This document shows, piece by piece, positions 1-64,000 of a stretch of 64,000 nucleotides of DNA (its first letter is position 1; each line of letters begins with the position of its first letter). Both the position numbers and the translations under genes were made by a program. The notes below the pieces were generated by a model, which was given only the letters and a program-made list of their open reading frames with translations, did no database searches and was not told the origin of the DNA. The stretch spans positions 12,152,001 through 12,216,000 of the forward strand of contig CP158635.1 in NCBI GenBank assembly GCA_050273025.1, given 5' to 3'. The stretch comes from Cenococcum geophilum. Taxonomy: Eukaryota.

Positions 1-938
1 CTTAATATTCTTAGGTTCTTACTAGTTTACAATTACTTCGACTTTCTTTAGGTCTATTTATATACCGTTTATAAAAATAAGGAGTTTAAGGTATAGGACT
101 TCCGTTTTATAGAACTTATATTTATCTACATCTAATTATAGACCAGCTCTATATAGGGCTTATAGGATAAGGTTAACGTGTTTCCAATATTTGGTTAGGT
201 TATTACTGTATATTAGGATATTATTAATATAAGCAGTATAGAAGATGTCTAGGTAGGGGCGTAGGGTGTTATTTATATAATATTAAAACGAACTTGGGGC
301 GTTTATAAGGCCAAAGGGTGTTACTAAGTACTTAAATAGTCTATATTGGGTACGAAATGCAGTAAGCTATTTATCCCCTTTTATAATACGGAGACGGTTA
401 AATATAGAGATAATATCAAGCTTTATGTAGTAATAAGCCTTACTTAGTTAGTTTAGTATCTCCTATATTAACGGGATTAGATATTAATTCTTAATAGTAA
501 CGGCGTTAAGAGCTTAGTAGTCTATATAAAAGCATAGACCGCCGCCAGGTTTCTTAACGAAGATTACTAGTACGGCTATAGGTGATAAGCTTGCTCTAAT
601 AAATCCTTTACTTAGGTTCTTATCTAAATACTTTTATAGTACTTAGAGTTCGTTTTAAGACATCCCATATAAGGGTCTAAATCTAGGCTACTTTCCTTCT
701 TTAAGTACAATCTTATAGTTATACGATCGGTGTTCCGGTAGCTTATTAACTTCCTTTTATAAGAATGCCTCTAGGCGGTTATAGTACTCTACTAGTACCT
801 TTATAGCAGGGTTGGTGTGCTTCTTTAGTGCTAAGGCCTTCTTAATATCAGCTATAGTAACAGTAAAGATCGTATATTTAGGTTTTTTAGCAAGTTACGC
901 TAATGAAGTAGCTTTAATTATGCGGATATCTAGGGTAC

Positions 939-1381
939 TATAAGAGTATATATATTAGGTCCCGCCGCGCTTGCGACAAGTTCGCAAGCACTCTCAGTCT
1001 TTTTAGCCGTATGGTGACGTAGAGGCGGGCTACGTTACAATTGTGCTTGCGAACTTACCGGGGCTAGGTATTATAGGTTCGATCCCTAGCGGTTACTTCG
1101 CTCTAGTACAGTCTAACACATATCTATGCAATAAGGCGGGTTGGCTAAGTCCGATCGCTTATGTTACTGGGGACTAACTAATATAGTGATACTCTTGGCG
1201 TTTAATCCCTATGGCGCGAACAGGCGCATAGAGGAATCCCTGCGAGCGCTTAAGGACGAGCGCGTAGAGGAGAGGGCAATTGTAAGAGTATATATATTAG
1301 GTCCCGCCGCGCTTACAACAAGTTCGCAAGCACTCTCAGTCTTTTTGGCCGTATGGCGACGTGGAGGCGGGCCACGTTATA
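939..1381 (+). mobile_element. TRIM (miniature LTR retrotransposon), 443 bp, 101-bp LTRs
   Basis: Direct repeats 939-1039 and 1281-1381 (TGTAAG...TTACA, partly RIPed). 5-bp TSD GGTAC at 934-938 and 1382-1386. Purine tract AGAGGAGAGGG just before the 3' LTR. The homologous site in A2 (~26476) is empty. Confidence 0.93.
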
Positions 1382-3400
1382 GGTACCGAGCTCATTTGGC
1401 TCGTCCGTAGTTTCTTATTTAGGTTTAGGTTTAGTGTTAGGTACGGAGTTAGTGTCAGATTTAGGTTTAGGTTCTTTAAGTATTCTTTTTATTATAGAAT
1501 ACTAGTCCTTTTAGTAGTTTTATATGCTAAGCTTAAGTTTCTATTTAGTTTAGGGCGGTGTAGTGCTTAGTAATAACTTATAGAGCTTAGTAGAATTTTT
1601 AGATCCTTGGTGGGTGTTAGTAGAATTCTTATATTAGTAGAATTCGGTAGAAATCTTATATTAGTGGAATCTAGTAAATTCTTTAGATTTTGGTTCTAGG
1701 TCTAAGTAGTAAGTTATAAAGCACTTCTACTTATAACGGGAGGCGGTAAATAGAAGCTTAAGGTTATCCTAATTAATAATCACCTTATATAGCTTTATCT
1801 AGGGTTATTTAAGGATTACTAAGTAACCTAGGGTGGTAACGAAAAGCTTAATTAGTTCTTTATAGTTTAGGTATTAAAGTCTTAGGGTTACCACGTGGGT
1901 AATACGGCCTAAAATGGTGCGTTTACTATTAAATCTAAATACGTTAATATGCCGGTTAAGGGAAATTAGGGTAAAACTATTATCTTATATAAAGATCTTA
2001 TTAATAAATCCTATGCCACTAGCTCCTGTATTAATTAGGATTTAAGCGTTAGCCTATTAACCATTCTGCCAAAGATAATAGTTAATAGTTATACTATAGT
2101 CCCAAGAGTCGGAGTTTGTAACATTAAATATATTTAATAAGATCCTATAGTAGAGCCGTCCTAAAGAGCGACTTAGCTCTAAAACCTTCCTTTTAGAGGT
2201 GATTGGGGTAGGGTTCTTATAGGACATTAATTAGAGCTTCGTCCTCGTAAATAGTGCTTATTAATTATTAAGCTAGAGCTAGATAAAGATTGGGGATAGT
2301 GGCTAGAGGATTAGGGCGGTAGGCTACTAGCGTTAGCTATTTATAGGTCTTTTTAAAAAGGGGCGGAGCAGTAGTTAGAGAGGTAGGAGTTACTTCTATA
2401 TTTAAAGCAGAGGCCTAGCTTAATACATCATTCTTATTTAGAGGACCCTAGTAGGGCATATCCTAGGGTCCTAGTATTAATATCTATAGCGTTAGGGTGC
2501 TTAAGCTAAGATAGCTTAGTAGACGTTTATAGGGTTGCCGTATTATATTAGGGGGTGGGCTTCGGTATTAGGCGTAGTATATTATTATACCGTTTATTAA
2601 TAATGTTTATATAGGCATTAAGGGCTCCTAGTAAGTCTACGCCTATTAGGGAGGTTTTTAGTTTAGGGCTTAGAGATTTAATAAGGCTATTAATTAGTGC
2701 GGAGTTATTCCATTCTATTTCCTTTACATAATAGTTAAATTTAGAGAAGTATACTAGGAAACTTTTTGTTCCTTAAGTTATGTAGTTTATCTTTTTTTAA
2801 GCAGTAGCTTAGCGGTTTAGGTTACTATATATAGCTTTAAGAAGTACAACTAGGCTTTATACTAAGTTTAGCTAAAGAGGTTTAATAAAGTCGGCTATAT
2901 CTCCTCCTAGTTAACTTAAGGCGTAATAGAGTCGGTTAACTTTAGTTAGGTAACAGTTGGCGTTACTAGTTAGCTTATTTTTAAGCTAGCTTAGAAATAA
3001 TTAGAGCTTTTATTATTTACTAGTAAATACCGGGGGATCTAATAGTTGTTTAGATTGTTTTAGTATAGTAGTTAGCTTAGGGTAAGTAGCTACTATAGGT
3101 TCGGGGCTTACGTTTCGCGTATTTATCTCTAGAGATAGCGTTTAGTCTTAAGGTCCTAGCGTAGGTATCTTAAGGGCGCGGACTTCTTCTTAGAGGTTCT
3201 TAATTAATTACTAGTATCGTGCTTCTTATTTAGCTTATTATTAATTTAAAGTGGCTTAGTTTTATTTAAGGGCGTCTATAAAAGACTTCTATATCCCTAC
3301 CAATTGTTTTTAGAGTACGGTTATAATACTAGCGGCCGTTATAGGGGCTTTAGGTTTGTTCTATATATTAACGGTAGTATAGGTGGTTAATATAATATAG

Positions 3401-3748
3401 TATTATAGAGTAAGTATAAGTGACAATAATATATAGTAAGGTAGATATTATTAAGCTATATATATAAACTGTATAAGGAGGTTAAGATGTTATGTAAGGA
3501 AAGAAGGTAGGAAAACGGGAAGAAAGGGTATATATTATTAACTTAGTTGCTTAGTTAATATATATATAGGCAAAATAGGGTTTAGGTTGTGGTCCTAGCA
3601 GAACTTAGCAGAATTTGGTAGAACTTAGCAGAATATAGTAAAATGCCATAGATTGCCGTTAGATTGCTATTTCGCGGTTAGTCTCTAATTGCTAAGTCGG
3701 TAGAAACAGGTAGACGTGTATAAGGTATTACGGGGGTGTCCCGTAACA
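3401..3748 (-). repeat. 5' LTR of Gypsy A1 (348 bp)
   Basis: Matches the A2 LTRs (24094-24463, 29623-29992) but lacks 22 bp of the internal 11-bp GGCAATCTGAC-type repeat. Confidence 0.93.
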
Positions 3749-6700
3749 CGGCATTTATTCTTCTTATAGTCTTTTTAAGACCCATTTAATATGTTCCCCG
3801 TGCTCTTCCTTACTCATTAAGTAGATAATAATATTATTGAGGTATACTATAATAAATTCATCCAAGTATTCTCTTAATATATTGTTAATACGCTTTTAAA
3901 ACGTTTCTGGTGCGTTTATAAGCCCGAATTATATAACTAATAGCTTATATAGTCCTTCCTTTAACCTAAAGGCTGCCTTTTATTTATCGCCTTCCTTAAT
4001 TCTAATCTAATAGTACGCCTATCTTAGATCTATCTTCGTAAAGATTTATATATTACCTATCCTGTCTTAAATTTCACTAATTAAGGGTAAAGGATACCTA
4101 TCCTTCCTAGTAATACTGTTTAACTATCTATAGTTAATATATAGCCTTAGTTTACTATTCTTTTTTGGTATAAATAGTACTAGATAACCCGCCGATGACT
4201 ACGATAGTTTAATGTATCCCTTTTATAAGTTTTCTTAGACAAACTCCTTTAGTGCTCTACCTTTCTCTTTAGTAAGCTTATAGATTAGAAAAAACCTTAG
4301 ACTTGTTCCTAGTTCTAATTCTATTTTATAGTCCCATACTGCATACTCTAATAGCTTTTTACTCTTAGGTGACTATAGTTTTTTGCTATACTTATAGTAT
4401 CTCTTTAGTATATAGCTTAGTCCTTTTTCTATTTCTTTATAGGTTGCTTCTACTTAGTACTATACTAGCTTGGCTTATTATTGCATCTTACGGCGTTAAG
4501 TATCCCTAATATTAACCTGACCTATAATCCAATTAATCTTTAGATTGTATTCCTGTAACTAAGGCATTCCTAATACTGCCTTATTATTTCCTAATGGTAA
4601 TATGTTAAAAGACATCTTAATTTATCTCCCTTTAATGGTTAACTAAATAGGTCCTATTTTGAGATTAATAATGCCTCCTCTATAAGCTATTAGATCTCCT
4701 AAAATTGTTATTAATAGGTAAGGACGTTCCTTCTGCCTGTATAGTAACCCTATTCTTTTAACTGCTATTAGCGAGATATAGTTCCTTATTGCTCCACTAT
4801 CTATTAGTGCCTTAAACTGTTAATCTTACTACTTAACTTATAAATTTAGGTGTTGTCCTTAAATTCCTTTAAGGGTCTAAGGCTCTACTACTGGCTTCCT
4901 CTAGTCCCGTAGGCCTCTACTTTTCCTAACTATTAGCCACTAGATCCTGTTTATACTTAGTCTAATTTAGGCTAATACTTAGTTTGTTTTTTGTCTTTAA
5001 TATACTATAGACAGGTATTCTCTAAATATTTCTACTATTATCGTCCATCTAGGCATTCTTCCGTAAGGAATCTTCCTAGTTAAAGTATTAAGTCCCCTTA
5101 TTCTTAAACTTCTACTAGGTGCTAACTATGCATATACTTAGCATTTTAATACTTCGCTTTATCCGTTATCTAATATATCCTTATTAGATACTTTTAATTT
5201 CTGTCCTTTAGTGCTCTATATATGTTACACGTATTATCTACGTATACTATCTAAGATAGTGTATAATATACCTAGTGTCTTAGGTTAACTCTTAGCTTAT
5301 CCTTGCCCTTAAGTTTAAACCTTTCTTATATTAATCTAAGCGTTGCGACTTTATTTATAGGTACTAAAATACGCCTCTCGCTTCTCCAGTCCTCTAATTA
5401 CTCCTTTAGATCCTTTGATGTTATAATTAAGGCTCCCTTAATATAAGTTATAGCCTTCTCTATAATTGGGCGGTCTTAGATAACTTTTTCGTCTAACTAT
5501 ATATAGAAATCTTCCTACTTATTGTTATGCCGTTGCCTATACTACTTTTGGTATAGCTGCTTAAGTGTATACGGCTTATCTGTAAGGAAGTATCTTTTTA
5601 TTACTACGTCGTAACAGCCTTTGGTATGTCGTTCTTTAAACCTAGTAGGAATCCCTAGATCCTCTTCTTACTCCAGTTTAGTAAGCTACTTAGCTCTTAG
5701 TGTGCCTGCTTTAGGCCTATTAGTAACTCTTTATATTGGCGCTCTGTCCCTTATACGTCCCAATATACTAGATCTCTTATCTAGTTTTTATTCTTACTTA
5801 AGGTAATTCTTACTCTAAATTCCTCTATAGTTTCCTTTATATCGCGTCTTATAAGTGGATTCTTAAAGTTTTCTTACTTCCTGATCTTGGTATTAACCTT
5901 TTAATCTTTAGGCTAAATACTATATTCCCCTAGTAAGTCCTCTAGGTCTATATATCTGTCTCCTAGTCTAACCGCTATTTATATTATAGATTCTCTAATC
6001 TATAAAGAAGCCTCTTACCTCTTATTTATAGGTGTTCTAATTCGCACTCTAAATTCTTAATCCCTTAGATTCTTTAATCCTGAGCTTGCTTCTGTCTTAA
6101 GCTTAGCTCTAGCCTTAGTCTAACTAGGCTTACTTAGTATTCTTATCTTATTTTAAGAGTCTTAAATCTTACTTATCTTGTCTTAAGAATCTTATGCTGT
6201 TAGGAATTCTTATCCTAAGCTTATTTATATATTGCTAAACTAAGCTACTACCCTGCTCCATCGGTTTTTGTCTGTTATAGGTCTTTAGGTATATCTTATC
6301 TTATCTTAAAAATCTTAGTTGTTTCTTATCTCTTCTTAAGAATCTTAAGCCTTTAGCCTTTTGCCTTTATTAAGTGGTAAGCTAGCACTAGTAGTCGTCT
6401 GCTTGCTTAATCGCCTATAGATATTACTCCTTTTATCTTATAAAGCGATGGATGCTGTATCTAATACTGTTATAATACCCGTTACTAAACCTTGCTCTAT
6501 GGCGGTCTTAGTCTCTACTTCTATTGCGTTATTAAGGTTTAGATACCCCCAGTTAGTTCCTTTACTATTTTTGTTGCTATTAATTAATAAGTACTCCGAC
6601 TCTATTATTATTGTTACTAATCTTTATCTATATGTTACTGTGATATCTTAATCTAGCTTATAGAGTCGATCTTATTCTTTATCTAACTCTATAGTTCCTT

Positions 6701-8424
6701 TAAGTCCTCTTAACTCTAGCTCTTATAGCTAATAGCTTATACTATACTTAGCATCTTTATAAATTCGGTATATGTTGTTATAATAAAACGCAAAACTTTT
6801 AATTGAACATTCTTTTGTTCCTTGTAGTATACTATTATCCCTCTATATATATATATCTCCTACTGTTAGTCTAGTTCCCTTTATTATATAGTAACTCTAA
6901 CTATCTTTATAATTCTTCGCGAAGTAACCCTTTTTTTCGTAATTTATATAAGCTCCGTTTTTAAACCATTGCTTTTATTATAGAGTCCGCTTAAACGTCT
7001 TCTACTAATAAGATTTTTAGTTTAGCCTGTGCTCCTTAGTTCTATAATTACTAGATCCTTAACCTTTAGGTTTTTATAGTTGTTTTCCCTATCTCTTATA
7101 GGTTTCTTTAGTACTACTTAGGTTTATTAGCTCTACGCCATACTATAGTTTCTAACTTGGCTTTAGTTGTTGCGCACTCTACGTTTTATATAACTATAGA
7201 ACTCTATCCTAGCTCTTCTTAGCCTGTTCCCTTTAGAAGATCCTATTATTGATCTTTATTGCTTAATCTATTAATTCCCTTAGGGTGTCCGCATCTTCTA
7301 TTAGAATAATTACGTTCTGGACTTTAGCCTTAAGTCCCTACTTATACTGTGCCATAAGCGCCCTATTATTCCACTTAACTTATATTACTAATATTTAAAA
7401 CTATGTTATATATTTAATTGCTAAGGTTCGCTGTATAATATCTTAGAGTTTTCTTTTTACTGTGGTTACTGCCTCTGGGTCTCTGAACATTTATATAAGT
7501 TATTCCACGAATCTGTTCCAGCTTAAAAATATAAACCGTACCTTTTGGTTTGTAGTTGTTATTCCGTTTGCTTATATCTCTATAAGGTAAGGCTTAAACT
7601 ATTTAAGTGCTCTTCCTATTAAGAATAGCCCTGTATACGCTATTTGATCTATAGGTATCGCCAGCTTTACTCCCTCTTACGTAACTTTAAAATATATTTG
7701 CGTAAGGAATCCTTTAAGCTTTAATCTTTCTCCTAAAAATCTTTTAATTAATAGTAACTTAACCTTTACTGCGCCTATCCCGTTAATCCTTTACTTAAGT
7801 ATTGCATTATTCTCTATTAATTGGTTAACTATTTCTTATAACTGTCCTACCGTTATAGGTTATTGCGAGTTAGTGTCCGCTATACTGGTGTCACCCCCTA
7901 ACCTTAACGTAGTTGCCGCCGTTAATGGCGTTATGGTGGCTGCTTTTAGTGGCATGTTATTCGACTTCTATGTTTAATACTATAACTAGGTAGTAATTAT
8001 ATAACGGAACCTTGTAGTAAGAACTATGGTGGGCTCGTTAATGGGCTAGGTGTATAGGAAATATAAAGATAGTAGTTAACAACGTAATAATAACTAGTGG
8101 AGTGGTTGCCTAACAGATTAACTCTAATTATATTTTGAGAATTACTATAAGGAAGGAACTATCTAGGTAGGGATTAAGGGTCCTTAAATACACAACCGTA
8201 CTCCTACGAAATCCTTCTTATACGTGATGTACGTCTTATACGTGAGGTACGTGAGTTCCTCTTGTTCCTCTTGTTTAATATATAGCATGTTATGTGACCT
8301 TAATTACCATTCCTTGTTATATGGTTCTACTAGTTCCATCCTAAACCGTGCCTGAATTAACCAACTAGCTTCTTCCGACTCCTCTCCTAGTAGTCGTAAC
8401 ATTGTACTTAAAGCGTCCGTAACA
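3749..8424 (-). mobile_element. Ty3/Gypsy family B, copy B1 (5' LTR, gag, long linker, protease, RT N-part), interrupted by A1
   Basis: Colinear with 39430-42595 and with the reverse complement of 43950-48393. gag ATG at ~7955 (MPLKAAT...), LIDSG protease motif ~4800, RT YLDEFIIVYL motif ~3840-3870. Inserted into the RT of Copia C1. Confidence 0.93.
8000..8424 (-). repeat. 5' LTR of Gypsy B1 (425 bp)
   Basis: Near-identical to 63562-63984. Termini T(G>A)TAACGG...CCGTAACA. Confidence 0.92.
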
Positions 8425-10377
8425 TCTTTGCGGTTATAATGGAGAGAGACGTCCTATAAGGCGTCCGTATATTTAACTTACGCTTTATTAACAAGATTAA
8501 GCACCCTAGTACTAATAAAGCCTTTAAGAAATTAAGGCTTGTTATATAAGCTTATAATAACTAGGGAAAGGGCTTAGTCCTTACGCAATTACCTATAATT
8601 TAACGAGTTAGTTAACGGATTATACTTGTACTTATGCCTGGACTATAGTAAATTAAACCTATAGCCCTCTACTTACGGGATATCTCGCAAGCCTATATAT
8701 AGTCTAATATCTACCTAAGTAGAGATATCTTTATATAACTACCCCTTAAGCTTAATTTGTAACTAAGAATAATTTCATAGGTTATAAAACCCCTTTACGG
8801 AGTACCGGAAGCTAGAAACTATTGGTTTAAAACGTATTACTAGTATTACGTTAGTAAACTTAAAATGGAATAGTTGACCTACGACCCCTGCCTCCTATAC
8901 ACCCCATTAAACAGCCTTAGTATTATTAGACTTTAAATAGATAATACCCTCTTCCTAGCAGACTAGACCTTTGCGGATACTAAAGAAACTAAACTATAAG
9001 AGGTAAAGTTCTTAGTAAAGCTGTAAGAGTAGTTAACTAAGCAGACTCTAATTAAGTTTAATAAAGGCTTAATTATATAAAAGGGCAACCTAATTAAGCT
9101 AACTTAGGAACGTTAAGCTTAAAACCTAAGGCTTATTATAGTAAAGCCTATAGACCTTACTAGTTCCCGCGGAGAGACCTATAAGACTATAAATATAAAG
9201 GACTAATACGTTGCATAGCGTGCAAGAGGCGCCTATATTACTATAGTCTGTTAACCCAAATCTACCTATGATTTATCCTTTACGGCCTAGGTAATAGATC
9301 TATAAGAGGAAAATATTAAGTAGCTAAATAAGCGTATTTAGTAGCAAATTAATAATACAATAAGAGGACTTACTTTTGTACTACTAAACCTAAATTCCCT
9401 TAGCATACTAGTATTTACGGACGCCTCCTTTACTAATAATAGGGACCTATTATTATAAATCGGCTTTATAATCGTACTTACGGACTATAGTTAAGATATA
9501 AATATACTATACTGGTCTTTAATTAAATGTAAATAAGTAACCCGCAGTATACTGGCTTTTAAACTATATATACTAGCCTATAGCTTTAATATAGAAGCCG
9601 TAATTAAGTTAATAATCCAGAAGATCCTATAATTAGAGCAATTACCCCTAGTTCTATATACTAATTTAAAGTCCCTTTATAACTGTATAGTTAAACTAGG
9701 TACAATATAAGAGAAGAGGCTTATAGTTAATCTAATATGCTTACATTAGGCCTATAAACGACGTAATATTATAGAGGTTAAATGGATTAGTAGCGGAGAT
9801 AACTTAGCGGACGCTATAATTAAGGCAAAGCTGTATTAAGCTCTTAAAACCCTAATTAACATAAATAAGCTTAATCTAAGGGTTATAAAATAGGTGGAAT
9901 GAGACTAATGGAGTACTTATGGTTTATTTACGGCCTGTTTAAAGGCCGTACGGTTTATTTACGGCCTGTTAGAAAGCCGTACGGTTTATTTTACGAGCCG
10001 TAAGTAGGACTTACGGCTAGCTTAAAGCACCGTTTAGAAGGTAGCCTAGAAGGCACCTTAGGAGGGATTTCCTATATATTTCTTTTGTGTTTTACAGTTC
10101 TAATAAGGTAATTACGGAGGCTATATACAAGTGGGTCTATCTTTAAGTGCCGCTAGTATATAATTATAGCAGCTGGTATACTAAACGCGTGTTTACGCGT
10201 TTAGTGTACTAACTACTCGCTTATAACTAATTAGGGGGGAGGGCGCGTTAGTATATAGACTACGTAGTCTACCTTAATAGAATTAAAAAGTCACCACTAT
10301 CTAAAAGAGCATACGATACTATACGTATTTCGTACCCCTGGATATGACTTACTTATATTATTAAGTTGATATAAACA
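8425..10377 (+). mobile_element. Ty1/Copia (GalEa-like) family C, copy C1, 3' part (RT, RNase H, 3' LTR 10157-10377)
   Basis: Colinear with 52685-54965. Motifs KPLYGVPEA.N.WF, FTDASF and NLADA (Copia RT/RNase H). The 3' LTR ends ...TAAACA and is ~50 bp shorter than the C2 LTRs. Confidence 0.92.
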
Positions 10378-10380
10378 GTA

Positions 10381-10522
10381 ACGTATGTAATGGGGTTATA
10401 AAGATGACCCTAGTTATAAAGGTTTGTAGGTTTTGTAAATAAAATTTGTCTATGCGCTTTTTAAGTATTAATGTATAAAACCTTTATAACTAGGGTCACC
10501 TTTATAACCCCATTATATATAT
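10381..10522. mobile_element. MITE, 142 bp, 45-bp TIRs, TA TSD (Fot1/pogo-like ACGT terminus)
   Basis: 10381-10425 is the reverse complement of 10478-10522 apart from transitions. TA at 10379-10380 and 10523-10524. Confidence 0.82.
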
Positions 10523-10814
10523 TAACTCTATTAAAAATATATAGAAAAGGATTGGCTAGAAAACCTTAAAATAAAAAATAATAATATATAAAAATAATTT
10601 TAAATAATTATAAAACCTACTAATTATTATTTATTTATTGCTTAATATCTAATACGGATCCCTATAGCCTATACAGACCATTTCTATTATGGGGGAGAAA
10701 ACTTATATATTACAGGAAGAAAACCCCTATATTAGGGGAGAAAAAACCCTATAAGCTACCTTAGTAGGATAAAAAACCCCGATTTACTATATCTATATAT
10801 AGTAGCAGCTCTAT

Positions 10815-11452
10815 AGGCCTATAGCTATATCCTAACCTCTATTAGATATTAGATCTCTTTAGTAACTACTATTTCTGTTTTCTTAGTTTATCTATAGCTA
10901 GGGTTTACTATATCCTAACTAGGCCTTACTATTAATTAATTGCTATATACTAGTTATTACCTATATCTTAACTATCCCCTATATACTATCTCTTATTAAC
11001 TATTACTATATATGCCCTGCTTCCCCCCCTAGAGCTATTAAAGGTATAAGGGGGATTTATCTATTCTACTATCCTAATACTAAAAGGCGAAAGCGGGATA
11101 TATATATGTATATATCTAAGTATTTTTTATACTTAGGCCTTAGTTACTAGGCCCTCTTTAAGGGTTACTAGTCTATTAAGAGGAGATAGGGAAAACTATA
11201 GGGGTTTATACCTAACTGCTAGGCAGTAGTATTATAGCAGTATAGTAAGTAACTATATACTCTATAGGCAATTGCCCTAGGGGTTAGGAGGGGAGATATA
11301 TTAATTAATTAATTAATTAATTCGCTTATCTATTAATATAAGGTTATTAAAGCTTTTCTTAGGGGTTAAAGGACGTTATAAAATCTATTTTATATCTATA
11401 AGGATTATATAGGGTTAAATAGAAGTATATAGCGGTTGTCTACTATAAAGGA
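10815..11452. repeat. Unclassified repeat E, copy 1, left part (continues at 19877-20068)
   Basis: Reverse complement of ~35535-36151. No protein motif that I recognise. Confidence 0.8.
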
Positions 11453-11784
11453 TATCGGAAAAATATTATCCCCTATTAACGGCCTCAATGGCTAGTAGTT
11501 GACGCAATTAGCGCGCAGTTGAGGTTATTTGGCAACTCGACCGACTAGCCTATATTATATTTTTCTAATATATAGCCTACACGCAGCCTATGCGTAACCT
11601 ATATGCAACCTACGCGTTTGGTAACTATTAGGAGCTATCTACCTATTTTATACTAATAGTTTATTTTAGATAAATAAAGGCGACTTTAAAGCTATTTATA
11701 AGGCTAGTAAGGTAAATTATATACTTCTTTATATAATCTATTTAGCTAAAAAGTCACTACTAAGAGTAGTAGATATAGACCTAT

Positions 11785-12030
11785 TTACGTCTACCTACTT
11801 ATCTATATCTGCCTACCTATCTATATCTACCTACCTATCTATATCGCCTACCTATTTGTATCTACCTACTTATCTATATCTACCTACCTGTTAGCATCTA
11901 CCTACCTATCTATATCTACTTACCTGTCTATATCTACTTACCTGTTTATATCTACCTACCTATCTATATCTGCCTACCTGTCTATATCTACCTACCCGTT
12001 AGCATCTACCTATTTGTACCTACCTATCTA
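11785..12030. repeat. Degenerate tandem repeat (CTATATCTACCTACCT-like)
   Basis: Visible periodic repeat. Confidence 0.85.
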
Positions 12031-12103
12031 TACTACCTTAATTCGACCGATTAATCGAATCGTTTAGTGTTCGCTGGCTAGTCATTATCGTCTAGCTTTG
12101 GCC

Positions 12104-12170
12104 ACGGTCGTCTAGTTCTAGTGACGGTCGTCTGGTTCCTGTAACGGTCGTCTAGTTCTAGCAACGGTCC
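12104..12170. repeat. 21-bp tandem repeat (ACGGTCGTCTAGTTCTAGTG-like, ~3 copies)
   Basis: Visible periodic repeat. Confidence 0.85.
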
Positions 12171-12301
12171 TCTGCTGGCTACTATTCTGGTGCCTCCCTA
12201 GGTAGGGAGGACGTAAGTAAGGAAGGAGGGGTAAAAAATAGGGTGGCTATATAGGGCAGAGGCACCTATAGGGCTATTAGGAATATAGCGGGGACCCAAT
12301 G

Positions 12302-12747
12302 CAGAGCTTCGTGTAGAGCCTCCGTACGTAGAGCTTCGCGTAGAGCCTCGTGTAGAGCCTCTATATATAGAGCTTCGTGTAGAGCTTTGTATAGAGCTTT
12401 GTGCAGAGCTTTGTGCAGAGTCTCTATATATAAAGCTTCGTGTAAAGCTTCATACAGAGCCTTATATGGAGCCTCTGTACATAGAGCTTTATATAGAGCC
12501 TCGCGTAAAGCCTTATATAAAGCTTCGTGTAGAGCCTCGTATAGAGCTTTATATAGGGCTTCGCGTAGAGCTTTATATAGAGCCTTTATACGTAGAGCTT
12601 CGTATAGGGCCTTATATAGAGCCTTATATAAAGCTTTATGCAGAGCTTTATATAGAGCTTTATATAGAGCCTTATATAGAGCCTTATATAGAGCCTTATA
12701 TAAAGCTTCGTGTAGAGCTTTATATAGAGCTTTATATAGAGCTTTAT
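12302..12747. repeat. 12-bp minisatellite AGAGC(C/T)TYRTRT; resumes at 19439-19482 after the LINE
   Basis: Visible array. It generates the spurious ORFs 12387-12806 and 12466-12813. Confidence 0.92.
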
Positions 12748-13019
12748 TTTTTTTTATTTTTTTTTATATCCGTTGTATTATACTACATACAATACTGCGC
12801 ATGTAGCCTCTAGGCTATAGCGCTATAGTTCTATATACATAAATCCTTTTAGGCAGCTTAATATATACTAGTAGCTATGTCCTAATAGTTTATAAACCTC
12901 TAAACTAGGGGTTTACTAGTCCCTAGTAAAATACTAGGTTGCCAATAACTAATAGGTAGTTTAGAAAAAATAGAAAAGACTATAAGAAATTAAGAAACCC
13001 TAACGCCTATCTATGTCCT

Positions 13020-16000
13020 ATTTGTAGTTTATTCTATCCTTTTGCTCTCTAATATTTATCTACTAAAATCCTAGTAAGAGTTACCTCCTTCTAAGGATCC
13101 TACTGCTATTAGCTACTTTCTAGTAGCTATTTCTGTCCTATTTAGAAATAAAAAGAGCGCCTCTCTTCCTTTCTTTATATAAAATAGTTTCTTTAAAGAG
13201 AGAGAAGATCCTAGTTGCCTTTATATCTCCTTTCTCTCTCTATATAGGTCGCAGTCTAGTAGTAAATATTCTCTAAAGCATCTACCTTCTTTATCTTTTC
13301 CTATTGTCTTTAAGAAGGACTTAAAGTAGCCTTTTTCTAGCTTTAGCTAAAAGAAGGCCGACTGTAGCTTTTTAAGATATCTATCCTTAGGGGCTTTAAG
13401 AGAAAAGGAATAGTTTCCTTTACAGATCCTAGTATAGTGTTTTCCTTTATTTTTGTTTAGTTACTAATGATTTTTCCACTATTCTAGTATCTTTTATCTT
13501 GCTACTCTCCCTATATAGGCTAAGGAGGTATAAGAAGACTATATTTTTTTTTCTAGAAAGGCCCTTTTTAACTAGTTTATCTGCTATCTCATTTCTATAG
13601 ATTTTTAGGTGGCTAGGAACCTAATAAAATTTAATAGAGATACCCCTACTAGCTAGGTAGGAGCAACTTTGCGTAATTTTAAAGACTAGTTCTTGTCCAC
13701 CTATAAGAGAATTTAGCTATAATCTTTTAATAGCCACCTAGCTATCTATAAAGATATAAACCTACTTCTCTTCTAGTCTTTACTGCTTTAGGTATTCTAG
13801 GGCCCTATAGACTGCATAGAGTTCTGCGTCTATAATTTCCATATAGGGTCCTAAATTCTAGTTTATTGCATATTTAATCCTATTTCTCTCTCCTATTTTA
13901 TATACGGCTGCAGCACTTAATTTGCTATCTTTTAAGCCATCTGTATAGTATATATCTACTAGGTCCCACTCTAGGGATTCTTATAAATCTTCTACTAGTC
14001 TTAGATATTCTTGTGCGGCTTCTTCCTTACTACTTTTAGAGATAGAAAAGGATGCAGAAATAGGGGGAAGCCACGGTTTTTGCTACTCTAAAGATGTTTT
14101 CTCTATTTTCTAATTTTGAATTAATTGCTAGACTCTAGAAGTTAGAGATAGTAGCTATGTTTTTAGCTGTAGAAGGTACCTTATAGTAGAGTTTTTAGAG
14201 CTAGAACTAGAGCTAGAACTAGCTACTAATTCGTCTCTATCTTTATTAGCCTCTCCTATATAAGCCTTCTTAATTGCATGGTTTTCCTTAAATTTTAGGA
14301 TTTTTAGTGTATCCCTTGCAACGGTAGCGTTCTACGAGAATTGGACCGTGCGCGGAACACTAAAAACCAGAACTAAAAGTACGCGTATTTTCCATCACGG
14401 AGCCTTAATACTACAGATCCTATTAGACGGCTCTTATCGATAACCGTAGGACACATTTTACTGTTGCAAGGGATAGCTATTGCAAAGCTTTTTAAATCTA
14501 ATTCTAGGAGGGGGAATAGAAGTCTCAATTTCTATAGCTTGGATAGGGGATCCTCTGAATGCTTCTAGAACTAGTTTTAGGGCCTTGTTTTATAGAGATT
14601 GGTACCTAGCTAGTAGGTAGTCTCTAGATTTACTTTTCTACCAGCATTATATTCCGTAGTCTGCTATAGTAATAACGTAGGCTATATAGAGCTGTCGTAG
14701 GGCTTGTAAATATAGGCCTCTTTGCGTATTGCCTAGTCTTCTAATTAAATAGAAGGCTGCTTTTGCTTTAGAGATCCTTATTTCTACGTGTTGTTTAAAG
14801 GTAAGCTTTAAGTCTAGAAATACCCCTAGCCACCTAACCAGGGTTTTAGGGGGTATTTCTACGTCTCCTAGCTTTAGCCCTTCTTCTATAGTGGTACGTT
14901 TACTATAGAAGTGTATAAGCTCTGTTTTGCTAATATTAAAACTAATAGCAGCCTCTTTAGCTTTAGACATTAGCTGTAACGCTATTCCCTCTAGCTTTTT
15001 ACAGTTAGATTTAGCTGAATTTGAAGTAACTGTAATTGCGAAGTCGTCCATATAGCTAAGGGAATAGGCTCCATTTATCTTTAGGCTGTAGATATTGCGT
15101 ATATATAATAGAAACAGAATAGGAGATATAGGCGAACCCTGTGGTATCCCTGTTTCTATTCCTACTTTTTCTTATATTTGCCCGTTAAAGGAAAGCTGTA
15201 GCTTTCTATTGCTAAGGAAGGTAGCTACCCATTATATAAACGCTATAGGTAGTTTTAGTTCCTTATAGATAGATAGAAGCTAATTTACAGAAATATAATC
15301 AAAAGCCCCTTTTATATCTAGGAATAATGTAGTAGCTATCCTTTATCTAGCCTTTTTCCTATTCTTTTTTAATTGGATATTATTTAGAAGTAGTAAGACT
15401 GCGTTAATTGCGGATCGCTGTCTTCTTCCTCCTAGTTAAGAGTCTTAAAGTAAGCTAGTAGTACTAGCTAGATATCCTAATCTTGTAGTAAAGATCTTCT
15501 CTAGAGTCTTTCCTAGGCAGTTTAATAGAGAGATAGGTCTATAGGACTTTAGTAGAGAATAGTCCTCCTTATTTGCTTTAGATAGAATAACTCCCTTAAC
15601 TTCTCTCTAGGCTTTTAGTTAATAGCCTAGGGTAAATAGGATCCTGTAGATTCTATATAGAAGATCTTCTATAATAGGGTAGGCCTTTTATAAAATTATA
15701 AAGGATAGCTTATCTAAGCCTAGAGCTTTTTTATTAGAGCTAGAGAAGATTACTTATTTAACTTTTATTTTCTCTAGTTCTAGCCATTCCTATTTACTAT
15801 CTATGGTATAGTTATTCCACTCTATAGGGCTAGTAGAAGGGTGTTTAGGAAATAGAGTAGTTATAAAAGCTTTGCATTAGTTGTTAAAGCTTTCTACTAA
15901 TCTAGTTCTCCTATCCTTGCTATACTATAGACTAGGGACTATTTATAATGTTTTCTCCTTTATATATTTTAGGGTAGTAAAGATCTTCTTTCCTTATGCT

Positions 16001-17260
16001 TTTTCTAGGAAGCTATTCTAGTAGCTAGTTTTAGCTTCTCTTATTATATAGAAGTATTGATTTTTAGCTTCTTTATAGGCTTCTAGTCTAGAACTTCTAG
16101 TAGGTTGCTCTTCTTAGAGTCTTCCTAATTTTGCTATTTTTTTTCTTTTCTATAGAAGATCTTTATTCCACTATGGTTTAGAGAATTTGCAGGTTCTAGA
16201 TCTAGAGATAGCTTTCTCTACTACTAGCTTTATATAATCAGTAAGATCTCCTACTAGGTTATCTACTAGTATACTTAAGCTTTTATCCTTAGGTCTATAG
16301 AAATCCTCTAGGGAGGCTAGGGGGCCTTTTTCTCCTATCTCTATATATGGGTTTTCTCCTACTAGTTCTTTTAGTACTAAAACCTTTGCTTCTAGTTCTA
16401 GTTCCTAAGCTAGTTCTATTAAAGAAGTAGAAAAGAGCTCCTAGTTTGCCTTTTTTATAGAGAACAGAGTTTCTTAAAGGGGGTTTAGGTATCTTTACGT
16501 CTCTCTAGTAAATTGGGAGAAGGCTATAGTTTTATAGTTAGATCCTATTTCTTCTATTATAGTCTAATTATCTTAGGTATTTTCTTAAAAGTTTCCTAAG
16601 GAAAAGGCTAGGTCTATAATAGACTTTTCCCTTATATTAGATCTATAGAAGGTCCCTTTTTGTTTATCTAAATTTAGTAGTTAGTAGTTATATTTACTTA
16701 GCCAGTCTACTAGTTCTTTAGCCTCCCTGGTTAGATTTCTAGCTAGTGTGTTCCACTATATATAGTGTAGGTTATAGTCTCCTATTAGTATAAAGGGGGG
16801 ATCTAGTTCTAGTTCTAGAATAGTCCTAGAGATAGTAGTTCTACTATTTCTTTAGGTTCTAAAGTTCTCGTCTAGCTGTCTCTTATTATAGATATTAAAT
16901 AATAAAAACCTTTTAAACCGGCCGTGGATTTCTAATGCTATAATATCTATATCTTTATAGATATCCTCCCTATTTCTATATTATAGGAAGCCAGTTTTCC
17001 TTATATAGATAGCTACTCTAGGGCGAATAGTTAAGTTACTAGGAAGGATAAGGTTGAAAGTAGGATATGGAATAGAGAAGTAGGATCCTTTTTATCTATC
17101 TTTCCATGTACTAGGTTCTTGTACTAGGATAAGATTTATTTTTCCCCTAAATCCTATTTCTAGTAGGGTTTGCTATACTTCTTGTCTTTTTCCTATATTA
17201 TATTATATAAAGGAGATTTCTCCTCTAGCTTTAGAAACTAGGGAGATTTCTTCTTCTTCC
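13020..17260 (-). pseudogene. LINE ORF2 remnant (AP endonuclease - RT - RNase H); ends approximate
   Basis: ORF-track fragment 14647-15051 (MDDFAI...VRWLGVFLD...ADYGI) is LINE RT/thumb. Many RIP-generated stops. Confidence 0.88.
14313..14472. mobile_element. MITE, 160 bp, CCC...GGG termini, 14-bp TIR, 2-bp TSD (AT), inserted in LINE ORF2
   Basis: CCCTTGCAACGGTA / TACTGTTGCAAGGG. Removing 162 bp restores the ORF2 frame (KLCNSY|TLKILKF). Confidence 0.85.
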
Positions 17261-17289
17261 TGTAAATAACCTTCTAAACTTATACTTAT

Positions 17290-18800
17290 TAATATACTAG
17301 TTTAGCTGCTTTAAGAGACTCGCAGTCTTTACTATTAGCAAAGTGTTTTTCTTTACGGTTAATATAAAGAGGGGTAGTATGCTTATAAGGTCTTCCTATT
17401 ATATTATAAATGGAATAAGAGTAGTCTTTAGATAAATATACTGCTATACAAAACCAATAGGCCCTAGTAGAGCATCTATCTTCTATATAGCCAAATTTTT
17501 GGCAGCTTATACACTGTGTAGTAGGAAAGACTTCTAGGTATTTAACTACCTTAGTAGCTACCCCTGCAATTAGGATTTCCTTCTACTTAAGGATTTCCTA
17601 TCTTTTCTCCTCGTTTTCTATAGTAAAGACTATAGAGCCGAACCTAGTTTGCGGATTATATCTCTTTTCCCTAGATAAAATCTACCTAGGTAGTCCCTAT
17701 ATCCTAATAGGATTAAAGGTCTCTATTTCTTCTTTTAGAAGTCTAGAGCCTCCTTCTTCTAAAAAGGGGGAGATAGGAACGCTATAAGCTACTACCTAAG
17801 CCTAGGGTTCTAGTTTTTATTCCTTTTTAAAGGAGAAGTAGCTGGACCAGATATCTTTATATTTAACTAGAAAGTCTGCATTATATTCTTCTATAGTTAT
17901 AAGAAAAATATTCTACTTTTCTTTAGTTCTAGCTATAGAAGCTATAACTAGCTTCTCTATTTGAAATTTAGATATAAATAGTTAATTAACTCTATTTCGG
18001 ATAGAGAAGATATCTAAGGGCTGGTCCTTTTGGTCCGTAATAAGGACTAGTTTCCTTTCTTATAGCTACTTCTTTTTTCCTCTAGTAGAGGTAGGGCAAG
18101 TAGGGCTAGTAGGGCCGGTAGTATAACTAGTTACTTTACTAGTAGGTAGAGATAAGGTGGAAGAAGAAGAGGGAGAAGAAGAAGGGGAGGAAGAGAAGGA
18201 GGAAGAAGAAAAGGAGAAAGTAGAAGAAGAAAGGCCCTTCCTTAGCTTTTCTGCGTAGGTTTTTGGGGCTATTTCTTTACGGAGAGCTTATACTTCTTCT
18301 ACTAGTCCTTTTAGGACATCTTTCTCTTGTTTTTCTTTCCCTTCTATAAAGGGATTTCCTCCTACTAGAATACTTCGTGTATAGTCTCCTAGCTATTTAA
18401 CTTGCTTTTTTTTACTTCCTCTTTCTAGCCCTTTATAGGCCTAGGTTAGGCTTTCCAAGGCCTTTTATAGGTACTATTCTAGTAAAAATGGGAAAAAAGA
18501 TACATTAGCCGTAATAGGCTTAAGCTTTGCTATCTTTCTTATTTATTTTTAGCTATCTTTTTTAGGAAAAGACTAAGGGCGGCTTCTTTTCTTTCCGTTC
18601 CTTATTATATAGTTTAGAGATAGTTCGTCTACCTCTTCTATTTTTATATCTTTCCTAAATAGGCAGGGAGAAGATAAAAAGGAAGAGGTAGTTAACTGTT
18701 TGTTATTACTTACCTCTATAAAAGGCTTTTCTTTAGGAGGCCTTTTTGGCTCCTTAGGAGCGTTTAGCATTTTAAATTTAGTTAGCTTAAAGCTTATAGG
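17290..18800 (-). pseudogene. LINE ORF1 remnant (gag-like, zinc knuckles); ends approximate
   Basis: ORF fragment 18573-18770, CCHC motif near 17500, and position upstream of ORF2. Confidence 0.75.
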
Positions 18801-19667
18801 GGGGGTTCCTAGTTTTTTTAGTAGATAATAACCTCCTTAGGTCTCTTATCTCCTCGCATAGAGGTAAAAAACTAGGTAAAAAGCCTTCCTAGTTTTTACT
18901 ATCCTTTTATATCCTTTTTCCTTACTAACCCTACTAGAGAGTTTCTAGGGAAATTAGACCAAAAGGTAGTAGAAAACCTGGGTAAAAAAGACTATAGTAG
19001 TTATTTTCTTCTCTATTAGAAGTAGAAAAAACCACTAAAAAAAGGACTTGTTAGGCTTTTTCTAGCAGAAAAGCCTAAAAACGTAATCCTTCTCTTACTA
19101 AGGAAAATCTGACTAAAAGAGATATAGAAAAATACCTACACTCTCTATTTTATTAGGCTTTTACTTTTTATAGAAGAAAAACCTAGGAAAAGTCTATGTT
19201 TTAATATTTTAGTATTTCTACCCCTGCCTCGCCTATAAGCTAGGGCCACCGCTTAAGAGAATTTTCTCTTAGGTAAAAGGGGGTAAAAAGGCAAATAAAT
19301 CCACCTCTAGCTTGCTAGGCAGTAGGAATTAGGTCTTAAGAGTCTGAAAATCGATTTTTTTTAAATAGGAAGATAGATATACGTAAGTTTTAAAGTGCGG
19401 CGCCACCTTTTGGTAAGGTTGCATATGCGGTAAAAGTTTAGAGCTTTATATAGAGCCTCGTATAGAGCCTTATATAGAGCTTCCGAGTAATAAGATTATA
19501 TAAAATTGCTTTAATTATATACAATAGTTAAATATATTATAAGCTAGCATACTATAGGCTAAGAAAATAGTAAAAATTAATTTATGTAATTAGCATATAA
19601 TTGAAAAAAATAATATATTATATTACCTTAATTACATATTAGAGAATATATAGTTAACTCTAAAAGT

Positions 19668-19820
19668 TATTAAGTTAGTTAACTGCGTATTATTTAACTT
19701 TTAAATCTGTTAATTATATATTAAGTTAGTTAACTACGTGTTATTTAACTTTTAAATCTGTCAATTACGTATTAAGTTGGTCAATTGCGTGTTATTTAAC
19801 TTTTGAATGTGTTAATTACG
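19668..19820. repeat. 51-bp tandem repeat x3, subterminal in the TIR element
   Basis: TTAAGTT(A/G)GT recurs at 19670, 19721 and 19772. Confidence 0.9.
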
Positions 19821-19876
19821 CGAAACGCGCTAAATAAAGTCTACTTAAATCTTAGCCTACGAATATTTTCCCGATA

Positions 19877-20068
19877 GAGTACTAATAGTAGTGGTTTATA
19901 AGATCTTATTATCCTATATAAAAACTTTTACTACTGCTTATAATATTTTAATAACTACTAGGTCTTACCTACGTACTATATAACATCTTTATATTGGCTT
20001 TATTAAATCTAAAGACTAATAGGTTTATAGGCCTTGCTATATATAAGTATAGAGTCCGATGTTAAGGA
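19877..20068. repeat. Unclassified repeat E, copy 1, right part
   Basis: Reverse complement of 35342-35534. Confidence 0.78.
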
Positions 20069-20872
20069 CTACCTACTAATTATAATAGTATATTAATAGG
20101 CTATTAACTAAAAAATACTAGCTTAATATAATTATAAAAAAGAAACTAGTAATAAATATTAATAATATTTCTTACATTTTATATCATTATTAGGCCCTAA
20201 ATAACTCTATATTTTTAAATAGATAATACGTTTTATAACTTTCTTTTCTAATACTTATATATATAGCAACTTAGCTAGGTATATTAGTCTATATTAAAAG
20301 AAATATAAAAGTAATAACTAAATATACTTTTAAAAATTATAATAAGGCTAGAAATATAGAAGCTGGTGAAAGTAATAGTAAAGATAGTAGTAAAGATAAC
20401 GGTAAAGATAATGACAAAAATAATAGCAAAGATAATAATAAAGATAATAGTAAAGATAAAGAATTTTAAAATAAGATAGATTTAGATTTAGATAAACTTA
20501 TTAAGGCTTTATACTATAAATATATTACCCTTATTCTCCTTTAAAAGCCTAAGGCTAATGTCGGTATCACCTGGGGGGGTACTGCAATTGCAATATAAGG
20601 TAACTGGTTCTTGGTTTCATTCGTGTCTCTCCTTCGTCTACTAAAAGAGAAAGAAAGGGGTAGTAAAGGTCGGGCTATCTATCGGGCCGTAGGTGGTCAG
20701 GTGACCTATACTACGCCATGCGGCCCTACCGCATACGCTCTATACGTAATGCAATTTACAACCTCTACTTATATAGACACTGGCGACATTTATAAAAAGA
20801 AAGAAGGTAAGAAAGTACAAAGGAGAAGTATATAGGTCAACAGGTGCTTAGGGCAGTAATCGCGAATGTCTC

Positions 20873-20990
20873 AGGTATTGCGAATATTACGGATATTGCA
20901 GACGTTGCGGATATCGTTACGGATATTGCGGATATCGCTACGGATATTGCGGATATTGCGGATATCGTAAACATTCGGATATTGCGGTGG
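20873..20990. repeat. 9-bp tandem repeat CGGATATTG inside element F
   Basis: Visible array. It produces the low-complexity ORFs 20844-21029 and 20871-21056. Confidence 0.9.
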
Positions 20991-21012
20991 AGATGGGTAG
21001 AAGGGCTGAGTC

Positions 21013-22650
21013 CTATCCGTTGTCGTTAAAATAATAGTTAAGGAAGTCGATATCAACTGTAAGGTTCTCTGTATTAACCTTATTACCGCGCCTTGCTATA
21101 CCAGGTTCCGTACCACCAGGTTCTGTACTACCGGTAAGGCTGTGGACAAAGGCATTGTTGTTCATAGACGTGACTATATTTTTAGCAGTTTTAATTAGTA
21201 TTGGCCCATTTAAAGTCATAAAGTGCTCAACACCATAGTCATTGTAGAAGAAATTGCCGCTAGTGGTAGTCGGAGTTGATGTATTAAGTGCCATAGCCGT
21301 TATGTTCTTGTCAAAATCGTCATTAATATCGTTGTCCGTAAGGTACTGGTGGACACGTCTCTTAAATCCTTCTCTTGCTTCGTTACGTTCTTCTTTAGTG
21401 TGCCTAGTTAACTAATAGTCTCCTTTCTTACACACGAAGCACGTCCTAGCATTATTGCCGTAACGGTTATTTGATGAACTTAGTTAAGACGTCGGTTGGT
21501 AGTAGCAACGGTCCGTAAAGAACACGTCGGTGGGCTGTCCTATAGTACTATTAATCTTCCTATAAGTAACAATTGACGATCGTAGGCTGTTTATAAGGCC
21601 GGTAAGTGTAGTAGGCGGGTTAGAGTAAGCTGCCTGGTAAGCAGCGACGTCTTGGTAAGCGACGATGAGCTTATTATAGAGGAAGTCGTTGTTGCGGAGG
21701 TTGGCGTTAAGACTATGCTGTAAGTGACGGAGGTCGTTAAGTAATAGCTATAGGCAGTCCTCTGTAGACTTACCCTCGCTCTTTATTATTACTGTCTTAA
21801 GAGTTATAGTATTCCACTTTGTTAGAACTCTATGCTTGTATTCTAGTCCTTTAAAGTGGTTGCGTATAGCGTTACAGATGCTGTTAAAGGTGGTGTAGGT
21901 TGCCTTGTTCTTATAGTAGAAGTCAAGAGCAATACCACGTAGCATTGTCGGAAAGCCTTTAATCTTTGCCTCTTGTGGTATATTAACTCTGTTACAAAGG
22001 TCGTTGAAAATCGTGAGCTTACGGTCGAAGTTGTCATCCTCTCCACTGTACTTGCTTTCCTCCGTATATATCTTTACTAAAGTTACTAAGTCTCTGCCAT
22101 AGGTGGTGGCTTTGGCTTCTATAGAAGGAGCTGTAACGTTCGTAGGGGGAGCCGTGACATTTATAGGCGAGGGAGGCTCGGCCGTAGGGAGGTCATTCGA
22201 GACAGCTGGGGTCGGGGTAGGTGCCGTTAAGGGAGTTAATGAACGTGATTTAAGACGGCGGTTGATAACGTACGAATTAAAGGGTCCTTCGTTATTAATA
22301 AATAGCTTAATCTCTTTATCTAACCATTCTATAGGGTTGTCCTCATGGGCGACGTCGTATAGTGCTTGTGGTGCTAACTTGCTTTTCTTATTAGAGACCT
22401 ATACTCCATTGCGTCAAAGTAGTTGTTTAAGTCCCCTAATTTTAGACCTGTTGGCATCCTTAAATGTCTGCACTGTAAAGTTGTTAAAGTCCTCTTGGTA
22501 TGCTTCCCATAGGTTTTTGTCCTTAAAGTTGTGCTTAGTATACTTATTAATTTTAAAGTTAATATAGTTAGTGATATCTTCTGCGGTAGTCTCGTCAGTT
22601 AGGGTGATCCCATTACCCCAGTTCGGACGTTGGGTTCCTGTGTCGGACAT
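21013..22650 (-). pseudogene. gag: GalEa-type gag of element F with a few RIP stops
   Basis: ORF fragments 22414-22650, 21748-21945 (MLRGIALDFYY...) and 21013-21294. Zinc knuckle CFVCKKGD..ST.H at ~21400-21443. Homologous to the gag of C2 (49100-50600). Confidence 0.85.
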
Positions 22651-22823
22651 GACTGGTGTAGATCGTGGTGTTTGTGGCTTGCAAAGGCCGTAGGAAGGAA
22701 GGGGATACGCTGGCGTTTAGGGCGTGCTATTAACGTAGTTTTCGACGTAGCAGATGCTGCTGGGTTATAGGGTGTACTGGCGCTCAGTAAAGAGGTCGTA
22801 CTGGGTATTGATTTACGTGGTGA

Positions 22824-23103
22824 ACGCGAACCGGACAAAGCCTTAGTAGGAGCCAGTTCTTTAAGTTCCCAGGGCCTTGGTAGGAAGGGTTCTCCTTAGT
22901 AAACGCGACGTGATCAACGGGCCTTGGTAGGAGCGATCGCGTATCGTCTCTCAAGTGGTTATTTTGCGTAATGGACGCGAACCGAACGAAGCCTTGGTAG
23001 GAGTCGGTTCTTTGAGTTCCCAGGGCCTATACAGGAAGGGTTCTCCTTAGCAAACGCTACGTGATCGACGGGCCTTAGTAGGAGCGATCGCGTGTCGTCT
23101 CTC
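22824..23103. repeat. ~128-bp direct duplication in the 5' UTR of element F
   Basis: 22824-22952 versus 22975-23103. Confidence 0.88.
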
Positions 23104-24497
23104 TTCGTAATAACACCTGGCTAATCTGTGATATCAACTGATCAGTGTCGGTATCACCCGGGGGGGTACTGCAATTGCAATATAAGGTAACTGGTTCTTG
23201 GTTTCATTCGTGTCTCTCCTTCGTCTACTAAAAGAGAAAGAAAGGGGTAGTAAAGGTCGGGCTATCTATCGGGCCGTAGGTGGTCAGGTGACCTATACTA
23301 CGCCATGCGGCCCTGCCGCATACGCTCTGCGCGTAATGCAATTTACAACCTCTACTTATACAGACAGCTAAATAAGATCTTCTTATTATAGAGATTAATT
23401 TACGGTTTACTAAAAGATATAAATAGAAATAGAAATAGTAAAGCTTATTTAAAAGCTTTTTCTTTAATAAATAATAACCTAGATATAATAAGATATTTTA
23501 TATTTATAAAGTTAATAACCTAATTTTTAATTTAATAATATATATAATTATTTTAAGTATTTTTAATAATACTTAATATTGGTCTTATAAGGTAATATTA
23601 CGTATCTACAAGTTGTAGGTAGTAAAATAGTTAATTATTATATTCTATCTAGAATGAGGAAGGGTAAGGAACCTAAGGTTCCTTACCACGCTAGTGCCGC
23701 GGCGGTACGTGACGGCAGATTGCCTTACGTGACGGCAAATTGCCTTATATAACGGCAATTTGCCTCATTCCTAACACTAGCAACTCTTCTTTTATAGTTA
23801 CTATCTATATATAAATAACGACGGGCTTATATAAACGCTACTATTTAACAATACTAAGCTAAGGGTTAACGCGAAGACGATAAGAGCCGCTAAGGCGCTA
23901 GTAGTAAGCGAACTAATAGCAATTTTCTATGCCGGGCATAGAAAATCCTAATTAGCTACTCTTAAATTACTTTATCTCCTACTTCCTCTTAACCTAACCT
24001 TTAACTTAGATATATAGAGTATTTATATTAATAAAGGTCTCTAGTGCCTTATTTAGGTTTACCTTTATTATTATATCTACTAGGTTATCTTAGTGTTATA
24101 AAATACCCCTATAACACCTTGCATACGTCTACCTGTTTCTACTAACTTAGCAATTAAAGACCAACCGCGAAATAGCAATCTGACGGCAATCTGATGGCAA
24201 TCTAACGGCAATCTATGGCATTTTGCTATATTCTACTAAGTTCCACCAAATTCTGCTAAGTTCTGCTAGGACTATAACCTAAACCCTATTCTGCCTATAT
24301 ACGTATTAACTAAGCAACTAAGTTAACAATATATGCCCTTTCTTCCTATTTTCCTACCTTTTTTCCTTACGTAACGTCTTAACCTCCTTATACAGTTTAT
24401 ATATATAGCTTAATAATATTTACCTTGCTATATATTATCGTCGCTTATACTTACTCCATAATACTACATTACATTAACCACCTATACTACTATTAAC

Positions 24498-25640
24498 ATA
24501 CAGAACGAACCCAAAGCCCCTATAACGGCCGCCGGTATTATAACCATACTCTAAGAATAATTGGCAGGGATATAGAAGTTTTTTATAGACGCCCTTAAAT
24601 AGAACTAAGCTACTTTAAATTAACAATAAGCCAAATAAGAAGTACGATACTAGTAATTAATTAAGGACCTCTAAGAAGAAGTCCGCGCCCTTAAGATACC
24701 TACACTAGGACCTTAAGACTAAACGCTATCTCTAGAGATAAACATGCGAAACGCGAGCCCTAAACCCGTAATAGCCACTTACCCTAAGCCGACTACTACG
24801 CTGAAACGATCTAAACAACTACTAGATCCCCTAGTATTTACTAATAAACGATAAAAGCTCTAATTATTTCTAAGCTAGCTTAAAAATAAGCTAACTAGTA
24901 ATACTAACTGTTACCTAACTAAAGCTAACCAACTCTATTACGCCCTAAGTTAACTAGGAGGAGATATAGCCAACCTTATTAAACCTTTTTAGCCAAACTT
25001 AGTGTAAAGCCTAGTTATACTTCTTAAAGCTACGTATAGTAACCTAAACCGCTAAGCTACTACTTAAAGAAAGATAAACCACATAACTTAAGAAATAAAA
25101 AGTTTTCTAGTATACTTCTCTGAATTTAACTGTTACGTAAAGAAAATAGGATGGAATAACTCCGCACTAATTAATAGCCTTATTAAATCCCTAAGCCCTA
25201 AACTAAAAACCTCCCTAATAGGCGTAGACCTACTAGGAGCCCTTAATACCTACATAAACGTCATTAATAAACGGTATAATAATATACTACGCCTAATACT
25301 AAAGCCCACCCCCTAATACAATACGGCAACCCTATAAACGTCCACTAAGCTATCTTAGCTTAAGCACCCTAACGCTATAGATATTAACACTGGGACCCTA
25401 GGATATACCCCACTAGGGTCCTCTAAATAAGAATAACGCATTAAGCTAGGCCTCTACTTTAAATATAAAAGTAACTCCTACCTCTTTAACTACTGCTCCG
25501 CCCCTTTTTAAAAAGACCTATAAATAGCTAACGCTAGTAGCCTACCGCCCCAATCCTCTAGCTACTGTCCCTAATCTTTATCTAGCTCCAGCTTAATAAT
25601 TAGTAAGTACCGTTTACAAGGACGAAACTCTAACTAACGT
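24498..25640 (+). pseudogene. gag: Gypsy A2 gag remnant; ends approximate
   Basis: LDP.VFT, capsid-like region, and a C-terminal GL(C>Y)FK(C>Y)...H...C knuckle at ~25450-25497. Confidence 0.8.
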
Positions 25641-25739
25641 CCTATAAGAACCCCACCCTAATTACCTCTAAAAGGAAGGTCCTAGAGCTAAGTCGCTCTC
25701 CGGGACGGCTCTGCCATAGGATTTCATTAAACGCATTTA

Positions 25740-28700
25740 ACGTTATAAACTCTAACTCTTAGGACTATAGCATAACCATTAACTATTATCTTTAGCAGAA
25801 TAGTTAATAGGCTAATACTTAAATCCTAATTAACACAGGAGCTAGCGGCATAGGATTTATTAATAAGATCTTTACATAAGATAATGGTTTTACCCTAACC
25901 CCCCTTAACCAGCATATTAACGTATTTAGATTTAATAATAAACGCACCATCTTAGGCCGTATTACCCACGTGGTAACCCTAAGACTCTAATACCTAAACT
26001 ATAAAGAACTAATTAAGCTTTTCGTTACCACCCTAGGTTACTTAGTGATCCTTAAACAACCCTAGATAAAGCTATATAAGGTAACTATTAATTAGAATAA
26101 CCTTAAGCTTTTATTTACCGCCTCCCGTTATAAGCAGAAGTGCTTTATAACTTACTACTTAGACCTAGAACCAAAATCTAAAGAATCCACCAGATTCTAC
26201 TAACGTAAGATTTCCACCGAATTCCACTGACATAAGAATTCCACCGACACCTACTAAGGATCCGAAAATTCTACTAAGCTCTATAAGTTATTACTAAGCA
26301 CTACACCGCCCCAAACTAAATAGAAACTTAAGCTTAGTATACGAAACTACTAGAAGGACTAGTATCCTATAATGAAAAGAATACTTAAAAAACCCGAACC
26401 CGAATCTAATACTGACTCCGTACCTAATACTAAACCTAAACCTAAATAAGAAACTACGGACGAGCCGAATAAGCTTGGTACCCTGGATATCCGCATAATT
26501 GGAGCTACTCCGTTAGCGTAACTTGCTAAGAAACCTAAATATACGATCTTTGCTGTCACTATGGCTGATATTAAGAAGGCCTTAGTACCGAAGAAGCACA
26601 CCGACCCTACTACGAAGGTACTAGTAGAGTACTATAACCGCCTAGAGGTATTCTTATGGAAGGAAGCCAATAAGCTACCGGAATACCGATTGTACGACCA
26701 TAAGATTGTACTTAAAGAAGGAAAGCAGCCTAGATTTGGACCCTTATACGGGATATCCTAAAACGAACTCTAAGTACTATAAAAGTATTTAGATAAGAAC
26801 CTAAGTAAAGGATTTATTAGAGCAAGCTTATTGCCTATAGCCGTACTAGTAATCTTTGTTAAGAAACCCGGTGGCGGTCTACGCTTCTATATAGACTACT
26901 AAGCTCTTAACGCCGTTACTATTAAGAACTGATATCCGATCCCGTTGATATAGAAGACACTAAACTAACTAAGTAAGGCTCGTTACTATACGAAGCTTAA
27001 TATCATCTCTATATTTAACCGTCTCCGTATTATAAAAGGGGACGAATAGCTTACTGCATTTCGTACCCGATATAGACTATTTAAGTACTTAGTAATACCC
27101 TTTAGCCTCACAAACGCCCCGAGCTTATTTTAATATTATATAAACAACACCCTACGCCCCTACCTAGACATCTTCTGTACTGCTTATATTAACGACATCC
27201 TAATATATAGTAATAACCTAACTAAATATTAGAAATACGTTGACCTTATCCTATAAGCCCTGCACGAAGCTAGTCTACAATTAGATATAGATAAATGCGA
27301 GTTCTATAAAACGGAAGTTCTATACCTTAGACTCCTTATTTCTATAAATAGTATATAAATAGACCCAAAGAAAGTTGAAGTAATTATGAACTAGTAAGAA
27401 CCCGAGAACGTTAAGGACGTAAGAGCCTTTATAGGATTTGCTAATTTCTACTAACAGTTTATTAATAACTTCTCTGCTCTAGTTTTACCCCTTATAGCTC
27501 TAACCTAAAAGGATAAAGTCTTTGTCTTTAATAAGGAATGTAAGAAGGCCTTTACCTATCTAAAAGTTATGTTTACTACTGCGCCCGTGCTCTAATACTT
27601 CAACCTAAACCGAATAAGTGTTGTAGAAGCCGACTTATCTAACTACGTCACTGAAGGCATCCTGTCTTAATATAACGAGGATGGAGTATTGCACCCTGTA
27701 GTATACTTCTTAAAATAACTAAGCCCAGCTAAATGTAACTACGAGATCTACAATAAGGAATTGTTAGCTATTATTAGGTATTTTAAATAATGGCGACCCG
27801 AACTAGAAGGCGCTGGATTTCTAATTAAGGTCCTTAGCGACTATAAGAACCTATAGTACTTTACAACCACAAAACAGCTAAGTTATTGTTAGGCCCGCTG
27901 GTTAGAATATCTGTCTTATTTCCGATTTTTAATTATATACCGCCTAGGCGTCTAAGGTTAAAAGCCTAATGCCCTAACCCGACGCTTATAAGACGCGCTA
28001 GCCCTAGAAGAAGCGCGCTCTTACCAAAATTAGACCCTACTTCGCCCTAAACTATTTAACCCTCCTACTAAAGATCTTACGGTATACGTCCTTGAAATAA
28101 CTAATTAATTAATTGAATAGATTATAGTTAACGAATACCTAAATAATAAGTTTATCTAAGAGACGCTTAAGCTAATGCAAGATAGTATTAGACGCTCTAA
28201 AAAGATTTCTCTAAGTAAATGCGAAGCCTGCGGAAACCGCTTATATTACTAGAACCGTCTAGTTATCCCTAATTACAATAAGCTTAAGCTTAAACTCCTT
28301 AAACACGTATATAATCTACCTGTTGCCGGCCACCTAGGCTAAGGAAAGACCCTAGAACTACTTTAACGGGAGTATTATTGGCCGAATATGTATAATATAA
28401 TATAAAAGTACGTCTCTAGCTGCTATACCTACCGACGAGCTAAAGCCTCGCATAAGACGTATAACGGTCTTTTAAAGCCGCTGCCTATTCTAGACTAAAG
28501 ATAGAAGGATATCTTAATTGACTTTATTATTGACCTTCCTAATAGTAGAGGCTGTATAAATATTATGGTAGTTATAGACCGACTATCTAAAATAAGACAC
28601 TTAATTGCCTGCCCTAATATATTAACGCCTACTATTGCCCAACTATTCCTAGATTATATATGGAAACTCCACAGACTCCCTAAAACAATTATCTCTAATA

Positions 28701-29607
28701 GAGGCAGCTAGTTTGTCTTGGTATTCTAGAAAGAACTAACTACTTAACTCTGTATTAAAGCACTGTTATCTACCGCGTATTACCTAGAAATGGATAGCTA
28801 AACGGAACGCGTAAATACTATAATGGAACAGTATATTCGGATATACACGTTGTATTTATAGGATAACTAGATTAACTAGCTCGTATTTACTAAGTTTACT
28901 ATAAATAATTCCGTCTCGGAAACTATAAAAGTCTCCCTATTCCTGGCCAATTACGGCTAGCACCCACGAATGGGTTTTGAATCCTTTAGTAATGTTCCTT
29001 ACCCTACTTATTACGCCTTATAAGTTGTAGAAGTAAATAAATTCGTAGAGAAGATAGAGGAACTACAACAGTTCCTTACTAATGAGATGATATAGGCTTA
29101 ATCTATCTATAAAGCCGCAGCAAATAAGAAACAAACCCCAGTACCGGCCTACTAAATTGGCGATTTTGTCTGGCTAGATATAAGAAATCTAAACACGAAA
29201 CAACCTACTAAGAAACTTAATTAGAAGAACGCTGGCCCTTATAAGGTTAAAAAGGTTATCTTTCCTTATGCCTACCGACTGAAGCTCCCTAATACGGTTA
29301 AAATCCACCCCGTATTCTATACGTTAGTCCTCTACCCTACTGCCCCCGTATTAGACGCCCTACCTAGATAGATATAAGACCCTCCCCCACCAGTTAAAGT
29401 GGATGGTGAGAACGAGTACTTTATTAAAAGAATTGATGATATTAAGTACGATAAACGGAAACGCTAATATATATATCTTATAAAATAAAGAGGCTTTACT
29501 AAGTCCTTATGGAAACCTATTGACTTTGTAGGACTTATATAAGCCGCAGAAGACTTTCACAAACTTTACCTAGAACTACTATAGCCCTATCTCGCAGAAG
29601 CTTGAGT
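25740..29607 (+). pseudogene. pol: Gypsy A2 pol remnant (protease, RT, RNase H, integrase, chromodomain)
   Basis: LI(D)TGASG ~25826, TAFRTRY ~27052, AYI(D)DILIYS ~27182, NYEIY.KELLAI ~27737, AGH.G ~28325, GPY ~29234, chromodomain EYFI.RI...YL.K.RG 29413-29495. Confidence 0.93.
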
Positions 29608-32600
29608 TTAAAGGGGGGGTACTGTTATAGGATACCCCTGTAACACCTTGTACATGTCTACCTGTTTCCACTAACTTAGCAATTAGAGACTAACTATAAA
29701 ATAGTAATCTAACGGCAATCTGATGGCAATCTAACGGCAATCTATAGCATTCTGCTATATTCTGCTAAGTTCTACTAAATTCTACTAAGTTCTACTAGGA
29801 CCACGACCTAAACCCTATTCTGCCCATATATGTGTTAACTAAGCAACCAAGTCAATAATATATACCCTTTCTTCCCGTTTTCCTACCTTCTTTCCTTACG
29901 CAACGTCTTGACCTCCTTACACAGTTTATATATATAGCTTAATAATATCTACCTTGCTATATATTATCGTCGCTTATACTCACTCCGTGACACTTAGCTA
30001 TTAATTTATTAAATTTTAAAGAGTTTTTAACGCTTATAGGATTGCTAAAGTACCATAATATTAATTATAAGACGCTTCTCCTTTATAGTACTAAGCTTAA
30101 CTAAACACTTATAGAGGGAATATAAGTTAGTACACACGATTATAGGAATAGCGGGAAGTTCGAGCCAATCTATAATTATCTTAAGAGTAGTTCCAATTGC
30201 AATTACTATATTAACTCCGCTAACTATTCTATATATCTCTAACGCTAAAACGCTTTAAGTAATGCGTTTACTTTTAGTAGAGCTCTAATAGATAAGATTA
30301 CTATAAATTATAAAGTTATTCTCTTTAGTAGATTTGTTTGCAATAATAATCTTATATCCTAACTAGGAGCTAAGATCTTTATTATTTATAAACAATCCAT
30401 TAATAAATATAAAGAGCTTAGCGGTAGGAAGGTTAATAGGGACATAGAGTAGTCCCCAATTAAGATAGTTTATTTGCTAAAAAAGGCGCTTATTTAGGGT
30501 AAGAACGTCCTCCTTAGTTAGTTTCTGGTGTTAAGCAGCAACAAAGAAATTAAAGGAAGCCTTAGGTTAATAAAGAAAAGCAATATAAGCTCCGCGAGCG
30601 CGTTACTCCATATATCCTTACTTTAGAGAGTTAATGTTAATAATATTAATCTTCTTACCTTAACCCTTCTAGCGTAAAGCAATAGAATTCTTATTTAGGG
30701 AGAGGATGCATCTATTAAAGAGCAATAGTATTATTAAATTAAGTCTTTCCTTTAGCTTTACTATAAGATTTACCTTTACTAGCTTATCTTCTTTAAAAGC
30801 TAAGAATTAGTCGTCTCCTAAAATAATTATATTATTAGTTTATATACTAACAATTCTAAATAGAGTTCCTATAGTTATAATAAGAAAACAGGGATTAAAT
30901 ATAGAGGTAGTTATTAGGAGCTTCTCCTTATAGTGCTTACTATAGGTAGCCTACTAATAAGTTCCTGCCTCCGCGATTCTATATAATAGCTTAAGTACAA
31001 CTATTTTTAGGATATTAGTGGCGAATTTACTCTAGAAGGTATACTAGTATTAAGCGCTAAAGGCGCATCTCTAATTAAGTATAGGCCTAGGTAATATCTT
31101 ATAAATAAACTACTATTTTATTCTTTATTAAGGGGGGAGCTAGCGTAATAATAACTTACTAACTAGTTTATTAAATTATAGGGGATTATATAAGAATTAC
31201 TTCCTTACTATTATTATTATAACCTTAAATAACTAGTCTTAACTTCTTAAATAGGGTATTAGTAGCTTTACCTTTAATCTTATTAACCATTCTTAACTTA
31301 AATATATAAACTCTATTAAACTTAGTAGGGTTATACTTCTTAAACTTAAAGACTCCTCTTATAATAAGACTGTTAATCTTTTACTTGTTAAATACTTAGA
31401 AAGGAGCTTTTAGAGTTATAATATAACCTTCCTTTTAGAGCTGTTTTGCGAGCTTAAAGTTAGTCTTCTCTTTAGCTATTATAAAGGCCATTAATAATTT
31501 AACTTTACTCTTAATAGCGGCAATAAATTGCTCTTTAAAATTAATAAAATATTGGCGATTTTGTAATCCCTTTAGGCAACCTTTACCGCGTTATAGTTAC
31601 GGCATATCTACTATAACTATATTAGAATCGTAGTCGCCTTCTAGAGCACGTTAATTATAGTTATCCTTTAGGGTATTCTTTAGGGTATTCTATAAAGGCT
31701 TAGAGCGGTTATTCCTATAATAGGGTTTAATAACAGTTAATTGGAATTAAGTAGGTCTATAAGGCATCTAAAAAGTATAAGTTTAACTATTAATTATAAT
31801 AAGTTTATATAGGCCTAACTATCCTTCCTTTTTACGCTATACGTATACCTTAGATTAGAGTGGCAGATTAAGCGTAGTTAAGGTATTTAGGCTATTTCTT
31901 ATTCCTAGTACGTTATTAACCTAGCGTATAGCGTAGAGGCGTCGTACCTCCTTTATTGCTTTATAAATAGCCTTAGCTTATTATACAATAGAGGGAGATA
32001 GTAGAGAATTATTAGTTATTTAAGGGTAGGCGCTAAAGACTAGTAATATAGGTATAAGCCTATTTAGCCTAGCGGAATTATTAACAGCCTTAATAGCTAT
32101 CTATAAGATAAGCTTTTTACTAGCGTCCTCTAGTTCTAAAGAAATAATCTTATATACTCGGCGTAATAACGTATAATATTATTCTACTTTTCCAACGCTA
32201 TTATATGCCTTAATAGGGACTTCCTTAACCTTAATTACTATTACCTTTACTTATTACCGAAACTCTATAGATAAGAAGTTCCTTCCTATATTATAAATAA
32301 CTTAATTAGGGGGTCCTAGGTAAATATTAATCTAGTATAATTAAAGAGTATCCTATGCGTTCCTAGCTAATATATCCTTTAAAAAAATATACGGCTTAAA
32401 AGGAGGTTAAGAAGTTAATAACTTAGAGTACTAGCTTACCGCTAAGGTATATAATGTTAATAATAATACAGAAGTTAAAGTCGTAGTTATCTTTAAGGGT
32501 AAACTTAAATCGGCTAGGAGACTTCTAGTTTATTTAGTAGTAATAATAGTACTTTATAAGATACTTAATCGCCTTAACCTTAACCTTATAACCTACTCGC

Positions 32601-35341
32601 TAAAGAACCCTAAGTAGTTAGTAAACGGATAAGTGGCCAAAACAGCGGTGTAGTTAACGTAGCTCTAACTTAGTTAAGTAGCTTTAAGCAACGCTCCTTT
32701 CTAGTTATTAAAGAAGTAACTAAGGGTAACCCTACTTGCGTATAATAGGTACCCGGTTATCTCCCTAAACAAGTATATTCTTAAGGTTATTAAGCTTAAC
32801 ACCTAATTTATCTATATTTTAGATATAGAATAGAAATGGGGTATTTATAGGAATAATATAGAAAGTAATATATCCTAATAGGGTTTGGACCTTAATTATA
32901 CTAAAAGAGATTATAGTACCCTTATTAAAGTAAATTATATATTAGCCTACCGTTAATTTATTAATCTAAACAGAGCTATTAAGCTACTAAAGAGCTTAAA
33001 CTTAAGGTTCTCCTACTATAGATACTCCTATAGCTCTAGTATCTAGCATAATACCATAGAAGACGTTTACTAAGTATCTATTATTAAAGGAGAACACGGA
33101 ACTTTCCTTTAGCTTATTAAAGATATCTAACTTTATAATATAATGGAGCGTAAATTAGTTATTAAGAATAGCAACAGTTTATATGCTATTTACCTTACTA
33201 TACTCGGTAAAGTATTAATTAGTAGAGTAGTCCTTAATTTCTATATCCATAAGGAGCTATTCGGCCTTATTAACCTTACCCTTAAGATTTTTTACGCCTT
33301 TATATTAAACCAGGAAGCTTTAAAAGTAGGCTATAGTAACCTTTTAGTTTCTAATATTTTATACGCTCTAGCGAAACTTATTATATGCCTCCTTTTATCT
33401 ATTAAGGGGGTACCTAGTTAACTAGCAATTTGGCTTCTTATAAATATAGCACTTCTTTTAACAATCGCTCCAAAATAAACCTCCATAATTACCTTATAGT
33501 TAACGTTAGTTATACCCTCTACTATATCCTCTACCGCGGCCACTATATATTTAATTAGTCCAGTTATAATCGTATTAGTTTAGAATACCGGTTTAGATAG
33601 GGTTTTCGGTATAAAACTATTAAGATTCTTATATTCGTATTATAGTACCTATAGTAGAGCACAGTTTAGTATATACTCCTTTAAATATATCTATAGGTTT
33701 ATATAGCGCTAAATTACACTTAGAAACACTATAGTAGGCTAAAATAACCTAGTCCCTTAGACTGTTCTTATTTTAGTAAGTTTTAGTAAAACTATATTAG
33801 ATTTTCTAAAGTTTATTAAAAAGTAGTTAAAGGCACTCTAAATAAGTCTTTATTAGATTATAAGTAATAATTCTCTAGAATATAATCTCCCACCATTTAG
33901 ATATATAGAGTTAGCAATTCTTATTAGTTTTAAAGTGGGCTCTAGTAAGCTAAAGTATTATATTAAAGCTATAGTTTCTACCTATAATATAGTTATAATA
34001 GAATATCGCTGCCCGTCTCTTTAATATAATAGAGAAAGCGTAATAGAACTAGTAGTATTAAATTCTAACCTTATTATAATAGTTATAAAAGACCTATAGT
34101 TTTACTCCAAGTATATTATATAGTTCTCCTCTAAACTTCTTCTCTTTGTCTAAATATACCTTTATTAGATTTATAACTTCTTAAAATAGAGGCTTACCAG
34201 TTAGCTAAAATAGAGAAGTTAGAGGAGGTAGAGGAGGTAAAGGAAGAGTAACTCTAGATAGGAGAACACCTCTAGGTAAGAGAGTACCTCTAGGTAGGAG
34301 AGCACCTCTAGGTAGGAGATTAGCGTTCTAGGGGTTTTAATATAAATTAAAGTTACCTTCCAAAGAATATAGGTTAGTTTTAGGTTTCTGTAGTTAATAT
34401 ATAATCTTAGCTTCCGTCTATTCTAGTTCTTCTATACCAATAATAACGGCCTAAATATTACTAGTGATTAGGTTACCGTTCTTAGCAACGTATACCCTAT
34501 TTCTATAAAGGAAGTCCCAAAAATCCCAAACAATATTAACATTGCTAAGTGCCCAGGTGTCGGCGGTCCATCCTATAAAATCCTCCCTAAAATATTCCCA
34601 CAGCTATAAATCGGCGTAGTATCTATCTCGGTAAAATAGAATATAGTATAAAAGAAAGCTATTAACTTATTTTATAGTACAAGTTATTATATTAAAGGCA
34701 AATTCATTCTAATCTTCATTAATAAGTTTCGCGTGCATGGCTACCCCTAATAGTAAAAAGTCTCTCCAGTCGTTTATAGCCATACTTTCGGAGGGAAGTA
34801 TTATTGGTATAGTAATTATCATTTAGTACGCGTTCGTGACGTATATTTGCGATTATGGGGCTTAAAACTAGTTCTAGCCTTAAATCGCGAAGACCCGTAA
34901 CGCGTGTTATTCTGCGTAATAGACGTAAGAATCTATAATCTGGGAATGGCTTAGAACCAGTTCTAGCCTTTTAGATCCTTAGATTCGTAGAAGAGTTCTA
35001 TTTAAGATTTAGGACCAGTTCTAACCTTAAAAAATAACTTCCTCTAGCACGAGTAACACTGGTACAGTGGCTTGTCTCTTCTTAGTAAAATACCTAGCTA
35101 TTCTATAGTATAACTGTAAAGTTAACCACTAATTAGTGTTGGTCTTATAAGGTAATATTACGTATCTACAAGTTGTAGGTAGTATAATAGTTAATTGTTA
35201 CATTCTATCTAGAATAAGGAAGGGTAAGGAACCTAAGGTTCCTCACTACGCTAGTGCCGCGGCGGCACGTAACGGCAGATTGCCTCACGTGACGGCAAAT
35301 TGCCTCGCATAATAGCAATTTGCCTCATTCCTAACACTTAA

Positions 35342-36151
35342 GGTCCTTAAAATCGGACTCTATACCTATATATAGTAAGGCCTATAAACCTACTAGTTTT
35401 TGGATTTAGTAAAGCTTATATAGAGATGTTATATAGTGTGCGGGTAGGACTTAGTAGTTATTAAAATATTAGGGCAGTGGTGAAAAGTTTTTATATAGAA
35501 TGGTAAGATCTTAAAAACCACCGCTATTGGTACCCCTTTATAGTAGATAACTTCTATATACTCCTATTTAACCCTATATAATCCGTATAGATATAAAATA
35601 GATTCTATAATATCCCCTAACTATTAATTAAAAGCTTTAATAACCTTTTATATTAATAAATAAATAAACATATACCCCCCCTTTACCCCTAGGGCAATTT
35701 CCCGCAGAGTATATAGTTACTTACCGTACTACTATAATACTACTGCCTAGCAGCCAGATATAACCCCCTATAGTTTTTCTATCTCCTCTTAACGGCTTAG
35801 TAACCCTTAGAGAGGGCCTAGTAACTAGGGCATAGGCGTAAAAGATACTTAGGTATACATATATATCCTACTTTCATCTTTTAGTATTAGGATAGTAAAA
35901 TAGATAAATCCCCCTTACGCCTTTAAGAGCTTTAGGGGGAGGGGGGGCGTATATAGTAATAGTTAATAAGAGATAGTATATAGCGGACGGTTAAGATATA
36001 GGCAATAATAATAAGCATGCAGTAATTAATTAATTAATGGTAAGACCTAGTAAGGATATAGTAAACCCTAGCTATAGATAAGCTAGGAAAAAGGAAGTAG
36101 TAGTTATTAAGGAGATCTAATATCTAACGGAGGTTAGGACGTAGCTATAGG
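35342..36151. repeat. Unclassified repeat E, copy 2 (uninterrupted, inverted relative to copy 1)
   Basis: Contiguous reverse complement of 10815-11452 plus 19877-20068. Cut at 36151 by Gypsy B2. Confidence 0.8.
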
Positions 36152-39100
36152 TATAACGAAGCCTTATAGGAAATGCTATGGTGGACTTGTTAATAGGCCG
36201 GGTATATAGGTATAGAATAGTTAACAACGTAAATATAACTAGTAGAGTAGTTACCTAATAGATTAACTATAAAGAAAAGAAACTATCTGTAGAGACCGTA
36301 TATCCTTAAATATATAACTCCTCCTTATAGTAAAGGGTTTAGTATATTAGTACGTTAGTATATTGGTACGTTGCGTTCCTACGTTCCTATATTCCTACAT
36401 TTTAAACTTATAGCGTAACTAGCTATATAACTTAGCTACCTTTTATCCTATAGCTCGATCAGTTCTAGCGCCTCCTATACTATCTTAACTAACCCATTTA
36501 TGTCTCTTCTTAGTAGTTATACTACTGCCGATATAAGGTCCGTAACACCATCCCCCTCTTTATCTTCGTCCTTAAAGATATCCCTTATCTCTAAGTCGTC
36601 TATTAAAGGTATAGTATTCCCGTTTTTAATTTAATGACCTTTATTATTCCTAATGCCTTCTATTAGATCCTTTATATCTAATCATCGTAACCGGCTGGTG
36701 ACGTTTATTCTATTACTTGGTAAAGTTATACCGTCCTATTCTTATTATGCGGAGAAGAAGTTAGTATACGTTATAATTACGGCTCCGTCTAGTTGCTAAC
36801 CTTCTTCTTATACTAAGTATACGCGTCTTATTATTCTTTATAACCGTTTGGTTCCTTATCTAATCTTCTTTAGGGTTGCGCGTATTAGTAGCGGCTAAAA
36901 GACTAGAGAGTAAGCTGGCTAGGGCCCTTACTAAAGTTCAGCGCCATTTTAATGAGGCGTCTTAGGCTCTAAAAGCTTAACTAAATACTTATGCTCGCCT
37001 AAGCCGTCTAGCAAAGGTGCGTAAAAAGGTGCGCTTAAAAGAGCTTTATTTAGTAGAGTAAGGTCTATTTAAACTTAAGGCTAAGGAGGCTAAAAAGGGT
37101 TATAATTAAGAAGAGGCGGAAACAGTTTATACGCCGGTAGTGAATCCCTTAGATAACCCGGCTCGTCTATTGCCTTTAACTAATCCTTTTGTTTTAAGCT
37201 TCTTTTTAATATTACCTAACCTATTTTCTTTTAATACTCCTATACCTTTCCTATAGCATTTTTTAAATTCTATAGTACTTCCTAGGTAGTCTTATTATAG
37301 CCTATCCACTTAACCTTATACTATATTTTATTATTAATGTCCTTATAACTAACAATCTTTAAAACTTACTATTTATCTTCCTCTTATCCTCTATACATGT
37401 CTGCTTTATAGATTAGTAGCTTAATATTTCTATATACTAGCTCTAGCATTACAATATACTATATAGGGTAGATCTTTATTTTAGCTAGTAGGTTTAGCTT
37501 AAATATAACCGGTAAAATCCTTTAAATAATTTTAAAAGGTCCTAGTCTGATATAGTCTAACTTCTTACTTAGTTATTAACTCTTAAAATTTTTATATAGT
37601 AGCTATACTTTGTCTCCCTCCTTAAGATCTAGTCCCTTAGATCTCTTAGCATTATAGTACCTTTTTATTCTTTTTTATACTTTCCTTACTAATTCTACAA
37701 GGTCTATATAAAGATTTATTAGCGTCTTTATTCTTTCTTTAGCTATGCTACTTATTTTCTTCGCTTATTATAGTAATAACGATATTCTTAGCTTATATCC
37801 GTAATTTGCCTTAAATAGTAATATGCCTATTCCTTCTTGTAGTGTTGCGTTGTATATAAATTATATAACTAGTAATAATAATACCTAATTGTTCTATACG
37901 TGATTAATATAATATCTTAGATACTGTTCTAGCGTCTAATTTAATCCTTTTATTTAACTATCCGTCTGCGGGTAATATACGGTAGAAGTTGCTACTCTAA
38001 CTCCTTGTTCCGCTAAAAATACCTCCTAAAATACTACTATAAATCTTAGATCTCTGTCCAATATAATCTTACTTAGTGCTCTATATTTTATAAACACTTC
38101 CTTAATATAGATTCTAGCAATATCCTCCACTAAGATTTCTTCTATGCATACTATAAAGTAGCCCTATTTAGTTAACTTATCTATTATTACTAAGATTATA
38201 TTATACTCTTATCCGGTAATAGGGTCTCTTAACTTTAATAACTTAATAATAAAGTCCTATAATATAACCTTCTATAGTCTCTCTGGTATTTTAATAGGTA
38301 ATAGCCCTCTATATAGCTTATACCTTATTAGTTTATTCCTTTAGCAATCTAAACACTCCTTTATTACTTTTCTTACGATATTTTAGATTCCGTTAATAAT
38401 GTATTCTTCCTAAAGTCTTAACACTAAGCCTATTACTCTGTTATATCCTTAAGTTATTCCCTTATAGAAGTCTTCTATAAAATGCTCTGCTATGCTTTTT
38501 AGGATATACTTTGCTTCTTAATTCTCGTTATATCCATTCGTAGATCTTCTAGCTATACTTTTAGAATTCTTTACGCCTAAAAGCTCTTTAGTGTCTTATA
38601 GATTCTTTCTAGTTTATTGTCCTCTTAGGTTGCTGCTAGCTTAGGGTAATTATACTTAATTAATCCGTCCTTATCTTTGCGTAGCATTGCTCCTAATGGT
38701 TTTTTATTATTTTATAATTCAGCCTTTTTGCTTAGTGTATCTGCCCTTATATTCTTAGTTCCCTTAATATACTAAATCTTAAAATGGTATTCTATAAGTA
38801 TCTCTACCTATCTAACTTATCTATAATTGAGTTCTTTTATTATTAGAAACCCTATTAGGTTCTTATAATCTATCTTAACTATAAATGGTTTCTCTACGCC
38901 TTATAAGAATGCTCTTTATTTATTAAGTGCTGTAACTATACCTAATAACTCCTTATTATAAACGTCATAGTTTAATTCTAATAGTGTTATCTTCCAACTA
39001 TAGTATGCTACTAAATGCCATGCGTCCCTATGCTTCTGTAGTAAGTATACTCCTAATATATAATCCAATATATCTATTTCCACAACCGTATCTAGTCCTA

Positions 39101-42100
39101 GTTAGTAGATTTTAAGGATTGGCTCTTAGGTAAATAATTCTTTAAGTTCTTTAAATAGCTTTCTTTATTTATTTCCCTATGCCTATAGTTTCTCCTTCTT
39201 TATAAGCCTAGTAAATAGTTTAATATTCTTTAACTATTGTGCTATAAACCTCCTATAGTAGTTGCAAAACCCTAAAAATAACCTTAACTGTATTATATTC
39301 TCTAGTTCTTACTAACTTACTATAGCTTTAATTTTTTTTAGGTCTATACTAATATAACCTAGTTTAATAATAAATCTAATAAAATCGGTCTTCCTTATAA
39401 AGAACTCGTATTTCTTAATCGCTACTAGCATCTATTCTTCTTATAGTCTCTTTAAGACCTATTTAACGTATTCCCCGTGTTCTTCCTTATTTATTAAGTA
39501 GATAATAATATTATTAAGGTATGCTATAATAAACTTATTAAGGTATTCTCCTAACACGCTGTTAATTCTTTTCTAAAACGTTACTAGTGCATTTATTAAT
39601 CTAAATTGCATTACTAATAGTTTATATAGTCCTTTTTTTTAACCTAAAGGCTACCTTCTATTTATCACCTTCCTTAATTTTAATCTAATGGTATGCCTAT
39701 CTCAGATCTATCCTCGTAAAGATTTGCGCGTTACCTATCCCATCTTAGATTTCGCTAATTAAGGGTAAAGGATACCTATCCTTCTAAGTAATGCTATTTA
39801 ACTACCTATAGTTAATGCATAGCCTAAGTTTTCCGTTCTTCTTTAGTATAAATAGTACTAGATAACCTACTAATAACTGTAATAGTCTGATATATCCCTT
39901 TTATAAGTTCTTTTAGATAAACTTTTTAAGTGCTCTTAACTCCTCTTAAGTAAGCTTATAGGTTAAAAAGAATCTTAGACTCGTTTCTAGTTCTAACTCT
40001 ATCTTATAGTTCTACACTATATAATCCACCAGCTTTTTACTTTCTAGGCTCTATAGTTTCTTACTATACTTATAATATCTCTTTAGTATATAACTTAAGC
40101 CTCGCTTAGTCTCTTCGTATATTACTCTAACTTAGTACTATACTAACTTAGTTTACTACCACATCTTACGTTGTTAAGTATCTTTAATATTAACCTAGCC
40201 TGTAATCTAATTAATCTTTAGATTGTATTCCTATAACTAAGGTATTCCTAATACTACCTTATCTTGTCCTAATAGTAGGATATTAAAAGATATCTTAATT
40301 TGTTTTCCTTTAATAGTTATCTAAATAGGTCCTATTTTAAGATTAATAATCTCTCTTCTATAGGCTATTAGATCTCCCAAAATTATAACTAATAGGTAAG
40401 GTTATTCCTTCTATCTATAAGGTAATCCTATTCTCTTAACTGCTATTAGTAAGATGTAGTTCTATATTACTCCACTATCTATTAATGCTTTAAACTGTTA
40501 ATCTTGCCATTTAACTTATAAATTTAGGTATTGTCCTTAAATTCCTTTAAGGGTCTAAGGCTCTACTACTAGCTCCCTCTAGTCCTGTAGGCCTCCACTT
40601 TTCCTAATTATTAGCTGCTAGATCCTTATACACTTAGCTCGCTCTTTAGCCAATATCTAGTTTACTTTTTATCCTCTATATGCTATAGACACGTATTCTT
40701 TAGGCATTTCTACTACTATTATCCGTCTAAGCATTCTTCCGTAAGGAATCTTTTTAGTTAAAGTATTAAGTCTTTTAACTCCTAAACTTCTACTAGATAC
40801 CAGCTATATATATACTTAGCATTTCTATACTATCGCTCTTCTAGCGCCTAATATATCCTTATAAAGTATTTCCAATTCTTTTTTTTTAGATTCTTATATA
40901 TTTTATATATATCGTCTATATATACAATCTATAATAGTATATAGTATATTAGGTGCTTTAGGTTAACTCTTAACTTATTTTCGTTTTTAAGTTTAAACCT
41001 TTATCGTGCTAATCTAAACGTTATAACTTTATTTGTAGGTACTAAGATACGTCTCTTGCTTCTCTAGTCCTCTAATTATTCTTTTAGATCCTTTAACGTT
41101 ATAATTAAGGCTCCTTTAATATAAGTTATAGCCTTCTCTGTAATTAGGTGGTCTTAAATAACTTATTTATCTAATTATATATAGAAATCTTCCTACTTAT
41201 TATTATGTCGCTATCTATACCACTTTTAGTACAGCTATTAAAGTATATATAGCTTGTCCGTAAGGAAGTATCTTCTTATTACTATATTATAACAGCCTTT
41301 AGTATATTGTTCTTTAAATCTAGTAGGGATCCCTAGATCCTCTTTATTTTCTATTTTAGTAAGCCACTTAGCTCTTAGTGTGCCTGCCCTAGGCCTATTA
41401 GTAATTCTTTATATAGGTGCTCTATCTCTTATACGGCCTAGTGTACTAGATCTCTAGTCTAGTTTCTATTCTTACTATACGATGATTCTTTACCTAAATT
41501 CTTCTATAGTATCTTTTGGTTTGCGTCTTATAGATAAATCCTTAAAGTTCTCTTACTTCTTAATCCTGGTATTAATATTTTAATCCTATTACTAAGCCTT
41601 ACTCGCAATTTCTTTAATAGTCCTTATTCTATTATTAAAATCTTAGTCCTATAGGATTTTTAATCCTAAGCTTGCTTCTATCTTAAGCTTTACTCTAGCC
41701 TTAGTCTAACTAGGCTTCTATAGTGTTTTTATCTCATCTTAAAAGTCTTATGCTTTTAGGAAACGTCGTCCCAAGCTTATTCGTATATTGCTAAACTGAG
41801 CCATTACTCTGCTCTATCGGTTATTGTCCATTATAGGTCCTTAAGCTTATCTTATCCCGTTTTAGGAATCTTAAGCGTCTTACATTTCTTCTTAAAAATC
41901 TTAAGCCTTTAGCCTTTTACCTTTATTAAGTGCTAAAGTAGTTTGCTGTCCTACTTCTCTTACATTTTATAAAGCGATAGATATTATATCTAGTAGGGTC
42001 TTAATCCCTACTAATGTTCCCTATTCTATAGTGGAATTATTCTCTACCTCTTATATAATATTTCTGAGGTCTGTATACTTCTAGTAAGCTGCTTTTATTA

Positions 42101-42595
42101 CCTTATTATTACTAAATATTTCGCCTATATTAAATTTATCGTCCTTAATATCCGATCTGCGAACTAGTTTATTAGTTCCTCTAAACTCTAATAATTTTAG
42201 CTCTTATAGCTAATAGCTTACGCTATACTTAGCGTCCTTATAAATTTAGTATATATTATTATAACAAAACGCGAAACTTTTAATTAAATACTCTTTTGTT
42301 CCTTATAGTATATTATTATCCCTTTATACGTATATATTATCTACTAATCTTATTCCTTTTACTATATAGTAACTTTAACTACTTCTACAGTCTTTAACGT
42401 AATAACCCTATTTTCCGCAATTTATATAAGCCCCTTTTTTAAACCATTTTTCTTACTATAGAGTCCGCCTAAACGTCTTCTGCTATTAAGATCCCTAGTT
42501 TAGCCTCTACTCCTTAGACCTTTAATTACTTAATCCTTATCCTCTAGGTTTTTATAGTCGTTTATTTTATCTTTAGTTTTCTTTAGTATTACTTA
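36152..42595 (-). mobile_element. Ty3/Gypsy family B, copy B2 (3' LTR, chromodomain, IN, RH, RT, PR, linker), truncated within gag
   Basis: LTR at 36152-36547 is followed by the reverse-complement PPT CCATCCCCCTCTT. Colinear with B1 and B3. 5' gag and 5' LTR are missing. Confidence 0.93.
36653..37200 (+). pseudogene. Antisense accessory ORF of Gypsy B2: Zn2Cys6-like cluster plus coiled-coil (RIPed; end approximate)
   Basis: ATG at 36653. TAT/TAC codons (RIPed TGT/TGC) with spacing x2-x6-x13-x2-x6 at 36737-36841. Downstream ARLSRLAKVRKKVR. A homologue is present in B3. Confidence 0.7.
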
Positions 42596-42930
42596 TATGA
42601 CGGCTCGAACCATTAAACAAATGTCTTGACGTAGACTTGAACAAATGCTTGCAAGATGAAGCGAACGAATGCTGTATTACAAAGATATCAAGGTAAGGAG
42701 CAGAAGGTGGTAAGGCCACGTCTAAATACACAAGCCAAGCCTTAAGCGAACCCCTGACTAGGTGACGCGCCCCAGCGCCGTTACATCACCCGTGGTTACA
42801 GGTCGGCTAGACCACGCTAAAAGGTCGGCCTACCATAAGCGCTAATGCACAATCCCTGCACGGGGCAGCCTCAACTCAAAATACAAAGTCATGTGGTCAA
42901 CCGAGCCTAAATCGCTTATCCTACCACACA
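42596..42930. mobile_element. LTR of a further family (335 bp), probably solo, largely un-RIPed
   Basis: T(G>A)TGAC...CACA termini, ACTTA on both sides (42591-95, 42931-35), higher GC with CpA retained. No second copy in the window. Confidence 0.65.
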
Positions 42931-43002
42931 ACTTACCTCCTAACTAAAATTAACTATTATAAATAACTAGTTATAATATATTTAGAATATATTTAGAACA
43001 TA

Positions 43003-43176
43003 GAGCACCACAGGTGACTCGCAGGCGCCTCGCAGGCGCCTCGTAGGCGAGTCCCAAAAGGCGGGGAGATGGATCACGGGGTTTTCTCAAATAGAGTTTT
43101 CTCCCCACATGTATATAAGGAGTAGTCCGCGTGGGCCCAATAGGGATCCGAATCGGACGTTAAGCAATGAATAATA
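43003..43176 (+). mobile_element. SINE-like or 5'-truncated LINE 3' end, 174 bp
   Basis: GC-rich insert ending CGTTAAGCAATGAATAATA, flanked by a 14-bp direct repeat ATATTTAGAACATA (42989-43002, 43177-43190) inside a short 12-bp tandem repeat. Confidence 0.72.
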
Positions 43177-43341
43177 ATATTTAGAACATATTTAGAATAT
43201 ATTTAATATATATTCTAATTTAAAATACTTCTTTTTAGTAATAATATAAGGGTTATTTTGGCCCTTACTCGGCTACATTACCTAGGGGCTCTTAGGGGTC
43301 GCCAAGGCTAGCCTTCGGCTAGCCCTTAGCACCTCCTTATA

Positions 43342-43585
43342 CGAAGGACGGAGCAAAAAGATATTTCCACTTCCTTTTTAGGACTAGTGGCAACCCCCTA
43401 TAAGGTCGCTAAAGTTATAGGGGCTCTGTCGCCTAAGTAACCAAGTTTTAGGCAGTCTATGCCCCTAGACCCGCTAAAAGCCCCCCAAAGAGGCCTAAAA
43501 CCTTAGTAACCTTATAGGCACCTTATAGGGAGAAAACCGCTAGTCCTAAAAAGGAAGGGGAAATCTCTTTCTACTCCGTCCTCCG
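43342..43585. mobile_element. Putative MITE / foldback, ~65-bp imperfect TIRs, TA-flanked
   Basis: 43340-43405 is an imperfect reverse complement of 43521-43587 (core CTTCCTTTTTAGGACTAG / CTAGTCCTAAAAAGGAAG). Confidence 0.6.
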
Positions 43586-46500
43586 TAAGCACCTTAGGCT
43601 TACAGCCCTTTCCCTCCTTATTAGTTTGTCTCTATACTTAAGCTATTATCTATCCTTATTACTATATTGTCCTCTTTTATTAACTTCTTATATAACTTAT
43701 ACTCGGCTTACCTACTCCCTACTATACACCTTAGCAATACTGCCTTATAAATAATTTTAAAAAAAAGCTATAAAATAGTATATTAGAGTTAAATATAGCT
43801 ATAAAAGTAAATTAAGTTCCTAATATATTTTAATCTAATTTATAATATATTCTAATTTAGTTTTAAATATATTTTAATCTATTTTTAAATATATATAATT
43901 TAAAGTTCTTTTTATTATATTTATAAATAAAAATTATTTAAGCTCTTTATATTACGGACGCTTTAAGTATAATATTATAACTATTTAAAGAAGAGTTGGA
44001 AGAAGCTAGTTAGTTAATTTAGGTATAGTCTAGAATAGAGTTAATAGAGCTATATAATAAGAAATAATAACTAAGGTTATATAACGTTATACGCAGTATA
44101 CGCAGTATATAAAGGGAACGTATATATAATATATATAATACATACCTTACGTATAAAGGGGATTTCTTAGGAGTATAGTTATATATTTAAAGGACCACAG
44201 TCCCTACTTAAATAGTTCTCTCCTTTATAATAAATCTTAGAATATAATTAGAGTTAATCTATTAGGTAACTACTCCACTAATTATATTTACGTTGTTAAC
44301 TATTCTATACCTATATACCCAGCCTATTAATAAGTCTACTATAATTCCTGCTATAAGGCTTTATTATATATTTACTACTAAGGTTATAGTAAAAAAAGTT
44401 AAATAATATGCTACTAAAAGCAGCAGCTACGACGGCGTTAACAGCGGCGACTACCTTAGGATTAGGTAATAACACTAGTATAGTAGATACTAACTTATAA
44501 CTAGTTACTATTAAACAGCTATAGAAAATAGTTAATTAATTAATAAATAATAATAGAATACTTAAAGAAAGGATTAACGGGATTAGAGCGGCTAAGGTTA
44601 AGTTACCCTTAATTAAGCAATTCTTAAAAGAGAAGTTAAAGTTTAAAGGATTCCTTATATAAATGCACTTTAAGGTTATATAGGAAGGAGTTAAACTAGA
44701 AACGCCTATAGATAAAGTCGCTTATATAGGATTATTCTTAATAGGAAGAGCACTTAAGTAGTTTAAGCCTTACCTTATAGAGGTATAGGAGTATAGCATA
44801 ATAACTACTAACTAGGAGGTATAGTATATATTCTTAAGTTAAAACAGGTTCGCGGAATAATTAACGCAAATATTTAGAGACCTAGAGGCAACTACTATAG
44901 TAGAAAGAAAGCTTTAAAACCTAGTATAAAGAACTTTAGTAATTAAGTACATAATGTAGTTTTAAATCTTAATAATATAGGTCGAATAAAATAATAAAGC
45001 GCTTTTAGCATAGTATAAACAGGGACTTAAGATAAAAGTTTAGGATGTAATTATTCTAATAGAAGATGCGGATACTCTTAGGGATTTAATTAATTAAGTA
45101 ATTAAGATCAATAATAGGATCTACTAAAGAGAGTAGACCAAAAAGGGTTAGAATAAAGTTCTATAGTTATATAAAGCGTAGGGCACGCATTAGCAAAGTT
45201 AAAGTTAAAAACTATAATATAGCGCAGAGCTAATAAACCTAAGTAGTACTAAAGAATCTAGAAAATAAAATAAGAAATTATAGAAACCTAGAGGACAAGG
45301 ATTAAGTAATTAAAGGTCTAAAAAGTAAAGGCTAAATTAGGGATCTTAGTAGTAGAAGACATTTAGGCGGACTCTATAATAAGAAAAATGGTTTAAAGAA
45401 GAAGCTTATATAAATTGCGGAAAATAGGGTTATTATATTAAAGACTATAAGAGTAGTTAAAGTCACTATATAGTAAAAGGAACGAGACTAGTAGAAGATA
45501 TATATAGAGGGATAATAGTGTACTATAAGGAACAAAAGAATGTTTAATTAATAGCTTTGCGTTTTATTATAATAACGTATACCAAATTTATAAAGACGCT
45601 AAGTATGGCGTAAGCTACTAGCTATAGGAGCTAGGATTATTAGAGTTTAGAGGAACTAATAAACCAGTTCATAGATTGGATATTAAGGACAATAAGTTTA
45701 ATATAGGCAAAATATTTAGTAATAATAAGGTAATAAAGGCAGCTTACTAGAAGTATATAGACCTTAGAAATATTATATAAAAGGTAAAGAATAATTCCAC
45801 TACAGAATAGGGAATATTAGTAAGGATTAAGACCCCACTAGATACAATATCTATCGCTTTATAAGATATAAAAAAAGTAGAATTATAAACTACTTCGGCA
45901 CTTAATAAAGGCAAAAGGCTATAAGCTTAAGATTCTTAAGATAAAATATAAGATAACTAAGATTCTTAAGATAAGATAAGGTAAGCTTAAGGACCTATAA
46001 TAAACAATAACTAAAAGAGCAGAGTAATGGCTTAGTTTAGTAATATATAAATAAGCTTAGGACGAAGTTTCCTAAGGATATAAGACTTTTAAAATAAGAT
46101 AAGTAAGATTTAAAACTCTTAAAATAAAATAAGAACATTAGTAAAGCCTAGTTAGACTAAGGCTAGAGCTAAGCTTAAAATAGAAGTAAGCTTAGGATTA
46201 AGAATCTTATAGAACTAAGATTTTAACACATAAATAAGGACCATTAAAAAATACAACACTAAGATTAAGAAGTAAGAAGACTTTAAAGATCTATCTATAA
46301 AATATAAACTAAAAGAAACTATAGAGGAATTTAGGTAAAGAATTATCATATAATAAGAACAGAAACTAGATAAGAGGTCTAATATACTAGGACGTATAAA
46401 GGATAGAGTACCTATATAAAGAATTACTAATAGGCCTAGGGTAGGTATACTAAGAGCTAAGTAGCTTACTAAACTAGAAAATAAAGAGGATCTAGGGATC

Positions 46501-48393
46501 CCTACTAGGTTTAAAGAACGATATATAAAGGGCTATTACAACATAGTAATAAGAAGATACTTCCTTATAGATAAGCTATATATACTCTAATAGCTATACT
46601 AAAAGTAGTATAGATAGCGACATAATAATAAGTAGGAAGATTTCTATATATAGTTAGATAAATAAGTTGTCTAGAACCACCCGATTATAAAGAAGGCTGT
46701 AACTCACATTAAAGGAGCCTTAATTATAACGTTAAAAGATCCAGAGAAATAATTAGAGGATTAAAAAAGTAAGAGACGTATCTTAGTACCTATAAATAAA
46801 GTTATAACGTTTAGATTAACACGGCAGAGGTTTAAACTTAAACTTAAAGATAAGTTAAAAGTTAACCTAAAGTACCTAGCACACTATATACTATTATAGA
46901 TTGTATATATAGATAATATATATAAAATGCACAAGAATCTAAAGGAAAAGAATTAGAAATACCCTATAAAGATATATTAGGCGCTAAATAAGCAAAAGTA
47001 TAGGAATGCTAAATATATATATAGGTAGCATCTAACAGAAGTTTAAAAGTTAGAAGACTTAATACTTTAACTAGGAAAATTCCTTACAGAAAAATACTTA
47101 GATAGATAATAGTAGTGGAAATACCTAGAGAATATATATCTATAGTATATTAAAGACAAAAAGCAAACTAGGTATTAGCTAAAGAGTAAGCTAAGTATAA
47201 TAGGATTAAGTAGCTAATAGTTAGGAAAAGTAAAGGCCTATAGGACCAGAGGGAGCTAGTAGTAGAGCCTTAAACCCTTAAAGGAATTTAAGGATAATAC
47301 CTAAATTTATAAGTTAATTAGCAAGATTAACAGTTTAAAGCACTAATAGATAGTAGAGTAACGCGAAACCATATCTTACTAGTAGTATTTAAGAGAATAG
47401 GATTACCTTATAAATAGAAGAAGCAACCTTACCTATTAGTTATAATTTTAGGAGATCTAATAGCCTATAGAGAAGGGATTATCAATCTTAAAATAGGACT
47501 TATTTAGATAACCATTAAAGAAAAATAAATTAAGATATCTTTTAATATCCTACTATTAGGATAGGATAAGGCAGTATTAGGAATACCTTAGTTATAGGAG
47601 TATAATCTAAAGATTAATTAGATTACAGGTTAAGTTAATATTAAAGATATTTAATACTGTAAAATGCGATAGTAAACTAAGTTAGTATAGTACTAAGTTA
47701 AAGCGATATATAAAGAGACTAAGCGAGGCTTAAGTTATATACTAAAGAAATACTATAAATATAGTAAGAAATTATAAAGCCTAGAAAGTAAAAAGCTAGT
47801 AGATTATATAGTATAGAACTATAAAATAGAGTTAGAACTAGAAATAAGTCTAAGGTTCTTTCTAACTTATAAGCTTACTAAAAAAGAGTCCAAAGTACTT
47901 AAAAAGTTTATTTAAGAAAACTTATAAAAGGGATACATTAAATCATCGCAGTTATTAGTAAATTATCCAGTACTATTTATACTAAAGAAGAATAGAAAAC
48001 TTAGGCTATATATTAACTACAGACAGTTAAATAGTATTACTAGAAAGGATAGGTATCCTTTACCCTTAATTAGCAAAATCTAAAATCGGATAGGTAATAC
48101 GCAAATTTTTATAAAAATAGATCTAAAATAGGCATACTATTAGATTAGAATTAAGAAAGGTAATAAATAAAAGGCAGCCTTTAGGTTAAGAAAAGGACTA
48201 TATAAACCATTAGTTATATAATTCGGATTAATAAATATACTAGCAACATTTTAAAAAAGAATTAATTATGTATTAGAAAAATACCTTAATAAGTTTATTA
48301 TAGCATACTTCAATAATATTATTATCTACTTAATAACTAAGAAAAAATACAGGGAACACGTTAAATAGGTTTTAAAGAGACTATAAAAAGAAC

Positions 48394-51300
48394 TATATAA
48401 TTATAGCACCTATTATATTAACTATATACTTACACATTCGGTATACCAGGTACATATTTACGCGTTTAGTGCACTAACTACTTGCTTACGCGTCTAGTGC
48501 ACTTATAAAGCACTAACTAATTAGGGGGGAGGTATATTAGTATATAGACTACGTAGTCTACTTTATATAATTAACAGTCACTATTATCCGAACGAGTATA
48601 TAATACTATACGTATTTCGTGCCCCTAGATCTAACTTACTTATACTATTAAATTAGTACAAATATTAATTAATAAGCGTGCATAGATTAGCAATTACTTA
48701 ATACCTCTCCCTAAGCAATACTCGACAGCGACTACCTGTTTAGACTCCTAGTATAACCTACTAGAAGGTTAAAAGTCAGGGATTACAGACTTATCTCTAA
48801 CTCTATATACTTATTTAAGTCTTAGTACAGTTTACTAGAAGTTATAAACGTAAATATAAACCTTTATAAAACCCCCTATCCTTAACCCCCTTAAACCTTA
48901 AACCTCTTTAAACCTTACGGAAACCTCCTACCCTCCTATAAACCGTTATGGACCCATTAATTGCCTTTACGGACTACTATAAGACCTCTTAAACTATTAT
49001 AGACCTACTAATTAATTTTACGGACTGTTATAAGACCTCCACCCGCTATAAGCTATTACTACCCTCTATAGCTTATATAGATATACTATACTATATAATA
49101 TAGCAGATATAACTAAGTAAATTAGTAAAGGTTAAAAGAAGTAGAGTTAAGGAGTTAACCTCACATCTATAGACGGCGTTAATAACTATATTAATTTTAA
49201 AACCCTTAAATATGGATACTATAAGCTTCTAAATAATAACCTATAGGAGCAATATAAGGAAGACTTTGCAGACTTTATAGAAGCTATTCTTAAGGCTTAT
49301 AACCCTACTACTATCTATAACCTATAAACCCTTTTATATTACTAAGATATATAGGTTAAAAAGGATAAATAAGTTACTGTTGTATGGTCCTTATATAATA
49401 TAATATAGGAGGAGGACTAAATAGAATAGATTAAAGAGGAAATCCTAGACTAGGTAAAAGCCACTAAAGAACTCTTTACTTTTTTTTAAACTTAATAGGA
49501 TCGCTAGCCTTATACCTAACCTACTTAACTAAATTTACCCTATAAACCTAAGCGGTTTTAGAACTAACCTTACTAGCTAAAATATACCCTACTCTTAAGC
49601 TATGGACTATAATACCCCTATAAATCAAAATACGGACTAAATTACCCCTATTATTTAAGTTACAGATCTATAAGCTATATATCCGCAAACTATATATTTA
49701 TAAGCTATATATCCGCAAGCCACAAATCTATAAGTAATAGATCCGTAACCTACCTAAGTAAAGACCTATAGTAAGGAGCTAGCTAACCTAGCTAAATTTT
49801 ACACTAATAAATCTAAGTATAGCGGTAAAAATAATAACTTTAACTTTAAACTAACTATCTTTACGGACCTTTATTAAAAGGCTAATATTCCTAAATAGGA
49901 ATTTAGCCAAGCCTATTCCACCATACTGCGCGGCCTAGTACTTAACTACTACTACACTAACCTTAAAAGCAACCCCCTTAGTGTTCCCTTTAATAAGCTA
50001 TATAAAGCTATATATAACTACTTTAAAGGACCAGAATATAAGCGTAATATCCTTACCTAATAGGATGCGACTAAGCTATAGACTATAATTAATAAGAACA
50101 CTAAAAAATCGACTATAGAGTGCCTACAAATCCTTATTAAAGACCTTTAGCACCTATAGCACAGCCTTAACGCCAAGCTTTAAATAGACGACTTCCTATA
50201 TAATAAACTTATTATAGCCTACTAGGAAGTAGAGCCCTATAAGTACGCCTATTACAAGCCTATAGATACCTTAGCTAGCCTTATTAATAATCTACGCTCC
50301 TCTATTATAATATATAAAGTCTTAAACCTACTAGGCAGCACTTAAGCCTTTATTATAAATATTTAATATCCGCAAATAGACTTAGATATCTACTTTATAG
50401 ACTACTACTACTATTAGCAGCATTTGTACCAACTAAGTCCTACCTATAACCCCTATAGTAACCCCCGTACAAAAATATACCCCTATAGACAAACTAGCTA
50501 AAAGTGCTTTATATACGGTAAAGAAGGATATTAGTCTATAAGATATACCTAAAAAGAATATAACAAGTCCAGAAAGAGACTTAATAGCTATATTAACCAG
50601 TTTATTTTTAGAATATAAAGAAAAGAAAGTAAAAAAGCCCCCTAATAAGTTAATAAAAGCCCTTATAATTAACTTTAATTTAAATACTTAGAAATAAAAA
50701 ACCTTAGAGACATTTCTAACTACTTTTAGACCTTTTACGGACAGCTAAGCCTTTAATATTACGACCGTATTAGCTAACCGTTCCTTTATATACTTAATTA
50801 CGCCCAAAAACCATTTTATAAGCACCCCCGTTATAAATATTATAAATTATAGGCAGGACCTATTTATATATATTACTACAGAACGCTATACCCCTAAGAA
50901 ATTCTATAGTGTTATAATTAACACAAATGCCTCTAAAAAGTCTACTATAGGCTATAGACAATACCTTATATATAGGACCATCACAAATAATAATATAGAC
51001 ATTAATATTACGCAAACTAGGGCCGTAAACGTCTAATTTAGCATCAGCTCAACCGCATTAATTAAATTAGTTAAAGTTAAGACTCTAATTGGCTTAGTTA
51101 ACTTCCACGTAGTAAAAGAAGATACCTCTTTTCTACTCTACCTTACGGATATAGATAGGTTATAGGTATACTATAATAACGTTATAGACACCCTAATTAG
51201 CCCTATAACTACCCTAGGAAGTAAGTATATTACCCTACTAATTATATAACAATTTAGACACTCGTTCCTTATATAGGGAGAGACCTTACAGATATATATT

Positions 51301-54300
51301 TAGGAATCTTTTAACTATAACCCGTGTTACCTTACTAGTACAAAAATCTACCGCCTATACCGCCATTTCGGCCACCTATTAGCTAAAAAGCTATATAAAG
51401 TCCTTAAACGCTCTAGACATAACAACGTTAACAGGAAGGTAATTAACCACTTAACTAAATACTGCTCCTACTGCTAGAAATATAAACATTCTCTAGGCCA
51501 ATTTAAGTTCACCCTTTATAAGGATCTTAACTTTAACTATTTAGTATACGTAGACATTATATACATTAACGGCAGCCTAGTACTATATATAATTAATAAG
51601 GCAACCCACTACTAAGCCGCCTATTAGTTATAAAATATATCTATAAAGTATACTTAGGATATTTTACGAACCTACTAGATTAATATATACGTTAAACCTC
51701 CTAAGTATATTACCCACAACGCTAGTAGGAACTTCATTAGTAAGAAATTCTAGCAGTATGCTATAGCTATAGTTATATTAATAAAAGCCGTTCTAGTTAA
51801 GGCGTATTAGTTTATTAGGCTTATTAAGCGAGCTTACTTAGCTTTATAGAGAGCTTATTAGATTATTATAGACGAATATAAGGATATTTAAAAGGAACTA
51901 GCTCTACAAATAGCCGTAAAAGCCGTTAATAACACTACTAGCCTAGACGGAATAGTACCTACCCTCTTAGTCTATAGAGCCTACCTAAGGATAAGCAAAC
52001 TAAATCCTCCTACCCTATCTATTACAGAACGAGCAGCTATAATACGGAAGGTAATAGCTAAGATAGTTAAGCTACGGGCCAAATAAACTATTAATAACGC
52101 CTTATACTACCGTAACGGACCTAATATAACCCTAGTACACGGCCTTCCGCTTAACTCTAAAGTCCTTATATAGTATAAAAGCGGCAATTAAAATAGACCT
52201 TATTGCCTACTAGCTATAGAAAACGAAATGTGCTATATATAACTCCTTAGTAGGCTAACTAGCTTTAGAAGCACGTTTATAAAACCCTACTTTCGGCCTA
52301 AAGACAACTATAATATTAAACCAGATAAACTAGAAGCACCTATTAAACTAGATAAACTAAAAGCACCTATTAAACTAAATAAACTAAAAGCACCTATTAA
52401 ACTAAACGAACTAAAAGCACCCGCTAAACTAAATAAACTAAAAGCATCCCTGCCTACCTTAAAAGTCCCCTAGGAACTTACTAAACCCGTTAAACCTATA
52501 AAGCGTAGTTAAGGACGCCCCTAAAAGCACCCTATAACTAAGAACTCTATAATAAAGAATTACCTAACCTCTGCAGGAATATCCGTAAGGTAATCTCCGC
52601 CTATAAATATATTAGTTCTAGTATAGAAAACCCCGTTTACGGACTTATAACGTAAGGAAATTAACGGACTACTTAAAAAGGGTATCTTTGCGGTTATAAT
52701 AGAAAGAGACATTCCGTAAGGCGCCTATATATTTAATTTATACTTTATTAACAAAATTAAACACCCTAGTACTAATAAAGCTTTTAAAAAATTAAGGCTT
52801 ATTATATAAGCCTATAATAACCAAGGAAAGGGCTTAGTCCTTATATAATCGCCTATAATTTAATAAGTTAGCTAATAGATTATACTTGCACTTATGCCTA
52901 GACTATAGTAAAGTAATCCTATAGCCCTTTACCTACGGGATATCTCGCAAGCCTATATACAGTCTAATACTTACCTAAGCAGAGATATCTTTATATAACC
53001 ACCCTATAAGCTTAACCTATAACCAGGAACAATTTTATAGGTTATAAAACCTCTCTACAAAGTACTAGAAGCTAGAAACCACTAGTTTAAGACGTATTAC
53101 TAGCACTATGTTAGCAAACTTAAAACGAAATAGTTAACCTATAACCCCTACCTCCTATACACCTAATTAAACGGCCTTAGTATTATTAGACTCCAAATAA
53201 ATAATACCCTATTCTTAGCAGACTAAACCTTTATAGATGCTAAAGAAACTAAACTATAAAAGGCTAAGTTCTTAGTAAAGCTATAAGAGTAGTTAACTAA
53301 GTAGAATCTAATTAAGTTTAATAAAGGCCTAATTACCTAAAAAGGCAACCTAATTGAGCTAACTTAGGAACGCTAAGCCTAAAACCTAAAGCCTATTATA
53401 GTAAAGCCTATAGACCTTACTAGCTCCCGCGGAGAGACCTATAAGACCGTAAATATAAAGAACTAATACGTCGCCTAGCGTGTAAGAGGCGCCTATATTA
53501 CTACGGTTTGTTAACCTAAATCTACCATAATTTGTCCTTTACGGCCTAAGTAATAGATCTATAAAAGGAAAATATTAAGTAGCTTAATAAGCGTATTTAG
53601 TAGCAAATTAACAATATAGTAAGGGGACTTACTTTTATACCACTAGACCTAAACTCCCTTAGTCTACTAGTATTTATAGATGCCTTCTTCACCAATAATA
53701 AAGACCTATTATTACAAATTGGCTTTATAATTGTACTTACGGACCGTAATTAAGACGCAAATATACTATATTAGTCTTTAATTAAGTATAAATAAGTAAC
53801 CTAAAGTATACTAGCTTCTAAACTATATATACTAGCTTATAGCTTTAATATAGCAGCCGCAATCAAATTAACAGTCTAGAAGATTCTATAATTAGAGCAG
53901 TTACCCCTAGTCTTATATACTAATTTAAAGTCCCTCTATAACTGCTTAGTTAAGCTAGGTATAATATAAGAGAAAAGGCTTATAGTTGACCTAATATACT
54001 TATATTAAGCCTATAAATGATACAAAATTATAAAGGTTAAATAAATTAGTGGTAGAAACAACCTAGTAGACGCCATAACTAAGGTAAAGCTGTATTAAGC
54101 CCTTAAAACCCTAATTAATATAAATAAGCTTAACCTAAAAGTTATAGAATAGGTAAAACGGGATTAACGGAGCACCTATAGTACGTCTACAGCCTATTAA
54201 AAGGCCGTATGGCTTATTATACAGTCAGTTTTATAGACTGTAAGCTATTAAATAATTGGTATAGGTAGATTACTTTAGATTACCGCAAACTGCCTATATT

Positions 54301-54965
54301 ACGGTACAGGTAGAAAACGGTAGAAAAGCTACGGTAGAACTTAGTAGACTTACGTAACCTATTAAATTCTACTATATTCTGCTATGGTAGTTAAATTAAC
54401 TAATTATAATTTTCTATCCCCGGGATAGAAAATCGCCATTAGCTCGCTTAGCACTAGCGCCTTAGCGGCCCTTAAGATCTAACTTATGGCTTATCTACGA
54501 CCCGTTAAAAGGCCGTACGGTTTATTTTACGGACCGTAAGCAGGACTTATGGCTAGCGTAGGGCACCGTTTGGAAGGCAGCCTAGACGGCACCTTAGGGG
54601 AGATTTCTTATATATTTTCCTTTGTATTTTATAGTTTTATTAAAGCAATTACGGAGGGTATATATAGGTGGTTTTATTTTTTAAGTACCACCAGTATATA
54701 ATTATAGCACCTATTATACTAACCGCGTGCTTACGCGTTCGGTACACTAGGTATATATTTATATATTTAGTGCACTAACCACTCGCTTATGCGTCTAGTG
54801 CACTTATAAAGCACTAACTAATTAGGGGGGAGGTGTATTAGTATATAGACTATATAGTCTGCTTTATATAATTAATAGTCACTATTATCTAAACGAGTAT
54901 ATAATACTATATGTATTTCGTGCCCCTAAATCTAACTTACTTGTGCTATTAAATTAGTACAAATA
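48394..54965 (+). mobile_element. Ty1/Copia (GalEa-like) family C, full-length copy C2 (6.6 kb)
   Basis: 271-bp LTRs at 48394-48664 and 54695-54965. TSD AGAAC/AGAAT at 48389-93 and 54966-70. gag, protease (~50905-50930), IN (RL.RHFGH ~51351-51376), RT and RNase H in Copia order. ATTAATTAAT palindrome at the 5' LTR. Confidence 0.95.
52322..52445. repeat. 27-bp in-frame tandem repeat in the Copia C2 IN-RT linker
   Basis: AAACTAAAAGCACCTATTAAACTARAT, ~4.5 copies. Confidence 0.88.
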
Positions 54966-57199
54966 AGAATAGATACTAGTAGCAATTGAGAAGTACAAGT
55001 TCTTTATAAAAAAAACTAATTTTATTAAATTTATTATTAAACTAGGTTATATTAGTATAGACCTAAAGAAGATTAAAGCTATAGTAAGTTGGTAAGAACT
55101 AGAGAATATAATATAGTTAAGGTTAGTTTTAGGGGTTTGTAACTACTACAGAAGGTTTATAATATAATAGTTAAAGAATATTAAACCGTTTACCAGGCTT
55201 ATAAAGAAAAAGGAACTATAGGTATAGGGAAATAAATAAAAGAAGTTGTTTAAGAAACTTAAAAAGTTATTTACCTAGAAGCCAATCCTTAAAATCTATT
55301 AACTAGGATTAGACACGGTTATAAAAACAAACGCATTAAACTATATACTATAAGTATATTTACTACAGAAGTATAAGGACGCATAGCACCTAATATTATA
55401 TTATAGTAGAAAGATAATACTACTAAAGTTAAACTATAACGTCTATAATAAGGAGTTATTAGGGATAGTTATAGCACTTAAGAAATAGAGAGTATTCTTA
55501 TAAGGCGTAGAGAAACTATTTATAGTTAAAACGGATTATAAAAACCTAACGGGGTTCCTAATAACAAAAGAACTTAATTAGAGGTAAGTTAAATAGGCAG
55601 AGATGCTTATAGAATACTATTTTAAAATTTAGTATACTAAAGGAACTAAGAATATAAGAGCAGACGCACTTAGTAGAAAAGCTAAACTATAGAATAATAA
55701 GAAGCTATTAGGAGTAATACTACGCAGAGATAAGGATAGATAAATTAGATATAATTACCCTAAACTAGCAGCAACTTAAAAGGATAATAAATTAAAAAGA
55801 GTCTATAAGACACTAAAAAGCTTTTAGGTATAAAGAATTCTAAAAGTATAACTAGAAGATCTATAGATAGATATATATATATATATAAAAGCGAAGTATA
55901 TCCTAAAGAGTGTAGCAAAGCATTTTATAGAAGACTTTTATAAGGGAATAACTTAAGGATATAAAAGAGCAACGGGCTTAGTATTAAGACTTTAGGAAGA
56001 ATATATTATTAATAAAATCTAGAATATCGCAAGAAAAGTAATAAAGAAGTGTCTAAATTACTAAAGAAATAAACTAATAAGGCATAAGCTATATAGAGGG
56101 CTATAACCTATTAAAATACTAAAGAGACTATAGAAGGTTATATTATAGGACTTTATTATTAAGTTACTAAAGTTAAAAAATCCTATTACCGGATAAGATT
56201 ATAATATAATCTTAGTAATAGTAAATAAGTTAACTAAATAGAGCTACTTTATAGTATATATAGAAGAAATCTTAGTAAAGGATATTACTAAAATCTATAT
56301 TAAAGAAGTGTTTATAGATATAGAGTACTAAATAAAATTATATTGGATAGGGATTTAAGATTTATAATAGCATTTTAGGAGGTATTCTTAGCGAAGCAAG
56401 AAGTTAAAGTAGTAACTTCCACTATATATTACCCGCAGATAGACAGTTAAATAAAAAGATTAAATTAGACGCTAGAATAGTATCTAAGATATTATATTAA
56501 TTACGCATAAAATAATTAGGTATTGCTATTACTAGTTATATAGTTTATATATAATATAATACTATAAGAAGGAATAGGCATATTACTATTTAAGGCAAAT
56601 TATGGATATAAGCTAAGAATATTATTATTACTATAGTAAGCGAAAAAAATAAGTAGCATAGTAAAAGAAAAAATAAAGACGTTAATAAATCTTTATATAG
56701 ACCTTATAGAATTAGTAAAGAAAGTATAAAAAAGAATAAAAAGGTACTATAATGCTAAGAGATTTAAGGGACTAGATCTTAAGGAGGAAGATAAAGTATA
56801 GCTACTATAGAGGATTTCACTAGTGATATTTAAGTTAAACCTACTAGCCAAGATAAAGATCTACCCTATATAGCATATTGCGATGCTAGAGCTAGTATAT
56901 AGGAATATTAAGCTATTAGCTTATAAAGTAGACACATATAGAGAATAAGAAAAAGATAAATAGTAAGTTTTAAAGATTATTAGTTATAAAAACATTAATA
57001 ATAAAATATAGTATAAGGTTAAGTAGATAGGCTACACTAAAACTACCTAAGAGTCACTAAAAAATTTAAAAAATACTATAAGAAAGGTACAGAAGTATTA
57101 AAAGAAATTAGGTTAAGTAGTATTAATAAAGAAAAATTGCTAAAGAATAAGTTACCTAAGGGGGACCTAAAAAGAGCAGTTACTAAACTACTTAGATTT

Positions 57200-57700
57200 A
57201 TTTTCTTCTTAACTAGAAGAGAATCTATTCTTTTATTATTAAGTTTTTATAAACCTTATTCTATAAGTTTCTACTTCTTAAAATAAACCTTCTTATAAAC
57301 CTTCTTAAGACGAAGTAACTGAGTAGATGCCGCAATATAGGCTTTAAAAGCCTTCTACTCTATATTATAAGAACGTTCCAATTTAGTAAGGGCTTAAGAT
57401 AGTTCACTATCTAGCTATATAGTAGTAGATTAAATATAAGACTCTAAGACAAATTAATTAAGGAACTAGATAACTATTTAGAGTAATAGGTTGCGTATAT
57501 TTAGCATTAAAGATAGAGTAAATATTATAGGATAAATAAATATTCGCTTTAGTACACTTTAAGTAAAAGAACAATTATTATAAGGAAGGGCTTACTAATG
57601 TAATATAAACTAACCCCTTTTTTAAACAGCAGAAATATGGAGATGGTATAATCTTACCAAAAGATAATATTATAGCAATAGTGCGAGTATAACGTTACGC
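57200..57700 (-). pseudogene. Antisense accessory ORF of Gypsy B3 (homologue of 36653-37200); ends approximate
   Basis: Minus strand reads IPSPYFCCLKKGLVYITLVSPS...YLKCTKAN (57649-57545), followed by QLLRLKKVYKKV. Confidence 0.65.
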
Positions 57701-59424
57701 CTATAAAGAGGAAGGAGCCTTAGGTATAATAAGCAATAATATTAACTAAATTAATTAGATAGATATTATACCTCTAGTAAATAACCTAGAGATATTTAAA
57801 ATCTTTAAGAATAAAGATAAAAAGGAGGGAGATAGTATTACGGACGCTTTAAGTATAATATTATAACTACTTAGAGAAGAGTTAAAAGAAGCTAGTTAGT
57901 TAATTTAGGCATAGTCTAAAATAGAGCTAATAGAGCTATATAATAAGGAATAATAGCTAAAGTTATATAATATTATATATAGTATACGCAGTATATAAAG
58001 GGAATGTATATATAATATGTATAATACGTACCTTACGTATAAAGGGGATTTCTTAGAAGTACGGTTATATATTTAAAGGACTATAGTCCCTACCTAAATA
58101 GTTCTCTCCGTTATAGTAAATCTTATAATATAATTAGAGTTAATCTATTAGGTAACCACTCTACTAGTTATATTTACGTTGTTAACTATTCTATACCTAT
58201 ATACCCAGCCTATTAATAAGTTTACTATAGTTCCTACTATAAGGCTTTATTACACTTTAGGTACTAAATAAAAGTTATATTTATTATATTAATTTAAAAA
58301 GTATAAATATATATTCTTAAGCTAATAATATTAGTTCTTTTAAATATAAAGGGTAAAAAATATTATAAATACCCTTAGAATTTATAATAGTTTTTATAAA
58401 ATATAAGGTCTAATATAAATAGAGTAAATAGCTTTTAATAAAAGTAAAATAGATATTTATAAATATAATATAAATAGGTATAGAACTAGTTTTTAAATAT
58501 ATTTAATATTTAAAAGAGCTATAATCTAAATCTATATTATATTTTAGGTTATTTTTTATAAGATTTAAAAAATTATAAGGTATATTTATATTTTAGTATA
58601 TATATAATTAGTTATTAATACTAGTTCTTTATAGTTACTAAAGTATTAAGCTTTAAATAATAACTAAAATATTTAAATAAAAATTAAAGACTTAAATTTT
58701 ATAAAATAAGGCTTAAAGTAAAGGTAAAGTAGTTTTAATATATATAAATATATATAGTTTTTAGTTATAATAAAGCAGCTTAAACTACTAAAATTATATT
58801 TAATAATAATATTTAATCTATCTATCGCAGTCACGTAAGGGGATATTTAATTTTTGTATAATTGGGAGGCGTAGGGCTATAAGGTCGCTCTAGGGCTAGT
58901 TCTTAGCAGTTTTGCTAGTTCCTAGCACTTAAATCTGCTAAGGATTTGCCCTAAAGCGGCCAGATATCCCTAACTATAAGCCTATAGCTGCAAGACTATC
59001 TAACTATAGTGGTCGCATTAAGGCTGGCTTTTAGTAGTTTTACTAGTTCCTAGTACCTACTAAAGAATTGCCTTAAAGCGCTATCTATATATAATGTATA
59101 CTGAGTATAAAGGATAGCGGGTGGGGAAAGCGAATTAGCTACGTAGTAACTGCGTTTAATATTCGCGAATATTGCAGGAGGTCTTAGCATTATGCGTTGC
59201 TAAGGTAGTTACTACCAAGCAATATATAGACGCTAGTATCTATCTATCGCAGTTACGTAAGGGGATATTTAATTTTTGTATAATTAGGAGGTGTAGGGCT
59301 ATAAGGTCGCTCTAGGGCTAGTTCTTAGCAGTTTTGCTAGTTCCTAGCACTTAAATCTACTAAGGATTTGCCCTAAAGCGGCTAGATATCCCTAAGCGAA
59401 GCTTCTGCGCCCAACAAGACATTA

Positions 59425-59570
59425 CCGCATTCTGCTATATTCTGCTAAATTCTACCACCTTATCGCATTCTGCCAAATTTTGCTATATTATTGTATTCTG
59501 CCAAATTCTGCCATATTATTACATTCTGCCAAGTTCTGCTATATTATTATATTCTGCTATATTCTGCTAA
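59425..59570. repeat. Tandem ATTCTGCYA(A/T) repeats in the 3' region of the YR element
   Basis: Visible ~10-bp periodicity. Confidence 0.8.
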
Positions 59571-59639
59571 CCTACTAGCGCCTTAGCGGCCCTCTTAATA
59601 TCTTAACCTACTACCTAGTAATCCTTACGCTAAGAGCGG

Positions 59640-60650
59640 TACACTATACTAGAAGTAAGAGTTAAGGTAATAGAGGTTAGTGGTCTTAGTTCTAATATAT
59701 AGGCGAAAGGCTTCTAATAACTACTAATCTAGCTACTGGATTTGCTAATATAAACACCCTAAATCTTTAGTAAACTGGGCAGCGCCCTAGCGAAAGGAGT
59801 AGTTTAAGTAACTACTTAGGTTAATCCTAGCAGCTACTAGATGGAAGGAGAGGATCTTATAAACCCCTAGAGAGGCAAAGGGTTTACTATTAAGACTAAA
59901 TAAGGGAGAGTTAAGGGGTTAAGGGTCCCTATTAAATAGCTTTATTATAGCAGCGACTAGGTATAATGGGCCGCCTACCGCCGTAATAGCAACGTTAACA
60001 CCCTAGTGTTACTTATCGGCTTTGCTCTATTTAAGGCGGAATATTATCCTACTAGGCGTAAAGGTAATATTATATTAAGTAGCCTTTTTCGCTAGAAAGG
60101 TTGTTTGGTTTTTAAGCTCCGCTATAGTATATATAATCTCGCCTATCTATAGAAATCTAGTAAATATAAGGGTAAATATGGCATTAGTGTTAACATCCGG
60201 TAGTAATAGGCCGTATATTACTACCTGGGCTAGAATGTCCCTAGTAATAGGTTGCTTATCCTTTTTTACTAAGAAAGAGATAGCGGCTGCTCTGGCGAGT
60301 AATTAGTATACTATAGGATCCTTAAATGCTGCAATTAAGATACCGTAATCTATATAGCGCGAGCGAATTGCGAAGATATAGGCTCGTAAGGTTTCGGCCT
60401 TAAGCCTGCCTATTTATAGCTAGGAGGTACCAAACACGCAGCGGGCAATCTATTCGCCTAGTTTACGCGGCTTAGTTAGGTAGGGGGAAACTCCTTTAAG
60501 TGCGCAGTATAACTCCCAGCTGTTAACTGCTAAAGAATAGTTCCTACGGGTTGCTGGCGTAAGGCCGTTTTAAAGAAGGAGCGCGTAGAGGTTAGATAGC
60601 GCGTTAACATTATTTTTAAAGTTTATAGGCGGTTATAAGTAGTCTATTAA
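59640..60650 (-). pseudogene. Tyrosine recombinase remnant; ends approximate
   Basis: F(AG)FL(R)IGEI ~60135-60164, K-TNQTTF..., HxxR box and terminal catalytic Y motif. Confidence 0.85.
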
Positions 60651-63561
60651 GTTTATAGCACCTATTAAAAACTTATTAGCTTTAGTAGTAATAAATTAAG
60701 GGCCTAGTATGGGCAGAACTAATAGATAGCCGCGGTCTAGAATTAAAATAGTGTATTAGCTAAGCTATTTAAATTACCTAGGATCTACTTCGCGGATATT
60801 ATAATATTGTGAGCTATAGCAGCTAGCATAATCTTACGGAGCAATTTATTTGCTATACTATAGATAACGGTTTTCTTAATACCCTGGTAAACCACTATGC
60901 TATTAATGTAAATAGATAGCGCGCTATACTGCTAGTTAGTAAACTATAGATTAAATGCGTAAGTAATAGCATACATCTCTTTTAGATTAATATAGTCTAC
61001 TTATTAACTAGGCTTAGGCAATATACTAAACGCCTAAGATTAAGGGAGGTTGGCTGTATACCACTACCAGTTATCCTTATATTTAAGTTCTTTAAAAAAG
61101 TAAAAGCCGCTAAACCTAAACTAGGTAGAGGCGTTAGTAAAGAGATAAATGTAGGTACGCTTAACGTTGTTAAAGAATAATACCCTATTACTTGTAGTAA
61201 GTAGGTTAAGCTAGACATATAAGTCACTTTATAACTTAGTGCTAAATCGCCTAGGTTTATGCTTATTTACTAGAGTCTTTAGCTAAGCAGTAATAAAGAT
61301 CTAGAGGGATTTAGAGTAAGATTAACCAAGTTTAATTACGTAGGTGCACTATATAAGGTAGCCTATAAGCTGCTAGGCTTAAAGGAACGATAATAAGCCG
61401 TATTAGAGTGCGGTAGTGACTTTTTTTAATAGCACGTGATTATTTTTGTGGTAATAATCGCGTTTGTATTTATATAGTGTTAATAGTATATCCTAAAACT
61501 TTAATAATAGTTCCTGCTATATCTTTAGAGCCATTTTAAGGGATACCTAGGGAGTTAGTGACAAAGATATAAGTCTAGGTAACAGCCGCTAAGTTGTTTA
61601 GGTTAGCAAGAATAAAGATAAAGTTATTTAGGTAGTGTTCCACCTTATAAGGTAGTTATAAATAGAGTATCTAGTATAGGCCTTCCGCGAAGAGGTTAAA
61701 TATAAGCGGCGCAGTTTAAAGACTAAAGGATAGGTAGTATTCCTGGTAGGTAACACCTTTCTAGGAGAAGCCTATTAATATTCTTACCCTATAAAATAGG
61801 GGGACTATATAGAACGCGTCTTTAATATCTCTTTTAAGTAGTAGGTATTTATAACCTACAGAAACAACATAGGCTTAAATAGCGGTAACTATAGTGTATA
61901 CTAGTGCTCCATATTCTTTTAGAATTGCGTTATTAACTAAAGATACTAATAGAAAGGAGAGATTGTAAATTCGGCGGTATCCTTTATCCGATTTTGGTAT
62001 TAGGCTAAGAGGTAAGACTATAATAAGCCCTGTCGCGATTCTAATATGTCCTTTTTTAAGGTCTAATATTATCTTCTTAAAGATAAGGTCAGTGTTATTT
62101 TAAAAGGAGTTGTGGTTCCTATAGGATCTTAGGGTAGGAATAGACTTGGCTCCTATCTCGCAGCTATAGGTTAGGATACCTACTAAGATGGCTAGTAGAT
62201 TGCCTAGGTAGTTAGATAGAAGGTAGTGCCACGCTAAAATCCTTAGGGGCGATAGAGAGTAGTAGAGAGCCTTCGCCTCTATAAAGGTAGGAAATAATAG
62301 TAACGTATTAGGCCTAGGTCCTAGGCGTATAACTAAAGTTAGTGTTATTATTAGGCTAAACCCTACTTCGTAAGGTTTACTTTACTATTCCTAGGCACAA
62401 GCTTTAGATAATATAGTAATTTTTACTATACTTTAAGCACTTATATAGGTATTTATAAGCTGTATTATTATAGCCTCTACTATTAAACCTATGGCAGGTA
62501 TTAGAGGTATAAAAGGTATCTAACTTGGGTCTCTTTAAGGCGGCAAAGCCGATAGCACTAGATATCGTAAGGTATGGCGCTGTATACTAGGCTAGTATTT
62601 GCCAATTAGCGGGCTCTAGTTAGCCATTGGTTATTATAAAGGTATAATAGTTAAGTACTAAATTAAGTATATAACCTACCTAGATATACTAGGTTAATAA
62701 GGTATAAATTATGTTTATCTAAAGAAGTATGCTAGTAATAAGGTCTAGCGGGTATGTATAGAGGGTGCCAGTAATAACTACGTAGTTAGTAAAACCTTTA
62801 AATTAGACACCTTTATCTATAAATAGCTTTCTATCTACCTTTGCCTTCCTTATAACTAGAGTACCATTCTTAATCTATATCTTATTAGCAATCTTAATTT
62901 AAGCAGTATAGACTTAAAGATAGGCGAGGTTTACTAGATTGAAGGTACCCTTAAAAATATCTAGGTAATCCCTTTTTATAACGCTAGAAAGGTAGAGTTT
63001 AAGCGACTTTATACTAGGAGGAAGAGGCTTACTAAGGACATTAGCTATAGCAGCTGTTATAGTAGCCTATAAGGCCGAAGCGGCTAAGCCTAACTATAAT
63101 TAAGCTATTTAAGCTAGGTGGTATTTATACTAGCGAGCCTCCTCTACTAGGCGGGCTTTATGCTCTTCCTTATACTTCTAAATCTCCCTTTTATCTCGGG
63201 CTTGTTCCCTTTACTCTTTAGTAATTTCGCGCTTTTTTATGGCAGTGGCGCGTATATTAGCCTCGGACGGCATTATAGGACTAGTAGAGGAAGATATAGC
63301 GGTTATAGACGATGGTGTAGTTAAGGTAGGTTATCTAGGTAGGTTTGCTTATTAGGATTATACACGTGTACAAATCTCCCAGTTAGTTATAAGCGGTAAT
63401 AACGTTATAAAATAATTCTTAAACGAATGGATAATAAATATATAATGAATATTAATGAGTTTAGCAATATTAAAAGCGAATTAGCCACGTAGTGACTGCG
63501 TTTAATATTCGCAAATATTGCAGGAGGTCTTAGCATTATACGTTACTAAGGTAGTTGCTAC

Positions 63562-63984
63562 TGTAACGGAACCTTATAGCAGGAACTATAATAGGCTCGT
63601 TATTAGGCTAGGTATATAGGTGAAGTAAGTTAAAGTTAATAATGTAATAATAACTAGTGGAGTAGTTGCCTAATAGATTAACTCTAATTATATTCTAAGA
63701 ATTACTATAAGGAAGGAACTATCTAGGTAGGGACTAAGGGTCCTTAAATACATAACCGTACTCCTAAGAAATCCTTCTTATATATAATGTACGTCTTATA
63801 TATAAGGTATATAAGTTCCTCTTATTTCTCTTGTTTAATATATAGCATATTATATAACCTTAGTTACTATTCCTCGTTATATAGTTTTATTGGCTCCATC
63901 CTAGACTATACTTAAATTAACTAACTAGCTTCTTCCGACTCCCCTCCTAGTAGCTATAATATTATACTTAAAGCGTCCGTAACA
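63562..63984 (-). repeat. 3' LTR of another Gypsy B copy (B4), continuing off the right edge
   Basis: Near-identical to 8000-8424 and followed by the reverse-complement PPT CTATCTCCCTCCTCTT. Confidence 0.93.
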
Positions 63985-64000
63985 CTATCTCCCTCCTCTT

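Follow-up and report, generated by a model that had tools for sequence, protein, structure and literature searches.

The 64-kb stretch of Cenococcum geophilum DNA analyzed here (the window) contains a Gypsy copy, B2, in which a reading frame with a spaced Tyr pattern runs opposite to pol, in the interval that separates pol from the 3′ LTR. It raises the question of whether this frame is the remnant of an antisense gene for a zinc-cluster protein, as originally predicted, or a product of chance. Our preferred reading, to which we assign a probability of about 0.7, is that this Gypsy lineage has a genuine third gene, antisense between the pol end and the 3′ LTR, and that 36653-37256 (+) is a copy of it killed by RIP mutations. 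The antisense gene, its intron, and its position within the element are established here.

Intact homologues of the antisense frame

The tyrosine pattern of B2 by itself is not beyond chance. In the six-frame translation of the window, Tyr accounts for 7.5% of all codons and the pattern [CY]x2[CY]x6[CY]x5-13[CY]x2[CY]x6-8[CY] occurs repeatedly (11 matches, about 8 places; 6 unrelated to B2/B3). These counts, and the occasional 98-aa ORFs that are expected among very many copies, would favor the view that the Tyr pattern, like the helical peptide, arose by chance in AT-rich, RIP-mutated noncoding DNA. That view is refuted and keeps practically no probability, since there are intact six-Cys homologues, a dN/dS of 0.18, a conserved intron, exact spliced forms, and tblastn E-values down to 4e-43. 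It is the homology to intact relatives that shows the B2 feature to be real.

Searching the window with the intact relatives by tblastn revealed exactly two places, B2 and a second copy, B3. B2 was matched by P0062 at E = 4e-43 (residues 8-153 aligned to 36813-37250) and by P0070 at 8e-27; residues 31-84 of P0070 aligned to 36665-36826. The homologues comprised 19 ORFs for exon 1 and 41 for exon 2, and a profile search returned 93 matches, full-length P0070 among them, while P0132 found no match among viral contigs. The intact protein is about 210 aa long and has four parts: a basic N-terminus, the six-Cys domain, a helix that spans about 100 residues, and a tail that is acidic and rich in Phe, Leu, and Pro. 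All six positions are Cys in the unmutated P0070, P0132, L001, and L003, with the spacing C-x2-C-x6-C-x13-C-x2-C-x8-C; the last spacer is 8 in the family and not 6, as had been read from B2. The relatives form two subfamilies (62% protein identity between P0070 and P0132), both of which keep the six Cys, the intron, the helix, and the tail. Indels between the subfamilies preserve the reading frame, and the Lys-Lys after Cys2 is absent from the second subfamily (AKEGLV).

Exons, intron, and decay of the B2 copy

The antisense gene of B2 (36653-37256, +) consists of two exons and a 55-nt intron, preceded by a leader:

36559..36652, + strand: leader 5′ of the antisense ATG, near-identical to the unmutated L001 save RIP-type changes
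36653..36818, + strand: exon 1 (dead), with the start Met, the basic stretch, and the Cys1-Cys4 positions; from tblastn
36819..36873, + strand: intron, 55 nt; from the frame and the relatives' splice product
36874..37256, + strand: exon 2 (dead), with the long-helix segment, the acidic-hydrophobic tail, and the stop at 37254-37256; from tblastn

The ATG at 36653 opens the peptide quoted in the original prediction and its Tyr codons are TAT/TAC as described, but TRLNYS was a misreading of TRLIIL, which leaves the spacer at 6. The fifth and sixth "Cys" of that reading were mistaken: the fifth Tyr is the splice-junction codon and the sixth lies inside the intron. Because the copy has four premature stops (one TAA in exon 1, three TAA/TAG in exon 2), Tyr at all of the remaining Cys positions (Cys1-Cys4), and a 57-nt deletion in exon 1 by which Cys5 and Cys6 were lost, it cannot be functional. 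In RNA run X21, 119 reads, all partial fits from diverged relatives, were placed on the LTR/leader and on 37180-37700, and zero of them over 36640-37180. Run X22 placed 20 contig pieces.

The position of the intron is identical in 6/6 genomic copies and the 5′ site is GT in both unmutated ones (L001 and L003). In B2, the 5′ site is AT, as formed from GT by a RIP-type G>A change, and the intron has a branch-like CTAAT and the 3′ site TTTAG. Its removal restores a Trp codon (T-GG) together with the frame of six intron-less ORFs (P0070, P0132, P0149, P0020, P0044, and P0106), which correspond to the exact GT..AG splice product and whose contigs may be RNA or DNA. A 57-nt intron starting at 36817 was rejected: it keeps frame 0 and meets a stop, and the 55-nt intron at 36819-36873 fits the spliced ORFs instead. 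Judged from the sequence, both frames of B2 are parts of a single spliced gene. The amphipathic segments ARLSRLAKVRKKVR and QLLRLKKVYKKV, reported to continue the Cys-like part, are indeed present, but one frame off that part in both copies. Since the intron is antisense to the genomic RNA of the element, it would be kept through retrotransposition and inherited by new copies, as expected from the replication of LTR elements. An antisense intron is a natural marker that tells genomic copies from transcripts.

RIP origin of the mutations and selection on the gene

Exon 1 of B2 shows 44 differences from L001; C>T and G>A changes account for 33 of them and reverse transitions for three. The same bias was found over 36548-36652, where the two sequences are identical at 87 positions and 15/18 differences are C>T or G>A. 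With unmutated relatives carrying Cys at all six positions, the Tyr codons of B2 are Cys codons converted by RIP, as had been proposed, and RIP-scrambled DNA becomes readable through unmutated relatives in public data. Among the mutated exon-1 ORFs, Cys survives in 1, 1, 1, and 0 of 19 at Cys1-Cys4, in 11/19 at Cys5, and in 6/18 at Cys6. This uneven survival (Cys1-Cys4 vs. Cys5) was counted against our preferred explanation. The idea, drawn from the 19 mutated ORFs, that Cys1-Cys4 were ancestrally Tyr was overturned by the unmutated relatives, which have Cys there.

The comparison of L001 with L003 gave a dN/dS of 0.18 in the gene frame, whereas the five remaining frames gave 0.25-1.18. Likewise, B2 and B3 differ synonymously at 10 codons of the gene frame over 36998-37095 vs. 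1-5 in the other frames. Both results show purifying selection on the antisense gene, which had been predicted together with dN/dS as the means of checking it.

These data bear on two further explanations. In the first, the lineage once captured part of a host Zn2Cys6 regulator, which has no role for the element; retrotransposons are generally known to pick up host sequences, the domain is only Zn_clus-like, and the role of the protein is one that we infer. However, useless cargo should decay in active copies, while here the six Cys, intron, helix, and tail are kept across two subfamilies of 62% protein identity, the position in the element is constant, and dN/dS is 0.18, which makes a passenger quite improbable. 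In the second, it is the antisense RNA and not the protein that matters, by pairing with the pol/3′ end of the sense RNA and feeding or blocking RNA silencing. The overlap of the transcript with the pol end would suit such a role, as would the general knowledge that transposon antisense RNAs commonly trigger silencing, but frame-specific conservation, invariant Cys, and frame-keeping indels point to a translated product, and we regard this explanation as highly improbable. An RNA role and a protein role are mutually compatible.

Position in the element and the second copy

The element sense of B2 is the minus strand, in which the 3′ LTR starts with TGTTACGG. The antisense gene is flanked by the following parts of the element:

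36141..36547, − strand: 3′ LTR of Gypsy B2; from self-BLAST to the family's other LTRs, alignment with B3, and BLAST to L001 5599-6028
36548..36558, − strand: polypurine tract GAGGGGGATGG (element sense), which abuts the LTR; read from the sequence and conserved in L001
37216..37365, − strand: 3′ end of pol with the chromodomain remnant; from translation, first stop at 37218-37216

The pol end overlaps the last ~13 codons of the antisense gene. Its only Pfam match was Chromo, at a sub-threshold score (E 0.19, 12.1 bits vs. 25.1), and Chromo was sub-threshold in both mutated copies (E 0.19 and 0.14). Further upstream in pol, RVT_1 (2.4e-07), RT_RNaseH_2 (7.3e-19), SH3_Tf2-1 (8.2e-05), and Integrase_H2C2 (0.0058) were matched on the minus strand, and the unmutated L001 element contains gag, protease, RT, RNase H, and integrase. 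The order RT, RNase H, integrase, and terminal chromodomain, with Chromo sub-threshold, is that of a Ty3/Gypsy chromovirus. The polypurine tract and LTR lie 5′ of the antisense gene in B2, B3, and L001 (directly upstream in L001) and the chromodomain remnant lies 3′ of it in B2, B3, and L004. The gene therefore occupies the pol-to-3′ LTR interval in antisense orientation in B2 and B3, and is correspondingly placed on the polypurine tract/LTR side in L001 and on the chromodomain side in L004, which confirms the predicted position.

The B3 element contains:

57076..57860, − strand: second copy of the antisense gene, more diverged and more heavily mutated than B2
57836..58252, + strand: 3′ LTR of B3; from self-BLAST

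The minus-strand equivalent in B3, as noted originally, retains TGC/TGT codons; it starts at 57637. Its six-Cys region is complete, with Cys2 and Cys5 still TGT, and its intron is at about 57498-57444 (minus-strand gene). The B3 copy cannot be functional, because its ATG is lost and it carries more stops than B2. Both copies within the 64-kb window are dead, which is settled for this window.

Six-cysteine domain, helix, and tail

Zn2Cys6 clusters usually follow the scheme C-x2-C-x6-C-x5-12-C-x2-C-x6-8-C. The loop of 13 in the relatives is one residue above this range and their other spacers are within the scheme. Zn_clus (PF00172) was the commonest weak Pfam match (6/9 members), but its gathering cut-off of 21 bits was reached by 0/9, the best score being 14.5 bits (E 0.039, L001 exon 1); DUF3716 came second, with weak matches in 2/9 members (E 0.018-0.18). 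When P0070 was compared with PDB sequences by phmmer, no significant Zn2Cys6 protein was found and PPR1 (1pyi) appeared only at E 4.4, and 0/4 matches at E<=10 in a profile search (A6) of PDB sequences were zinc clusters. The Cys domain alone (75 aa) was modeled by AF2 with a mean pLDDT of 45.6, too poor for fold comparison. With a score of 0.92, the nearest ESM-Atlas cluster bears the automatic name "Zn(2)-C6 fungal-type domain-containing protein", which is a lead only, and DUF3716 occurs in 28% of the members of a neighbor cluster. The basic stretch preceding Cys1 weakly resembled the basic/helix-1 region of the ARNT bHLH, but not significantly (E 0.75). Consequently, membership of the six-Cys protein in the Gal4-type Zn2Cys6 class, for which the Zn_clus check had been proposed, is not established.

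AF2 predicted a single helix over residues 98-199 with pLDDT 95-99, and its hydrophobicity has a period of 3.5 residues, which was reached by 59/2000 shuffles. The complex prediction for two P0070 copies (residues 31-239) with four zinc gave a score of 0.07 and a mark of 0.32. A long helix thus follows the Cys domain, as the coiled-coil proposal required, but pairing stays a prediction.

Proposed function

The readable architecture (six Cys, long helix, and acidic tail) and the selected intact relatives turn the antisense ORF into a testable hypothesis of an element-borne regulator. In the protein of the intact relatives, the six Cys probably bind zinc and the helix probably mediates pairing. 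The protein could also have a nuclear role, in which it would regulate the element's own LTR or its silencing in a Gal4-like, sequence-specific manner; the parallel is HBZ, and we give this role somewhat less than an even chance. DNA binding, LTR-driven transcription, and the regulatory role are all deduced from such features. In its most specific form, the proposal is tentative: this fungal chromovirus lineage might encode a minimal Gal4-like factor that combines a zinc cluster with a dimerizing helix and an acidic tail for activation. Its mRNA would be antisense and spliced, with a start within the 3′ LTR or next to it, and the factor would bind LTR repeats (e.g., the GTACGT or CACGTTCC units) and thereby switch on or off either the element or neighboring host genes. 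The U3 of the LTR contains GTACGT and CACGTTCC units in tandem. In the LTR and leader of L001 (5590-6140), the sole unmutated LTR examined, no CGG/CCG pair occurs within 12 nt, a result that weighs little alone.

Alternatively, a real gene encodes a protein that is not a DNA-binding regulator and whose six-Cys domain is not of the Gal4 type but another zinc or disulfide module (e.g., DUF3716-like) on a long helix. Such a protein would serve the life cycle of the element through protein or RNA contacts, for instance in particle assembly, nuclear import, integration targeting, or countering silencing. This is conceivable but doubtful. Zn_clus stays below the cut-off in every member, the solved Zn2Cys6 chains offer no match, the L001 LTR is without CGG pairs, and DUF3716 is represented both by its weak matches in 2/9 members and by the ESM-Atlas neighbor cluster; moreover, a passage of PMC8232023 describes DUF3716 genes carried by a Zymoseptoria DNA transposon. 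However, 5/5 spacers fit the Zn2Cys6 scheme apart from one extra loop residue, Zn_clus is the most frequent weak match, and small Gal4-type activators have the same order of Cys domain, helix, and acidic tail.

Comparison with known systems

With the Gal4-type Zn(II)2Cys6 factors, the protein shares six Cys at spacings of 2, 6, loop, 2, and 8, followed by a long helix and by a tail that is acidic and hydrophobic; one subfamily also has the basic pattern after Cys2. Unlike them, it has a sub-cut-off Pfam score, a loop of 13, no middle homology region, and a length of ~210 aa, and it is encoded by a retrotransposon.

No description of an antisense Zn2Cys6 or binuclear-cluster gene in an LTR retrotransposon was found among the titles and opening parts of abstracts searched. 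The antisense arrangement is nevertheless not unprecedented. The closest known case, likened by description only, is brtn, the antisense gene of the Boty elements described in 2011 (Zhao 2011, Virology 417:248, as related in passages of PMC8365987, PMC7264820, PMC4227169, and PMC5987419). According to these passages, brtn is likewise an extra gene that runs antisense in the interval from pol to the 3′ LTR, in a Gypsy element that has a chromodomain and belongs to a filamentous ascomycete; the passages mention no cysteines, zinc cluster, coiled coil, or intron. The name BRTN is absent from the database relatives found for the antisense gene, as is "brtn" from the supplements of PMC8365987. A Monilinia transcript noted in a passage of PMC5987419 resembles a chromodomain-bearing Pol and also BRTN, which fits a pol/antisense-gene overlap like that seen here. 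In plants, the aORF-3R of Ty3/gypsy elements (Grande, RIRE2, Retand, and PvRetro13) lies antisense between pol and the 3′ LTR and is conserved within families, as outlined in part of PMC7264820. It has the same position and orientation as the B2/B3 gene, but belongs to plant elements of non-chromovirus lineages such as Retand, and the likeness is one of layout only. The same passages state that LTR retrotransposons of plants and Botrytis have long been known to carry extra antisense genes, none with an assigned function (PMC7264820).

If the reading as a Gal4-like factor is true, the gene would correspond, in fungi, to HBZ, an antisense regulator of a retrovirus, and an element-borne factor would be a possible source of host zinc-cluster regulators. 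HBZ of HTLV-1 is an antisense, spliced bZIP factor driven by the 3′ LTR. The two have in common a regulator-like protein with a helix, dimerizing in HBZ and predicted to pair here, that is encoded by an antisense and spliced gene next to the 3′ LTR of a reverse-transcribing element; HBZ differs in being a bZIP protein of an animal retrovirus, and the analogy is thus one of layout only.

The two Gypsy copies and the antisense gene

The feature between the end of pol and the 3′ LTR of the Gypsy copy B2 is a spliced antisense gene, killed by RIP, for a protein with six cysteines and a long helix. The window consists of AT-rich fungal DNA that bears strong RIP (C>T/G>A mutation) signatures, every 4-kb block having a GC content of about 0.25–0.42, TA/AT of 1.55–1.88 and (CA+TG)/(AC+GT) of 0.31–0.62. 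B2 was identified as a Gypsy element with pol on the minus strand by self-comparison and a Pfam scan of stop-masked frames, where its pol matched RVT_1, RT_RNaseH_2, Integrase_H2C2 and SH3_Tf2-1.

Features of B2 and of the second copy, B3 (window coordinates)
36141–36547, minus (element sense): B2 3′ LTR, from self-comparison and alignment
36548–36558, minus (element sense): B2 polypurine tract, abutting the 3′ LTR
36653–36818 + 36874–37256, plus: B2 antisense gene model, antisense to pol
36819–36873, plus: B2 intron, 55 nt
37365–37219, minus: chromodomain remnant, end of B2 pol (Chromo the sole Pfam match there, sub-threshold, E 0.19)
37218–37216, minus: first stop past the chromodomain remnant, from translation
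43950–58252, plus: B3, second Gypsy copy, from self-comparison
48393–54961: nested insertion within B3, about 6.6 kb, from self-comparison
57076–57860, minus: antisense-gene equivalent in B3

Parts of the nested insertion match window positions 8424–9959 and 9949–10375. Other repeats in the window include a diverged direct-repeat array at 12299–12747 (many self-matches at offsets of about 45–230 nt, 72–79% identity) and a 221-nt direct repeat (20559–20779 and 23146–23366), which at 97% identity is the least diverged pair and flanks the GC-richest block (0.416 at 22001–24000).

RIP origin of the tyrosine codons

The original prediction read a Zn2Cys6-like pattern from Tyr codons of B2. Its peptide and these codons were located at the proposed positions, and so were both amphipathic segments and the counterpart in B3; one residue string had been misread (TRLIIL, not TRLNYS). 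The C/Y pattern is weak evidence by itself, because Tyr makes up 7.5% of all six-frame codons of the window and the relaxed motif has 11 matches there, spread over about 8 places, of which 6 have no relation to B2 or B3. Moreover, in neither copy do the Cys-like and helical parts share a frame. With the B2 frame-0 peptide as query, word-based searching returned 19 related ORFs of about 98 aa on metagenome contigs; with the frame+1 peptide, exhaustive HMMER searching returned 41. A profile search gave 93 matches, and the related protein P0132, used as query, gave 16. The majority were mutated like the window copies and several were not. Both parts are read through in a single frame in P0070 (239 aa) and P0132 (152 aa), which have Cys at all six positions with the spacing C-x2-C-x6-C-x13-C-x2-C-x8-C. 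The metagenome locus L001, with a GC content of 0.48 and no RIP signature, shares the polypurine tract, leader, ATG and exon 1 of B2 and encodes six Cys, as does the locus L003. From L001 to B2, 33 of the 44 differences in exon 1 were C>T or G>A, with 3 reverse transitions, and so were 15 of 18 in the leader. Therefore, B2 descends from an L001-like sequence through RIP mutation, and the Tyr codons of B2 once coded for Cys, as had been proposed.

Among the mutated copies (alignment A2, P0001–P0019), Cys1–Cys4 were nearly always Tyr (Cys in 0–1 of 19), while Cys survived at Cys5 in 11/19 and at Cys6 in 6/18. The low counts suggested that Cys1–Cys4 were ancestrally Tyr, which proved wrong, as the unmutated relatives carry six Cys. 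All six positions are TGY codons in TpG context, yet RIP loss in this alignment differs by site.

Gene structure and the intron

Alignment of six genomic copies (B2, B3, L001–L004) revealed a short extra stretch after "…SVS(D/N)A(E/K)" that is absent from the full-length ORFs. It opens with GT in both unmutated copies and with AT, the expected RIP change in TpG, in the four mutated ones, includes a CTAAT-, CTGAC- or TTAAC-like branch site and ends in AG wherever the end is present and unmutated. Removal of the intron from B2 joins T to GG; a Trp codon is thereby regained, the frame shifts by one, and the spliced …KW LRVLVAAKRLESKL… aligns with …EW SRVVASAAKLESEL… of P0070. The exact spliced form occurs in six ORFs on separate contigs (P0070, P0132, P0149, P0020, P0044 and P0106), which are most simply explained as transcripts, the contig records stating neither RNA nor DNA. 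P0143 has four residues (CTFH) in place of the intron or a clean splice junction and may represent a copy that lost most of the intron through an in-frame deletion.

The last two "Cys" assigned to B2 by the original prediction are not Cys5 and Cys6: the fifth Tyr is the splice-junction codon and the sixth lies inside the intron, because a deletion of 57 nt between two short GA(G/A)TGT repeats removed Cys5 and Cys6. In B3 the region is complete with all six positions, and Cys2 and Cys5 are still encoded by TGT. Four premature stops, each TAA or TAG, interrupt the B2 gene model, whose overlap with the end of pol spans its last ~13 codons.

Selection, abundance and RNA reads

Between B2 and B3, 17 of 32 residues are identical in the gene frame over 36998–37095, with 10 synonymous-different codons versus 1–5 in the five other frames; mismatches at codon positions 1, 2 and 3 were 41%, 30% and 53% (36880–37095). 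The suggested purifying selection was borne out by a dN/dS of 0.18 over the Cys domain for L001, which is unmutated, against L003, which is little mutated; other frames gave 0.25 (the opposite-strand frame sharing wobble positions) to 1.18. The subfamilies AEKKLV (B2, L001 and P0070) and AKEGLV (B3, P0132 and P0144–P0148) are 62% identical in protein, yet the Cys, intron, helix and tail are all kept.

Summed word depth in the DNA runs X1 and X5 was 20–50 times lower at 36586–37179 than at the pol end (in X1 about 26,000–74,000 versus 435,000–2,650,000), and many contigs switch to B3-like sequence at 37206. Thus, the B2-type 3′ region is a minority variant, >20% diverged from the commoner one. 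RNA reads of run X21, which come from diverged relatives and are uninformative on B2 itself, covered 36478–36639 (LTR/leader) and 37180–37450 (3′-end of the gene). Where B2 has T/A they carry C/G, which suggests that organism B, the source of this run, expresses a relative with fewer mutations. The first mate was mostly on the minus strand; library strandedness is not on record.

Architecture of the encoded protein

AF2 with a 24-row alignment predicted for P0070 one helix at residues 98–199 (pLDDT 95–99), a Cys domain of low pLDDT (48–72) and a disordered tail. The hydrophobic period of the helix is 3.5 residues, which 59 of 2000 shuffles also reached. Of the 40 residues of the tail, 6 are Asp, 5 Phe, 5 Leu, 6 Pro and one Arg, and none is Lys. 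Zn_clus was the most frequent weak Pfam match (6/9 members, covering all six Cys), its best score of 14.5 bits lying below the cut-off of 21. No zinc cluster was matched at a meaningful E-value among PDB sequences in single-sequence and profile searches, and the name of the nearest ESM-Atlas cluster, automatically called a Zn(2)-C6 protein (0.92), is a lead only. For these reasons the Cys domain is here labelled zinc-cluster-like and was not assigned to the Zn2Cys6 family. The core of the original prediction holds. Gal4 family membership and a role in regulation are no more than plausible. DUF3716 was the second weak Pfam match (2/9 members, E 0.018–0.18, alignment A6 proteins). A passage on the REP9 DNA transposon of Zymoseptoria describes it as carrying DUF3716 genes (PMC8232023). 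Cys-rich accessory proteins borne by transposons may form a wider class in fungi.

Surroundings of related loci

In L001, the LTR after the antisense gene has a seemingly intact, unmutated gag-pol (L001:1–6030, minus; Retrotrans_gag, zf-CCHC, protease, RVT_1 5e-32, RNase H 3.5e-35 and integrase) directly behind it; therefore, two elements stand in tandem with one LTR common to both. The U3 of this unmutated LTR (L001:5826–5886) includes about four tandem GTACGT-type units and then four CACGTTCC units, candidate enhancer or binding repeats; no CGG pairs were found in the L001 LTR and leader. In L004 (minus, about residues 879–991 of frame 2), a DUF3435 (Crypton-type recombinase-like) remnant (E 4.2e-08) adjoins the Gypsy copy.

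Comparison with known antisense genes of LTR elements

An additional antisense gene, brtn, was reportedly described in Boty-like Gypsy elements of Botrytis by Zhao et al. (2011). Passages citing it place brtn antisense between pol and the 3′ LTR in Botrytis and Sclerotinia (PMC8365987, PMC7264820, PMC4227169, PMC5987419), and one of these also mentions analogous antisense ORFs of plant elements, with function not assigned (PMC7264820). Neither the six-Cys/helix/tail reading nor the intron was found in the brtn-citing passages or in the openly accessible literature searched. Since brtn and the plant antisense ORFs were described earlier, the arrangement of an antisense gene between pol and the 3′ LTR is already known, and brtn of the Boty-like elements, as portrayed in those passages, has the same position and orientation as the antisense gene of the window.
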